Positions 1 to 55,218 of a stretch of DNA of 55,218 nucleotides are shown here, piece after piece; position 1 is the first letter of the stretch, and every line of letters starts with the position of its first letter. A program made the translations under genes and the position numbers. The stretch lies in contig CAZCSQ010000001.1 of the NCBI GenBank assembly GCA_964501425.1, positions 1 through 55,218 of the forward strand, written 5' to 3'. Origin of the DNA: an uncultured Erysipelotrichaceae bacterium (GTDB lineage Bacteria; Bacillota_I; Bacilli_A; Erysipelotrichales; Erysipelotrichaceae). The notes below the pieces were generated by a model. The model was not told the origin of the DNA and made no database searches. It saw only the letters and a program-made list of their open reading frames with translations.

Positions 1-1083
1 AGATAAGCATAGATGAACTCATCGATATCGCCATCCATAACACCAGCAATATTACCTTCTTCATGACCCGTTCTAACGTCCTTGACTAAGGTATAAGGCA
101 TAAACACATAAGATCTAATTTGCGCTCCCCATTCGATCAGCTTTTGTTCGCCCTTGATCTTAGCGACTTTCGCTTCTTGTTCTTCTATTCTTAATTGTAA
201 TAGCTTAGATTTCAACATTAACATAGCTTGTTGTTTATTAGCTAGTTGCGATCGATCTGATTGGCAATTAGCGATAAGTCCTGTAGGTTTATGGATCAAT
301 CTTACAGCTGAATCTACTTTATTGACGTTTTGTCCACCAGCACCACTTGAGCGATGAGTCTCCATGATAATATCACTTTCATTAATGACTATATCAATCT
401 CATCTTCAAACTTTGGCATAACATCGATAGCGGCGAATGAAGTATGACGACGACCTGATGAATCAAAGGGAGATATCCTAACTAAACGATGTACACCTTT
501 TTCACTTTTTAGGTATCCATAAGCCATGTTACCTTCAATTAAAGCCGTAACCGATTTGATACCTGCTTCATCTCCAGCAAGATAATCCAAAACTGTTACT
601 TTAAAGCCTTTTCTTTCAGCCCATCTGGTATACATACGGTAAAGCATCTCAGCCCAATCCTGGCTTTCGGTTCCACCAGCTCCAGGATGTAGTTCAATGA
701 TGGCGCTGTTTCTATCATACTCATGACTCAATAAGATCTTTATTTCAAAATCTTCAAAATCTTTTAGTAGTTTTTGATATTCCTCAGTACATAGTTCCAT
801 GATTTCATCATCAAAACTATCCTTCAATAATTGGACAGTTTCTTCAACTTCTTTATTAATAAGTAATAATTGTTGGTATTGTTCAACAATGGCTCTAAGA
901 CTATTTAATTCATTGATCGTTTTCTGAGCACCTTTTTGATCGCCCCAAAAACCATCTCTGGTCATCTCATCATTTAATTCATCAATCTCTTTTTGTTTTG
1001 TAGGTAAGTCAAAGAGAATCTCCAAGCTGTGTCAGCTTTTCTTTTATCTCATCGTTACCTTGTCTAACTTCATATAATTCCAT
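1..1083 (-). CDS. prfB: Peptide chain release factor 2; the 3' end runs off the window and expression needs a programmed +1 frameshift
   Basis: Minus-strand ATG at 1083..1081 is followed by 24 codons ([24 protein letters not shown]) and an in-frame TGA at 1011..1009. Shifting +1 opens frame 1010..3. My hand translation of that frame contains the RF2 SPF motif ([14 protein letters not shown]) and the GGQ motif ([11 protein letters not shown]). It is absent from the ORF track because it is frameshifted and open-ended. Confidence 0.93.
1008..1023 (-). promoter_or_regulatory. prfB programmed +1 ribosomal frameshift site (CTT TGA C preceded by an internal SD-like GGAG)
   Basis: The minus strand reads TTGGAGATTCT CTT TGA C. 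This is the canonical slippery CUU-UGA-C with a Shine-Dalgarno-like GGAG a few nt upstream. Confidence 0.9.
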
Positions 1084-3431
1084 TAAGCTTTTTCCTCATA
1101 CTTTATCTTTAAGCGGATACAGAAGTTTACTACTTCTTGTGCAATTTGAGCTAAGACTTCTTCAAACATCTCATAACCTTCTTGAACATAGGCTTGTAAA
1201 GGATTACTTTGAGCATAAGAACGTAAATGGATACCATCACGTAATTTACTCATGATATCAATATGATTTATCCAAGCACGATCCATGATCTTTAAGACCA
1301 TTACTTTTTCAAGGGGTTTGATCTGATCTTTGATCGGTTCAATCTTCTCTTCATATGCACTCCACACTTTATCCTTACAAATATCAACGACCTCATCCAC
1401 CGATTTACCAGTTAACATGTCTTCCGTAATGATACCATCAGCTAATTCAAGCTTTTGTAAAGTAGTTAAAATACCTGCTATATCAATTTCCGTCTTTTTA
1501 TCATGACCATTAGCGTGACCTTTGACTATCTTATTAACGACCCGATCAAACATATCAGAAACGATTGAATGAACATCTTCATTATCTAAGATGAAGTTTC
1601 GTTGATCATAAATGATCTCACGTTGTTGACGTAAAACATCATCATACTCAAGTAATGATTTACGAACATCAAAGTTATAACCTTCAACGCGCTTTTGGGC
1701 GCCACTGATTGATTTAGTGATGACTTTTGATTCAACCGGTACATCACCTAATTGACTAAACAAGGCTTCCATGCGTTCGCCACCAAAACGAACCATTAAT
1801 TCATCTTGAACTGAAACATAGAAACGAGAATATCCAGGGTCTCCTTGACGTCCACTACGCCCTCTTAACTGATTATCGATACGCCGTGATTCATGACGCT
1901 CACTACCTAAAACAGCCAAGCCACCGATTTCGCGAACACCTTCACCCAATTTAATATCCGTTCCTCGACCGGCCATGTTAGTCGCGATCGTAACTGAACC
2001 TTTTTGTCCAGCTTTTATGATGATATCAGCTTCACGAGCATGGTTTTTAGCGTTTAATACTTCATGACGAATTTTTCTTTGTGTTAACATCTTTGAAACA
2101 AACTCACTTGTTTCTACCGCGATCGTACCAACCAGCACTGGTTGTCCATTTTGATGACACTCAATGATCTCTTCGATTAACGCCTGAAATTTAGCCTTCT
2201 TCGTTCCAAATACTGCATCAGGATAATCATTACGAATGATCGGCTTATTAGTTGGTATCTCTAACACTCTCATGTTATATAATGATAAGAATTCTTCTTC
2301 TTCAGTTTTAGCAGTACCAGTCATACCACATAATTTCTTATAGAGTCTAAAGAAATTCTGATACGTGATCGTCGCTAAAGTCGATGTCTCTTCTTTGATA
2401 GGCACGCCCTCTTTAGCTTCGATAGCTTGATGTAGACCATCTGAATACTGACGACCTTCCATCATTCGACCTGTAAACTGATCAACGATAACGATCTTAC
2501 GATCTTTAACAACATATTCAAAATCCTTAGCCATTCCATAGTTGGCTTTCAAAGCCATATTGATATGATGGACTAAGTTAGTATATTGGACATCAAAAAG
2601 ATTATCGATCTTAAAAGCACGTTCTGCTTTTTCCACACCGATTTCTTTAATCTGGACAGATTTAGTCTTGATATCTATTTCATAATCCACATCTTCTTGA
2701 AAACTCTTAACTAAGCGATCTGCCTGCATATATAAGTTAGCTGTCTTTTTAGCTCCACCACTAATGATAAGAGGTGTTCTTGATTCATCGATCAAGATGG
2801 AGTCAACCTCATCAACTAAAGCGTAATTCAATGATCTTAATACCCGATCTTTAACCTCGGTAACCATGTTATCACGTAAATAATCAAACCCTATTTCAGC
2901 GTTAGTAGTGTAAGTTATATCGCACTCATAAGCCTTACGTTTACTAACTGGTAGTAATGTCCGCAAGTTAAGTCCAACAGTTAAGCCTAAAAACTCATGG
3001 ATCTTACCCATCCACTTAGAATCTCTTTCAGCTAGATATTCGTTGACTGTGACAATATGAACACCATTACCTGTTAAAGCATTAAGATAAACAGGCATGA
3101 TAGAAGTCAAGGTCTTACCTTCACCAGTCTTCATTTCCGCAATGTCACCATTATGTAAGACAATGCCACCCATTACCTGAACAAAGTAAGGATACTCACC
3201 AATTACTCTTTTCGCCGCTTCTCTGATCGTCGCAAACGCTTCGGGTAATAGATCATCTAATGTCTCCCCATTTTTTAATCGATCACGAAATAGATCGGTC
3301 TGCTGTCTTAATTCTTCATCACTTTTTTTACTCATCTCGCTCGCAAAAGAATCAACCTGCGTCGCGATCTTTTTTATCTCATTAAGTCTCTTTTGATCAA
3401 AATTCAGTAGATTACTTAAGAAGTTTGCCAT
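1083..3431 (-). CDS. secA: Preprotein translocase ATPase SecA (short form without a C-terminal zinc finger)
   Basis: 782 aa with MKTGEGKTL (Walker A), DEVDSILIDE (DEAD-like) and TNMAGRGTDIKLG. RBS AAAGGAGAG lies upstream of the ATG. The stop TAA shares one nt with the prfB ATG (TAATG). Confidence 0.97.
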   Translation of the reverse strand: MANFLSNLLNFDQKRLNEIKKIATQVDSFASEMSKKSDEELRQQTDLFRDRLKNGETLDDLLPEAFATIREAAKRVIGEYPYFVQVMGGIVLHNGDIAEMKTGEGKTLTSIMPVYLNALTGNGVHIVTVNEYLAERDSKWMGKIHEFLGLTVGLNLRTLLPVSKRKAYECDITYTTNAEIGFDYLRDNMVTEVKDRVLRSLNYALVDEVDSILIDESRTPLIISGGAKKTANLYMQADRLVKSFQEDVDYEIDIKTKSVQIKEIGVEKAERAFKIDNLFDVQYTNLVHHINMALKANYGMAKDFEYVVKDRKIVIVDQFTGRMMEGRQYSDGLHQAIEAKEGVPIKEETSTLATITYQNFFRLYKKLCGMTGTAKTEEEEFLSLYNMRVLEIPTNKPIIRNDYPDAVFGTKKAKFQALIEEIIECHQNGQPVLVGTIAVETSEFVSKMLTQRKIRHEVLNAKNHAREADIIIKAGQKGSVTIATNMAGRGTDIKLGEGVREIGGLAVLGSERHESRRIDNQLRGRSGRQGDPGYSRFYVSVQDELMVRFGGERMEALFSQLGDVPVESKVITKSISGAQKRVEGYNFDVRKSLLEYDDVLRQQREIIYDQRNFILDNEDVHSIVSDMFDRVVNKIVKGHANGHDKKTEIDIAGILTTLQKLELADGIITEDMLTGKSVDEVVDICKDKVWSAYEEKIEPIKDQIKPLEKVMVLKIMDRAWINHIDIMSKLRDGIHLRSYAQSNPLQAYVQEGYEMFEEVLAQIAQEVVNFCIRLKIKYEEKA

Positions 3432-3456
3432 ATAATCTCTCCTTTATTACCTGTTT

Positions 3457-3465
3457 ATTATAACA
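3457..3465 (-). promoter_or_regulatory. Candidate extended -10 element (TGTTATAAT) for secA
   Basis: The minus strand reads TGTTATAAT about 25 nt upstream of the secA RBS. This is a sequence match only. Confidence 0.35.
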
Positions 3466-3558
3466 CGATACACAATTATCGAGTAACTAACCAATTAGTC
3501 AACATCGATTTTATTAGTATATCATATTCTTATTGAATAGCGATAATAGCGCCACTTC

Positions 3559-3587
3559 TTGAAATCGCTTACATTTTCATCTATACT
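3559..3587 (+). promoter_or_regulatory. Candidate sigmaA-type promoter for the MgtC-family gene
   Basis: TTGAAA (3559-3564), a 17 nt spacer, then TATACT (3582-3587). It lies inside the TTG-started ORF extension given by the track, which argues for the downstream ATG start. Confidence 0.45.
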
Positions 3588-3612
3588 TTATTATATAAAT
3601 CAAGGGGACAAC

Positions 3613-4293
3613 ATGCTAGAACAATTACGCGATATAAATATATACTCAATCATCGTAAGGATAATGTTTGCTTTACTAATAGGTGGCATCTTAGGCATAG
3701 AACGTGGCCACAAGAAACGACCAGCTGGTTTTCGAACATATATGTTGGTTTGTGTCGGTGCTACCCTTGTAATGATGACCAACCAATACGTCTTTCAAGT
3801 CTTTAACACTTCAGATCCTGTACGAATGGGAGCGCAAGTTGTCAGTGGCATTGGCTTTTTAGGAGCTGGTACAATCTTAGTGACTGGTAGAAATCAAGTT
3901 AAAGGGATTACTACCGCCGCGGGTCTATGGACTGCAGCTTGTAGTGGTCTTGCGATTGGTATCGGCTTTTATGAAGGAGCCTTTGTTGGAGCACTAGCGA
4001 TAATCTTTATCATGGCAGCGATGCATAATATTGACACTTACATTCATCTCCACTCACGCGTCATGGAATTCTATATAGAAATGGATAATACGCTCCCATT
4101 TAGTGAGTTTCTTAAGTATTCTCGTAGACAAGCCTTAAACGTAACTGATATACAAATGAATATTAATAAATATCAAGACACTGGTTTAACAACTGCCTTT
4201 CTATCAATCAGTGGCCAAAAGAAAATGTCACATAATGATATATTGACCATTTTGGAAAACGCACCAGGAATTCATTATATTGAAGAGATTTAA
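3613..4293 (+). CDS. MgtC/SapB family membrane protein
   Basis: GGILGIERGHKKRPAGFRTYMLVCVGATL and GAQVVSGIGFLGAGTI are typical MgtC-family motifs. ATG at 3613 is preceded by AAGGGGA. The track start at 3559 is a TTG overlapping the putative promoter. Confidence 0.85.
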   Translation: MLEQLRDINIYSIIVRIMFALLIGGILGIERGHKKRPAGFRTYMLVCVGATLVMMTNQYVFQVFNTSDPVRMGAQVVSGIGFLGAGTILVTGRNQVKGITTAAGLWTAACSGLAIGIGFYEGAFVGALAIIFIMAAMHNIDTYIHLHSRVMEFYIEMDNTLPFSEFLKYSRRQALNVTDIQMNINKYQDTGLTTAFLSISGQKKMSHNDILTILENAPGIHYIEEI

Positions 4294-4307
4294 ACAATAA
4301 AGACAAA

Positions 4308-4336
4308 CAAAAAAGGTTGTTATACAACCTTTTTTG
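4308..4336. terminator. Bidirectional intrinsic terminator between the MgtC-family gene and csp
   Basis: AAAAAAA-GGTTGT-TAT-ACAACC-TTTTTT: a GC-containing stem flanked by an A-run and a T-run. Confidence 0.7.
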
Positions 4337-4341
4337 TGTTC

Positions 4342-4539
4342 TTAAAGTCTAACTATATTATGTGCTTGCAAGCCACGGTCGCCTTCAATTAGATCAAATT
4401 CAACTTCTGCGCCTTCTTCGATCGTCTTGAAGCCCTCCATAACTAGTTGTGAGTAATGGAAGAATACATCTCTATCATCTTCTAATTTGATGAATCCAAA
4501 ACCCTTCTCTTTGTTAAACTTTTTAACTTTGCCTGTCAT
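4342..4539 (-). CDS. Cold-shock protein (CspA family)
   Basis: 65 aa with GKVKKFNKEKGFGFI (RNP1-like) and DVFFHYS (RNP2-like). Confidence 0.95.
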   Translation of the reverse strand: MTGKVKKFNKEKGFGFIKLEDDRDVFFHYSQLVMEGFKTIEEGAEVEFDLIEGDRGLQAHNIVRL

Positions 4540-4587
4540 CTTAAACCTTATACCTTTCTTGAGCCAACTAACGTCAACTTCACCTTT

Positions 4588-4615
4588 ATTATAAACGTTT
4601 TTTTAAATAAAGCAA
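4588..4615 (-). promoter_or_regulatory. Candidate promoter for the downstream csp copy
   Basis: The minus strand reads TTGCTT, a 16 nt spacer, then TATAAT (4593..4588), in the 77 nt gap between the two csp genes. Confidence 0.4.
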
Positions 4616-4616
4616 A

Positions 4617-4814
4617 TTATAATTTTGTGACGTTTCGGGCTTGTAAACCCTTGTCAGCCTCAACAATATCGAATGAAACTATTTCACCTTCAGACAGTGT
4701 TTTATACCCATCCAGCATGATATGTGTATAATGAACAAATACATCATTACCATTTTCTTGACAGATAAAACCATATCCTTTGTCTGAGTTAAACCACTTT
4801 ACTTTACCCTTCAT
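4617..4814 (-). CDS. Cold-shock protein (CspA family), second copy
   Basis: [17 protein letters not shown] and DVFVHYT motifs. I prefer the ATG at 4814 because GAGG lies 8 nt upstream of it; the ATG at 4820 directly abuts the SD. The start lies inside the last codons of comFC. Confidence 0.93.
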
Positions 4815-5454
4815 TATCATTTCCTCTTTTCTTTAATGGTTGATGCGCTATCGCAAGCGCTTTGATACTTTCATATTCATCTTTTATAAGTTGATAGCAC
4901 GATTCTATGCTAGCTCCTGTTGTAAACAAATCATCAATAAGTAATATCTTTGATTTGCTTGGTAATACAACATCATTTCTTTTTATAAACTCATGGACTT
5001 CTAAACGTTTTTGATATGAGCTCTTCTTTTGATCTTGTTGGGCAGTGTTAATGAATAACTCAGCACTTGTAAAGTTTAATTCTTTAAACATTTTACTAAC
5101 ATGATCAAAACCTCTTATCTCACTTTTCTCTTGACGACTAGGAACACTAACCAATATATGATTGCGATATTTTTTTCTAAGATATCTAATATGTGTATGA
5201 ATAAATATCGGTGCTAAGGCCTCATCATAAAGTTCCTTATATTGAATCAATTGTTGACTAAAGAATTCATTATAATCATACAAAAATTCAATTGTCAGAC
5301 CATTTTGATAAATTGATTTTTTATGTTTAATGAATTTAGCACGACAATCCTGACAGATCAAATCATCTAGTAGAAAAAACTCTAGTAAATCCGCTGATTG
5401 ATACTTCTTGTTAAAACAAATTAGGCATTCATCATTTCTATCTGTTTGATACAT
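4804..5454 (-). CDS. comFC: ComF-family phosphoribosyltransferase-domain competence protein (ComFC)
   Basis: N-terminal CxxC...CxxC (CLICF...CQDCRAKF) plus a PRTase signature ([13 protein letters not shown]). It overlaps comFA by 34 nt. Confidence 0.85.
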
Positions 5455-6524
5455 TTCTGTGCCTTCTTGCTTTTATGAAAACAAATCATTAACCCTTCGC
5501 CATATGGATAATTAATGTCTCTACCAATCCTTCCCATGATTTGAATGAGCGAAGCAACACTAAAGACGTGATGATCAGCATTAACAATACAAACATCAAT
5601 CTCACTGAAAGTTACTCCTCTTTCCAAAATGGTTGTACAAATTAAATAAGGAAAATGTCTGTTACGAAAATTAGCTATAATATCATCTTTATCTAAAGTC
5701 TGTGAATGAATGTTTGGAACATTTAAGAAATAAGACAATCTTTTAGCCATTTTGATTGTTGGTACAAAGATCAATGCGCGCTTATGATCATTTAACCAAA
5801 ACAATAGATCAATATAAGCAATACTTTTTGGTAAACATTTTACTTTTGGTACTGGGATATCTTTACCGTGCGGCCTTTTAAATAGCTGTAAGGTAAATAG
5901 TTGTTTTAATTCATCATCTGGGGTTGCTGTAAGATAAATAATATTCTTTCGACAACTTGTCTTAACAATCCCTTTCAATACATCATTTCCATAATATGGA
6001 AAAGCATCTGGTTCATCAAGAATTAAAAGATCAAAATATTGATGATAACGATACAACTGATGAGTTGTACAAATAATAAGATCTCCCATAACATCATTTG
6101 TAAATCCTTCACAAACAATAGAAACCTTTAGTTTACTAAAAGCCTCCTTCATTCGTTTACCAATCTCAATTACTACTTGTCGTCGAGGAGTCGCATAACC
6201 TACAGTTAATCCTTGTTTAAGATATTTTCTGATACTCTGCATAACTATTTCAGTTTTACCACTACCACATGCGGCATAGACTAACACACTAGTTTTATCG
6301 ATCATGATCGCTAGCTTATCACTGATCTCTTTCTGTTTAGGTGTTAGTTCAAAGCTCAATTGATAATCAGCATCAAGCAGCACCTCATTCATTTCTTGAA
6401 TTGGACTATCTAATGGTTCATCAAGCAATACTCGCTTAAACCCAATACATTTCCGGCAATAATAACCCTTACTTCCCAAATAGAAATACCGCGGATCTTC
6501 ATTGAGACATCTTGGGCATTGCAT
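5421..6524 (-). CDS. comFA: Competence helicase ComFA (DEAD/DEAH-box, N-terminal zinc finger)
   Basis: MQCPRCLN...YYCRKC zinc finger, AACGSGKTE (Walker A), LILDEPDA (DExD), TATPD, and ILERGVTF...MGRIGR helicase C motifs. Confidence 0.88.
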   Translation of the reverse strand: MQCPRCLNEDPRYFYLGSKGYYCRKCIGFKRVLLDEPLDSPIQEMNEVLLDADYQLSFELTPKQKEISDKLAIMIDKTSVLVYAACGSGKTEIVMQSIRKYLKQGLTVGYATPRRQVVIEIGKRMKEAFSKLKVSIVCEGFTNDVMGDLIICTTHQLYRYHQYFDLLILDEPDAFPYYGNDVLKGIVKTSCRKNIIYLTATPDDELKQLFTLQLFKRPHGKDIPVPKVKCLPKSIAYIDLLFWLNDHKRALIFVPTIKMAKRLSYFLNVPNIHSQTLDKDDIIANFRNRHFPYLICTTILERGVTFSEIDVCIVNADHHVFSVASLIQIMGRIGRDINYPYGEGLMICFHKSKKAQKCIKQIEMMNA

Positions 6525-6600
6525 TTTATCACCTATATATATATTTGTCGAAAATCATGATTATGTCCTAAATCATCTCATTTTTTTATCCTTATTTAAT

Positions 6601-6636
6601 AAAAAAACTAACTGTATCAAAATATCGAGTTAGTTT
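6601..6636 (-). terminator. Intrinsic terminator downstream of the methyltransferase gene
   Basis: The minus strand reads AAACTAACT, a 14 nt loop, then AGTTAGTTT, followed by T7. Confidence 0.6.
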
Positions 6637-6651
6637 CACATTTCTTATAGT

Positions 6652-7752
6652 CTATTTATCAGTTCTTTTTTTAAGTAAAAACAAATACTCACTAACATGA
6701 ATACTGCGCTTATTAAGGTTCCGAGATCCACGATAAGTATTGTACTTAGTTTCTATTATCTGTAATTCACCATTTTTACTAAGAATCTCGATCAATTCTT
6801 CTTTACTTAAATATCCTTCATTATTAAAAGATAACAGTATGTACTTGGCTTTTACTCTTTCAACAAGATCTTCAAGTTCTGAATATATTTTTTTCTTGTT
6901 GTTATAATTTGATCTTTGCCAATCAATAGGAATACCCGATACAGTTGATATTGCATTTGGAGCACTGTTTTTAGCAATCGCATTCAACATAAAGTAGTTT
7001 GAGCCATAAGGGTGTTGGTTGTATGGCGGATCAAGATAACAGATATCAACCATATCTAAACTATCTATCAATTGATTAGCATCACTTTGATAGATCTTAT
7101 TTTGGGTATGATAATTACTAAACAAAGGAAATGGTAAACTAATGTTACCCATGATCCGTGATAAAGCATTCTTTCCCTTAGCCCCGAAACTACCTATACC
7201 ATCATCTCCCTTATAAAAGCCTTTAAAGACGCCCGCTGTATTAACATGAATCGAAGCTTCTGATAAAAGTGGAGCAATATAATACTTCTGTAATTCTTTT
7301 GGAATAAAGGCATGAATGTTATATAACATATTATCAAGATACAGAGCATTGGCTTTGGTATAAAATACTCTTTCTCCTTTTTGAATATCATTATCATCTT
7401 TAGGAGCGTACAATTCACTGATAAAGCCATAATTAGTTTGATTTTCTGTTGTCTTTAATAGTTGATAATACTCATGTAATAGATTCATATCAATATCATC
7501 TTTATTTGACACATAACAATCATTGATCACATATGAATAGTACTCTAGATCATTAACGATCAATTCACTAGCGTATTGTTTAGCGAAACGAGCGACGATT
7601 CCTGAACCAGAAAAAAGATCTAAGAATGATATCTTATCTTGTAAAAGTTCGTTTCGAACAAGATCGATGCCTTCCTTGATCAAAAATAATAATTGGCGTT
7701 TATTACCGATATAAGTTATTATCTGTTTTTGTAAATAGTCCTTGTTTTCCAC
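6652..7752 (-). CDS. N6-adenine DNA methyltransferase, alpha class (D12/Dam-like), solitary
   Basis: Contains YIGNKRQLL (D12-class N-terminal motif), DLFSGSGI (FxGxG AdoMet motif I) about 190 aa upstream of DPPY (motif IV, YLDPPYNQHPY), and a LSFNNEG tail. GTG start with AGAGGA upstream. No nuclease-like ORF is adjacent. Confidence 0.8.
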   Translation of the reverse strand: MENKDYLQKQIITYIGNKRQLLFLIKEGIDLVRNELLQDKISFLDLFSGSGIVARFAKQYASELIVNDLEYYSYVINDCYVSNKDDIDMNLLHEYYQLLKTTENQTNYGFISELYAPKDDNDIQKGERVFYTKANALYLDNMLYNIHAFIPKELQKYYIAPLLSEASIHVNTAGVFKGFYKGDDGIGSFGAKGKNALSRIMGNISLPFPLFSNYHTQNKIYQSDANQLIDSLDMVDICYLDPPYNQHPYGSNYFMLNAIAKNSAPNAISTVSGIPIDWQRSNYNNKKKIYSELEDLVERVKAKYILLSFNNEGYLSKEELIEILSKNGELQIIETKYNTYRGSRNLNKRSIHVSEYLFLLKKRTDK

Positions 7753-7801
7753 AATGTCCTCTTTAACTTATATTTTAACTTATATTGTTAAGATTGACCA
7801 A

Positions 7802-7826
7802 CAAAAAGCCTATCTTGCGATAGACT
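7802..7826 (-). terminator. Intrinsic terminator of htpG (overlaps the stop codon)
   Basis: The minus strand reads AGTCTATC-GCAA-GATAGGCT followed by TTTTTG. Confidence 0.6.
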
Positions 7827-9714
7827 ATTTATTGGCTTTAACCATTAGATTACATAGTTTAGTTGAAAAGGCTAAGGGATCTTCGATATTAAAGCCTTCG
7901 ATCAATAATGCTTGATCATATAATAACTCACTGTATTCACCTAAATCTTCAGGATTATCTGTTTGTACTTTCTTTAGTGCTTCAAAGATTGGATGATCAC
8001 TATTAATCTCCAAGATCTTCTCAGCCTTCATACCAGGACCTTCAGGAAGATTATTTAACACCTTTTCCATCTCCATCGATAAACCCTCATCAGCGACTAA
8101 GCATACTGGATGACTCTTTAAGCGTGAAGATATTCGAACATCTTTTACCTTATCCTTAAGCTGATCTTTGATCGCTTCTAGTAAGTCTTTGTTTTCAGTT
8201 TCAATCTTAGTTCTTTCTTCTTTTTCATCTTCGCTGTCAAGGTCAAGATTTCCTTGGCTGATCGATTTGAATTTCTTCTCTTGATACGACATCAATATTT
8301 GAAGTGCAAACTCATCAACCTCATCCGTTAGGTATAAGATCTCATAACCCTTGTCTTTAACCTTTTCTGTCTGTGGTAGTCTAGCTATCTTCGTAATCGA
8401 TTCTCCACTGGCATAATATATTTCTTTTTGATCTTCTGGCATCCTACTAACATATTCTTCTAAAGTTACCAGTTTTTCATCTTGACTGCTCACAAACAAT
8501 AATAGATCTTGTAATAAGTCTTTATGTGCTCCGAATTCATTATAGATGCCATATTTAATTTGAACACCAAAGCTCTTCCAGAACTTCTCGTATTGTTCAC
8601 GATCATCTTTCAACATCGTTAATAATTCACTTTTGATCTTCTTTTCAATTCGATTAGCGATAACCTTTAATTGTTTATCATGTTGTAATAATTCCCTGGA
8701 AATATTCAACGATAGGTCTTGTGAATCGACTAAGCCCTTCACAAAGCGGAAATGCTCAGGAATAAGATCGGCTGCTTTATCCATGATAAAGACATTTTTA
8801 CTATATAACTGTAAGCCTTTTTCGTATTCCTTGGTGTAGTAATTATAAGGAACGCGACTTGGCACAAAGAGTAAAGCATCAAATGATACATTACCTTCAA
8901 TATTGAAATGGATCACTTTTAGTGGATCTTCATAGTCATTAAATTTATTCTTATAAAACTCATTGTATTCTTCTGGCGTTATTTCATTTTTATTACGTTT
9001 CCATAAAGGGATCATTGAATTAAGTGTTTCAATTTCTTCATAGTTTTCGTATTCATCTTCACTACCCTCTTTTAAGCGACTTTTACTAACAAGCATCTTG
9101 ATCGGATAACGAATATAATCTGAATATTTCCTTATTAGTTCTTTGATCTTATATTCACTTAAATAATCACTATATTCTTCATCTTCAGTATCATCTTTTA
9201 AGTCTAAGATGATCTGCGTACCAATAGTATCTTTAGTAGTTTCTTTGATCGTATAACCATCTTGTCCACTACTTTCCCATAGATATGCTTGTTCATCGTT
9301 ATAGGCTTTTGTAATAACGGTAACTTTTTTACTTACCATAAACGCTGAGTAGAACCCAACACCAAACTGACCAATGATATCATCAGCTTTTTCATTTTCA
9401 AACATTTCTTTAAATTCTAATGAACCGCTACGAGCGATGATCCCAAGATTGTTTTCTAGATCTTTTTTATCCATCCCGACACCATTATCAATGATTGTCA
9501 AACGACGGTTTTCTGAATCAACCTCAATCGTTATTGCCAAACTATCATTATCCAGTTGTACTGAAGTATCAGTTAAAGAAATGAAATGAAGCTTATCGAT
9601 CGCATCACTAGCATTGGATATTAGTTCTCGTAAAAAGATCTCCTTATGCGTATAGATCGAATTGATCATTAAATCCAACAACCGTTTGGATTCTGCCTTA
9701 AATTGTTTTTTCAT
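7825..9714 (-). CDS. htpG: Molecular chaperone HtpG (Hsp90)
   Basis: 629 aa with ELISNASDAIDK (GHKL N-box), DNGVGM and GQFGVGFYSAF motifs. RBS AAAGGAGG. Confidence 0.97.
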   Translation of the reverse strand: MKKQFKAESKRLLDLMINSIYTHKEIFLRELISNASDAIDKLHFISLTDTSVQLDNDSLAITIEVDSENRRLTIIDNGVGMDKKDLENNLGIIARSGSLEFKEMFENEKADDIIGQFGVGFYSAFMVSKKVTVITKAYNDEQAYLWESSGQDGYTIKETTKDTIGTQIILDLKDDTEDEEYSDYLSEYKIKELIRKYSDYIRYPIKMLVSKSRLKEGSEDEYENYEEIETLNSMIPLWKRNKNEITPEEYNEFYKNKFNDYEDPLKVIHFNIEGNVSFDALLFVPSRVPYNYYTKEYEKGLQLYSKNVFIMDKAADLIPEHFRFVKGLVDSQDLSLNISRELLQHDKQLKVIANRIEKKIKSELLTMLKDDREQYEKFWKSFGVQIKYGIYNEFGAHKDLLQDLLLFVSSQDEKLVTLEEYVSRMPEDQKEIYYASGESITKIARLPQTEKVKDKGYEILYLTDEVDEFALQILMSYQEKKFKSISQGNLDLDSEDEKEERTKIETENKDLLEAIKDQLKDKVKDVRISSRLKSHPVCLVADEGLSMEMEKVLNNLPEGPGMKAEKILEINSDHPIFEALKKVQTDNPEDLGEYSELLYDQALLIEGFNIEDPLAFSTKLCNLMVKANK

Positions 9715-9724
9715 ATGTCCTCCT

Positions 9725-9751
9725 TTAGCACTTAGTCAAACAGAGTGCTAA
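9725..9751. promoter_or_regulatory. CIRCE operator (HrcA binding site) in the htpG leader
   Basis: TTAGCACTT-N9-GAGTGCTAA versus the consensus TTAGCACTC-N9-GAGTGCTAA, a 17/18 match. It directly abuts the htpG SD: ...GTGCTAAAGGAGGACATATG on the minus strand. Confidence 0.85.
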
Positions 9752-9755
9752 TATC

Positions 9756-9784
9756 ATTCTAATACTTTTATTGCTTATTGACAA
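9756..9784 (-). promoter_or_regulatory. Candidate sigmaA promoter of htpG
   Basis: The minus strand reads TTGTCA (9784..9779), a 17 nt spacer, then TAGAAT (9761..9756), just upstream of CIRCE. Confidence 0.55.
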
Positions 9785-9793
9785 GTCTTTAAC

Positions 9794-9826
9794 TAAAAAA
9801 ACGAACTCTTAGAGTTCGATTTTTTT
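9794..9826 (-). terminator. Intrinsic terminator of the degV-family gene
   Basis: A-run, CGAACTC-TTA-GAGTTCG, then T-run. The stop codon sits in the loop. Confidence 0.65.
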
Positions 9827-10660
9827 GATATATTGAAATGCGACACACCCAAGGCCTGTATGAACCCCGACTGTTGAGATTAAACTTGTAAGATAGATAT
9901 CAGCTTCAGGAAAAGCTTCTTCCATTCTTTTGACCATGCTTTCTCCTTCAGTTTGATTACGCACATGGGCAACACAGATGCGATATCCCTTACCTACTCC
10001 ATGTTCACGGAAATAAGTAATAACTCTTTCTTCAGCTCTTCTAAGGGTCCTTACTTTATCAAAGACATCGTTTTTACCACCTGAGCCTTCATTAACGATC
10101 AATACAGGAACTATCTTAAATAGACCAGCTAAGGTAGCTGCATTTTTAGTTAAACGACCACCACGTACTAAATGTTTCATATCAACAGGTAAGACAAAAG
10201 TAACACTATTATCGGCGGATTCTTTTAAGATCTCTTTGACCTTATCAACAGCCATTCCTTGATCAAACATCTTTCTAGCTGAAGTTGCTAGGTGGAGTTG
10301 GTTTGATGCTGTTGAAAAACAATCAAAGAAATCAAAATCAATGTCCAGTCGTTTAGCCGTTGCACTCATAGCGCTCAAACAACCAGAGAGACCACTAGTA
10401 ATCGGAACGGCAAAGAGAAGATCATATTCATCTTTTAAGCGGATAAAAAGCTCTTCGATCAACCCAAGCGGTGGTTGTGATGTTTTAAGTAGCTTCCCCT
10501 GTGCCATTAATTCATAAGTTTCATCGATTGAAATATCGACTCCTTCAAGATAAGTGTTCTCATCATCGGTTATCGTAAGAGGTAATACATACAAACCAGG
10601 CATCTCTACCTTTTCTTGAAAGGCATTACTGCCACTATCGGTAATTACTGCTATTTTCAT
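9809..10660 (-). CDS. DegV family fatty-acid-binding protein
   Basis: 283 aa. MKIAVITDSGSN start, KTSQPP motif and overall DegV-like layout. Confidence 0.88.
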   Translation of the reverse strand: MKIAVITDSGSNAFQEKVEMPGLYVLPLTITDDENTYLEGVDISIDETYELMAQGKLLKTSQPPLGLIEELFIRLKDEYDLLFAVPITSGLSGCLSAMSATAKRLDIDFDFFDCFSTASNQLHLATSARKMFDQGMAVDKVKEILKESADNSVTFVLPVDMKHLVRGGRLTKNAATLAGLFKIVPVLIVNEGSGGKNDVFDKVRTLRRAEERVITYFREHGVGKGYRICVAHVRNQTEGESMVKRMEEAFPEADIYLTSLISTVGVHTGLGCVAFQYIKKIEL

Positions 10661-10745
10661 TACGCCACCATCCTTTTATATAATTATATATTACTTTAAT
10701 TGACAAATGTATTCAATTATAGTGTAATGAGCGAAAGGTGGAAAA

Positions 10746-11270
10746 ATGAAAAAACTATTACTTATATTATTATTACTTGTTATTGTGGCCAGTTGTGCAC
10801 CAAAACAACCAACGGATAGTGATCAACCAAACGGAACTGTTTCTAATGAAGCAGTAAACATAAGTCTAACAGAATTATTAAACAGAATTGATAACGATGA
10901 GACTTTTGTCATTATCTTTGAAATGGACGGTTGTCCTTGGTGTCATTATGCAATGCCTGTCTTCAAAGAGGTTGCTAAAGAAAATACAGCCGATGCATAT
11001 TACATTAACTTTAGTGACGAACAACCAAAGGAAACCTTCGAAACCGAATTTGATATATTGATCGAACATTTAAGAGATTATATCGAGTTTGATAATGAAG
11101 GATACCCATTGTTTTATGTGCCAAGTGCTTATTACTTCCTAAGTGGAGAAGTAGTTTATGATCACACTGGTACTGTTGATTCTCATGATGCCAATGCTGG
11201 TGGCATGAGCGCTGCTCAAGAATCAGATTTGATTGATGCTTATCAAACAGGATTTAATCTAATACAATAA
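10746..11270 (+). CDS. Thioredoxin-fold lipoprotein with a CPWC redox motif
   Basis: Signal peptide plus lipobox (LLLLVIVASC). The CxxC motif sits in FVIIFEMDGCPWCHYAMP. RBS AAAGGTGG. Confidence 0.7.
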   Translation: MKKLLLILLLLVIVASCAPKQPTDSDQPNGTVSNEAVNISLTELLNRIDNDETFVIIFEMDGCPWCHYAMPVFKEVAKENTADAYYINFSDEQPKETFETEFDILIEHLRDYIEFDNEGYPLFYVPSAYYFLSGEVVYDHTGTVDSHDANAGGMSAAQESDLIDAYQTGFNLIQ

Positions 11271-11293
11271 GATAATTACTATCTTAATCTAAC

Positions 11294-11327
11294 AAAAACG
11301 ACTAGATATAAATCTAGCCGTTTTTTT
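11294..11327. terminator. Bidirectional intrinsic terminator (lipoprotein gene / ybjQ-like gene)
   Basis: AAAAA-CGACTAGAT-ATAA-ATCTAGCCG-TTTTTTT, with one mismatch in the stem. Confidence 0.7.
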
Positions 11328-11334
11328 ATGATAC

Positions 11335-11655
11335 TTATTTAAACTTTACTGCTGTGCCATATGCCATTACTTCAGCAGCGCCTTGCATGATAGCCGCTGA
11401 TGCATATCTGATGTTGACGACTGCCTCAGCTCCTAATGATTCAGCTTCTTCAACCATCCGTTTGGTGGCTAAAGCTCTAACTTCATTCATCATCTCATTA
11501 TAGGCTTTCAATTCTCCACCAATCAAAGTCTTAAACCCTTGTGTTATATCTTTACCGATATTCTTTGATTGAATGGTACTTCCTTTCACAAGACCAATCA
11601 TTTCTAATTCTTTACCATTAATATAATCAGTATTTACTAAGATCATCTTCTTCAC
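11335..11655 (-). CDS. YbjQ/UPF0145 family protein
   Basis: 106 aa. GKELEMIGLVKGSTI...GGE...YNEM...AR..A..RM.EEA..LGA.AV.N.RY matches the UPF0145 pattern. Confidence 0.85.
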   Translation of the reverse strand: MKKMILVNTDYINGKELEMIGLVKGSTIQSKNIGKDITQGFKTLIGGELKAYNEMMNEVRALATKRMVEEAESLGAEAVVNIRYASAAIMQGAAEVMAYGTAVKFK

Positions 11656-11854
11656 CGCTCCTTATCTCTTTGATTCTACCGATTAAAACAACAATCATAA
11701 CGATTGCCATTATAAATGGAATTACAACATACAAAACTTTATACAGAAAAGGCAATGCTTTGATGGCGGATATAGATAGAGCAATACCAACAAAGTAAAT
11801 AATAAATAGTATCGTGATTATTACTGGCGCAATCATCTTATTTAAATATTTCAT
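11627..11854 (-). CDS. Small two-TM membrane protein (hypothetical); its 3' end overlaps the ybjQ-like start
   Basis: Two hydrophobic segments and an acidic tail (SGEEDDLSKY). The start is uncertain: ATG at 11854 or TTG at 11890, both with weak RBS. Confidence 0.45.
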   Translation of the reverse strand: MKYLNKMIAPVIITILFIIYFVGIALSISAIKALPFLYKVLYVVIPFIMAIVMIVVLIGRIKEIRSGEEDDLSKY

Positions 11855-11950
11855 AATTTTACCATCATTTCTAAAAAGAATATAGCACAAATAAAGACAA
11901 TCTACTATATTTCTGTTATTACTTTTTATCCTAGAAAGATGCTTGGATAA

Positions 11951-12634
11951 TTATATGATATCAAACATAATTAGACCAACCGTATTGATAGCTAAATTGG
12001 CAAACATGTGTACTAACCAAGATGGATAAACACTATCCCAGCGATCATTGAGGTAGTTAAAGATTAAACCTCCTACCAATAATCCAATCATACTTAGTAT
12101 ATAGATATAAAAAGCAAACCATCCTTGTGTCATACCAACGTGGTATAAGGCAAAGATCAATGCACTAAATAAATAAGCATAATTCTTTTTGATATGGTGT
12201 TTCAAAATCACAAAAGCATAACCACGAAAGAAAAACTCTTCTAATAAGGAATTGATAAAGGAAATATATAAAGCAACAAAGAAAAAATTATCGGCGGTTA
12301 CTCCCATACTTAAACTTAATGATTCTTTGATATTGTTTAGATCGATAAAATCACTAAAAAGAAAATAAGCTAAGATGATGGTTGTATAAACACCCACTCC
12401 TAAAAAGAAAGCTTTGATCAATGGCTTTTTTTGGAATACAAATAATTTCTTTAAGTGTTTCACTTCATCTTTGTAAAACACAAAATAGACCATTGGTACA
12501 ATCAAAAACAAAACAATCTTCAAAAGAGATTTTTGAAGATATGGTGGTTGGATGATCGCATCAATATAGGCCAAGATAGCAGCCGAGATGATAACCGTAC
12601 TTATGATGTAGCTACTTTTTGTCTTTGTTTTCAT
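11951..12634 (-). CDS. CPBP (CAAX/Abi) family intramembrane glutamic protease
   Basis: Has the EEFFFRGY motif, a later FALYH motif and a C-terminal HMFANL motif on a polytopic membrane background. Its ATG overlaps the ispD TGA (ATGA). Confidence 0.85.
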   Translation of the reverse strand: MKTKTKSSYIISTVIISAAILAYIDAIIQPPYLQKSLLKIVLFLIVPMVYFVFYKDEVKHLKKLFVFQKKPLIKAFFLGVGVYTTIILAYFLFSDFIDLNNIKESLSLSMGVTADNFFFVALYISFINSLLEEFFFRGYAFVILKHHIKKNYAYLFSALIFALYHVGMTQGWFAFYIYILSMIGLLVGGLIFNYLNDRWDSVYPSWLVHMFANLAINTVGLIMFDII

Positions 12635-13281
12635 TTAATTATTAAATCAAGATCCTTGGGTGTGGTCAATTTTAGATTATCTTCGCTGCCATAAACAACC
12701 TTTACTTTTACATCACTCAAGAGTTCAATTAGCTGGCTATCATCAGTGGCTTGCGTATTAAGCCTAGCTGCTTTTTTATGACAATCAATAATAAGTTGTG
12801 TTTTAAATGCTTGCGGAGTTTGTGCTTGATATATATTACTTCGATCGATTGTTTCAATGATATAACCATTTTCCACTCTTTTGAGAGTGTCTTTAGCTTT
12901 TATCGCTAAGATACAGGCGTCTTCATGCTCAAGTGTTTCCAGTAAGATATCAATCTGTTCAGGATTGATATTCGGTCGAGCTCCGTCATGGATCAATACA
13001 TAATCTTCCTTGATCGCCATTAGTCCATTATAGACACTTTCTTGTCTTGTGGCTCCCCCGAATACTCTTATTAAATGACCAAATTCCTTCTTAAAAGGTT
13101 TGCCCATGTCATCTTTATTTAATACAACAATTATCTGTTTACAACGGACATCATTTAAAAACGGTGTTAATGTTTTCTGTAAGACAGTTACACCTTTTTC
13201 AATCTCATAAAAAACCTTGTTGTAACCTAAGTTCATCCGGCTTCCTCTTCCAGCCGCAACGATTAATACAGCATAATTCAT
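12631..13281 (-). CDS. ispD: 2-C-methyl-D-erythritol 4-phosphate cytidylyltransferase family (IspD/TarI-like)
   Basis: IVAAGRGSRM, GGATRQESV, LIHDGARP, QTPQAF and TDDS motifs. ATG at 13281 has a strong RBS (AAAGGAG, 6 nt spacing). The longer track ORF, running to 13365, has no RBS. Confidence 0.85.
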   Translation of the reverse strand: MNYAVLIVAAGRGSRMNLGYNKVFYEIEKGVTVLQKTLTPFLNDVRCKQIIVVLNKDDMGKPFKKEFGHLIRVFGGATRQESVYNGLMAIKEDYVLIHDGARPNINPEQIDILLETLEHEDACILAIKAKDTLKRVENGYIIETIDRSNIYQAQTPQAFKTQLIIDCHKKAARLNTQATDDSQLIELLSDVKVKVVYGSEDNLKLTTPKDLDLIIK

Positions 13282-13349
13282 AGACTCTCCTTTGATTCTC
13301 TCCATTTTACCACATTTTTCTAAGTGTGAAATATTATCTGTGATATTTG

Positions 13350-13378
13350 TTGTAATTTCAGCCATGGTTAACTATAAT
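13350..13378 (+). promoter_or_regulatory. Candidate sigmaA promoter for the riboswitch-led B12 operon
   Basis: TTGTAA (13350-13355), a 17 nt spacer, then TATAAT (13373-13378). Confidence 0.55.
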
Positions 13379-13387
13379 TTAGTTACA

Positions 13388-13540
13388 TACGGTGGTACGT
13401 AAGTTTAATAGGGAATTTGAATAAACAAAGCTGTCCCAGCAACTGTATCTACGGACAAATCGATAATAACCACTGCTAACAAGCGGGAAGGGTTCGAAGC
13501 GAACGATGTAGGAGCCAGTAGACCTGCCACGATATGGAAA
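13388..13540 (+). promoter_or_regulatory. Cobalamin (AdoCbl) riboswitch aptamer
   Basis: Conserved blocks occur in the correct order: AATAGGGAA (13407-13415), GCTGTCCCAGCAACTGT (13430-13446), CCACTG...GGGAAGG (13470-13491) and the B12 box AGCCAGTAGACCTGCC (13513-13528). Confidence 0.88.
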
Positions 13541-13590
13541 TCCTTTTTATCTTCTGGGTAAAAGAGAAAAAGACATTTATGTCTTTTTCG

Positions 13591-13614
13591 CACATTTCTT
13601 AAATGTGTTTTTTT
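13591..13614 (+). terminator. Candidate riboswitch expression-platform terminator
   Basis: CACATTT-CTT-AAATGTG followed by T7, just upstream of the RBS. A second A/T-rich hairpin (AAAAAGACA-TTTA-TGTCTTTTT) sits at 13567-13588. Confidence 0.55.
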
Positions 13615-13632
13615 AGGAAAAGAGGTAAATTT

Positions 13633-14088
13633 ATGAATAAGAAGACTCTATTGAAAGTCGTTTTAGCGATTCTTTTAGCAAGTACAGCTTACTTTGCTTA
13701 TCGAACTTTCTATCAACCTAACACCCAAAGTGGTGTTAAAGAACTCCAACTGATCATTGAGGTTCAAGAAGAAGATGGATCAATGAAGGTTATCTTTGAT
13801 CAAACAGTTAAAACCGAAGCGGAAATATTAGCTGATTTTCTTTTAGAACTAGATGAAAGCGACGAATTACAGATTGGTTTAACTGGTAATGTAAGTGACC
13901 CTTATGGTCGAAGCTTAACTTCAATCAATGGCTATCAAACCACTGATTGGGCTAGTGGTCCTTGGTGGTTATATGATTCTGAAAACAACATTGAATGTAA
14001 AGAAGCTGAATTCTGTCCAGGTATTGATAGTTGTCCTATCTATGATGAAGATATCTTTGTCTTTTCATATACATCTACTATAGAATGA
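13633..14088 (+). CDS. Membrane-anchored DUF4430-like (transcobalamin beta-domain-like) putative cobalamin-binding protein
   Basis: N-terminal TM anchor, then SINGYQTTDWASGPWWLYD...PIYDEDIFVFSYT, which fits the DUF4430 pattern (ING..., W.Y, GD.I.F.Y). It is the first gene after the B12 riboswitch. ATG at 13633 is preceded by AGAGG, and the track start at 13603 lies inside the terminator hairpin. Confidence 0.65.
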   Translation: MNKKTLLKVVLAILLASTAYFAYRTFYQPNTQSGVKELQLIIEVQEEDGSMKVIFDQTVKTEAEILADFLLELDESDELQIGLTGNVSDPYGRSLTSINGYQTTDWASGPWWLYDSENNIECKEAEFCPGIDSCPIYDEDIFVFSYTSTIE

Positions 14089-14609
14089 AGCCGATCTTAA
14101 GAGTAGCCGTGATCGGTATGTTAGCTGCGACAACTGTCGCTTCCCAAGTCGTATTAGCGTTTGTGCCTAATGTTGAAGTAGTGACCTTATTATTTATCAT
14201 CTACGCTATAAATCTACGCACAAGTGACGCCTTTTTGATCGTTATCGTATTTACGATCATTGAAGGCTTAATTTGGGGAATCTCTGACTGGATGATCGGT
14301 TATCTTTGGATATGGAGCTTATTAGTCTTAGTTGTAAGTATCACTAAAAAGATCATAAACGATAATGCGGATGGATGGGCATTATTGGCTGGATGCTGGG
14401 GTCTAGCCTTTGGTCTTTTCTTCGCCTTGCAATGGGCACTTCTATATGGAATTAATGCAGGTTATGCTTATTGGATAAAAGGCATTGCGTTTGACTTGAT
14501 TCATATGGTATCTAATTATATTATTGTTTTATTACTGTTTACACCAATAAACAAACAATTTCGAAATATCTATCAAAGATTGGAGGTAGCTTATGGCCAT
14601 CACGACTAA
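14085..14609 (+). CDS. ECF-transporter S-component-like membrane protein (putative cobalamin-specific)
   Basis: 174 aa with about 5-6 TM segments. ATGA overlap with the preceding gene. The size and topology are typical of ECF S components, and it is under B12 riboswitch control. No family-specific motif was verified. Confidence 0.5.
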   Translation: MKPILRVAVIGMLAATTVASQVVLAFVPNVEVVTLLFIIYAINLRTSDAFLIVIVFTIIEGLIWGISDWMIGYLWIWSLLVLVVSITKKIINDNADGWALLAGCWGLAFGLFFALQWALLYGINAGYAYWIKGIAFDLIHMVSNYIIVLLLFTPINKQFRNIYQRLEVAYGHHD

Positions 14610-15039
14610 AGGCGGAGATACTGGATTATCCAATATCAAAGATAGCCGTTTACCAAAAACAGATATTGTCTTTGATGTATTGGGAACGATCGATGAATTA
14701 ATTGCTCACCTGGTTATTTGTCAGACACTGACCAAAAAAAATGAATTCAAAATGCTCGTTGATGATCTTTCTCTGATCGCTGCGATCATTGCTGGTCACC
14801 AAACAACATTTGATCAAAACAGAATCAAACAACTTGAAGAAATAATCTTCACATTTCATCATATTAACATTTTTTCTTATCCATATAACGATTATAATAA
14901 GAGTATCATCAACCTTACGCGCACTGTTGCCAGAAGGTTGGAGAGAGTATATTGGCAATACGATCAAAATCACGATTTAGATCATAATATTGGTATATAT
15001 CTAAATCGTTTATCTGATTATCTGTTCACTTTTATCTAA
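14593..15039 (+). CDS. pduO: PduO-type ATP:cob(I)alamin adenosyltransferase
   Basis: The N-terminal TKGGDTGLS...KTD..F.VLGTIDEL and the C-terminal RRLER...YLNRLSDYLF match the PduO/MMAB family. RBS GGAGG. Confidence 0.82.
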   Translation: MAITTKGGDTGLSNIKDSRLPKTDIVFDVLGTIDELIAHLVICQTLTKKNEFKMLVDDLSLIAAIIAGHQTTFDQNRIKQLEEIIFTFHHINIFSYPYNDYNKSIINLTRTVARRLERVYWQYDQNHDLDHNIGIYLNRLSDYLFTFI

Positions 15040-15139
15040 AAGTAGAGCTTATGTCATTTGCTATCAATTTTTTGTGTTAAAATTAAATTAATTATTTTTA
15101 AAATATATTAAGAACATTAGTCATAGGGGAGGACTTTAT

Positions 15140-17656
15140 ATGATCTATTCAAAAGCAACCATTGAGAAACTTAACGCTGATATAGAAAGAGATTTCCCCT
15201 ATCTTTTTAAGATAGAAAACGATTTTTCTACCACTCATGAAGGTGTATCACGCTTAGTTATGTTGGATCGATACGCCCAAAAAGATCGTAGATTGAGCAG
15301 TTTAGGGGTTGGTGACATTGTTTTAACTGTCATCAAAGAAGATTTAAAATATCCAGCTCGTGGCATCGGTCTTGTCAAAGAAGTCGATTACACTGAAGAG
15401 ACAGTGATCATCGAAGTAGATGATGAGTTTAGAGCGACACTTGAAGATGACCAAGAAGCGGAAACTGGACTGATCAAAAGACATTTCCGTGATATCGACA
15501 AACCACTTGAAATCTTTTATGAACAGATCGCCAAGCGTGTTGGAAAAGCATTAGCTGGCACTGAACAAACCGAAGAATTAAAGATAAAATACAGTGAATT
15601 ATTTGCGAATGAACTAAAGAACCTTAATGTTGTCCCAGCTGGTCGCGTCTTATATGGCGCTGGTAGTGGAACCAAGGTTACCTATTTTAATTGTTTTGTT
15701 ATGCCGTTTGTGAATGACTCACGTGGTGGTATCGCTGATCATCGTAAAGAAGTCATGGAAATCATGTCGCGTGGAGGTGGTGTTGGAACTAACGGTTCTA
15801 CACTAAGACCAAAGTCGGCTCCAGCAAAAGAGGTCGGTGGGAAAAGTAGTGGTGCTGTTAGTTGGTTAAACGACATCTCTAACTTAACCAATCTAGTTGA
15901 ACAAGGTGGCTCAAGAAGAGGCGCCCAAATGATCATGTTAGCTGATTGGCATCCTGATATCATTGAGTTTATTATCTCTAAGATGCAAAATCCACGTGTA
16001 TTAAAATGGTTATCGGAAAACTCACAAGATGAGATCGTTCGCGAACAAGCAAATCGTAAATTAAAATTTACTCCACTTACACGCATAGAGCGTGAAATGT
16101 ATGAGGCTGTGCTTGATAATAAATCAGCACCAGCCCATGTAGTAGATTATGCTCGGGAAATATTGATCAATGGTGGACAACTTGAAGTTCAACAATCAGA
16201 ATTCTTAAATGGTGCTAATATCTCAGTTACGATCACTAAAGAGCTTATGCACGCTGTTAAAAACGATCTTACATTTGATCTACGTTTCCCTGATCTTGAA
16301 AGCTATACACCACAAGAAAAAGCCGAATATGATCGTTTATGGCATGAAATAGGCGATGTTAGAGAATGGGCAGCTTTAGGACATGGTGTCAAAGTCTATC
16401 GTACAGTAAGAGCTCGTGATATTTGGGATCTGATCTGTTTCTGTGCTACTTATTCAGCTGAGCCTGGTATCTTCTTTATTGATAACGCTAATGAAATGAC
16501 TAACGCTAAAGCCTATGGTCAAAAAGTCGTCGCGACTAACCCTTGTGGTGAACAACCTTTGGCACCTTATAGCGTTTGTAATTTAGCAGCGATCAATCTA
16601 GCTAATTTTGTAAATAAACAAACTGGTGATATCTTATTTGATAAATTAGAAAACAGTGTTCGTCTAACTGTACGCATGCAAGATAATGTTATTGATGATA
16701 CTCCTTACTTCTTAGAAGCTAACCGCGTTCAAGCCTTAGGCGAAAGAAGAGTCGGTCTTGGTATTATGGGTTTACATGATCTACTTATCTGGGCTAAGAA
16801 AAGATATGGTTCTAAAGAATCAATTGAAACGATCGATCAAGTGTTTAAGTGTATCGCTGAAAGTGCCTATCGTACATCAATTGAATTAGCTAAAGAAAAA
16901 GGTAGTTTCCCTTTCTTAAAAGATAACGCTAAATTCATTGAAACCGGCTATATGAAAAACATGAGTGAAGATATTCGACAGGGTGTATTAAAATATGGAA
17001 TTCGCAATAGCCATCTACTAACGATCGCTCCTACAGGATCTACAGGAACAATGATTGGCGTCTCAACTGGCCTAGAACCTTACTTCTCATTTACATATTT
17101 CCGCTCAGGTAGACTTGGTAAGTTCTTTGAAGTTAATGCACGCATCGTGGAAGAATGGTTGTCATTTAATCCCGATCATACCAGAGAAACCTTACCTGAT
17201 ATCTTTGTGAGCGCCATGGAACTAAGTCCTGAAGAACACGCCGATACTCAATGTGCAATTCAACGCTGGATTGACTCATCAATATCTAAGACCGTTAATG
17301 CCCCACGTGGCTTTACTGTTCGTCAAGTTCAAAAGATCTATGAAAGACTATATGATGGTGGTGCTAAAGGCGGAACTGTTTATGTCGATGGATCTCGTGA
17401 TTCGCAAGTATTGACCTTATCAAATGATGAAGATATTACTTGGGCACAAATGGATCTTGTCAGAGATTTTGGCGTAAGTGTAAAAGAAAAACAACCAGAA
17501 GAAAAGAAAACTGGTTTAAGATCAGATCGTCAAGACCGTAACATTGGTATTGAAGTTGGCGATATCTGTCCTATATGTTTAGAAGGTATAGTAGAAGAAA
17601 TTGGTGGTTGTAATACCTGCACCAATTGTAATGCGCAATTAAAATGTGGGTTATAA
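15140..17656 (+). CDS. nrdJ: Class II (adenosylcobalamin-dependent) ribonucleotide reductase
   Basis: 838 aa with TNPCGEQPL (active-site Cys), SISKTVN and a C-terminal CxxC...CxxC tail (CPICLEG...CNTCTNC). RBS GGGGAGG. Confidence 0.93.
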   Translation: MIYSKATIEKLNADIERDFPYLFKIENDFSTTHEGVSRLVMLDRYAQKDRRLSSLGVGDIVLTVIKEDLKYPARGIGLVKEVDYTEETVIIEVDDEFRATLEDDQEAETGLIKRHFRDIDKPLEIFYEQIAKRVGKALAGTEQTEELKIKYSELFANELKNLNVVPAGRVLYGAGSGTKVTYFNCFVMPFVNDSRGGIADHRKEVMEIMSRGGGVGTNGSTLRPKSAPAKEVGGKSSGAVSWLNDISNLTNLVEQGGSRRGAQMIMLADWHPDIIEFIISKMQNPRVLKWLSENSQDEIVREQANRKLKFTPLTRIEREMYEAVLDNKSAPAHVVDYAREILINGGQLEVQQSEFLNGANISVTITKELMHAVKNDLTFDLRFPDLESYTPQEKAEYDRLWHEIGDVREWAALGHGVKVYRTVRARDIWDLICFCATYSAEPGIFFIDNANEMTNAKAYGQKVVATNPCGEQPLAPYSVCNLAAINLANFVNKQTGDILFDKLENSVRLTVRMQDNVIDDTPYFLEANRVQALGERRVGLGIMGLHDLLIWAKKRYGSKESIETIDQVFKCIAESAYRTSIELAKEKGSFPFLKDNAKFIETGYMKNMSEDIRQGVLKYGIRNSHLLTIAPTGSTGTMIGVSTGLEPYFSFTYFRSGRLGKFFEVNARIVEEWLSFNPDHTRETLPDIFVSAMELSPEEHADTQCAIQRWIDSSISKTVNAPRGFTVRQVQKIYERLYDGGAKGGTVYVDGSRDSQVLTLSNDEDITWAQMDLVRDFGVSVKEKQPEEKKTGLRSDRQDRNIGIEVGDICPICLEGIVEEIGGCNTCTNCNAQLKCGL

Positions 17657-17671
17657 TAACTTATATAGACT

Positions 17672-17702
17672 AAAAACGATACCATAGGGTACCGTTTTTT
17701 TT
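17672..17702. terminator. Bidirectional terminator between nrdJ and the ABC/phosphoesterase operon
   Basis: AAAAA-CGATACC-ATAG-GGTACCG-TTTTTTTT, with one internal mismatch. Confidence 0.7.
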
Positions 17703-17707
17703 ATTTA

Positions 17708-19174
17708 TTAAAATGGCGCATTATCATTCTCAGGTCGTCCATTCATTAATAGACGTCCTGCTTTTGGCATTTTAATAACTTGCAATTTCTTTACATAATC
17801 AAACAAAGCCTCATGCATTGAAATGCCAATATCTTCCCACTTGAAGCGTAAAGCGAAATCAGTAGTATCATTACCACCACCAGCCATATAGCGACTAGTC
17901 GCGATCGTATATGTTTCATCAAGCTGGAGTATAGATCCATCTTCTAACAAGATCTTTTGAACTTTATGAGGACTTTTTTTAGTATTATCAATCTCAACGA
18001 TCAATCCCGAGAAGATAAGTGTGGCGTTATTACCATACCTTTCTGGCATATAGACAAGTTCAAATAAATCCCAAATATCTTGACCCTTAACTTTCGTTAC
18101 CTTGATTGGATCATCAAAACCATTACACATTACAAGATGTTCTTGAGTGATCTTACCCTTAGGCAGTGTCCCACCACAGCTTGTGGCGTTCATATAACCA
18201 ATTTGGGTCTTAGCTGTCGCCTTTAAACAATCACTCATGAAATTACCTAAGGGGCTTTCGTATGATAAGCGCATCGGTAGATCATTTTCATTGATCGCAA
18301 TCACTTCATCGAAGAAGTGAGCATAAGGTTTCGTTACTTTTTCTACAAAATCTTCAATCTCTTTATTATTGATTCTAAAATCACCATGTTCAACGTCAAT
18401 TACCCGTGCACTTTTTCCTACAACTGTACGGGTTTCTGTATCAAATTGTAAGGTCGCATGTGGTAGTGAATCCCCACCAAAGCCACCTTTAAGGACAGCG
18501 GCACCTTTATAGATATCACCATAATCACCTGGTATATGACCACCAATATAACAATCAACACCTAACTCGATTGTATCATCAATAAACTGGATCAATTCTC
18601 CCCCTAACGGTTCAGTATAAAAGGGGAAATGCGTTGCCGCAATAATGATTTCAGCTCCCAATTCTTTTAAAAGAGGCACATATTCATACATAAAATCTTT
18701 AGCAGGTTTAACATAGTATGGCTCAAAAGCACTTCTTTCCACCATGTATGGTGTATATTCAGTAGTCAATCCAATAATGCCTATCTTTATGCCGTCTTTT
18801 TCAAGCATGACATACGGTAGTGTCCCTTGTACTCTTTGATCAGTTTCTTTTTCAAAGATGTTAGCACATAAAACAGGAAAAGGATTGTTTTCAATAGCTT
18901 CCTCTAAAAACTCTTTACCACCATCAAATTCGTGATTACCTAAGGTCATTACATCAGTACCGATCAAATGAAGACCTTCCATCACTGCTTTACCCTTCCA
19001 CAATGATCTTGAAATATTATCTCCAACATCTATAAGTAGCGTACGATCAGGATTTAAACTACGTACTGATTCAATAGCTCCATAAAAACGTAATAATCCA
19101 GGACCTTTTAAACTTTCTTTGAACGTACCATTATAATCAGCATGTCCTAAAATATCAATATTAACTATTGCCAT
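17708..19174 (-). CDS. 5'-nucleotidase/metallophosphoesterase family protein, no signal peptide
   Basis: VGDNISRS and GNHEFD metallophosphatase motifs, a C-terminal 5'-nucleotidase-like domain and a hydrophilic N-terminus (MAIVNIDILGHADYNG). TAATG overlap with the upstream permease gene. Confidence 0.82.
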   Translation of the reverse strand: MAIVNIDILGHADYNGTFKESLKGPGLLRFYGAIESVRSLNPDRTLLIDVGDNISRSLWKGKAVMEGLHLIGTDVMTLGNHEFDGGKEFLEEAIENNPFPVLCANIFEKETDQRVQGTLPYVMLEKDGIKIGIIGLTTEYTPYMVERSAFEPYYVKPAKDFMYEYVPLLKELGAEIIIAATHFPFYTEPLGGELIQFIDDTIELGVDCYIGGHIPGDYGDIYKGAAVLKGGFGGDSLPHATLQFDTETRTVVGKSARVIDVEHGDFRINNKEIEDFVEKVTKPYAHFFDEVIAINENDLPMRLSYESPLGNFMSDCLKATAKTQIGYMNATSCGGTLPKGKITQEHLVMCNGFDDPIKVTKVKGQDIWDLFELVYMPERYGNNATLIFSGLIVEIDNTKKSPHKVQKILLEDGSILQLDETYTIATSRYMAGGGNDTTDFALRFKWEDIGISMHEALFDYVKKLQVIKMPKAGRLLMNGRPENDNAPF

Positions 19175-20004
19175 TATCCCTTTATTCCTCCTCTTGATAC
19201 ACCAGAAACAATATATTTACGACTGAATAAGAATAAGATGATCATTGGTAAAACAACGATCGTTGCGGCAGCCATTAGTCTTTCGTAACGAACTCCACCT
19301 TCAGCAATAAACGCAAAGACTCCAAACGGCAAGGTTCTATTACTTGTACTATTAATGACAAGAACTGTCCATAAAAATGAGTTCCAAGCTGCGATCGTAT
19401 TTAATAAAGCAATCGTAATGATCGTAGGTTTAGCGATCGGAACCATGACCCACCATAAATACTTCCAATCTGAAGAGCCATCAACTTTGGCCGAGTAATA
19501 TAAACTATCCGGTATTGATAAAAAGAAATTCCGCAAGATGTATGTATAAAAAATACTTGCCGTAAACGGTATGACCAACGCAATTAAATTATCCATTAAT
19601 CCCCATTTAGCAATCGTTGTATAGTTGGTGATGATCAACATTTCAAATGGAATCATCATCATCGCGATCAAAATCGAAAATATAATATTACTACCTGGAA
19701 ATTTTAAACGACTAAAGGCAAAAGCGGCTAAGATTGTTGTAAACATCGTGATTGTTACACAGGCTATCGTTACAACTAAAGAGTTTAAGAAATAACGAGC
19801 AAATGGGGCAGTCTTTAAAGCAAATATATAATTCTCTAGGGTAAAATTTGATGGGAAAAAGGTAGGTGGTATCATACTTACTTCTACTTGTGTCTTTAGT
19901 GATGACAATATCATCCATAAGAAAGGAAAGATCATGACAACCGCTCCACACATTAATAACGTTAGAGTCAGTAAATTAGTAAATTTTAATTTCTTTTTCT
20001 TCAT
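19174..20004 (-). CDS. ABC transporter permease (CUT1/MalG-UgpE-like)
   Basis: Polytopic, with an EAA-loop-like segment (YYSAKVDGSSDWKYLWWVMVPIAKP). I prefer the ATG at 20004 (RBS AAAGGTGGG) over the track start at 20031. Confidence 0.88.
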   Translation of the reverse strand: MKKKKLKFTNLLTLTLLMCGAVVMIFPFLWMILSSLKTQVEVSMIPPTFFPSNFTLENYIFALKTAPFARYFLNSLVVTIACVTITMFTTILAAFAFSRLKFPGSNIIFSILIAMMMIPFEMLIITNYTTIAKWGLMDNLIALVIPFTASIFYTYILRNFFLSIPDSLYYSAKVDGSSDWKYLWWVMVPIAKPTIITIALLNTIAAWNSFLWTVLVINSTSNRTLPFGVFAFIAEGGVRYERLMAAATIVVLPMIILFLFSRKYIVSGVSRGGIKG

Positions 20005-20015
20005 AGCACCCACCT

Positions 20016-20939
20016 TTAATAATTCTTCCATTTTCGCTGCATGTACAATTGAATAAGCGTTAAGATCATAACAATAAAGAACAAGGCGATAGCACTAGCC
20101 GCCGCTGTTCCTAAGCGGTACTTAACATAAAATTGTTCATACATAAAATAGATTACTGTATATAACGAGTATGCTGGACCAGGCTTACCATTAAACAACG
20201 CAAATAGTTCATTAAACACCTTAAAACCGGTAATCATATTAACGATCATGGTTAAGCCGATCGTTGGAGCAAGTAAAGGTACTGTAATATAAGCAAATGT
20301 TTGAACTGGTTTTGAACCATCTACTTGAGCAGCGATCAGATATTGCTTATTAATATTTTGTAGTCCCGCCAATAGAAGGATGATCGTAAAAGGCATCATC
20401 GACCAAATACCATAGATAATAAGCGCTATCTTGGCATAACCAGGATTGCTTAGCCAGTTTATTGTTTCTGCACCTAACTGTGATAAAACAAAATTTATCA
20501 GTCCATAATCAAAATTAAACAACCAGCGCCAAACAAGACCTATCGCTATAGCTGATGTTACCAGCGGTAAAAAATAAGCAGTTTGAAAAAAGGCTTGTAG
20601 CTTAGTCTTACGATTTAACATTACCGCTACCAACAATGATAATCCTGTTGATATTGGGACAACCCACAATACATAAGTTACTGTATTCTTTAATCCTAAA
20701 ATGAAGGCTTCATTAGTTAACACAAACTCATAATTACCAAATCCATAAGCAGTAAAACTTCCACTAAGTGCTTTATAGTTCTCTTTTAATGAAATAACAA
20801 ATGCATTAAAGAATGGATAAATAGTAAATATCGAAATAGAAATAATAAAAGGTAATAAATATAGAAGTGGCTTTAAGTAAGTTTTATATGTGATCTTGAC
20901 ATCAGTGTCAACATCGCGTCTTTTCTTGATAAAGCTCAT
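20016..20939 (-). CDS. ABC transporter permease (CUT1/MalF-UgpA-like)
   Basis: Polytopic, with EAA loop LIAAQVDGSKPVQTFAYITVPLLAP. ATGA overlap with the ATPase gene. Confidence 0.88.
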   Translation of the reverse strand: MSFIKKRRDVDTDVKITYKTYLKPLLYLLPFIISISIFTIYPFFNAFVISLKENYKALSGSFTAYGFGNYEFVLTNEAFILGLKNTVTYVLWVVPISTGLSLLVAVMLNRKTKLQAFFQTAYFLPLVTSAIAIGLVWRWLFNFDYGLINFVLSQLGAETINWLSNPGYAKIALIIYGIWSMMPFTIILLLAGLQNINKQYLIAAQVDGSKPVQTFAYITVPLLAPTIGLTMIVNMITGFKVFNELFALFNGKPGPAYSLYTVIYFMYEQFYVKYRLGTAAASAIALFFIVMILTLIQLYMQRKWKNY

Positions 20940-21985
20940 AACAACCGTGTTCCACTTTCCTCTTCAAATAAGAAAATTCCAAAATCTTTCATTCCAACTC
21001 CAACAGTATCCCCTATTTGAATCGTTCTATCTTCTGTGTAAGCTCTTAGACTTCCACTACCATATTGTAGGCGCACTAAGGTGTCTTTCCCCACTTTATA
21101 TTTTTCAAGTATTTCTGCTTCAAATTTCTTTTCTAGATTCAAATTTAGTGCTTCAGCCCGTGATGCATAGACAAGACGTGTTCCTTTTGCGATATCAATA
21201 GCGAACGGAATAACTGAATTTTGTCCATCAGCCACAAATCCACTGCCATTCCAGACACCATGAACTTGATTGATGGTAGGAGTTCCTAAGAAATCAGCTG
21301 TAAATAAATTAACTGGATTATCACACAACTCATCAACTGTGCCAAACTGTTGTTGGACTCCGCGCTTCAGTAACATGATCGAATCTGAGATAGAACTAGC
21401 TTCTTCTTGATCGTGTGTAACGAAGATTGTGGTTACTCCAGATTCTTTTTGAATGCGACGAATCTCTTCTCTCATTTCAACCCGTAGTTTTGCGTCTAGG
21501 TTTGAAAGAGGTTCATCAAGTAATAAAAGACGAGGTTCTTTTATTAAAGCACGTGTAATCGCCACGCGTTGTTGTTGACCGCCAGACAATTCAGCTGGTT
21601 TACGATCTAAGTATTCTTCGATATGTACCAAATTAATGAACTTCATAGCTCTTTCAATTCTTTCTTTCTTTGGTACGCCTCTAATACGAAGTGGGAAACA
21701 AACGTTTTCAAGTACTGTCATATGAGGATATAGAGCATAGTTTTGAAAAACCAAACCCACTCCACGCTTATCAGCTGGTAAATCAGTGACATCTTCATCA
21801 TCAAAGAATATCTTTCCTTCTGTTGAAGGTAAGATACCCGATAGCATATTTAGCATGGTTGACTTTCCGCAACCCGATGGACCAAGTAGTGCGATTAATT
21901 TTCCATCACTAAATTCAGCATTTACATGATCTACAGCTGTGAAATCACCAAATTTCTTTGTTAGGTCTTTGATCGTAACTTTCAT
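20936..21985 (-). CDS. ABC transporter ATP-binding protein (MalK/UgpC/MsmX-like, with a C-terminal regulatory domain)
   Basis: GPSGCGKST (Walker A), LSGGQQQRVAI (signature) and LLLDEPLS (Walker B). The 349 aa length is typical of CUT1 ATPases. Confidence 0.93.
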   Translation of the reverse strand: MKVTIKDLTKKFGDFTAVDHVNAEFSDGKLIALLGPSGCGKSTMLNMLSGILPSTEGKIFFDDEDVTDLPADKRGVGLVFQNYALYPHMTVLENVCFPLRIRGVPKKERIERAMKFINLVHIEEYLDRKPAELSGGQQQRVAITRALIKEPRLLLLDEPLSNLDAKLRVEMREEIRRIQKESGVTTIFVTHDQEEASSISDSIMLLKRGVQQQFGTVDELCDNPVNLFTADFLGTPTINQVHGVWNGSGFVADGQNSVIPFAIDIAKGTRLVYASRAEALNLNLEKKFEAEILEKYKVGKDTLVRLQYGSGSLRAYTEDRTIQIGDTVGVGMKDFGIFLFEEESGTRLL

Positions 21986-23277
21986 TATTTTAATATCTCC
22001 TTCAGAACTCTACCATCGATATCTTCCATCGTTATTCCCATTACAGCAGCCATCGTTGGCGCTTCATCCACCATATCCGCTACTTCAACCACAACTCCTT
22101 GCTTAAAGGCTGGTCCTGCTGCGACAAGCGTTGTTGATTCAACTCGATCTTTGATACAACTACCATGAGTTGCTGCGCCAGTTTTGTGATTACCTGGTTC
22201 TTTAGAACCCCAAATAGATATTCCATCGAAGTCTTCTTTAAACGCTATATTTTTATTAGATTCAATCACAAAGTCAAATGGACCAGCAAGCCCTATTTTC
22301 TCACGCGCTTCTTGGGCATCATACACAAAGGCTAGTGAAATTGCTGGATCAACGATCAATGATTCTAAAAACGCTTTAACCTCTTTTAATAAAAGCTCAT
22401 CGCTTGGATCACTTATTTCAATCAAGCATGCAAGACCGGTCGAATGACCATATGCTTTATATGATTCAATATTTCCTTCTTTATCTAAAGTGATTAATCC
22501 ATTATCCACAAATAACTTGTTGATCTTTAACACATCATGGATATCCGTTTGACCATGATCGCCGATTAACATGAAATTAGTATTATCATAATCACCATAT
22601 CGCTTGATTGTTTCAACCAGGATTCCAAACTCTTCATCATGTTTACGAAGTTGTTCTTTAGTATTTTCATGATATACACCATCAGTATGGCGAACACTAT
22701 CAAGATCACACATCTTAACAAGCATGACATCTGGTTGACCAAAATCTTGGATTAGATCAGGAGCGATCGCCATTGTATATAGATCTAAACTGCGATCATT
22801 ACCTTTAATATAACGACCATATTTCCAGAAATATTTGTCCATGAGATTTTTAGTAGCCGTATTCTCTAAATAACTTTCTGGATTCCATCCTTTATAGCTA
22901 TAAGGAACGATCATTGGCATATTATAAGTATAATCAGCACCACCACTCACCGGCCATGATAAAGAACAAGTCGTCAATCCAGCCTCCATGGCGTAATCAA
23001 GGAAAGTTTTACTTGTGACATCTTTTCTCATACCATGCCATAAAGCACCGCTTTGTGCTCCCCGCTTTAAAATCTCATTATGAGCTATACCATGATTTTT
23101 AACATATTTACCAGTTATGATCGATGTATGACAACAATAAGTTAAAGCTGGACATACCGGTTCAATACTCTTTACATAAGATCCTTTTTCAAATAATTCA
23201 GCGAAATGCGGCAGTGTCTTCATAAAATCAATATCGCTAGCACATAACGCATCCATCATAAATACAAATAGTTTCAT
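21985..23277 (-). CDS. Nucleotide pyrophosphatase/phosphodiesterase (NPP, alkaline-phosphatase superfamily), no signal peptide
   Basis: N-terminal metal-Asp strand (KLFVFMMDAL), the nucleophile motif PALTYCCHTSIITG (PxxTxPxHxSxxTG) and LIGDHGQ. ATG at 23277 has RBS GGAAGG, and the track start at 23307 has none. Confidence 0.82.
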   Translation of the reverse strand: MKLFVFMMDALCASDIDFMKTLPHFAELFEKGSYVKSIEPVCPALTYCCHTSIITGKYVKNHGIAHNEILKRGAQSGALWHGMRKDVTSKTFLDYAMEAGLTTCSLSWPVSGGADYTYNMPMIVPYSYKGWNPESYLENTATKNLMDKYFWKYGRYIKGNDRSLDLYTMAIAPDLIQDFGQPDVMLVKMCDLDSVRHTDGVYHENTKEQLRKHDEEFGILVETIKRYGDYDNTNFMLIGDHGQTDIHDVLKINKLFVDNGLITLDKEGNIESYKAYGHSTGLACLIEISDPSDELLLKEVKAFLESLIVDPAISLAFVYDAQEAREKIGLAGPFDFVIESNKNIAFKEDFDGISIWGSKEPGNHKTGAATHGSCIKDRVESTTLVAAGPAFKQGVVVEVADMVDEAPTMAAVMGITMEDIDGRVLKEILK

Positions 23278-23278
23278 A

Positions 23279-24712
23279 TTACCTTCCATTCTTTTGTAGA
23301 CCAACACCGGGTACTACGATATATGTTTCACCAAGTTCAGGTATAAATTGCACACCATCTTTTGGTAAAAGTCTTTCTGGGTTTAGCGAGTGACAAGGCA
23401 CTAGCATCTTGGGGTTAGTTTCATCAACGAAATATTTAGTTTCGCATGGATAACCATGACCAAAGTATTTCGTATACATGAAATTTACATATTCAAATTG
23501 AGACTTATCCACTAACATCCGCATTTTTTTATACGCTGGATCAAACTCACCAATCGGAATACCCGAATAATGAATATAAGCCGCATCAACTGACGGTAGT
23601 GAGAATAATTCCATAATGTTTGGATAAGTATTTTGTAAGAAATACCCTCTTGGATTTAACTGAATCTCATCAAGAGTGACGATCGTACAATTCTGCAACA
23701 ATTCTTTAAACCAATCTTTATCTTTGATAGTCTCAATATTACGACTATCCGGCACGTAAACAAACGGCTTTATTTGGTGATACTTATAAACGATGTACGC
23801 TGTTTCTGGCTCAAAAACACATAGACGACCGGTTTTCTTAGCCCACATAAAACAATCCTCAACATCATCCATTTCTCGTTCATAGAAATTAAAAACACAT
23901 AATCCTTTGACTTGTTCAATGCGTTTATAAATTTCATCAATATATTGACTATTTGTCAAATAACCATCAACAGGTGTTTTGCATGGTTTGATATTCTTGG
24001 GATTTCCATCTAAATAAGACGACATCTTACCCCAAACACTATCCATAAAGGAAGTAGCTTCACACAATAACACATCTACCTCATCATCCTTCACAATTTC
24101 CATTTGTTTCAAAGTCATTGAGTTATCTTGATCATGTAATGTTATATCACCTGTCCAATGAATCTTAGCACCATCTGGAGTATGTACTAAAAAAGCAAAA
24201 TCATAATGCCCACGATCGCGACATATGATAGGTAATACCTTTATAGCTCCGACCATTATCCATTCATTTGGTTTGAAATGAGTATAATCACGTCCGTTGT
24301 TATCTATTCCTTTACCTATTTCTTCTAAAGCTCTTTCAATAATCTGGGCTTTTTCATGAAGATAAACCGGAATTTCTTTAGCGACAGTACCCATGTTTGA
24401 CATGTGATCTAAATGAAGATGTGATATAAATACAGCTGAGTTATACTCAGTATCCTCGTAAGCAACAACTCCATCATATCCATTCAGATCATCTTTAGAG
24501 TAAAGACCATCGATGGCAGGAAGAGCTTTTAAACGCAGTTTATCTACTAACCAATTCTTGTTTCTTGGCATGACAATACCATCATAAACATCACTTGTTG
24601 GATCATACGCCGATCCCATTTCCAATACAACACGATCTTTACCATATGTTACAGTAAAGACAACTCCACCTATTGTATGAGTACCAGAATACATTTTAAA
24701 CTCTGTATGCAT
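23279..24712 (-). CDS. RNase J-like metallo-beta-lactamase/beta-CASP family protein, no signal peptide
   Basis: HLHLDH (HxHxDH; nt 24404-24421), then VHTPDG and HWTGDI. LLCEATS aligns by eye with RNase J LLSDSTN, and LCVFNFYEREMDDV...GRLCVFEP with IIFATFASNIHRL...GRKVAVFG. GHG and LVPCHS align with beta-CASP motifs B and C. RBS AGGAGG. Confidence 0.7.
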   Translation of the reverse strand: MHTEFKMYSGTHTIGGVVFTVTYGKDRVVLEMGSAYDPTSDVYDGIVMPRNKNWLVDKLRLKALPAIDGLYSKDDLNGYDGVVAYEDTEYNSAVFISHLHLDHMSNMGTVAKEIPVYLHEKAQIIERALEEIGKGIDNNGRDYTHFKPNEWIMVGAIKVLPIICRDRGHYDFAFLVHTPDGAKIHWTGDITLHDQDNSMTLKQMEIVKDDEVDVLLCEATSFMDSVWGKMSSYLDGNPKNIKPCKTPVDGYLTNSQYIDEIYKRIEQVKGLCVFNFYEREMDDVEDCFMWAKKTGRLCVFEPETAYIVYKYHQIKPFVYVPDSRNIETIKDKDWFKELLQNCTIVTLDEIQLNPRGYFLQNTYPNIMELFSLPSVDAAYIHYSGIPIGEFDPAYKKMRMLVDKSQFEYVNFMYTKYFGHGYPCETKYFVDETNPKMLVPCHSLNPERLLPKDGVQFIPELGETYIVVPGVGLQKNGR

Positions 24713-24730
24713 AGATACCTCCTAATTTAT

Positions 24731-24762
24731 AAAAGAGTTATCGCGAAAACGATAACTCTTTT
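24731..24762 (-). terminator. Strong intra-operon stem-loop after the binding-protein gene (attenuating terminator or mRNA stabiliser)
   Basis: A 13 bp perfect stem, AAAAGAGTTATCG / CGATAACTCTTTT, with a 6 nt loop. It lies in the 64 nt gap between the SBP gene and the RNase J-like gene. Confidence 0.55.
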
Positions 24763-24776
24763 AGGTCTTCTAATAA

Positions 24777-26051
24777 TTAATAAGATTGTAATTCGCTATT
24801 ACTTGCGGCTACACAATCCGCAAGAGCTTGTTCAGGAGTTTTTAAACCTGTACTAGCTTCTTGGACCATCTTTGTTATATAACCACGTACTGATGCTGAA
24901 CCAGCAATACTATTTAACCAACCAAAACTATCTAATTGGTCATATAATGCTTTAGCAGCAATATTTGTATTTAGATAATCTTGATAAACCGTTGTTTCAA
25001 CAGCAGTCTTATAAGCAGGAAGTCCACCTAAAGTTGTTGCCCAACTAGCTGATACATCTGTTGAACTCAAATATTTTAAGAATGCGAAAGCTGCGTCTGC
25101 TTTTTCTTCAGTAGTCTTGAAAGAAATGTATCCACCACCCCATGAAGGGATGTAATCATGACCAAGACCCATTTGTGGCATTGGTGCAACACCAACTGTA
25201 AACTTATCGCCAGCTGCGCCTAATGCATACTGTACACCAGCACTTGAACCTAAATAAGAACCTACTGCTTCAGATCCAAATGGATTTGAGAAATAGAAAT
25301 CTTCGCCTACTAAACGGAAAACGCTTTCACTGACTAAACCTGAGAACCATGTTAATTGTTCTAATGTGGTTTCATTGTCAAATTCAACCATCTTTGTTTC
25401 AGGATTAATATAGCCAGATCCTGCTTGCATGATCAAATCTTGGAATGTATCTACTTCTGAATCAGTTCCAAAACCTGGAACACCTTTGTTTTCTAAGATA
25501 ACACGACTGTTAGCTTCTAATTGTTCCCATGTTGTTGGAACTTCTAATTCTAACTCCTCATACCATGTAGCATTGTAATACAATACTTCAGAAGTCTGGA
25601 TTGTTGGAATCATATAAATAGCTTCTTCACCCCATTGTGTGATCTCGCCATATAGATTACCAATCAAATTATCTTTAAAGTCAGCAATACCATTTTCTCC
25701 ATTAATATATGGAGCGAAATCAACTACTAAATCTTCATCGATGTAAGCAGATACGGCTGTAGGATATGCACTGACAACATCTGGTCCTACTCCGTTTCTA
25801 ACAGCTTGTAAAATCTTTGCTTCATAATCTTGATAAGCTTGAGGCTGAACAACAACCTTCACCGCTGTTTGTGATGCATTGAAATCCGCAACGATCTGAT
25901 TGTATGCTTCTGCATGATGCTCTGTGTAAGTGTTCCAAACGATTAACTCAACTGGTTCACTTGGTTCTTTTTCTCCACCATCTGTAGTTGTACTACAAGC
26001 AGCTAAAGAAAGTGATACTAAAATGACTAATAAAACCTTGATCAACTTCAT
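24777..26051 (-). CDS. ABC transporter substrate-binding lipoprotein (family 1 / CUT1-type)
   Basis: Signal peptide with lipobox LSLAAC-S. At 424 aa, its size and composition are typical of family-1 solute-binding proteins. RBS AAAGGAGG. Confidence 0.88.
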   Translation of the reverse strand: MKLIKVLLVILVSLSLAACSTTTDGGEKEPSEPVELIVWNTYTEHHAEAYNQIVADFNASQTAVKVVVQPQAYQDYEAKILQAVRNGVGPDVVSAYPTAVSAYIDEDLVVDFAPYINGENGIADFKDNLIGNLYGEITQWGEEAIYMIPTIQTSEVLYYNATWYEELELEVPTTWEQLEANSRVILENKGVPGFGTDSEVDTFQDLIMQAGSGYINPETKMVEFDNETTLEQLTWFSGLVSESVFRLVGEDFYFSNPFGSEAVGSYLGSSAGVQYALGAAGDKFTVGVAPMPQMGLGHDYIPSWGGGYISFKTTEEKADAAFAFLKYLSSTDVSASWATTLGGLPAYKTAVETTVYQDYLNTNIAAKALYDQLDSFGWLNSIAGSASVRGYITKMVQEASTGLKTPEQALADCVAASNSELQSY

Positions 26052-26164
26052 TTTTTTCCTCCTTTGTCGTGTGTTAGTTACTCACAAGACTAACTATGTT
26101 TATATTACCATATAAGCATAGCTTTTATCGTCTAAATATGTATTAAATTAAGTTAAATTTAAAA

Positions 26165-26197
26165 AGGTAGTCAGTTAAATTGGATTTATCCGACTAC
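26165..26197 (-). terminator. Weak candidate terminator after the upstream membrane-protein gene
   Basis: GGTAGTC, a 19 nt loop, then GACTACC, followed by only T4 on the minus strand. Confidence 0.35.
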
Positions 26198-26266
26198 CCA
26201 TTTTAGATGATCAATCTATTTTGATAAATTGAGATAATTCACATTAACTATATCGATATTTATCAT

Positions 26267-27046
26267 TTATTTGATTACTTGTTTAACTTCAATGTTAAAC
26301 AGATTCTTTATCTTTGCCACATAGATCAATAACCCACAATAGATAAAAGTCACAATGATCGATAATACAAACTGACCATACATCGGCAAGATGTAGATCA
26401 ATGCATTAAAGACAATAAGCATCGCTAAAGCAAACAAGACATAACGTCGATCGTTATTGTTTTTCTCTCTTACTAAAAGATAGGTTAATATAACATTCAC
26501 AATGATCACAAAGATAGCTGTAAAAGCATAGTATAAGATCGTATCAGCTGTAGCGGCCTGAGCGTTACTTATTACCGTTTCCGCATCCGCAACTGATAAG
26601 ATATCATAAATCGTTCCATTATTGATCTTAAGTGCATAACTTAGATTGGTAAACATCATCATTCCCATTGAAAAGAGGACTTCACCTGTTCCTATACCAA
26701 TCGCAATTGATGATACTTCTTTATTTGAATGGGTATTAGGTAATAGGTATTTGAATGAGAATTTTCGACCATAAACATCAATCAAAGATATGATCAATAC
26801 TGATAATGGAATCGTAAAAGCCGTTTGCGCAAGTAATGGATTATCACCAAACATTAAAGTGATAAAATTAAGTAGTGGATTCATGATGAATAGATTCAAC
26901 ACTAAAAAGATAAACATCCCCATCAATAATCTGACAATATCTAATTTCTTCCTTATCAAACCAAAGACAACAATAAAGATCGGTAATACTACTGTTGTGA
27001 TATTAGCAAAGTATAAACTGAACATTGTCAAAGAATTTATCATCAT
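26267..27046 (-). CDS. Polytopic membrane protein of unknown function (possibly YhfC-like)
   Basis: 259 aa with about 7 hydrophobic segments. I could not confirm a diagnostic motif. Confidence 0.55.
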   Translation of the reverse strand: MMINSLTMFSLYFANITTVVLPIFIVVFGLIRKKLDIVRLLMGMFIFLVLNLFIMNPLLNFITLMFGDNPLLAQTAFTIPLSVLIISLIDVYGRKFSFKYLLPNTHSNKEVSSIAIGIGTGEVLFSMGMMMFTNLSYALKINNGTIYDILSVADAETVISNAQAATADTILYYAFTAIFVIIVNVILTYLLVREKNNNDRRYVLFALAMLIVFNALIYILPMYGQFVLSIIVTFIYCGLLIYVAKIKNLFNIEVKQVIK

Positions 27047-27073
27047 AAACCTCCATTTCGTAGTATCTAATAG

Positions 27074-28561
27074 CTACTTGTTTCTCATATGAGGGAATAA
27101 TATTACTTCTCTGATAGTTTCACTATTGGTTAGTAACATCACAAAGCGATCGATACCAATACCAATGCCGCCTGTTGGTGGTAAACCATACTCTAAAGCT
27201 TCTACATAATCAATATCCATTTCGTTAGCTTCGACATTACCAAGACTTTTTTCTTTGATCTGTTGTTCAAAGCGTTCTCTTTGATCGATTGGATCATTAA
27301 GTTCACTAAAAGCATTAGCGTATTCACTACCATCAATGAATAATTCAAAACGTTCTGTAAAACGACTATCTTCTTTGTTGCGTTTAGCAAGTGGTGAGAT
27401 CTCGATTGGATGACCATATAATAAAGTTGGTTGAATTAATGTCTTTTCCCCATATTCTTCAAAGAATAGATTTATGATATGACCAATTGATCTTTGATGT
27501 TTTTCAACTTTAATGTGATGCTCATCAGCTAAAGCTAAAGCTTTTTCTAAATCAGTGATTGGCCAAAAATCAACTCCACAAGCTTCTTTGATACAATCAA
27601 CCATGTGTTGACGTTTAAAAGGTCCCTTTAAGTTAATAATCTTATCTTTATATTCCACACTGGTCGTGTTTAATATTTTCATTGAGACATATTCAATTAA
27701 CCCTTCCACAAGGTCCATCATGCCATAAATATCTGAATAAGCGACATAGGCTTCAACTGTAGTGAATTCGGGATTATGTTTAGCATCCATGCCTTCATTT
27801 CTGAATAAGCGACCTATTTCATAAACACCCTCAAGTCCACCAACGATCAAGCGCTTTAGTGGTAATTCAGTCGCTATCCGAAGATAAAAATTCATATCCA
27901 ATGTATTGTGATGAGTCACAAAAGGACGTGCAGCGGCTCCACCAAGAATTGGTTGTAATACTGGTGTTTCAACTTCGATCAAGCCTTGATCATCTAAATA
28001 GTTTTGGATGGAGCGAATGATCTTAGGTCGTGTCATAGCGATGCGTCTAGCATCCTCATTTACAATAAGATCCACGTATCGACGACGATAACGTTCTTCG
28101 ATATCGTTTAAGCCATGAAATTTATCCGGTAACGGTCTTAACGCCTTAGTTAAATGTGTATAATTTAAAGCCTTAACTGATAGTTCGCCATGATTAGTCC
28201 TAAAGACTTCTCCTTCAATACCAACAATGTCACCTAGATCAGCGTTTTCAAACACTTCATAAAGCTCATCCTGTAAGACATCTTTACGAACATATATCTG
28301 AATTTGACCATCACGATCTTGAACATGCATAAAACCAGCTTTACCCATAAGCCGTTTAGTCATGATTCGTCCAGCAATACTGACATGTACAGCCAATTCC
28401 GCTAATTCTTCTTTTGTCTTATCACAATAAGTATCTATTATCTCTTTAGTACGATGAGTCCGTTTATAAGCCGATCCAAAAGGTTCAATACCTTTATCCA
28501 GCAAATCTTGTAGTTTCCCTCTTCGTACTTGTTCTTGTTCAGTTAAATCTAATTCTTCCAT
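27074..28561 (-). CDS. lysS: Lysine--tRNA ligase (class II)
   Basis: Class II motifs ([19 protein letters not shown]) and an OB-fold N-domain. ATG at 28561 has RBS AGGTG 6 nt upstream. The track start at 28570 is a GTG too close to the SD. Confidence 0.95.
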
Positions 28562-28613
28562 GTTTTGCACCTACTTTTCCTTCTAATCATAACAAATTAT
28601 CACTATCTTTTCA

Positions 28614-29576
28614 TTAACTATTCTTTAGTACCTCTTTATAGTCATTGATAATACGATATATATCAACTAAAGAATCTACTTTAGCTAATTCAACTTTTAC
28701 CTTGTTATTATGAGGCAACCCATTCAAATACCAACCAGCTTGTCCTCTCATTTCACTCAAGGCAATCTTTTCTCCTTTAAGATTGATCAATCTTTCGGTA
28801 TGTTTTACGATCATATCCAATTTCATCTCGGTGGTTATCGCTACATCTTGATTATCCACGATCTCTTTAACAAGCCACGGATTACCAAGTAGACCTCTAC
28901 CGATCATAATGGCATCACAGCCAGTCTCCGCTATCATCCGATAAGCATCATCTTTTGTCTTGATATCGCCATTACCAATAACTGGAATCTTCACCACATC
29001 TTTTACTTGCTTGATAATACTCCAATCAGCGTGACCACTATACATTTGATTCCGGGTACGTGGATGAACAGCGATAGCTGAAGCACCTGCTGCTTCACAT
29101 AAAAGAGCTACTTCTACCGCATTGATATTATCACTTTTATAGCCAGAGCGAATCTTAACCGTTAATGGTTTTTTGATTTGGGTAGTGATCGCTTTGATCA
29201 ATTGATAGATATGATCAGGATCTTTCATCAGCGCACTACCAGAATTATTAGAAGTGATCTTTGGTACGGGGCAGCCCATATTGATATCAATGATGTCACA
29301 ATCATTATATTGGTCTAGATACTGGGCAGCTTCAACCATACTAGCTATTTCATTACCAAACAGCTGCATACTAAAAGGATGTTCATCCTCACCAATGACT
29401 AACATATCCATTGTTTTCTTGTTGCGATAGTTAATAGCTTTATCACTGACCATCTCACTATACACAAGTCCCGCTCCTAGTTGTAATACAAGACTACGAA
29501 AAGCAAGATTAGTTATACCAGCCATAGGCGCAACGATCACATTGTTTTTTATGAGTACATTACCAATCTTAAACAT
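28614..29576 (-). CDS. dusB: tRNA-dihydrouridine synthase
   Basis: VAPMAGITN, DINMGCP, and a TIM-barrel Dus signature. Confidence 0.93.
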   Translation of the reverse strand: MFKIGNVLIKNNVIVAPMAGITNLAFRSLVLQLGAGLVYSEMVSDKAINYRNKKTMDMLVIGEDEHPFSMQLFGNEIASMVEAAQYLDQYNDCDIIDINMGCPVPKITSNNSGSALMKDPDHIYQLIKAITTQIKKPLTVKIRSGYKSDNINAVEVALLCEAAGASAIAVHPRTRNQMYSGHADWSIIKQVKDVVKIPVIGNGDIKTKDDAYRMIAETGCDAIMIGRGLLGNPWLVKEIVDNQDVAITTEMKLDMIVKHTERLINLKGEKIALSEMRGQAGWYLNGLPHNNKVKVELAKVDSLVDIYRIINDYKEVLKNS

Positions 29577-30447
29577 CTTTATTCGCTATTATTCCCTTCA
29601 GCTGTTCTTCACTAAAATGATATTTTTTACTACAATACTGACATACTATCTCACATCCATGATCTTCATCGATCATATCTTGTAGATCCTTTGTATTCAG
29701 TGTGATAAGTGCCGCCTGCATTCTTTCTTTACTACAATCACAACTAAATACTAGTTCTGTTTCATCAATGATCTTTACATCATCAAAGATCTCTTTGATA
29801 AGACCATTCATATCAGAATTGTTTAGTATTAACTCCGATATTGGTGGTAATTGCTTAATGATGTTTTCACAATATTCAATATCATCATCAGTAGAGCCTG
29901 GTAGTATTTGAATGATCAAAGCACCAGCTGCGCTTACTTGATTTTCATTATCAACTAAAACACCCACACTAACCGCGGTTGGTATTTGTTCACTCACGGT
30001 GAAATAATAGGCAAAGTCTTCGCCTATTTCCCCACTAACAAGTTTTACTGTTCCAGCAAAATCTTCCTTTAAGCCAGAATCTCTAATAACCCTTAAATAA
30101 CCATCACTTCCAACAATAGCCCCAACGGCTAATTTATTGGTATGATTATCAATTAACATCAAATGTGGATCTCCCACAAATCCTCGTACATGGCCATCCA
30201 TATAACCATCAGCCATGATTGAACCAATTGGACCATTGCCATTGATCAAGACTGTAACTTTTTCATCTTTACTCTTTAACATACTACCCAAAATAGCTGT
30301 CACCGATAAAACACGACCTAAAGCAGCCATCGATGTTGGCCATAGATCATGATTGATCTTTGCTTGTTCACAAAGATCTGTTGTTTTACATAAATAAACC
30401 CGAACTCTATCGTCACGGATCAACCCTTTTACTAATTTATCCTTCAT
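29569..30447 (-). CDS. hslO: Redox-regulated chaperone Hsp33
   Basis: C-terminal zinc centre CDCS...CQYC. ATG at 30447 (MKDKLVKG) has AGAGGA upstream, and the track start at 30483 has no RBS. Confidence 0.9.
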   Translation of the reverse strand: MKDKLVKGLIRDDRVRVYLCKTTDLCEQAKINHDLWPTSMAALGRVLSVTAILGSMLKSKDEKVTVLINGNGPIGSIMADGYMDGHVRGFVGDPHLMLIDNHTNKLAVGAIVGSDGYLRVIRDSGLKEDFAGTVKLVSGEIGEDFAYYFTVSEQIPTAVSVGVLVDNENQVSAAGALIIQILPGSTDDDIEYCENIIKQLPPISELILNNSDMNGLIKEIFDDVKIIDETELVFSCDCSKERMQAALITLNTKDLQDMIDEDHGCEIVCQYCSKKYHFSEEQLKGIIANKDV

Positions 30448-30525
30448 ATTATCCTCTTTTTGTTTGTTTATTATAACACTCATTAAACCATTTAAAAAGC
30501 TATTGATATCAATAGCTTTTAATCA

Positions 30526-32376
30526 TTAACTTGCGACTGCGAATACTTCTTGTGCTGATTTCCCATCAGCTAAGGCATATATCTGTTCACTGGTCAATGT
30601 TTCATGTTCAAGCAAGGCATTAGCGATCGTATCCAACAGATCACGATTTTTAGTGATGATCTCTTGCGCTGACTTATAACAATCATCAATGATCTGTCTT
30701 ACAGCTTGATCGATCTCAAACGCTACTCCACCACTAACACTAGCACGAGCACCATAGTCACGACCCAAGAAGACACTGTGTTCACCACTATCATACTTGA
30801 TCGGACCTAATTCACTCATTCCATATACCGTAACCATTTCCCGAGCTAATTTTGTTGATCTTTCGATATCATTTGATGCACCAGTTGAAATCTCATTGAA
30901 TACTATTTCTTCCGCTACACGACCACCTAGATAACCAGTGATCATCGCTAATAAACTACCCTTAGTATTCAACAATGTTTCTTCCTTAGGTGTCATTAAG
31001 TTATAACCACCAGCGATTCCTCGTGGTATGATCGTCACTTTTTGGACTAGTTGTGCTTCATTTAGTTTTAAACCAATGACCGCATGTCCTGTTTCATGAT
31101 AAGCTACTAAGCGTTTCTCTTTTTCAGTATAAGTACGCGAACGTTTAGCAGGGCCCATCATTACTCTATCGATAGCTTCATCCATAAGATCCATCGTTAT
31201 CACTTCTTGACTATTTCTAACAGCTAAGATAGCTGCTTCATTCAATACATTTTCAAGATCAGCACCACTGAAACCTGGTGTTCTCTTCGCTAAAGCTCCA
31301 AGATCAACCCCTTCAGCGAGATGTTTATTACGAGCATGAACGCCCAATATCGCTTCTCTACCTTTACGATCTGGTAAACTTACAGTGATCTGACGATCAA
31401 AACGACCCGGTCTTAATAAAGCTGGATCAAGAATATCAGGACGGTTAGTTGCTGCGATCATTAAGATTCCAGCATTGTCCTTGATGCCATCCATCTCAAC
31501 TAGTAATTGATTAAGCGTTTGTTCTCTTTCATCATGACCACCACCAACACCGGCGCCACGTTGACGACCAACTGCATCGATTTCATCAATGAAGATGATC
31601 GCTGGAGCAGTCTTACCCGCATTTTTAAACATGTCACGAACACGACTTGCACCAACACCGACAAACATCTCTACAAAATCACTACCCGATATAGAAAAGA
31701 ATGGAACATCAGCTTCACCAGCTACTGCTTTCGCCAATAAGGTCTTACCAGTTCCTGGAGGACCTACTAATAGAATACCTTTAGGAATTCTCGCTCCCAT
31801 TTTTGAGAAACGTTTTGGATTCTTTAGGTAATCGATCAATTCTTCCATTTCAGCTTTTTCTTCTTCACAACCTTCAACATCAGAAAATCTAACTTTAATA
31901 TCACTTTCTAAGTGAGCTTTTGATTTACCAAATTCGAAAGCGCTATTATTACCACCAGCTCCATTCATCTTTGTTAGTAGATATAAGACGAATCCACCCA
32001 TTAAGATATAAGGAACGATATTCATTACTACATCCCAGAAGAAATTAGTTTCATATGCGTTAACGATAACCACTTGCGTATTTTTCGCAATCAATACTTC
32101 AATCAACTCATTATTAACTTTTTCTGTATTTGGGACAACAGTCGTAAACGCCATTTCTTCGTTATTTTCACCAATATAGACACCATTGATATCTAAAACA
32201 ACATTACTTACCGTTACTTCAGCCGATACGATCTTTTCTTCTTGGACCATCTTATTGAAATCATTATAAGATAGCTTATTGACCAAAGCTGTATTAGTCA
32301 TTGAAAAAATGCTATAAATAGCGATCATGACGATCATGTATGGCAGAATATTAGCTAAAGCCTTTTTATTTTTCAC
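30526..32376 (-). CDS. ftsH: ATP-dependent zinc metalloprotease FtsH
   Basis: [13 protein letters not shown], the SRH region and HETGHA (HExxH). GTG start with AGGAG upstream. Confidence 0.97.
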
Positions 32377-32390
32377 TAATCTTCACTCCT

Positions 32391-32930
32391 TTATTGATAA
32401 AGTTCTTCTTTTAAGACGCCTATGTAAGGCAAATTACGATATTTTTGATTAAAGTCTAATCCAAAGCCTACAACAAATTTATCTGGTATGACAAAGCCAA
32501 CAAAATCAGCGTTGACATCAACTTTACGACGAGATGGCTTATCTAATAATGAGGCAACTTTGACTTCTCTAGCCCCTTTATTATTAAGAATACCCTTCAC
32601 TTTCATTAATGTTTTACCTGTATCAACAATATCCTCGATCAATAATATATCACAATCTTGGATACTACGATCTAAATCCATTACGATGTGTACATCACCA
32701 GTAGACTCTGTGCCATGATAGCTTTCCATACACATAAAATCAACTTCAATATCCATATCAATCCGTTTTGATAACTCTGTTAAGAAAAACGAAGAACCTT
32801 TTAGTACTGATACTAATAAAGGAATACTTCCTCTTTTGGTATAATACTCCGTAATTTCTTTACCCATTTCCAAACAGCGTTGATTGATCTGCTCTTCAGA
32901 TACTAAAATTTCTTTAAAATCCTTATGCAC
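32391..32930 (-). CDS. hpt: Hypoxanthine phosphoribosyltransferase
   Basis: LLIEDIVDTGKTL PRPP motif, 179 aa. GTG start with GGGAGG upstream. Confidence 0.93.
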   Translation of the reverse strand: MHKDFKEILVSEEQINQRCLEMGKEITEYYTKRGSIPLLVSVLKGSSFFLTELSKRIDMDIEVDFMCMESYHGTESTGDVHIVMDLDRSIQDCDILLIEDIVDTGKTLMKVKGILNNKGAREVKVASLLDKPSRRKVDVNADFVGFVIPDKFVVGFGLDFNQKYRNLPYIGVLKEELYQ

Positions 32931-32956
32931 AATGTATACCTCCCACTGATGTAATA

Positions 32957-34183
32957 TTATAATTTTAGCACAAACATGTTCGGATTGTTAGAAAAATGCG
33001 CAACATTACATCCAATCTCTGGAACCAAAATAATCTCTTGATGACGATTAAGGATGATCGGCCAACTAAAACGTTCATTTAATGGTATTTTTCGATCAAT
33101 GAACCATCTGTTGATCTTCTTATGGCCAAAACGTAACTTAATCTGATCATCTGGTTGCCAACTACGAATAGTCAAAGGTAAATCATCTTCAGTGATCGTT
33201 ACCCCATTTATTCTTTCACCATTATCTGATATGGCGAAAAATGGTGTCTCGATACATTTTACTCTATCTATTAGATAATGATACGATAATGCTTTCTTAT
33301 CAAAGATAACAGGTTTTCCATAAGTTAAAGCTAATGTCTTACCTTTAATATTCATTTGCCTATTTTGATCAGTATCAAGAAATTTATAGATCTTTGATAG
33401 ATAAACAGGAGAAAACTTTCTTGCGTCTATTCCATTATTCAATAAGTAATAGCGAATTACCTCTGTTTGGATCTCACTGTCAATCTTGCTTAGTTTAGCT
33501 TTATCATAGTCATTAAAGACTTCTGTATATATGTTCTTAACTAAATTCTGTTGCTTGATCAAGCACTCATTATCCCGTTTAATGTTCGCTAAGATCTCTT
33601 CTTTTTCATTATTATCTAAATTATCCACTATGTGATGTCTTATTTTGTTTCTTGTATAAGTATCACTGGCGTTGCTTTCATCATCACCATATTGAATACC
33701 ATTTACCATGCAATATTCAATTAATTCACTTTTTGATTTATCAAGCAAAGGTCGAATGATCGTTAGATCATCTATAATTGTTTGATCATTGATACCCCAG
33801 TATAATGGAACTTGTTTTCTTTGTTTTTGTAATAGATAAGTTTCAATCAGATCATCTTGATGATGAGCCACAAGTACACCCATTGCCTGATATTTATGAG
33901 CAAGGCTTTGAAACAATTCATAACGTTGATCACGCGCCCATTTTTGAAAGTTGCCTTGATGCTGTTTCACTAAGCGATATTCAAATATGATATTTCTGTT
34001 TAGACAATAATCAAAAACGATATTCATGTCCCGATCAGCTGTCAGTCTTTTTTGATAATTTACATGAGCAACGACTAGCTTCAATCCTGAATTATAAGCC
34101 ATGTCAAGCAAGGCCATTGAATCAGGACCACCACTGACACCAATAATATATGTTTTTTCTAACGATAAATCCTGAATATTCAT
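32957..34183 (-). CDS. tilS: tRNA(Ile)-lysidine synthetase
   Basis: GVSGGPDS PP-loop motif. Conserved position upstream of hpt-ftsH. Confidence 0.9.
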   Translation of the reverse strand: MNIQDLSLEKTYIIGVSGGPDSMALLDMAYNSGLKLVVAHVNYQKRLTADRDMNIVFDYCLNRNIIFEYRLVKQHQGNFQKWARDQRYELFQSLAHKYQAMGVLVAHHQDDLIETYLLQKQRKQVPLYWGINDQTIIDDLTIIRPLLDKSKSELIEYCMVNGIQYGDDESNASDTYTRNKIRHHIVDNLDNNEKEEILANIKRDNECLIKQQNLVKNIYTEVFNDYDKAKLSKIDSEIQTEVIRYYLLNNGIDARKFSPVYLSKIYKFLDTDQNRQMNIKGKTLALTYGKPVIFDKKALSYHYLIDRVKCIETPFFAISDNGERINGVTITEDDLPLTIRSWQPDDQIKLRFGHKKINRWFIDRKIPLNERFSWPIILNRHQEIILVPEIGCNVAHFSNNPNMFVLKL

Positions 34184-34223
34184 ACACTAATTGTATGACA
34201 TTCAGCCATTATCAACAAGAACA

Positions 34224-35312
34224 TCAGTCATTTTCCTTTTTGGCAGGCCATCCAAAAATCCGTCTACTAAGGCCTAGTATCGGATGATATTTAGGATTTA
34301 TCATCCCAGTATATTCAATAAACAATTCAAAGATAAGCGATAGTATGATAAGTAAGATCAATCCTAACTTTTCATTATAGAAACTAATGATAGCGCACGC
34401 CGAGAACAATATGGTGGTAAAATATAAAGCCAAAACGGCATTACGATGCCCTAAATTTAATTTATACATCAAGATATGATGTAAGTGTCCTCGATCTGCC
34501 ACGTCAAACTTATCACCTCTTAAGCGGCGTCTAACAATAGCCATCAACGTATCCGAAATTGGCACAAACAAGATAACAATGGGAAACCCAAGAGTAATAA
34601 AGGTTGCTGTTTTAAAGCCAAGTAGTGAGATACAAGCGATGTTATATCCCAAAAATAGTGCTCCACTATCTCCCATAAAGATACTGGCTGGATGAAAATT
34701 AAAGAACCAAAAACCAAAAGAAGCCCCCGCTAAAACAAGTGCGATATATGTTACATCAACACGATTCATCATAAAAGCAATGATCGAAACAGTCACAAGG
34801 ACGATTATACTTATACCAGATGATAATCCATCTAAACCATCAATCAGATTGATCGCATTGGTTACACCAACAATCCACAAAAATGTAACGATCAAACTTA
34901 ATATACCAGTATCGAAAGCTATTCCAAATGGTAAATTTAACACTTCAATATAAATTCCCCCAACTGACATGGCGATGATCGCCGCTATCGATTGCATCAA
35001 CAATTTGATCTTTGGGGAAAGATCGATCATATCATCTACCAATCCTGTAAAGAATATGATCATTCCGCCGATAATGATACTATTGATCGTTTTATCCGCG
35101 ACAAATAATATAGACATTGTGATAATAAATGCTAAGAAGATTGCTACTCCACCGATGCTTACTATCTTACCATGGTGAACAGTTCTTTGATTTTCAACGG
35201 CATAAACTCCCAGTCGATAACCTGCATACTTTACCACCGGCACTAAAACTACCGCTATGATCATCGGTAGTAGAAAGAAAATATATGATTCCTTGAGATA
35301 GTTTATAAGCAT
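34224..35312 (-). CDS. tagO: MraY/WecA-family polyprenyl-phosphate N-acetylhexosamine-1-phosphate transferase (TagO-like)
   Basis: Polytopic, with GLVDD, NAINLIDGLDGL and MGDSGALFLG motifs. Confidence 0.85.
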   Translation of the reverse strand: MLINYLKESYIFFLLPMIIAVVLVPVVKYAGYRLGVYAVENQRTVHHGKIVSIGGVAIFLAFIITMSILFVADKTINSIIIGGMIIFFTGLVDDMIDLSPKIKLLMQSIAAIIAMSVGGIYIEVLNLPFGIAFDTGILSLIVTFLWIVGVTNAINLIDGLDGLSSGISIIVLVTVSIIAFMMNRVDVTYIALVLAGASFGFWFFNFHPASIFMGDSGALFLGYNIACISLLGFKTATFITLGFPIVILFVPISDTLMAIVRRRLRGDKFDVADRGHLHHILMYKLNLGHRNAVLALYFTTILFSACAIISFYNEKLGLILLIILSLIFELFIEYTGMINPKYHPILGLSRRIFGWPAKKEND

Positions 35313-35327
35313 GATTAGTTTTGCTTT

Positions 35328-36323
35328 TTAACCTATATGTCCAAATGTTGGAGTTTCTAACATGATGCCAGTACCTTCAACCACACAACGTAAAGCATTT
35401 TCAGCCACGTAAACTGGTACATTTAATTCATTGATCAATAAAGTATCTATTCCATTAAGTAAAGCTCCACCACCCGTTAACACAATACCTCTTGTAACGA
35501 TATCACTAGCTAATTCCGGGGGAGTCTGTTCTAAAACAGTACGACAAGCTCTAACAATTTCTTGTAAACTTTCGCGCATTGCTAATTCGGTTTCATCAGA
35601 GCTAATGGTTATTGTATGTGGTAAACCCGTAACTAAGTCACGACCACTGACATCCATTGTATCCTGACGTGAATTACGCCATGCAGTACCAATCTTATTT
35701 TTGATATCTTCAGCTGTACGATCACCGATCAATAGCTTGTATGACTCTTTAAGATACTTGATGATATCACGATCAAGTTTATCGCCAGCTACTTTTAATG
35801 AAGTACTAGTTACAATCTCACCTAGTGACAAGATCGCCACATCAGTAGTACCACCACCAATATCTAAAACCATACTACCACTTGGTTTAGAAATATCTAG
35901 ACCAGCACCGATAGCCGCTACTTTGGGTTCTTCTTCAATATAAACACGTTTAGCGCCAGCTCGGTAAGCAGCATCTCTGATCGCATTACGCTCAACAGAG
36001 GTTATATTACTAGGACAACAGATCAAGATAACCGGCCTTGAAAAAAGCCCCTTCAGTTTCAATTTACGGATAAAATAGCCAAGCATTACTTCTGTAACTT
36101 CAAAATCAGCTATTACACCATCTTTTAAAGGTCTGATAGCCAAGATACGACGAGGTGTCTTACCTAACATTTCCTTAGCTTCTGTACCAACAGCGATGCA
36201 TTTTCTGGTATCAGCATCTAATGCGACAACAGAAGGTTCATCAAGAACGATACCTTTACCTTTTACATAAATCAACATATTCGCTGTCCCTAAGTCAATT
36301 CCGACAGCTTTTGAGAACAACAT
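35328..36323 (-). CDS. mbl: Rod-shape-determining actin homologue MreB/Mbl
   Basis: GIDLGTAN, DIGGGTTD and LTGGGALL motifs. Confidence 0.93.
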   Translation of the reverse strand: MLFSKAVGIDLGTANMLIYVKGKGIVLDEPSVVALDADTRKCIAVGTEAKEMLGKTPRRILAIRPLKDGVIADFEVTEVMLGYFIRKLKLKGLFSRPVILICCPSNITSVERNAIRDAAYRAGAKRVYIEEEPKVAAIGAGLDISKPSGSMVLDIGGGTTDVAILSLGEIVTSTSLKVAGDKLDRDIIKYLKESYKLLIGDRTAEDIKNKIGTAWRNSRQDTMDVSGRDLVTGLPHTITISSDETELAMRESLQEIVRACRTVLEQTPPELASDIVTRGIVLTGGGALLNGIDTLLINELNVPVYVAENALRCVVEGTGIMLETPTFGHIG

Positions 36324-36413
36324 AATTCTCCTCCAATCTTACAAGCAATGATATTATAACACATTTAAAAGATAGTTAAGTGTGAATTATCTAAAGCCTA
36401 AATCATTTTTTAA

Positions 36414-36620
36414 TTAATAAGGATAATAACTAAACCCAATCGCCAACAAGAATTGAGCTAATAGATAACCCAAAGCCATACTGAGAACGATCAACAACAA
36501 TTGGGCTTGTACAACTTTTCCTTGTTTGATAAATTTTGACCAATCAAGACCATTTAAAGCATACCAACATACCCCAAACGACACAATGTGTAAAACAATC
36601 CTAATAATGATATCTATCAT
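36414..36620 (-). CDS. DUF1146 (YwzB-like) small membrane protein
   Basis: 68 aa, two TM segments, immediately downstream of atpC as in B. subtilis ywzB. RBS AGGAGG. Confidence 0.7.
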   Translation of the reverse strand: MIDIIIRIVLHIVSFGVCWYALNGLDWSKFIKQGKVVQAQLLLIVLSMALGYLLAQFLLAIGFSYYPY

Positions 36621-36653
36621 ATTTACCTCCTATAAGAAAGCACCTTCAAGGTG

Positions 36654-37064
36654 CTATTTTTCTGTTTTTACTCTAATCCGGTTTTTAGCACGACGATAAG
36701 CTCTTCTAGCTCTTTCAACATCAATATTTTGAGTATCAATACTTGCCATTCGTGATTCAGAACGTCGCAGCGCCTCTTCAGCCCGATCAAGATCGATCTC
36801 ATCACTTCTTTCGATCGTTTCAACTAAGACCGTCGCTAAGTTATCATTGAAATATAACACGCCCGTTCCTGTCGCGTAGTCATAACGATATCCTGGTACT
36901 AGCTCTTCATTAGCTATTGTTAACCAGCCAACATCGATCATCGCCACCAAAGGCATATGGTCAGTTAAAATACCACGCATCCCATTTGTCGTCATTACAT
37001 TTAAGATAGTTGCGTCTAGTTCTGTATATTCGCCATTTGGAGTAATGATTTTAACCTTAAACAT
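36654..37064 (-). CDS. atpC: F1 ATP synthase epsilon subunit
   Basis: Its position after atpD, its 136 aa length and a helical basic C-terminus. Confidence 0.92.
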   Translation of the reverse strand: MFKVKIITPNGEYTELDATILNVMTTNGMRGILTDHMPLVAMIDVGWLTIANEELVPGYRYDYATGTGVLYFNDNLATVLVETIERSDEIDLDRAEEALRRSESRMASIDTQNIDVERARRAYRRAKNRIRVKTEK

Positions 37065-37066
37065 CC

Positions 37067-38476
<1,410 letters not shown>

Positions 38477-39316
38477 CTATATCGCATCAGCGGTCATAAC
38501 GATCTCATTAATTTCTTGGGTAATGGATGCTTGACGGGCTTTGTTATATTCTAATGTTAAATCCTCAATCAAATCTTCAGCGTTATCCGTAGCCATATCC
38601 ATCGCTAAGCGTCTAGCTGAATGTTCACTGGTTGTACTTTCCAACCAATAACCATAAAACAATGACTTTATGTATAAAGGCACAAGTTCAAATAGGATCG
38701 TATCGATATCTGGTTCATACAAGATTTCTTTGTACGCTAAAGTATAGGTATCTTGCTTAACAATTGGTAAGAGTTTTTCAAACATTGGTTCAAAACTCAT
38801 TGAATTAACATATTTCGTATAAACAATATTGATACTACTTATTTTCTTTGCTTTATAATCGTCAATGATCTGATCCGCAATCTTCGCTAGTTCAATATAC
38901 TTAATAGTGTCACTAGCGATATCATCACGATTAACTTGATATCCATTCTCTCGAAGTGAATACTTACCACGTAATCCGATCACTAACAATTCTCCTGTCT
39001 TTGGTAATTGTTCAGTAATTAATCTTAAAACATTTGAATTATATCCACCACACAAGCCAAGGTCACTTAAATAGACAATCGTTAATGGGTTATCATCAAT
39101 ACGTTCTTGAAGATAGATATTATCTATATCATTGGTATAGCTTAGTATCTCAGTAACGATCTCCTTTAAGTTTGCCGAATAAGGTTTATTCGCATCAAAA
39201 TGCTCACGCTGACGCTTGAGTTTTCCGATAGCGATCAATTCCATCGCTTTTGTTATCTTACGCGTGGTCTTGATCCCTCTGATCCTTGTTTTAATTACTT
39301 GTTGTGATCCTGACAT
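38477..39316 (-). CDS. atpG: F1 ATP synthase gamma subunit
   Basis: IKTTRKITKAMELIA N-terminus and ITQEINEIV C-terminus. Confidence 0.95.
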   Translation of the reverse strand: MSGSQQVIKTRIRGIKTTRKITKAMELIAIGKLKRQREHFDANKPYSANLKEIVTEILSYTNDIDNIYLQERIDDNPLTIVYLSDLGLCGGYNSNVLRLITEQLPKTGELLVIGLRGKYSLRENGYQVNRDDIASDTIKYIELAKIADQIIDDYKAKKISSINIVYTKYVNSMSFEPMFEKLLPIVKQDTYTLAYKEILYEPDIDTILFELVPLYIKSLFYGYWLESTTSEHSARRLAMDMATDNAEDLIEDLTLEYNKARQASITQEINEIVMTADAI

Positions 39317-40839
39317 TATTCCTTACCGTTCAATCTTTTGTATTGATCAACATAGGCATCAACCGCATCACTTAATTTATCCTTAAGATCCTCAGTCAAT
39401 TCTTGTTTATCAATAATTTCCTGTAATATATCTGTTTGATGAATTCGGAAATAATTATGTAGTTCACTTTCAAACTCATCAATCTCTTCAACTGTAATTT
39501 CTTTTAAATAACCATACTTAGCCACATAGAGTGACAATACCTGATATTCTAAACTAAATGGTTTATATTGTCCTTGTTTTAATAGTTCTGTTAAACGCGC
39601 ACCATGTTCAATAATGGCTTTTGTGGAAGGTTCAAGATCACTACCAAACTGTGAAAACGACAACATCTCATGATATTGAGCCAAATCCATTTTTAATGAA
39701 CTAGATAATTGTTTCATGATCTTAGTTTGCGCTGCACTACCAACACGTGATACTGATAGCCCACTATCAACAGCTGGCCGAACGCCACCATTAAAGAGTT
39801 CAGTCTGTAAAAAGAGTTGTCCATCGGTAATTGATATTACATTGGTAGGAATATAAGCTGAAATATCACCAGCTTGGGTTTCAATGATTGGTAAAGCTGT
39901 TAGTGATCCCCCACCATAATTATCATTTAATTTCGCGGCTCTTTCTAATAAACGAGAATGAAGATAGAAAACATCACCTGGATAAGCTTCTCTTCCTGGT
40001 GGTCTTCTTAATAGAAGTGACATCGTTCGATAAGCTACCGCATGTTTACTTAGATCATCATATATGATCAAAACATCCTTACCCTGTTCCATCCACTCTT
40101 CACCAATGGCACATCCAGCATAAGGGGCTATATATTGCATAGGAGCGCGCTCACTGGCTGTTGCGACAACGATCGTGGTATATTCCATAGCCCCAAATTG
40201 TTTTAACTTTTCAACAATCTGTACTACTGTCGATGCTTTTTGACCTATAGCTACGTAAATACAATAGACATTCTCATTTTTTTGATTAATGATCGTATCG
40301 ATCGCAATAGCGGTTTTACCTGTCTGACGATCACCAATGATCAACTCTCTTTGACCACGTCCAATAGGAATGATCGAGTCAATGATCTTAATACCTGTTT
40401 GTAACGCTTGATTAACTGACTTTCTAGTCATAACCCCAGGCGCTACTCTTTCAATAGGTCTTGTTTTCTTTGTATCAACCGGTTCTTTACCATCAATGGC
40501 AATACCTAGTGCATTAACGACTCTTCCGAGCATTTGATCACCAACAGGTACTTCAATTATCTTATTAGAGCGATAAACTTTATCGCCTTCTTTGATCGTT
40601 GAATCATCACCCATGATAACAGCGCCAACATTATCAACTTCTAAATTGAGCGCCATCCCAAAAACATCATCACCAAAGATAAGTAATTCATTGGCCATAA
40701 CATTTTCTAGTCCATGAATAAGGGCTATCCCATCACCTACTTTAATGACATACCCAACATCTTTGACATCAAGTCTTTCATCATAATGCTTAATCTGATC
40801 CTTGATTATCGCACTGATCTCTTCTGGCTTAAGTTTCAT
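39316..40839 (-). CDS. atpA: F1 ATP synthase alpha subunit
   Basis: GDRQTGKT Walker A, 507 aa. Confidence 0.97.
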
Positions 40840-40842
40840 TTA

Positions 40843-41382
40843 TTACTCACCTCTATTCAATAAGCTGTTTTTCAGCATATTAATCCTATTCTTTAATGAT
40901 CCATCTATAACTCGATCACGAACAACGACTTTGATCCCTGACAACAGTTCAGTATCGATCATGTTTTCTAACATGACCTTATATTCAAATCTTTCACTGA
41001 CCGCTTCTTCAATCTCTTTTATCTGTTTATCTGATAGATAATCAATTGAGTAAACCTGTCCCATGATCCTACCTTGTTCTTCATTGGCCTTGATCAAGAA
41101 ATCATCAATGATCTGTTCAATTATGTCATGTCTATTATTATCCACGATCAAATAGATAAATCTAACAATACTTTGATTTGAATCATCAGCGAAGATCTTA
41201 TCGATCACTTTTTTCTTGTCTTCTTTAGAAATTAAATAGTGCTTCAAAAATGGTAATAGTTCTGTATTAGTCTTAAAAACTCTTTTTATCCTTTTTAACT
41301 GTTCACAATAAAAATCCAAGCTGTTTTCTTCTTTAGCTAGTTCAAGTAACGCTAGTGAATAACGACTGGCGATCTTACTCAT
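40843..41382 (-). CDS. atpH: F1 ATP synthase delta subunit
   Basis: Operon position and an OSCP-like 179 aa protein. Confidence 0.9.
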   Translation of the reverse strand: MSKIASRYSLALLELAKEENSLDFYCEQLKRIKRVFKTNTELLPFLKHYLISKEDKKKVIDKIFADDSNQSIVRFIYLIVDNNRHDIIEQIIDDFLIKANEEQGRIMGQVYSIDYLSDKQIKEIEEAVSERFEYKVMLENMIDTELLSGIKVVVRDRVIDGSLKNRINMLKNSLLNRGE

Positions 41383-41891
41383 TTGGTCTTAACTTCCTTT
41401 ATGAAACGTTCAATAGCCTGACGATCTTTATCCTCGTCAAGCTTTTCGCTTACCAATTTTCCAGCTGCCATCATGGCAACTTCAACTATTTCCTTATGTA
41501 TCTCTTTTTTAAGCTGTTCTTTTTCCAAAGCGAGTTCTTTTTTGGTATCAGCTAAAGCTTCTTCTGATCTGCGCTTGGCTTCAGCCAACAACTCACTCTT
41601 TATCCGTTCGCCTTCTGTTTTCCCAATTGTGATCAATTGTTTGGCTTCAACTCCAGCCTTTTGAATTTCCTGCTTAGCTTGTTGATTCAAAAGCTCAGAT
41701 TCTTCTTTTAATCTAGCAGCTTCCATTAACTTGTTATGTTCAAATTCGGAACGCTTTTGCAAGATTTCTCTAACCGGTTTCCAAGCCAACTTTTTCATGA
41801 AATAAAACAAGATAAAAGTAGCGATAAGTTGAGTAACGATCGTTAAGACATTAGGAAGCAGTTTCTCTAATATATCAATATTGATTTGCAT
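41379..41891 (-). CDS. atpF: F0 ATP synthase subunit b
   Basis: A single N-terminal TM followed by a long charged helix. Confidence 0.9.
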   Translation of the reverse strand: MQINIDILEKLLPNVLTIVTQLIATFILFYFMKKLAWKPVREILQKRSEFEHNKLMEAARLKEESELLNQQAKQEIQKAGVEAKQLITIGKTEGERIKSELLAEAKRRSEEALADTKKELALEKEQLKKEIHKEIVEVAMMAAGKLVSEKLDEDKDRQAIERFIKEVKTK

Positions 41892-41914
41892 AGAGACTCC
41901 TTTCTAATTCAGTT

Positions 41915-42151
41915 CTAGACTCGTCCACCTAATACGAAGATAATAAGTAGTGCTACTAATAATCCATAAATGGCAACAGTTTCCGTAATAGCCGCACCAG
42001 TAATAGCCATTGAACGAAGCTTTCCTTCAGCCTCTGGATTTTTACCAATAGCCTCTACAGCTCTTGCAAAAACATTACCTTCACCAATAGCGGTCAACGC
42101 TCCAGCCATTACAGCTAAGGCTGCACCAATCGCAATTAATCCTAATTCCAT
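41915..42151 (-). CDS. atpE: F0 ATP synthase subunit c
   Basis: 78 aa hairpin proteolipid with a conserved carboxylate (AITETVAIYGL). Confidence 0.93.
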   Translation of the reverse strand: MELGLIAIGAALAVMAGALTAIGEGNVFARAVEAIGKNPEAEGKLRSMAITGAAITETVAIYGLLVALLIIFVLGGRV

Positions 42152-42178
42152 ATGTAATCCTCCTTAAATGTTAATCAT

Positions 42179-42859
42179 CTATTTCAACGGAAGTTCTTTT
42201 CCAATGAAAGCTATCGTTAATGATATAAAAATATACGTCTGTATCAATCCCGCAAAGAGATCGAAGTAAAAATGAAGTGCTGGTGTCACTACAACCCCAA
42301 CAAAGTTAAAGAAACCAAGAAATGGCACTAATCCTGATACCATCGCCGTAAAGGAATAGACCAAGCCCATGGTGACCCCACCAGTCATGATATTACCAAA
42401 TAAACGCATTGACATCGAAATAAGTGGTGAAAGCTTACCAACGATATTCATAAAGAGAAAAGGCGCGAATGGTTCAAAGAATCCCTTGAGGTAATTCTTG
42501 ATCCCGTTAAACTTAATCGCATTCTTTTCAATTAAAACTACCGTGATGAAAGCCAAAGTCAATGTCACACTGAAGTTTGCGGTTGGCGATTCAATCGAAA
42601 ATAGACCCGATATATTTGATAAGACAAGATAACTTGATATCATCCCAATATAAGGACCTAAGTTTTCTGTTATCACATCATTGGTTTCTCTTAGCACCAT
42701 CTTATCAACAGCTGAGACCCCCATCATCGTCAACAAGACAACTCCTTTGGGCTGTGTTAATGGATCGTATTGTTTTAGTTTACGATTTACATAATAAAGA
42801 GCGCCGATAATGATCGTCGTTACTAAGATGATTCCATAAATCGCTGATTGAACAACCAT
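42179..42859 (-). CDS. atpB: F0 ATP synthase subunit a
   Basis: MRLFGNIMTG with the essential Arg. ATG at 42859 has AGGAG upstream, and the track start at 42892 overlaps atpI. Confidence 0.92.
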   Translation of the reverse strand: MVVQSAIYGIILVTTIIIGALYYVNRKLKQYDPLTQPKGVVLLTMMGVSAVDKMVLRETNDVITENLGPYIGMISSYLVLSNISGLFSIESPTANFSVTLTLAFITVVLIEKNAIKFNGIKNYLKGFFEPFAPFLFMNIVGKLSPLISMSMRLFGNIMTGGVTMGLVYSFTAMVSGLVPFLGFFNFVGVVVTPALHFYFDLFAGLIQTYIFISLTIAFIGKELPLK

Positions 42860-42869
42860 AAACTCACTC

Positions 42870-43211
42870 CTAATCTTTATAAAATACCGCAAAGGCTATT
42901 AAAACGACCTTGTATAAGATAAACCCACCAGCTGCTCCAAAGATGTTGAAATACTGTGGTAAGATCAAAGCGATCACAAGTGGTAATGCAATAATGACAT
43001 ATCTAAGCATTGAACCTAACATGACAATAAACATATTCACTCTGCCACTTTTAAGCATATTATCCATACTGATTGTAATAAGGTAAAGATGAAAGATACT
43101 AGCTAGATATCCTAAGATGATCCCCGTACTAATACGGAAATCAATAAAATACATTATAACAGCTAATATAATAGCTGTTAAGGCTGATACTCTACGCTCT
43201 TTATTTGACAT
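42870..43211 (-). CDS. atpI: ATP synthase protein I
   Basis: Small hydrophobic protein (113 aa) at the head of the atp operon. Confidence 0.75.
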   Translation of the reverse strand: MSNKERRVSALTAIILAVIMYFIDFRISTGIILGYLASIFHLYLITISMDNMLKSGRVNMFIVMLGSMLRYVIIALPLVIALILPQYFNIFGAAGGFILYKVVLIAFAVFYKD

Positions 43212-43216
43212 TTAGT

Positions 43217-43837
43217 TTACTTTGTACCAAATATCCTATCACCGGCATCACCAAGCCCGGGAACAATGTAACCAACTTCATTAAGTTTTTCATCTAACGC
43301 TGCTAAGTAAATATCAACATCAGGATGATCTTTTTCAATCAAGCTCACACCTTCTGGAACACCAACCAAGCATACAAGCTTAATTGTTTTAGCACCTCTT
43401 TTTTTCACCATATCAATGGCGGCACTAGCAGAACCACCGGTTGCTAACATGGGATCTAAGACCATAACTACTGCATCTTTTAATCCTTCAGGAAACTTTG
43501 CATAGTACTCATGTGGTTGAAGTGTTTCTTCATCACGATAAAGTCCCACAAAGCCAACCTTAGCCGTTGGTATGATATTACGAATACCATTGACCATTCC
43601 AAGTCCCGCTCTTAAGATCGGTACTAATACAACTTCCGCTGCTAACTCATACGTATCACATAAACCCATTGGCGTTTTGATACAAACATCCTTTACTGGT
43701 AAATCACGTGAAACTTCATAAGCCATTAAACTAGCAATTTCATCAAGATGTTGACTGAAATCCTTTGTCCCTGTCTTTTCATCACGCATATAAGCCAACT
43801 TATGAGTTATAAGCGGATGGTTTAATACTTTTAACAT
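43217..43837 (-). CDS. upp: Uracil phosphoribosyltransferase
   Basis: [16 protein letters not shown] motif and GLGDAGDR tail. Confidence 0.96.
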
Positions 43838-43854
43838 ATTTTATCACCCAGTCA

Positions 43855-43864
43855 ATTATATCAT
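43855..43864 (-). promoter_or_regulatory. Candidate extended -10 promoter element (ATGATATAAT) for upp/atp
   Basis: The minus strand reads ATGATATAAT in the glyA-upp gap, about 20 nt upstream of the upp RBS. Confidence 0.45.
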
Positions 43865-43890
43865 AACAAGTAATTTTCGCTATAGATATT

Positions 43891-45120
43891 TCATACGCAA
43901 CCGGTTACAGGATACTGCTTTGTTAAATTTAAAACTTCCTGTTTGATCTTAGCTAGAGCTAATTCATCATCTTGACTATCAACTACAGCTTTGATCAATT
44001 CGGCTACTTTAATAAATTCTTTCTCTTTAAATCCCCTTGTTGTCATTGCTGGAGTACCTAATCGAATCCCACTAGTCGTCATTGGTCGTTCTTGATCAAA
44101 AGGAATTGAATTCTTGTTACATGTAATAAGTACTTGATCTAACAATTTCTCTAAAACAATACCCGTTAGATTAAATGAAGATTTTGTGTCCACCAATAAC
44201 ATATGATTATCAGTAGTACCACTGACAATCCTAAAACCTTGTGCTTCAAGTGCTGTGCTAAATGCTTTAGCGTTAGTTATTACCTGTTTTTGATAAGTCA
44301 CAAAATCAGGTTGAGCCGCTTCATAAAAACAAACAGCTTTACCAGCGATCACATGAACCAAAGGACCACCCTGTACTCCTGGAAAAACATTACGATCTAA
44401 GGCACTAGCATATTCTTTTTTACAGATTATGGCTCCACCGCGCGGCCCTCTTAAAGTCTTATGAGTCGTTGTTGTCACAAAGTCAGCGTAAGTAATGGGA
44501 TTTGGATGAAGTCCAGCAGCGATCAAGCCAGCCACATGGGCCATATCCACCATTAACAATGCCCCAACCTCTTTTGCGATATCCGCAAATAATTGATAAT
44601 CGATGAAGCGTGAATAAGCACTAGCACCTGCAACGATCAACTTTGGTTTAACTTCATGAGCGATCTTGCGCACATTGTCATAGTCAATCATTTCGGTCTT
44701 AGGATCTACACCATAACTATAAAACTCATATAATTTACCTGAAAAATTAAGTTTATGTCCATGCGTTAAGTGTCCACCAGCTGATAGATCCATTCCTAAT
44801 ACCCAATCACCAATATCAAGTGCGGTTAGATAGACAGCCATATTGGCTTGTGAACCTGAATGAGGTTGAACATTAGCGTGCTCCCCATCAAATAGCTCAC
44901 ATAAACGAGTTCGTGCTAACTCTTCAATCTGATCTACATATTCACAACCACCATAATATCGTTTACCAGGATAGCCTTCAGCGTACTTATTGGTTAAGAT
45001 ACTACCAGTTACGTCTCTTATCGCTTGTGATGTATAATTTTCTGAAGCGATCAATTCAATGTTATCTTGTTGGCGACCTTCTTCAAGCTTGATCAATCTA
45101 GCTAATTCTTTGTCTTGCAT
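43891..45120 (-). CDS. glyA: Serine hydroxymethyltransferase
   Basis: [17 protein letters not shown]-lysine motif. Confidence 0.97.
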
Positions 45121-45734
45121 GTTGTATCCTCTAAAGCTCTTTCTATGTCTTCAAGGTTGATTGGACCCTGCCTTAATACCTTAAGTTTATCATCGATCGT
45201 GCTAATTATCGTACTTGGTACACCATTAGCACATTGACCCATGACTACGCCGTTAATTGTTCCATCTAGCTGTTCAAGAACTTCTTGATGAGTTAAAGCT
45301 GAAGCAAGTGATGAAATATTGGCACTAGGTACCAACAGTGGTATACCAACCCCATTGATGATACTTAATACAAATTGATCATCCGGCATTCTAACAGCTA
45401 TCGTATCAAAACCATTAGTCACATAATCAGCGACCGTCTTTTTCTTATTAAAGACAAGGGTAATAGCTCCTGGCATCCACCTCTTGATCAATAAGCGATC
45501 TCTTTGGTTTAATTCCGCGACCATTTCAATCTGTTCAAGACTCTCAACCAACATTGGAAATGGTTTATTATCCGGTCTTTGTTTAGCTTGTTTTAAAAGA
45601 TCATAAGCCTCTTTGCGGTCATACCTTGCGGCTAAGCCATAAACAGTATCTGTAGGAAAAGCTACTATTCCGCCATCTTTAATGATCTTGATGATCTGAG
45701 CGATATCATCATGCGTAAATAATCTTGTTTTCAT
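45102..45734 (-). CDS. tsaC: L-threonylcarbamoyladenylate synthase, short TsaC/YrdC-type
   Basis: [10 protein letters not shown] and KQRPDNKP motifs. At 210 aa it has no Sua5 C-terminal domain. Confidence 0.88.
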
Positions 45735-45768
45735 AATTCAATCTTATCATAATTTCCTTTTCTTGCTT

Positions 45769-45798
45769 AAAAAAAGCCTTATCAAATAGATAAGACTT
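45769..45798 (-). terminator. Intrinsic terminator after prmC (overlaps the stop codon)
   Basis: The minus strand reads AAGTCTTATC-TATTT-GATAAGGCTT followed by T7. Confidence 0.65.
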
Positions 45799-46657
45799 AC
45801 TCAGATAGATTAACGTAAACAAACAACATCCGATCTTTACCATTAAGATCTTTGATAACTTCAGCTTTTTGATCAGGAAAGTATTCTTTAGCCAAAAGTA
45901 ATAATTCTTCTTTTTGTTGGTAACCTATTTCAAAAGCTAACAACGCTTTTTCATTCAACACCTTATGAGCTTGACTTAAGATAATACGATAGAACTTCAA
46001 ACCATCGTCCCCCCCAAATAAAGCCATGTTGGGTTCAAAATCAACAACAGAACGATCTAAGTCCTCAGACGTCTTGATATAAGGAGGATTAGACACTAAG
46101 ATATCTAGTTTAATATTATTATCGATTAGTGGTTGTAACATATCCCCATTAAAGAATGTAATATCAGCGCCGTTGTCTAAAGCATTAAGCTTCGCTACTT
46201 CAAGAGTATTGGGATTTAACTCACTGGCATAACACGTGATCTTTTTCTCTTCACACGCTAAAGTGATCGCAATTGCACCACTGCCACATGCCACATCGGC
46301 TACTGCAAGACTTTCATTAGCTGAAAAATGCTCATCAATAGCTTCTAAGATATAAGCACATAATTCTTCTGTTTCATATCTGGGAATAAAGACATGTTCA
46401 TTAACCTTTAATTTACGTCCATAAAACCATTGATAGCCCAGTACATAAGCTAACGGTTCATCATCTAATAAACGGTTTAGCCCTTCAGTGAAGACTGTGG
46501 CTATTTTTGGATCTACTTCTTTATGGTAGTTAGCATACAGATCGATATCATTAGCCTGTGTTAATTCATACATTAATAATTTGATCGAACTCAAGGATAT
46601 CGCTGTTTGGCTGGCTCTTTTTTCAGCTTCCTTGATCATTTCATGATAACTTATCAT
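45797..46657 (-). CDS. prmC: Release-factor glutamine N5-methyltransferase
   Basis: DVACGSGAI (motif I) and VSNPPYI (NPPY). Overlaps the prfA stop. Confidence 0.93.
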   Translation of the reverse strand: MISYHEMIKEAEKRASQTAISLSSIKLLMYELTQANDIDLYANYHKEVDPKIATVFTEGLNRLLDDEPLAYVLGYQWFYGRKLKVNEHVFIPRYETEELCAYILEAIDEHFSANESLAVADVACGSGAIAITLACEEKKITCYASELNPNTLEVAKLNALDNGADITFFNGDMLQPLIDNNIKLDILVSNPPYIKTSEDLDRSVVDFEPNMALFGGDDGLKFYRIILSQAHKVLNEKALLAFEIGYQQKEELLLLAKEYFPDQKAEVIKDLNGKDRMLFVYVNLSE

Positions 46658-47724
46658 TGTTGAGCCAATATTTCCTTACGTTCTTGTTCAAGCAGAGCAT
46701 CAATGATGTCATCCATCTTGCCTTCAACGATCCGATCTAGTTGATTAAGTGTTAGACCAATACGATGATCAGTTACTCTGTTTTGAGGATAGTTATAAGT
46801 TCTGATCTTTTCAGAACGATCACCCTTACCAATCTTTGATCTACGTATCGCTCCTTTTTCTTCATCTTGTTTACGTTGTAATTCTTCTAAAACACGAGCT
46901 CTAATAATTCTTAGTGCGGTTGCTTTATTCTCATGTTGCGAGCGTCCATCTTGACAGTTAACTGATATGCCAGTAGGAATATGGGTAACTCTAACAGCGG
47001 AATCAGTCTTATTAATGTGCTGACCACCAGCACCACTAGCACGATGTGTTTCAATCTCAAGTTCTGCATCATCTATTTCAATATCATCATTTTGCGCATC
47101 AGCTAAAACTAATACCGTCGCTGTTGAAGTATGAATTCTTCCTTGCGTCTCTGTTTTTGGTACACGTTGTACACGATGCGCCCCAGATTCAAATTTCAAA
47201 TGACGATAGACTTCATCACCCTTGATCACAAATGAGATCATGGTAAAGCCACCAGCCTCTGATTCTGATACCTGCATAACTTCTGTTTTCCACCCTTTAA
47301 TCTCAGCGTAGCGTGAATACATCCGATAAAGATCACCAGCGAAGATATTACCTTCATCCCCACCAGCTGCTCCACGTATTTCAAATAAAGCGTCATGATC
47401 ATCATTAGGATCTCTTGGTATCAATAAGATCTGGATCTTTTCTAACAAATCTTCTTCAAGTGTTGTTTGTTCATCCAATTCCATTTCAGCCATCATTTTG
47501 ATATCTTCATCATGTTCATGTAAAAGCTGTTTTGCTTGGGCAATGTTTTCTTGAATCTCTTGCAAGTAAGCGTATGATTCAACGATTTGACGCAAAGATG
47601 CTAGTTCCTTCGCCATCTTAGCCATTAAACGGGGATTAGCGATGACGGCATCACTGATCAGTTCTTTATCAAGATCTTCGTAACGTTTTTTAATTTCTTC
47701 TAATTTGCTGATAATAGCACTCAT
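46654..47724 (-). CDS. prfA: Peptide chain release factor 1
   Basis: GGQ (SGAGGQHINK) and the RF1-type tripeptide PxT (RVPKTETQGR region). Confidence 0.96.
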   Translation of the reverse strand: MSAIISKLEEIKKRYEDLDKELISDAVIANPRLMAKMAKELASLRQIVESYAYLQEIQENIAQAKQLLHEHDEDIKMMAEMELDEQTTLEEDLLEKIQILLIPRDPNDDHDALFEIRGAAGGDEGNIFAGDLYRMYSRYAEIKGWKTEVMQVSESEAGGFTMISFVIKGDEVYRHLKFESGAHRVQRVPKTETQGRIHTSTATVLVLADAQNDDIEIDDAELEIETHRASGAGGQHINKTDSAVRVTHIPTGISVNCQDGRSQHENKATALRIIRARVLEELQRKQDEEKGAIRRSKIGKGDRSEKIRTYNYPQNRVTDHRIGLTLNQLDRIVEGKMDDIIDALLEQERKEILAQQ

Positions 47725-47733
47725 ATATACTCC

Positions 47734-48324
47734 TTATTTTATAGTTGGTTTATCCAGCATCTCAAAACAATGTCGACAACGAGCTTCGTAACTTTCACTA
47801 GCGCCAACCATGATGATTGGATCATGATAACTAGCTGGTTTACCATTAACGATTCTTTGGGTCCGTGTTGCAGGAGCCCCACACTTTGTACATACAGCTG
47901 TCAATTTGATCACAAATTCAGCGGTAGTGATCAAATAAGCCATATCACCAAATGGTTCAGCTCTAAAATCAGTATCTAACCCTGCCACCATAACTCTTTT
48001 ACCTTGAGAACACAATATATCACACACGTGGATAATGTCGTGATCAAAGAATTGAACTTCATCGATCGCCACAACATCCACTGTATCATCAACATAATCT
48101 AATATATCTTTAGCTCTACTTGCTAAAATACTATTGACAGAGCTTCCACCATGCGAGACAACCATTGTCTTACTATAACGATCATCAATCGTTGGTTTAA
48201 AGACCATGACTCTTTTCTTGGCAAACTCTAAAACTTTTATCCTTCTAATAAGATCTTCTGTTTTACCAGCAAACATACAGCCGGTAATAACTTCTAAGTA
48301 ACCATCACGATATTTATGATACAT
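47734..48324 (-). CDS. tdk: Thymidine kinase
   Basis: GCMFAGKTE P-loop and a C-terminal zinc ribbon (CTKCG...CRHC). Confidence 0.95.
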   Translation of the reverse strand: MYHKYRDGYLEVITGCMFAGKTEDLIRRIKVLEFAKKRVMVFKPTIDDRYSKTMVVSHGGSSVNSILASRAKDILDYVDDTVDVVAIDEVQFFDHDIIHVCDILCSQGKRVMVAGLDTDFRAEPFGDMAYLITTAEFVIKLTAVCTKCGAPATRTQRIVNGKPASYHDPIIMVGASESYEARCRHCFEMLDKPTIK

Positions 48325-48353
48325 AATTGATACCTCTTCTTTGTAATATTATA

Positions 48354-48382
48354 CCAAAAAAATAAGAGATCTCTCTCTTATT
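48354..48382 (-). terminator. Intrinsic terminator after rpmE (overlaps the stop codon)
   Basis: The minus strand reads AATAAGAGA-GAGA-TCTCTTATT followed by a T-run. Confidence 0.65.
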
Positions 48383-48587
48383 TTTGATCTATGCCGTATT
48401 TTTTATTGAACTTCTCAACACGTCCTTGAGCCTGTAAGAATCTTTGCTTACCGGTATAGAACGGATGGCAGTTACTACAGGTATCAACACGAATCTCTTT
48501 TCTTGTTGAACCGGTCTCGAATTCATTGCCACATGATGTGCATACGACGCTTGCGACATTATGAGCCGGATGTATTCCTTTTTTCAT
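48378..48587 (-). CDS. rpmE: 50S ribosomal protein L31 (zinc-binding type A)
   Basis: MKKGIHP start and four Cys (CTSCG...[10 protein letters not shown]). Confidence 0.96.
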
Positions 48588-48675
48588 ACTTTTTCTCCTT
48601 CCGCCTTGGAAATCTTATCAATCCAAAGTAAGTTTGCTAATACATGTTACCACAACAATTATGTTATTGCAATAA

Positions 48676-49386
48676 TTATTCTTTAAAGGCAAACAAAGCG
48701 ATACCAACCGCAATTGGTAAGCTTAAGCTATCAATATTGGTGTTATGATCTATCCTTATTCCTGTACCAATATGATCAAATTCAGCTGATAGACCACTTG
48801 CTTCATTACCAAAGATTAGTGAATATTTTGAACTAGTTGTTTTCTGTAACGTTGTCTCTCCATTAAGTCTAAACGTAAATAATTCACGCGGTGATACCGA
48901 CTCAAGATAAGCATAAAATGAATCAAAGTAAGAAAACCGGACATGGAATAACGCTCCCATACTCGCCCTGATCACTTTAGGATCAAAGATATCGACACCT
49001 GGCTTTATGATTGCGATATCTAATACATCAAAGCCTGTCGCTGTTCTAATGATCGTCCCTAAGTTACCCATGTTTGATGGATCGACTAAAACTAAATGAT
49101 TTGTATCTGGATTGATTGACGAGGCGAACTTGCTAAATTCACCAATCACTAAACAGTTTTCTTTTCTTGTTAAACGGTTGATTGCTCGATCATTTATTTC
49201 ATGGGTTATATTATGCTTATCACATAGAGCAATGAATTTATCATATTCACTACTTTTTAAAAAAGCACTATGGAAGTATACCTTTTGCACAAAAGTGCTT
49301 TTTTCAATCAATAACTCATAAGTTAAAGAAGCGCCTAAAGCGTAACTTGTTTCATTAGTTTTTTTATAGATATGACCAAGTTCCAT
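48676..49386 (-). CDS. TrmH/SpoU family RNA 2'-O-methyltransferase
   Basis: NMGNLGTIIRTA, LIFGNEASGL and SLSLPIAVGIALF SPOUT motifs. Confidence 0.85.
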   Translation of the reverse strand: MELGHIYKKTNETSYALGASLTYELLIEKSTFVQKVYFHSAFLKSSEYDKFIALCDKHNITHEINDRAINRLTRKENCLVIGEFSKFASSINPDTNHLVLVDPSNMGNLGTIIRTATGFDVLDIAIIKPGVDIFDPKVIRASMGALFHVRFSYFDSFYAYLESVSPRELFTFRLNGETTLQKTTSSKYSLIFGNEASGLSAEFDHIGTGIRIDHNTNIDSLSLPIAVGIALFAFKE

Positions 49387-49401
49387 ATTTACCTCTTTTA
49401 A

Positions 49402-49414
49402 GTGATTATATCAT
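49402..49414 (-). promoter_or_regulatory. Candidate extended -10 promoter (ATGATATAATCAC) for the trmH-family gene; left arm of a 13 bp inverted repeat
   Basis: The minus strand reads ATGATATAATCAC, which contains TGnTATAAT. Confidence 0.5.
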
Positions 49415-49443
49415 AATATTTTCTCATAAAATGAGCCGTTTTA

Positions 49444-49456
49444 ATGATATAATCAC
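49444..49456 (+). promoter_or_regulatory. Candidate extended -10 promoter (ATGATATAATCAC) for the DUF1846 gene; right arm of the inverted repeat
   Basis: The plus strand reads ATGATATAATCAC, about 25 nt upstream of the AAAGGAG RBS. Confidence 0.5.
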
Positions 49457-49481
49457 ATTGTTGATTTAAAGGAGATAATCT

Positions 49482-50969
49482 ATGGATAAAATTGCTTTTA
49501 ATACTGAGCGTTATATACAAATGCAGACCCAAAAGATCATGGAAAGAGTCAATATGTACAACAATAAACTCTATTTAGAGTTTGGTGGAAAACTCTTTGA
49601 CGACAACCATGCTGCCCGTGTTATTCCTGGATTTTCACCAGATACGAAGATCAAGATGTTAATGAATATGGCTGATCAAGTTGAGATCATCGTTGCGATA
49701 AATGCTAATGATATCCAAAAAAACAAGATTCGTGGTGATCTTGGTATTACTTACGATCAAGAAGTACTACGTTTGATCGATGCTTTTCAAGCCATACAAC
49801 TATATGTAAGCAGTGTTGTCTTTACTCAATATACTAAACAAAGTGCCGCTGATAAATTTCGCCAACAATTAAAAAGATTAGGGATCAAAACATATCTTCA
49901 TTATCCAATCAATGGCTATCCCACAAATGTGGCCGAGATCGTCAGTGAAAATGGTTATGGTAAAAATGACTACATTAAGACCACAAGACCATTGGTTGTC
50001 GTGACTGCACCAGGTCCAGGTAGTGGAAAGCTAGCCACTTGTTTATCACAGTTGTATCATGAAAACAAAAACGGAGTTATTGCTGGTTATGCTAAATTTG
50101 AAACTTTCCCTATTTGGAATTTACCACTTAGACATCCCATCAATCTGGCCTATGAAGCCGCTACTGCCGACCTTAATGATGTAAATATGATTGATCCTTT
50201 TCATCTTGATGCCTATGGCATCAAGACTGTTAACTATAATCGTGATGTGGAAGTATTTCCCGTATTACAAGCTATCTTTATGAAGATCTTTAATGAATGT
50301 CCCTATAAATCACCTACTGATATGGGGGTAAATATGGTAGGTTTTTGCATAACTGATGAACAACTGGCGATCAATGCGGCTCAAAATGAGATAATTCGTC
50401 GTTACTTCCAGGCTTTAGTTGAATATCGTATGGGTTTATCTGATGATGGGGCTAGTCAAAAGATTTCTCTATTAATGAATCAAGCTAATATTTCGGTAAA
50501 TGATCGCAAAGTCGTAGAGATTGCTTTACACAAAGCTACTAAGACAGGGCTGCCTGCTGTTGCCATCGAACTAGCGGATGGAAGAATAGTTACTGGAAAG
50601 ACATCATCACTACTTGGAGCTTCCAGTGCTGCGTTATTAAACGCCCTTAAGACACTCGCTAATATCGATGACAAGATTACATTGATTTCACCTCTTGTTA
50701 TCCAACCTATTCAAGAATTAAAGATTAACATGTTAAAAAACAACAATCCTCGTCTTCATACAGATGAATTATTGATTGCGTTAGCGATCGCTGCTCAATC
50801 AGATCCAATCGCTCGATTGGCATTTGATCAAATTCCTGAATTAAAAAACAGCCAATTACACTCGACTGTTATTTTATCATCGGTTGATCTTAACATCTTC
50901 CGTAAATTGGATGTTAATGTTACATGTGAGCCAATCTATCAAACAAAGAAACTATATCATCGCAAATAA
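49482..50969 (+). CDS. DUF1846 (UPF0371) family protein, function unknown
   Basis: 495 aa. The N-terminal FNTERYIQMQTQKI..R......KLYLEFGGKLFDD.HA.RV.PGF pattern is as I recall it for UPF0371 proteins of Firmicutes. Confidence 0.7.
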   Translation: MDKIAFNTERYIQMQTQKIMERVNMYNNKLYLEFGGKLFDDNHAARVIPGFSPDTKIKMLMNMADQVEIIVAINANDIQKNKIRGDLGITYDQEVLRLIDAFQAIQLYVSSVVFTQYTKQSAADKFRQQLKRLGIKTYLHYPINGYPTNVAEIVSENGYGKNDYIKTTRPLVVVTAPGPGSGKLATCLSQLYHENKNGVIAGYAKFETFPIWNLPLRHPINLAYEAATADLNDVNMIDPFHLDAYGIKTVNYNRDVEVFPVLQAIFMKIFNECPYKSPTDMGVNMVGFCITDEQLAINAAQNEIIRRYFQALVEYRMGLSDDGASQKISLLMNQANISVNDRKVVEIALHKATKTGLPAVAIELADGRIVTGKTSSLLGASSAALLNALKTLANIDDKITLISPLVIQPIQELKINMLKNNNPRLHTDELLIALAIAAQSDPIARLAFDQIPELKNSQLHSTVILSSVDLNIFRKLDVNVTCEPIYQTKKLYHRK

Positions 50970-51527
50970 TACATAACTTAATGTTCCAACCAATCCTGAT
51001 CCAAAGATGATCATGATGGGATTGATTTTGTATCTGCGCATTAGGAATAAAGAAGCCGCAAATATGACAACTTCAATAACCTGAATATTATCTAAATTAA
51101 TGGTTTGATAATCGTTTGCTTTAAACAAGGCCATTACTAAGATTGAAAATCCAGCCGAGAGGATCATCGCCACTACCAGTGGTCTGATCCTTTTTAGTAT
51201 CCTTTTAACTATATCTAAATCTTTATATTGTTTATATAACCACGATAGTAATAAAACGATAATAAGTGATGGCACAACGCTTCCTAAAGTACTTACTACT
51301 GCTTCTAAGAATCCATCGATCTTCATCCCAACAAAGGTAGCGGCGTTAATAACGATTGGTCCTGGTGTCATTTCCGCTATGGTGATCAAATTGATAAACT
51401 CATTAACTGTTAACCAATGATATCTTTCAACGACCATACTTTGAATAAGTGGTACAGCAGCGTATCCCCCACCAAAACTAAATAAGCCTATCTCAAAGAA
51501 ACAGAAAAATATCTTAAGCAACTCCAT
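50952..51527 (-). CDS. chrA: Chromate transporter family protein (short-chain CHR, C-terminal-type half)
   Basis: FGGGYAAVPLIQ and the MTPGP motif, 191 aa. Paired with the adjacent half gene. Confidence 0.85.
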   Translation of the reverse strand: MELLKIFFCFFEIGLFSFGGGYAAVPLIQSMVVERYHWLTVNEFINLITIAEMTPGPIVINAATFVGMKIDGFLEAVVSTLGSVVPSLIIVLLLSWLYKQYKDLDIVKRILKRIRPLVVAMILSAGFSILVMALFKANDYQTINLDNIQVIEVVIFAASLFLMRRYKINPIMIIFGSGLVGTLSYVLFAMI

Positions 51528-52098
51528 GAGCTTTAACTACCTTTCTGTTTTGGATCAATTCAAGTCCTATCGCTAGGGCTAACCCTAGTAAGATTAAAAC
51601 TACCGTATCCACCTTTACAAAATAAGATAAGATAAAAGCAACTGCCATCATTAGGATATTAAAGATATCTTTAGATTTAAAGACATCCTTCATTAAACTC
51701 AATGCGGCATCAATGATTACCGCAGCTACACCACTACGCATAACCTTTAAGGCAATCTGGACAAGCTTGTTATCGATAAACATTGCATAAAAAATAGAAA
51801 TAAACGTTATGATAAATAACGGTGGTAAGATCGTCGCTAACATAGCTACCAGTGATCCTTTGATACCTTTTAATTGATAACCAAATAAGATTGATGCATT
51901 AACAGCCAAAGAGCCCGGAGCGCTTTGAGCTAACGCTGTAATATTTAAGATCTCATCCTTATCAATCCACTGTAATTCATCACAAAATTTCTTCTGCATC
52001 AATGTTATTATCACAAATCCGCCACCAAAGGTAGACATACTGATCAGAAACATTGACTTAAATAATACCCAATAAGTGTTTTCCTCTATTTTGCTCAT
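51514..52098 (-). CDS. chrA: Chromate transporter family protein (short-chain CHR, N-terminal-type half)
   Basis: FGGGFVIITLMQ and the SAPGS motif, 194 aa. Overlaps the partner gene by 14 nt. Confidence 0.85.
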   Translation of the reverse strand: MSKIEENTYWVLFKSMFLISMSTFGGGFVIITLMQKKFCDELQWIDKDEILNITALAQSAPGSLAVNASILFGYQLKGIKGSLVAMLATILPPLFIITFISIFYAMFIDNKLVQIALKVMRSGVAAVIIDAALSLMKDVFKSKDIFNILMMAVAFILSYFVKVDTVVLILLGLALAIGLELIQNRKVVKAHGVA

Positions 52099-52176
52099 AA
52101 CACTTATTATATTGACTTAACTTACATAAGTATATTAATATTATTTTATAGAATACATATCAAATAGGTAATACAT

Positions 52177-53049
52177 ATGACATTAAGACATTTTAAGATA
52201 TTTATTAGTGTAGTTAAGCATAAAAGCATCACTTTAGCCGCTAAAAGTCTCTTTATGACCCAACCGGCCGTTTCTTTAGCTATAAAGGAAATGGAACTTT
52301 ATTATGGTGTTAAATTATTCGATCGTTTATCTAGAAAACTCTTTATCACGGTTGAAGGTCAAAAGGTTTATGATTCGGCACTAACGATCATGAAAAGTGT
52401 TGATGATCTTTATGATCAGATCCAACTAGGTTCTTATCCCAATCAAATTAAGATTGGAGCCTCGATTACCTTTGGGGCTTATTATTTACCAAAGCTATTA
52501 AGTGAATCTTTATTGGTCAATCCTGATATTAATTGTACGATCACTAATTCAGGTGAATTGATCAACGCTGTGTTAAAACATGAACTAGATTTTGCGATCG
52601 TTGAAGATCCTCTATTATCGGATAAACTTGTATCACTGCCGCTTGTCAATGATCAATTAGTGTTGGTCATTAATCAAGACAATCATTTAGCTCAAGAAAG
52701 ATCAATCAGTCTTAATCAATTAAGAACACAATCATTTTTACTAAGAGAAAAAGATAGTGGAACAAGAAAGATTATTGATAGTGTTTTCTTAACTCATAAC
52801 TTCGTTGTAGAACCACGCATGGAAAGTACTTCAACTGTCGCCCTTCTTGAAGCTGTTAAATACAATTTAGGTGTAACTATTATTTCACAACGGATGATCG
52901 ATCTTCTTCAGCCGCAAAACACACTCATCAAACCAATTAGAAATGTAAGTTTTGAAAGACCTTTTACCTTAATATACGTCAAAAATAAATATATCAGTCC
53001 CGGTATAGCCGAATTGATCGAACGCTTTAAAGATATAAACTTAAACTAA
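52177..53049 (+). CDS. LysR family transcriptional regulator
   Basis: N-terminal HTH (LRHFKIFISVVKHKSITLAAKSLFMTQPAVSLAIKEME) with a substrate-binding domain. Divergent from the chrA pair. Confidence 0.92.
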   Translation: MTLRHFKIFISVVKHKSITLAAKSLFMTQPAVSLAIKEMELYYGVKLFDRLSRKLFITVEGQKVYDSALTIMKSVDDLYDQIQLGSYPNQIKIGASITFGAYYLPKLLSESLLVNPDINCTITNSGELINAVLKHELDFAIVEDPLLSDKLVSLPLVNDQLVLVINQDNHLAQERSISLNQLRTQSFLLREKDSGTRKIIDSVFLTHNFVVEPRMESTSTVALLEAVKYNLGVTIISQRMIDLLQPQNTLIKPIRNVSFERPFTLIYVKNKYISPGIAELIERFKDINLN

Positions 53050-53068
53050 AAATAGACGATGTTATCGT

Positions 53069-54340
53069 CTATTTTTCTTCAACCTCTTCGCGCCAGATGT
53101 TAGCACCAAGTTCCTTTAATTTACCATCGATATTCTCATATCCACGTTCGATATGTTCAATATCGGTAATCGTTGTTATACCCTCTGCGATCAAGCCCGC
53201 CACAACCAAACTAGCTCCACAACGTAGATCAGTAGCTCTTACTTCATCTCCATATAAAGGAGTTGGTCCGGTGATTGAGCATGATGGAGGCGTTACCTGA
53301 ATCTCAGCACCCATTCGGTGTAACTCAATACATTGCTTAAATCTTTCAGGATAGATCGTTTCTTTGATACTAGATATCCCATATGCTTGGGTTAATAAAG
53401 CGGTGATTGGCTGCTGTAGATCGGTCGCAAACCCCGGGTATGGTAAAGTTTGAATATCCACAGCTCTGATGTTTTCTTTACGTTTGATCACTACTTTATC
53501 AATACCAACTTCAATATCTACTTCCATTTCCTTCAATTTTGAGATCAAAGACTCTAAGTGTTGTGGAATGATATTCTCGATTGTCATATTTTCAGCTGCT
53601 GCTGCAGCGATGATGATAAATGTTCCTGCTTCAATACGATCAGGGATAATTTCATGAAAACAACCATTCAATGATTCAACACCATCAATGGTTATAACAC
53701 TTGTACCAACACCACGAATCTGAGCACCCATTTTATTTAGCATTGTCGCTACATCAATGATCTCTGGTTCTTTGGCGGCGTTTTCAATTACTGTTCGCCC
53801 TTTCGCATAAACCGCAGCCATCATAATATTGATCGTTGCTCCAACACTGGCGATATCAAGATAAATGCTTGTGCCTATTAGTTCTTTGGCATAGATATGG
53901 TAAGAACCCTTAACATATTCTACTGTCGCACCAAGCGCTTCAAAACCCTTCAAGTGAAGATCAATAGGTCTTGGACCTAGATCACAACCGCCTGGCATTC
54001 TCATCTTAACTTCTTTGTATCTTCCTAATAATGCACCCATAAAATAATAGGAAGCTCTTAGTTTAGTTACGACACTATGGTCAAGAGGGATGTTGGTCAT
54101 CTGTGTAGGATCGATCATTATATGATCCTCATCTTTACGAGTAACCTTAACGTTTAACTCTTGTAAGATCAAACTTAAAGAAGCCACATCAGCTATTTGA
54201 GGTACACCATATATTGTAACACTGCCGGTTTTAGCCAAGATCGCTGCCGGTATTAAAGCTACCGTCGCATTCTTGGAACCACTTATTCTAACTTTACCAT
54301 TTAGTAAATGTTTGCCTTCAATTTTAAGAACTTTACTCAT
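53069..54340 (-). CDS. murA: UDP-N-acetylglucosamine 1-carboxyvinyltransferase
   Basis: [13 protein letters not shown], the active-site loop [15 protein letters not shown] and GFATDLQ. Confidence 0.96.
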
Positions 54341-54396
54341 ATTTCTACCTCTATCTTAATTATAACCTACATTACACAAATAAAAAGATGAAAAAC

Positions 54397-54762
54397 TCAA
54401 TAATCTTGTTCCTCATCATCTGAATTATTTGATCCTTTTTCATCTTCATCACTATCTTCGAAATCAATATCAATATCATCACTATAATCTTCATCTTCAT
54501 CATCGATTAAAATAGCGCTTGTATCAATATGCGTTTCTGTGTATTTGTGTCTTTCTCTTAGGTCCCACTTATTATCAGCTAATAAGGTGAATCTAGTATC
54601 CAACATTAAAGCAGAATAAAACGATGCGATCTTGTTGGTTGTTTGTGCTTCACTTAAACCTAATACTTTACTAACTTCTTGCCATAATTGGCCGAAAACA
54701 GCGACTGTTTTCTCTTTCTTCATGATCTCATACGCGACATCAGTCATTGATCTGCTACTCAT
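54397..54762 (-). CDS. rpoE: DNA-directed RNA polymerase delta subunit
   Basis: MTDVAYEIMKK...F..LW.EV N-domain with a poly-acidic C-terminal tail. Confidence 0.88.
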   Translation of the reverse strand: MSSRSMTDVAYEIMKKEKTVAVFGQLWQEVSKVLGLSEAQTTNKIASFYSALMLDTRFTLLADNKWDLRERHKYTETHIDTSAILIDDEDEDYSDDIDIDFEDSDEDEKGSNNSDDEEQDY

Positions 54763-54768
54763 AATACC

Positions 54769-55218
54769 TCACATTCTTTCAGGTGCTGATACACCGATCA
54801 ACATTAATGCATTCTTTAATGTTATCTTAACAGCGGTGACTAAAGCTAATCTTTGCGAGCTTAGATCTACCTCATTTGGATCTAATACCTTACATTCCCC
54901 ATAGAAGCTATGAAATAAAGCAGCTAATTTTTGAATATAATTACAGATCTTATGAGGTTGTCTTGTTGTAGCGGCGTCACTAACCACTTTTGGAAACTCA
55001 TTAATATATTTTATTAGATCGATCTCTTTTGGATCGTTTAATAACTCATAACTAGAAGCTTGTGTATATTCTTCACCACTACGTAGTATTGAACATACCC
55101 TAGCATGAGCATATTGGGCGTAATAGACAGGATTATCATTGGATTGTTTTACAGCCATATCAAGATCAAAGTCCATATGGGTATCGGCAGCTCTACTGGC
55201 AAAATAGTAACGAACAGC
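54769..55218 (-). CDS. argS: Arginine--tRNA ligase, C-terminal part (the 5' end lies outside the window)
   Basis: The frame stays open to the window edge (AVRYYFASRAADTHMDFDLD...NPVYYAQYAHARVCSIL), which is the DALR anticodon-binding domain. The track ORF starts at an internal Met. Confidence 0.92.
   Translation of the reverse strand, partial: AVRYYFASRAADTHMDFDLDMAVKQSNDNPVYYAQYAHARVCSILRSGEEYTQASSYELLNDPKEIDLIKYINEFPKVVSDAATTRQPHKICNYIQKLAALFHSFYGECKVLDPNEVDLSSQRLALVTAVKITLKNALMLIGVSAPERM

Follow-up and report, generated by a model that had tools for sequence, protein, structure and literature searches.

A seven-gene operon coupling an ABC importer to three predicted cytoplasmic phosphoesterases, a candidate system for import and breakdown of short nucleic-acid fragments

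In a 55,218-nucleotide stretch of DNA from an uncultured Erysipelotrichaceae bacterium (hereafter the window), seven minus-strand genes form a single operon at positions 17708–26051, encoding a substrate-binding lipoprotein (SBP), an RNase J-like hydrolase of the metallo-β-lactamase fold (MBL), an NPP-family phosphodiesterase, an ABC ATPase, two permeases and a member of the 5′-nucleotidase superfamily (NT5). Based on comparative evidence, we put at roughly 0.55 the probability that the operon imports oligo- or dinucleotides and dismantles them in the cytoplasm, which would constitute an uncharacterised route for importing short nucleic-acid pieces and breaking them down. Reading of the open reading frames placed all seven genes head to tail, with the following features in and around the unit:

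26102..26110, minus strand: candidate extended -10 promoter element (TGGTAATAT), read from the sequence upstream of the SBP gene
26058-26064, minus strand: ribosome-binding site AAGGAGG, read from the sequence ahead of the SBP gene
24777..26051, minus strand: lipoprotein SBP of CUT1/cluster D type, 424 aa (Pfam SBP_bac_8, 1e-30; lipobox LAAC)
24730..24763, minus strand: stem-loop in the spacer separating the SBP gene from the MBL gene (-18.2 kcal/mol, z = -5.9)
23279..24712, minus strand: β-CASP MBL-fold hydrolase, EF2904-like, predicted cytoplasmic, 477 aa (weak Lactamase_B_2 match; Foldseek)
21985..23277, minus strand: NPP-family phosphodiesterase, predicted cytoplasmic, 430 aa from ATG (Pfam Phosphodiest, 1e-40)
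20936..21985, minus strand: ABC ATPase of UgpC/MalK type (Pfam ABC_tran; best NCBIfam model UgpC)
20016..20939, minus strand: permease 1, UgpA/MalF-like (BPD_transp_1; best NCBIfam match UgpA)
19174..20004, minus strand: permease 2, UgpE/MalG-like (BPD_transp_1; best NCBIfam match UgpE)
17708..19174, minus strand: NT5, 5′-nucleotidase/UshA/CpdB superfamily, predicted cytoplasmic, 488 aa (Metallophos + 5_nucleotid_C)
17672..17699, both strands: bidirectional intrinsic terminator, also serving the convergent nrdJ gene (folding on both strands)

Sequence reading and folding gave the junctions, the hairpin after the SBP gene and the closing terminator just as the preliminary description had them. 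The stop and start codons meet as TAA-t-ATG (MBL/NPP), TAATG (NPP/ATPase and permease 2/NT5) and ATGA (ATPase/permease 1), and the terminator, flanked by A and T runs, folds at -13.6 and -10.2 kcal/mol on the two strands. Permease 2 likely starts at the ATG at 20004, leaving an 11-nt gap after permease 1, while the ATG at 20031 would produce a 16-nt overlap; for NPP, orthologues use the ATG at 23277, and the GTG at 23307, chosen by the ORF tool, extends the frame upstream. The overlapping junctions and single terminator define a tightly coupled unit, which counts in favour of the nucleic-acid reading. The element at 26102..26110 is likely a -10 promoter element; it is kept in one related locus (L006) and occurs as TGCTAATAT in another (L008). 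In the latter, a 77-85% identical relative, the SBP/MBL hairpin is also retained with a compensatory A:U to G:C change, and an Oscillospiraceae locus (L009) carries a different, unrelated GC-rich hairpin at the same position. The stem-loop probably stabilises or attenuates the transcript, such that the SBP would be produced in excess.

Linkage was counted in a non-redundant set of 79 loci retrieved with the MBL, the counts being lower bounds as many loci end at contig ends. The SBP adjoins the MBL in at least 50 of the 79; the full ABC set is present in at least 36, NPP in at least 32, a second MBL in at least 29, NT5 in at least 25 and all seven genes in at least 17. Identical gene order was found in Erysipelotrichaceae, Oscillospiraceae, other Clostridia, Anaerolineaceae and Sphaerochaetaceae, that is, across Bacillota, Chloroflexota and Spirochaetota, and the MBL is linked to the same ABC family in at least four phyla and in several gene orders. 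Dozens of unrelated genomes share the arrangement, so it is not due to chance. The proposed conservation of SBP, RNase J-like protein, NPP and 5′-nucleotidase across Bacillota thus held well beyond that phylum, but as a modular system and not as a fixed seven-gene set: an ABC core is combined with one or more enzymes drawn from MBL and NT5 (each of which can occur twice), NPP and a HAD phosphatase. Searches from SBP homologues yielded NPP-only, MBL+NPP+HAD and NPP+2xNT5 variants. The MBL is commonly the sole enzyme in Bacillaceae, where family members sit in ATPase-permease-permease-SBP-MBL units, and in one Erysipelotrichia variant a cysteine phosphatase and a different AP-superfamily enzyme are swapped in.

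The computational tests proposed in the preliminary description all came out in its favour. Profile and fold searches bore out its domain calls (RNase J/β-CASP-like MBL, NPP, 5′-nucleotidase family, CUT1-type transporter), and its statement that it knew of no characterised system with this gene combination is consistent with our finding that no curated NCBIfam model reaches its cutoff for any cluster protein and that a literature search for the function of the cluster returned no paper assigning one. The best-scoring curated models for the transporter are those of E. coli Ugp (UgpBAEC + UgpQ; sn-glycerol-3-phosphate, glycerophosphodiesters), likewise a CUT1 phosphate-ester importer co-transcribed with a cytoplasmic phosphodiesterase. 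The ATPase matches UgpC over its full length at 322 bits, under the 432-bit cutoff, and the permeases match UgpA (3.5e-29) and UgpE (6e-34), also below cutoff; all scores are far under the equivalog cutoffs. In place of the Ugp system's GDPD enzyme, the operon encodes the β-CASP MBL, NPP and NT5.

The closest PDB relative of the SBP, by sequence (E 3.5e-17) and by fold of its AF2 model (pLDDT 91; E 1e-26, TM 0.79), is the Thermus thermophilus protein that binds the dinucleotide uridylyl-3′-5′-phosphoguanosine (U3G; 7C0F series; Chandravanshi et al. 2021, FEBS J 288:4614, as cited in PMC12718374), although the fold matches to sugar binders (GacH, cyclic maltosyl-maltose binder) are nearly equal (E 2e-25 vs 1e-26). 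The eight residues mutated in the Thermus protein align in our SBP to Y73, Y96, T98, T153, Y253, S269, Y275 and W304; all eight ligand-site positions are identical or similar, with its Q274 replaced by W and N81 by T/S, and most are kept even in MBL-linked SBPs of <30% identity. The phosphate ligands shared by UgpB and the Thermus protein (Y42, S121, S247 and R374 in UgpB) are retained as well, whereas the W169/W172 clamp with which UgpB holds glycerol, located in an insertion, is absent from all 58 SBPs compared. Aromatic residues Y253 and Y275 are common to the Thermus protein and not to UgpB; aromatic residues, however, also stack on sugars. Cumulatively, this comparison appears to sharpen the substrate idea towards nucleotide-containing phosphodiesters. 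As a functional anchor the Thermus protein is nonetheless weak: identity to the SBP is only about 22-25%, its operon of the same CUT1 importer type consists of two permeases and an SBP with no MBL, NPP or NT5, and U3G was "endogenously bound", having co-purified with the protein.

The MBL matches Pfam Lactamase_B_2 weakly, under the gathering score. Its AF2 model (pLDDT 87.6) returned EF2904 of Enterococcus faecalis (PDB 2AZ4) as top Foldseek match (TM 0.72), followed by RNase J (TM about 0.64) and CPSF-73, and EF2904 is also its sole significant PDB sequence match (3e-25). With EF2904 and RNase J it shares the MBL and β-CASP folds, the HxHxDH motif and the His/Asp motifs that follow; among orthologues, HLHLDH and additional His/Asp residues do not vary. 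Bacillaceae members of the family are much closer to EF2904 (3e-53), a Bacillus-type member matches RNase J directly by sequence (2e-8), and distant members match the RMMBL RNA-specificity domain. To our knowledge, all characterised β-CASP enzymes act on nucleic acids. EF2904 itself was never assigned a function (PMC3095777). RNase J is a housekeeping RNase, whereas the MBL is encoded with a transporter, is only 13-16% identical to it, lacks its C-terminal dimerisation domain and reaches 23 bits on TIGR00649, the model for RNase J (cutoff 400). One natural fusion (P0382) joins this MBL family to the HAD family seen upstream in 13 loci.

The catalytic set of NPP is intact, with nucleophile T46 and metal ligands D9, D193, H197, D240, H241 and H371 invariant or nearly so among orthologues; its PDB relatives are NPP7 (top), NPP4, NPP1 and snake-venom phosphodiesterase. 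The catalytic threonine is followed by tyrosine (T46-Y47), as against Thr-Phe in nucleotide-specific NPPs and Thr-Ser in NPP6/7. The 5′-nucleotidase-family call was confirmed for NT5 at the level of domains but not of the canonical active site. Compared with E. coli UshA, and in its numbering, D41, D84, N116, H117, D120, H217 and H252 are conserved and the base-stacking pair F429/F498 is retained as F353/Y429. NT5 also has a conserved C-terminal tail, G-R-P-E-N-D-N-A-P-F, and the NadN, UshA and CpdB models of NCBIfam all match it. UshA residues H43, Q254 and the phosphate-binding arginines R375/R379/R410 are not conserved, and motif I departs from the canonical DxH. Lacking this motif and the three arginines, NT5 may not be a 5′-nucleotidase, and with such a non-canonical active site the precise reaction it catalyses should not be taken for granted.

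Secretion signals agree with the earlier proposal that only the SBP is exported. It carries a signal peptide and the lipobox L-A-A-C at residues 16-19, whereas inspection of the N-termini of MBL, NPP and NT5 revealed no hydrophobic segment and no lipobox, and in orthologue alignments each begins directly at the first conserved catalytic strand (β-1 in NPP). Periplasmic or surface UshA, CpdB and NadN and the ecto-NPPs belong to the same superfamilies and share much of the metal-binding catalytic core, but they are exported and act before uptake.

Taking these observations together, we infer the following order of events. Di- or oligonucleotides, the most likely cargo, would arise extracellularly as secreted nucleases digest RNA or DNA, and would be captured by the SBP via the Tyr/Ser(Thr)/Ser/Arg phosphate site and the aromatics shared with the Thermus protein. 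The UgpAE-like permeases and the UgpC/MalK-like ATPase would bring the phosphodiester in, and the MBL and NPP would cut it in the cytoplasm to mononucleotides, possibly from opposite ends by analogy with RNase J (5′-to-3′) and venom-type NPP (from the 3′ end). NT5 would then remove the phosphate, giving nucleosides and Pi for salvage or catabolism, a role that a HAD or cysteine phosphatase may fill or share in other genomes. Given that oligoribonucleases are already present in cells, it is not obvious why a dedicated enzyme set would be needed.

Neighbouring genes at related loci bear on the cargo in two directions. In a Rossellomorea locus, a secreted 1483-aa nuclease containing two SNase domains and OB folds is encoded immediately upstream; PhoX and the nucleoside transporter NupC neighbour a Bacillus locus, a xanthine/uracil permease another locus (L091), and two PNP_UDP_1 genes (nucleoside phosphorylases) with a nearby UPRTase an Oscillospiraceae locus. 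These are single loci and not a statistical enrichment. The HAD phosphatase and the RpiR regulator, missing from this window, are frequent extra members elsewhere and the only recurring families in one set of 133 neighbours, RpiR/SIS being the most frequent regulator beside the cluster. Such regulators usually sense phosphosugars, and their prevalence would thus also fit a sugar-phosphate polymer as cargo.

It is conceivable, with a chance of perhaps one in five, that the same architecture handles a non-nucleic-acid phosphodiester (glycerophosphodiesters, or teichoic-/lipoteichoic-acid, phosphoglycan or capsule fragments), cleaved to sugar or polyol phosphates that are then dephosphorylated. 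The Ugp-like transporter scores, the RpiR/SIS regulators and HAD phosphatases typical of phosphosugar metabolism, and the Erysipelotrichia variant fit this alternative, as do NPP6 and the top match NPP7, which are choline-phosphodiester hydrolases, and the phosphate ligands of the SBP, of which Tyr/Ser are, according to PMC12718374, conserved in UgpB and in the proteins that bind GPC or U3G, but not among glucose binders. It is opposed by the missing glycerol clamp, the β-CASP fold, the base-stacking pair of NT5, the Thr-Tyr of NPP and the nuclease, nucleoside and nucleobase genes nearby; moreover, a domain search of the window and related loci detected no GDPD (UgpQ/GlpQ) enzyme.

Somewhat less probable is a small nucleotide derivative as cargo, with NPP and NT5 doing the main work, be it NAD/NADP, FAD, UDP-/CDP-sugars, ADP-ribose, cyclic dinucleotides or 2′,3′-cyclic or 3′-nucleotides. 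Compounds of exactly this kind are the classical substrates of the NPP and UshA/NadN/CpdB families, the SBP pocket resembles one holding a single dinucleotide, and variants with NPP and NT5 but without MBL exist. Conversely, MBL-only variants are common in Bacillaceae, one of them adjoining the SNase-type nuclease, the β-CASP nuclease fold is not known to act on cofactors with a pyrophosphate linkage, and NT5 is devoid of UshA's substrate-phosphate-binding arginines.

That the MBL instead targets endogenous RNA, or serves some other housekeeping or regulatory function apart from the cargo, is improbable: its RNase J-like fold and the MBL pairs found without adjacent ABC genes in some Erysipelotrichaceae loci would allow it, but the linkage to one ABC family across phyla, the HAD fusion and the divergence from RNase J argue otherwise. 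Least probable of all is an ordinary sugar importer with coincidental or extracellular phosphoesterase neighbours, as suggested by source labels of SBP homologues ("multiple sugar transport system") and the close fold matches to sugar binders, since the translationally coupled junctions and cross-phylum co-occurrence rule out coincidence, the hydrolases lack signal peptides, the SBP has the phosphate-ligand set that glucose binders lack, and no glycoside hydrolase or sugar kinase was found in the unit by domain search of the window and related loci.

The proposed import and dismantling of short nucleic acids has a partial parallel in the Mollicutes, of which Erysipelotrichaceae are regarded as close relatives. 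In the surface-nuclease/ABC operons MAG_5030-5070 of M. agalactiae and mhp379 of M. hyopneumoniae, for which nucleic-acid precursor import was proposed (PMC3585158), a "sugar"-type lipoprotein SBP and ABC importer are likewise co-transcribed with a nuclease. An SNase-domain nuclease is also what the Rossellomorea locus has upstream. In Mycoplasma, the nuclease is an SNase lipoprotein that works outside the cell, ahead of import, whereas the operon described here encodes three cytoplasmic hydrolases of different families.

The seven genes lie head to tail on the minus strand (17708-26051), and we read them as an operon that would import short nucleotide phosphodiesters, its predicted cargo, and dismantle them in the cytoplasm, a reading to which we assign a probability of roughly 55%.

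Genes of the operon, from the binding-protein gene downstream
24777-26051, minus strand: SBP gene (ORF), lipoprotein substrate-binding protein with lipobox LAAC
23279-24712, minus strand: MBL gene (ORF), beta-CASP protein of the metallo-beta-lactamase fold
21985-23277, minus strand: NPP gene, phosphodiesterase of the AP superfamily; the start is the ATG used by the orthologues, the GTG at 23307 being an upstream extension
20936-21985, minus strand: ATPase gene (ORF)
20016-20939, minus strand: permease 1 gene (ORF)
19174-20004, minus strand: permease 2 gene (ORF)
17708-19174, minus strand: NT5 gene (ORF), protein of the 5'-nucleotidase family

The preliminary description had placed seven such genes within 17708-26160, with tight junctions, a perfect hairpin 3' of the SBP gene and a bidirectional terminator closing the unit, and each of these features was recovered. 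All ORFs are present; MBL and NPP are joined as TAA-t-ATG, NPP and the ATPase as TAATG, the ATPase and permease 1 as ATGA, and permease 2 and NT5 as TAATG, with a gap between the permeases of 11 nt, again as described. The 64-nt spacer from SBP to MBL contains the perfect stem-loop (-18.2 kcal/mol, z = -5.9), which is kept through a compensatory change in a relative of 77-85% identity, and an Oscillospiraceae locus has a hairpin unlike it at the equivalent position 3' of the SBP gene. A hairpin at this site is the usual device by which a binding protein is produced in excess over membrane components, and the stem-loop of the window would likewise provide for more SBP than membrane components. 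The terminator folds on both strands, with the convergent nrdJ on its other side, and an extended -10 element 5' of the SBP gene is conserved. No riboswitch or leader RNA was found in or upstream of the operon in an Rfam scan of the whole window. A candidate operator in the promoter-RBS interval, GTTAGT-N10-ACTAAC, was dropped for want of conservation in an Erysipelotrichaceae relative (L008). Directly upstream of the operon, at 26267-27046 on the minus strand, lies an ORF for a polytopic membrane protein carrying the intramembrane metalloprotease domain YhfC. In the nearest Erysipelotrichaceae relatives a homologue adjoins the operon, on its upstream side in L006 and downstream in L007 and L008, and in other lineages none is found beside it.

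The transporter had been assigned to the CUT1 type and its binding protein to the exported lipoproteins, and profile searches bear out both assignments. SBP has a signal peptide ahead of its lipobox and matches Pfam SBP_bac_8 (1e-30) and SBP_bac_1 (2e-25), BPD_transp_1 is found twice and ABC_tran once, and the set as a whole is that of CUT1 (TC 3.A.1.1), with an exported SBP_bac_1/8-type SBP, two permeases and a MalK/UgpC-type ATPase. Among NCBIfam models, the permeases and ATPase align full-length to UgpA, UgpE and UgpC and to MalF, MalG and MalK, the top-scoring ones being UgpC, UgpA and UgpE. No NCBIfam equivalog scored above its cutoff with any operon protein, and SBP reached 40 bits against the UgpB model NF008211, whose cutoff is 411.

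The nearest solved structure to SBP is U3GBP, the dinucleotide (U3G)-binding protein of Thermus thermophilus (PDB 7C0F series), described as 'dinucleotide-binding protein of ABC transporter endogenously bound to uridylyl-3'-5'-phospho-guanosine'. It was the top match with both phmmer (E 3.5e-17) and Foldseek (E 1e-26, TM 0.79), and by fold the sugar binders nearly match it as relatives of SBP (2e-25), the margin being small. The eight residues mutated in the U3GBP study were mapped onto SBP by two independent alignments: Y56, Y224 and Y246 are identical (Y73, Y253 and Y275 of SBP), F79, S127 and T240 are conservatively replaced (Y96, T153 and S269), and N81 and Q274 are changed (T98 and W304), so the site is 3/8 identical, 3/8 conservative and 2/8 changed, an agreement that hints at a shared ligand without proving it. 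Most of the eight positions are kept even among MBL-linked SBPs of less than 30% identity.

The phosphate-coordinating Tyr/Ser/Ser/Arg residues of the Ugp system are also found in SBP, in that Y42, S121, S247 and R374 of E. coli UgpB align with Y73, T153, S269 and R389, and these are conserved in the family. Since UgpB shares conserved Tyr/Ser phosphate ligands with the GPC-binding and U3G-binding proteins, and glucose binders lack them (PMC12718374), the retention of these residues argues that the ligand of SBP almost certainly carries a phosphate ester. The W169/W172 glycerol clamp of UgpB lies in an insertion that, by alignment, is missing from U3GBP and from 58 of 58 MBL-linked SBPs, that of the window included, and the aromatic residues Y253 and Y275, common to SBP and U3GBP, are E and N in UgpB. 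As judged from these residues, the ligand is not G3P bound in the manner of UgpB, and the predicted pocket most resembles one known to hold a dinucleotide.

A phosphodiester cargo outside the nucleic acids, for example a glycerophosphodiester or a fragment of teichoic acid or phosphoglycan, is unlikely, and is the best placed of the alternatives. The Ugp-like scores of the transporter favour such a cargo, as do the neighbours of the cluster, 13 loci having a HAD gene directly upstream and 9 an RpiR/SIS regulator. Against it stand the missing Trp clamp, the beta-CASP fold of MBL and the lack of a GDPD-family phosphodiesterase (UgpQ/GlpQ), none being found in the operon by Pfam or among the recurrent neighbours. 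In pairing an importer with cytoplasmic enzymes the operon follows the logic of Ugp with UgpQ, and of peptide importers with peptidases. Its low equivalog scores and its want of both the Trp clamp and a GDPD enzyme show that it is not itself a Ugp system. A small nucleotide derivative, e.g. NAD, a UDP-sugar or a cyclic dinucleotide, is improbable as the cargo. Import and stepwise cytoplasmic degradation of a phosphodiester, as proposed in the preliminary description, was backed by every computational test run, and the sequence evidence would support narrowing that interpretation to nucleotide phosphodiesters.

The analysis establishes operon structure, folds, catalytic residues, a cytoplasmic location of the hydrolases, gene linkage and the fusion described below. 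For nucleotide phosphodiesters we envisage the following route, in which substrate, reaction order and cleavage polarity are predicted. RNA or DNA outside the cell would be cut by secreted nucleases, the short fragments would be captured by the lipoprotein SBP, and import would be through the Ugp-like permeases, driven by the ATPase. Inside the cell, the beta-CASP MBL and NPP would cleave the imported products to mononucleotides, possibly from opposite ends of the substrate by analogy with RNase J and the venom-type NPP phosphodiesterases, and Pi and nucleosides would be freed by the NT5-like protein, a part that a HAD or PTP enzyme may play in other genomes.

The three hydrolases are cytoplasmic. 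As had been noted before, none has a signal peptide or lipobox, the export signal among the operon products being confined to SBP, and in alignments the orthologues of MBL, NPP and NT5 all begin at the first catalytic strand. The Pfam match of MBL is weak; its AlphaFold model (pLDDT 87.6) has as top Foldseek match EF2904, an Enterococcus faecalis protein (PDB 2AZ4; TM 0.72), followed by RNase J of many species (TM ~0.64, 13-16% identity) and then CPSF-73, and the alignments to all three are full-length. MBL is a beta-CASP protein because its model matches these structures, and the earlier description of it as RNase J/beta-CASP-like stands as to both fold and motifs: H98-L-H-L-D-H103, H185, D189, D213/D224, H381, H419 and H441 vary little or not at all. 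It does not belong to RNase J proper (23 bits with TIGR00649 against a cutoff of 400), and no RNase J C-terminal domain could be aligned in it (477 aa vs ~555). In a library of 1.84 billion representatives the family is compact, 187 of them matching at E <= 1e-30, and most loci on sufficiently long contigs have the same ABC family next to MBL. That MBL is a housekeeping RNase, as its fold might suggest, is very improbable given this linkage and its score with TIGR00649. An ordinary sugar importer, for which the close fold match of sugar binders might speak, deserves almost no weight beside the phosphate ligands of SBP.

MBL also occurs as two adjacent, overlapping paralogues of ~30-35% identity (L002, 10001-12824; L022; L024), and pairs are present in many Erysipelotrichaceae loci as well (L038, L044, L047, L062-L072 and others), some without adjoining ABC genes. 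The first paralogue (MBL1) keeps HxHxDH in 83/83 sequences and the second (MBL2) in 30/30, for which reason MBL2 was rejected as an inactive partner of the RNase J2/CPSF-100 kind; retention of the motif in both points to a heterodimer in which each beta-CASP subunit is active, in contrast to CPSF-73/100.

Membership of NPP in its family, also proposed earlier, is well founded (Pfam Phosphodiest 1e-40, 140.8 bits vs a gathering cutoff of 23), and its catalytic set is conserved, with T46 as the Thr nucleophile and D9, D193, H197, D240, H241 and H371 as the six metal ligands. The extracellular or periplasmic location of characterised NPPs was not found for it, in that it has no signal peptide and its orthologues all start at strand beta-1. 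NT5, likewise as assigned before, scores above the gathering thresholds of both Metallophos and 5_nucleotid_C, and its top NCBIfam match is the 5'-nucleotidase half of YfkN-type enzymes. Compared with E. coli UshA, D41, D84, N116, H117, D120, H217 and H252 are conserved and H43 and Q254 are not; the first motif is H-A-D, not D-x-H, and the His two residues before D13 might serve as a substitute. The phosphate-binding R375, R379 and R410 of UshA align, at low identity, to L/W, L and G across the NT5 family, which apparently lacks them, and the UshA nucleobase-sandwich pair F429/F498 corresponds to F353 (31/32 F) and Y429 (32/32 Y). By its sequence NT5 belongs to the superfamily, a 5'-nucleotidase reaction being putative. 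A strongly conserved C-terminal tail, G-[RT]-P-E-N-D-N-[AS]-P-[FYW], is seen in an alignment of the NT5-like family (17708-17740 in the window), and the second NT5 paralogue does not have it; the tail might dock onto, e.g., the transporter ATPase or another pathway enzyme.

Conservation of the gene combination, proposed earlier as a check within Bacillota, was found across Bacillota, Chloroflexota and Spirochaetota. The window proteins are 94-97% identical to those on a contig of an uncultured Erysipelotrichaceae MAG, and a survey of one genome per species, queried with the MBL alignment, gave 79 distinct loci. SBP is present in 50 of these, the full ABC set in 36, NPP in 32, a second MBL in 29, NT5 in 25 and all seven genes in 17, counts that are lower bounds since contig ends cut many loci. 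The exact order SBP-MBL-NPP-ATPase-permease-permease-NT5 is shared by Erysipelotrichaceae, Oscillospiraceae, other Clostridia, Anaerolineaceae (Chloroflexota) and Sphaerochaetaceae (Spirochaetota), and differing layouts occur in Cohnella, Bacillus, Rossellomorea, Paenibacillus, Leucobacter and Bifidobacteriaceae. With SBP homologues as the starting point, SBP-NPP-ABC (Oceanobacillus), HAD-MBL-SBP-NPP-ABC (Treponema) and permease-SBP-NPP-ABC-NT5-NT5 layouts were found. An Erysipelotrichia variant adjoining an MBL pair and ABC genes (L062, L063, L066, L067, L071, L072) encodes a cysteine phosphatase (Y_phosphatase3) that is extended far at its N-terminus, together with a second AP-superfamily protein (Phosphodiest) of divergent sequence. 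Given these varied layouts, the system is modular, consisting of an ABC core with at least one phosphodiesterase (beta-CASP MBL, NPP) and at least one phosphomonoesterase (NT5-like, HAD, Y_phosphatase3). P0382, an 808-aa protein of the 1.84-billion-representative library, is a natural fusion of an EF2904-like beta-CASP MBL (31% identity to that of the window) and the HAD family found upstream of the cluster (28% identity, E 5e-21), and is thus direct evidence that MBL and HAD act in one pathway. Searches of the PDB with the HAD neighbour returned generic PH0459-like HADs only and were uninformative. An MscS-like channel is encoded near the Erysipelotrichia variant module.

Several neighbours are related to nucleic acids. 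Adjoining a five-gene ATPase-permease-permease-SBP-MBL unit are a protein of 1483 aa that combines two SNase domains with OB folds, directly upstream and truncated at the locus start (Rossellomorea vietnamensis, L082, 2-4453), a PhoX phosphatase with a NupC nucleoside transporter (Bacillus sp. 1P02SD, L074, 1108-4405) and, in another Bacillus locus that also holds a HAD gene, a signal-peptide-bearing GmrSD_C/HNH-like protein (L080, 14837-15469). A xanthine/uracil permease is found at L091, and two nucleoside phosphorylase genes, with UPRTase close by, in Oscillospiraceae. These are individual cases with no statistical enrichment, the only recurrent Pfam families in one set of 133 flanking genes being HAD (10) and RpiR HTH_6/SIS (6).

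The Thermus U3GBP operon was considered as a hydrolase-bearing counterpart and ruled out: unlike the operon of the window it has no enzymes, consisting in Thermus and Allomeiothermus of two permeases and the SBP only. No ATPase or hydrolase gene lies near it at either locus (L085, Thermus thermophilus, 6497-10254; L086, Allomeiothermus silvanus), and the flanks differ between the genera; its permeases are unusually long (377-421 aa). In the SNase-ABC operons of mycoplasmas a lipoprotein on the cell surface serves as the nuclease, ahead of import, whereas the hydrolases here are cytoplasmic, and the substrate of those operons is likewise proposed and equally unproven (PMC3585158). Pfam found no surface SNase-type nuclease in the window operon, the SNase-domain neighbour being limited to L082. 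The one paper found to mention EF2904 still lists it as hypothetical (PMC3095777). In line with the earlier remark that no characterised counterpart of the gene combination was known, searches on EF2904, oligonucleotide ABC importers, beta-CASP proteins with transporters, and U3GBP, in literature mostly outside subscription journals, returned no paper characterising the cluster.

Extracellular DNA and RNA are major pools of P, N and C in guts, digesters, soils and sediments. The uptake routes known to us carry only nucleosides, nucleobases and phosphate, after complete external hydrolysis, and to our knowledge the steps between extracellular nuclease digestion and cytoplasmic nucleotide metabolism are poorly defined. 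The cluster is predicted to be a conserved cross-phylum pathway bearing on bacterial feeding on extracellular nucleic acids, and a dedicated importer of oligo- or dinucleotides with its own cytoplasmic enzymes would, if real, fill this gap. More tentatively, it may be a widespread, horizontally mobile module for oligonucleotide utilisation, in which the EF2904-like beta-CASP protein is a dedicated cytoplasmic nuclease, a cytoplasmic NPP works from the other end and the finishing phosphatases (NT5-like, HAD or PTP-like) are interchangeable; such a module would be the first defined bacterial route taking short nucleic-acid fragments whole as nutrients. The import reading would also give a function to the EF2904-like beta-CASP family, an orphan of structural genomics that was solved in 2005 and is not known to have been assigned a function since. 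It would further place NPP and 5'-NT-like enzymes, usually regarded as exported, in cytoplasmic roles, and lend physiological meaning to the lone dinucleotide-binding SBP of Thermus. Were the cargo another phosphodiester, the cluster would still be a conserved, uncharacterised nutrient pathway, and it is readily testable, having a single SBP and three enzymes that are soluble, and occurring in hosts available in culture (Cohnella, Bacillus, Rossellomorea, Paenibacillus).

Unrelated to the operon, the sole Rfam match in the window is a cobalamin riboswitch (RF00174, 13376-13545, plus strand, 81 bits). It is followed by four ORFs (13603-14088, 14085-14609, 14593-15039 and 15140-17656), of which two are small and without a Pfam match and the others encode a PduO-type cobalamin adenosyltransferase and NrdJ, a B12-dependent class II ribonucleotide reductase. 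A B12-repressed leader ahead of a B12-using enzyme would be unusual; nrdJ may have a promoter of its own in the 100-nt gap 5' of it, and a B12 uptake component may be encoded by the two small ORFs.
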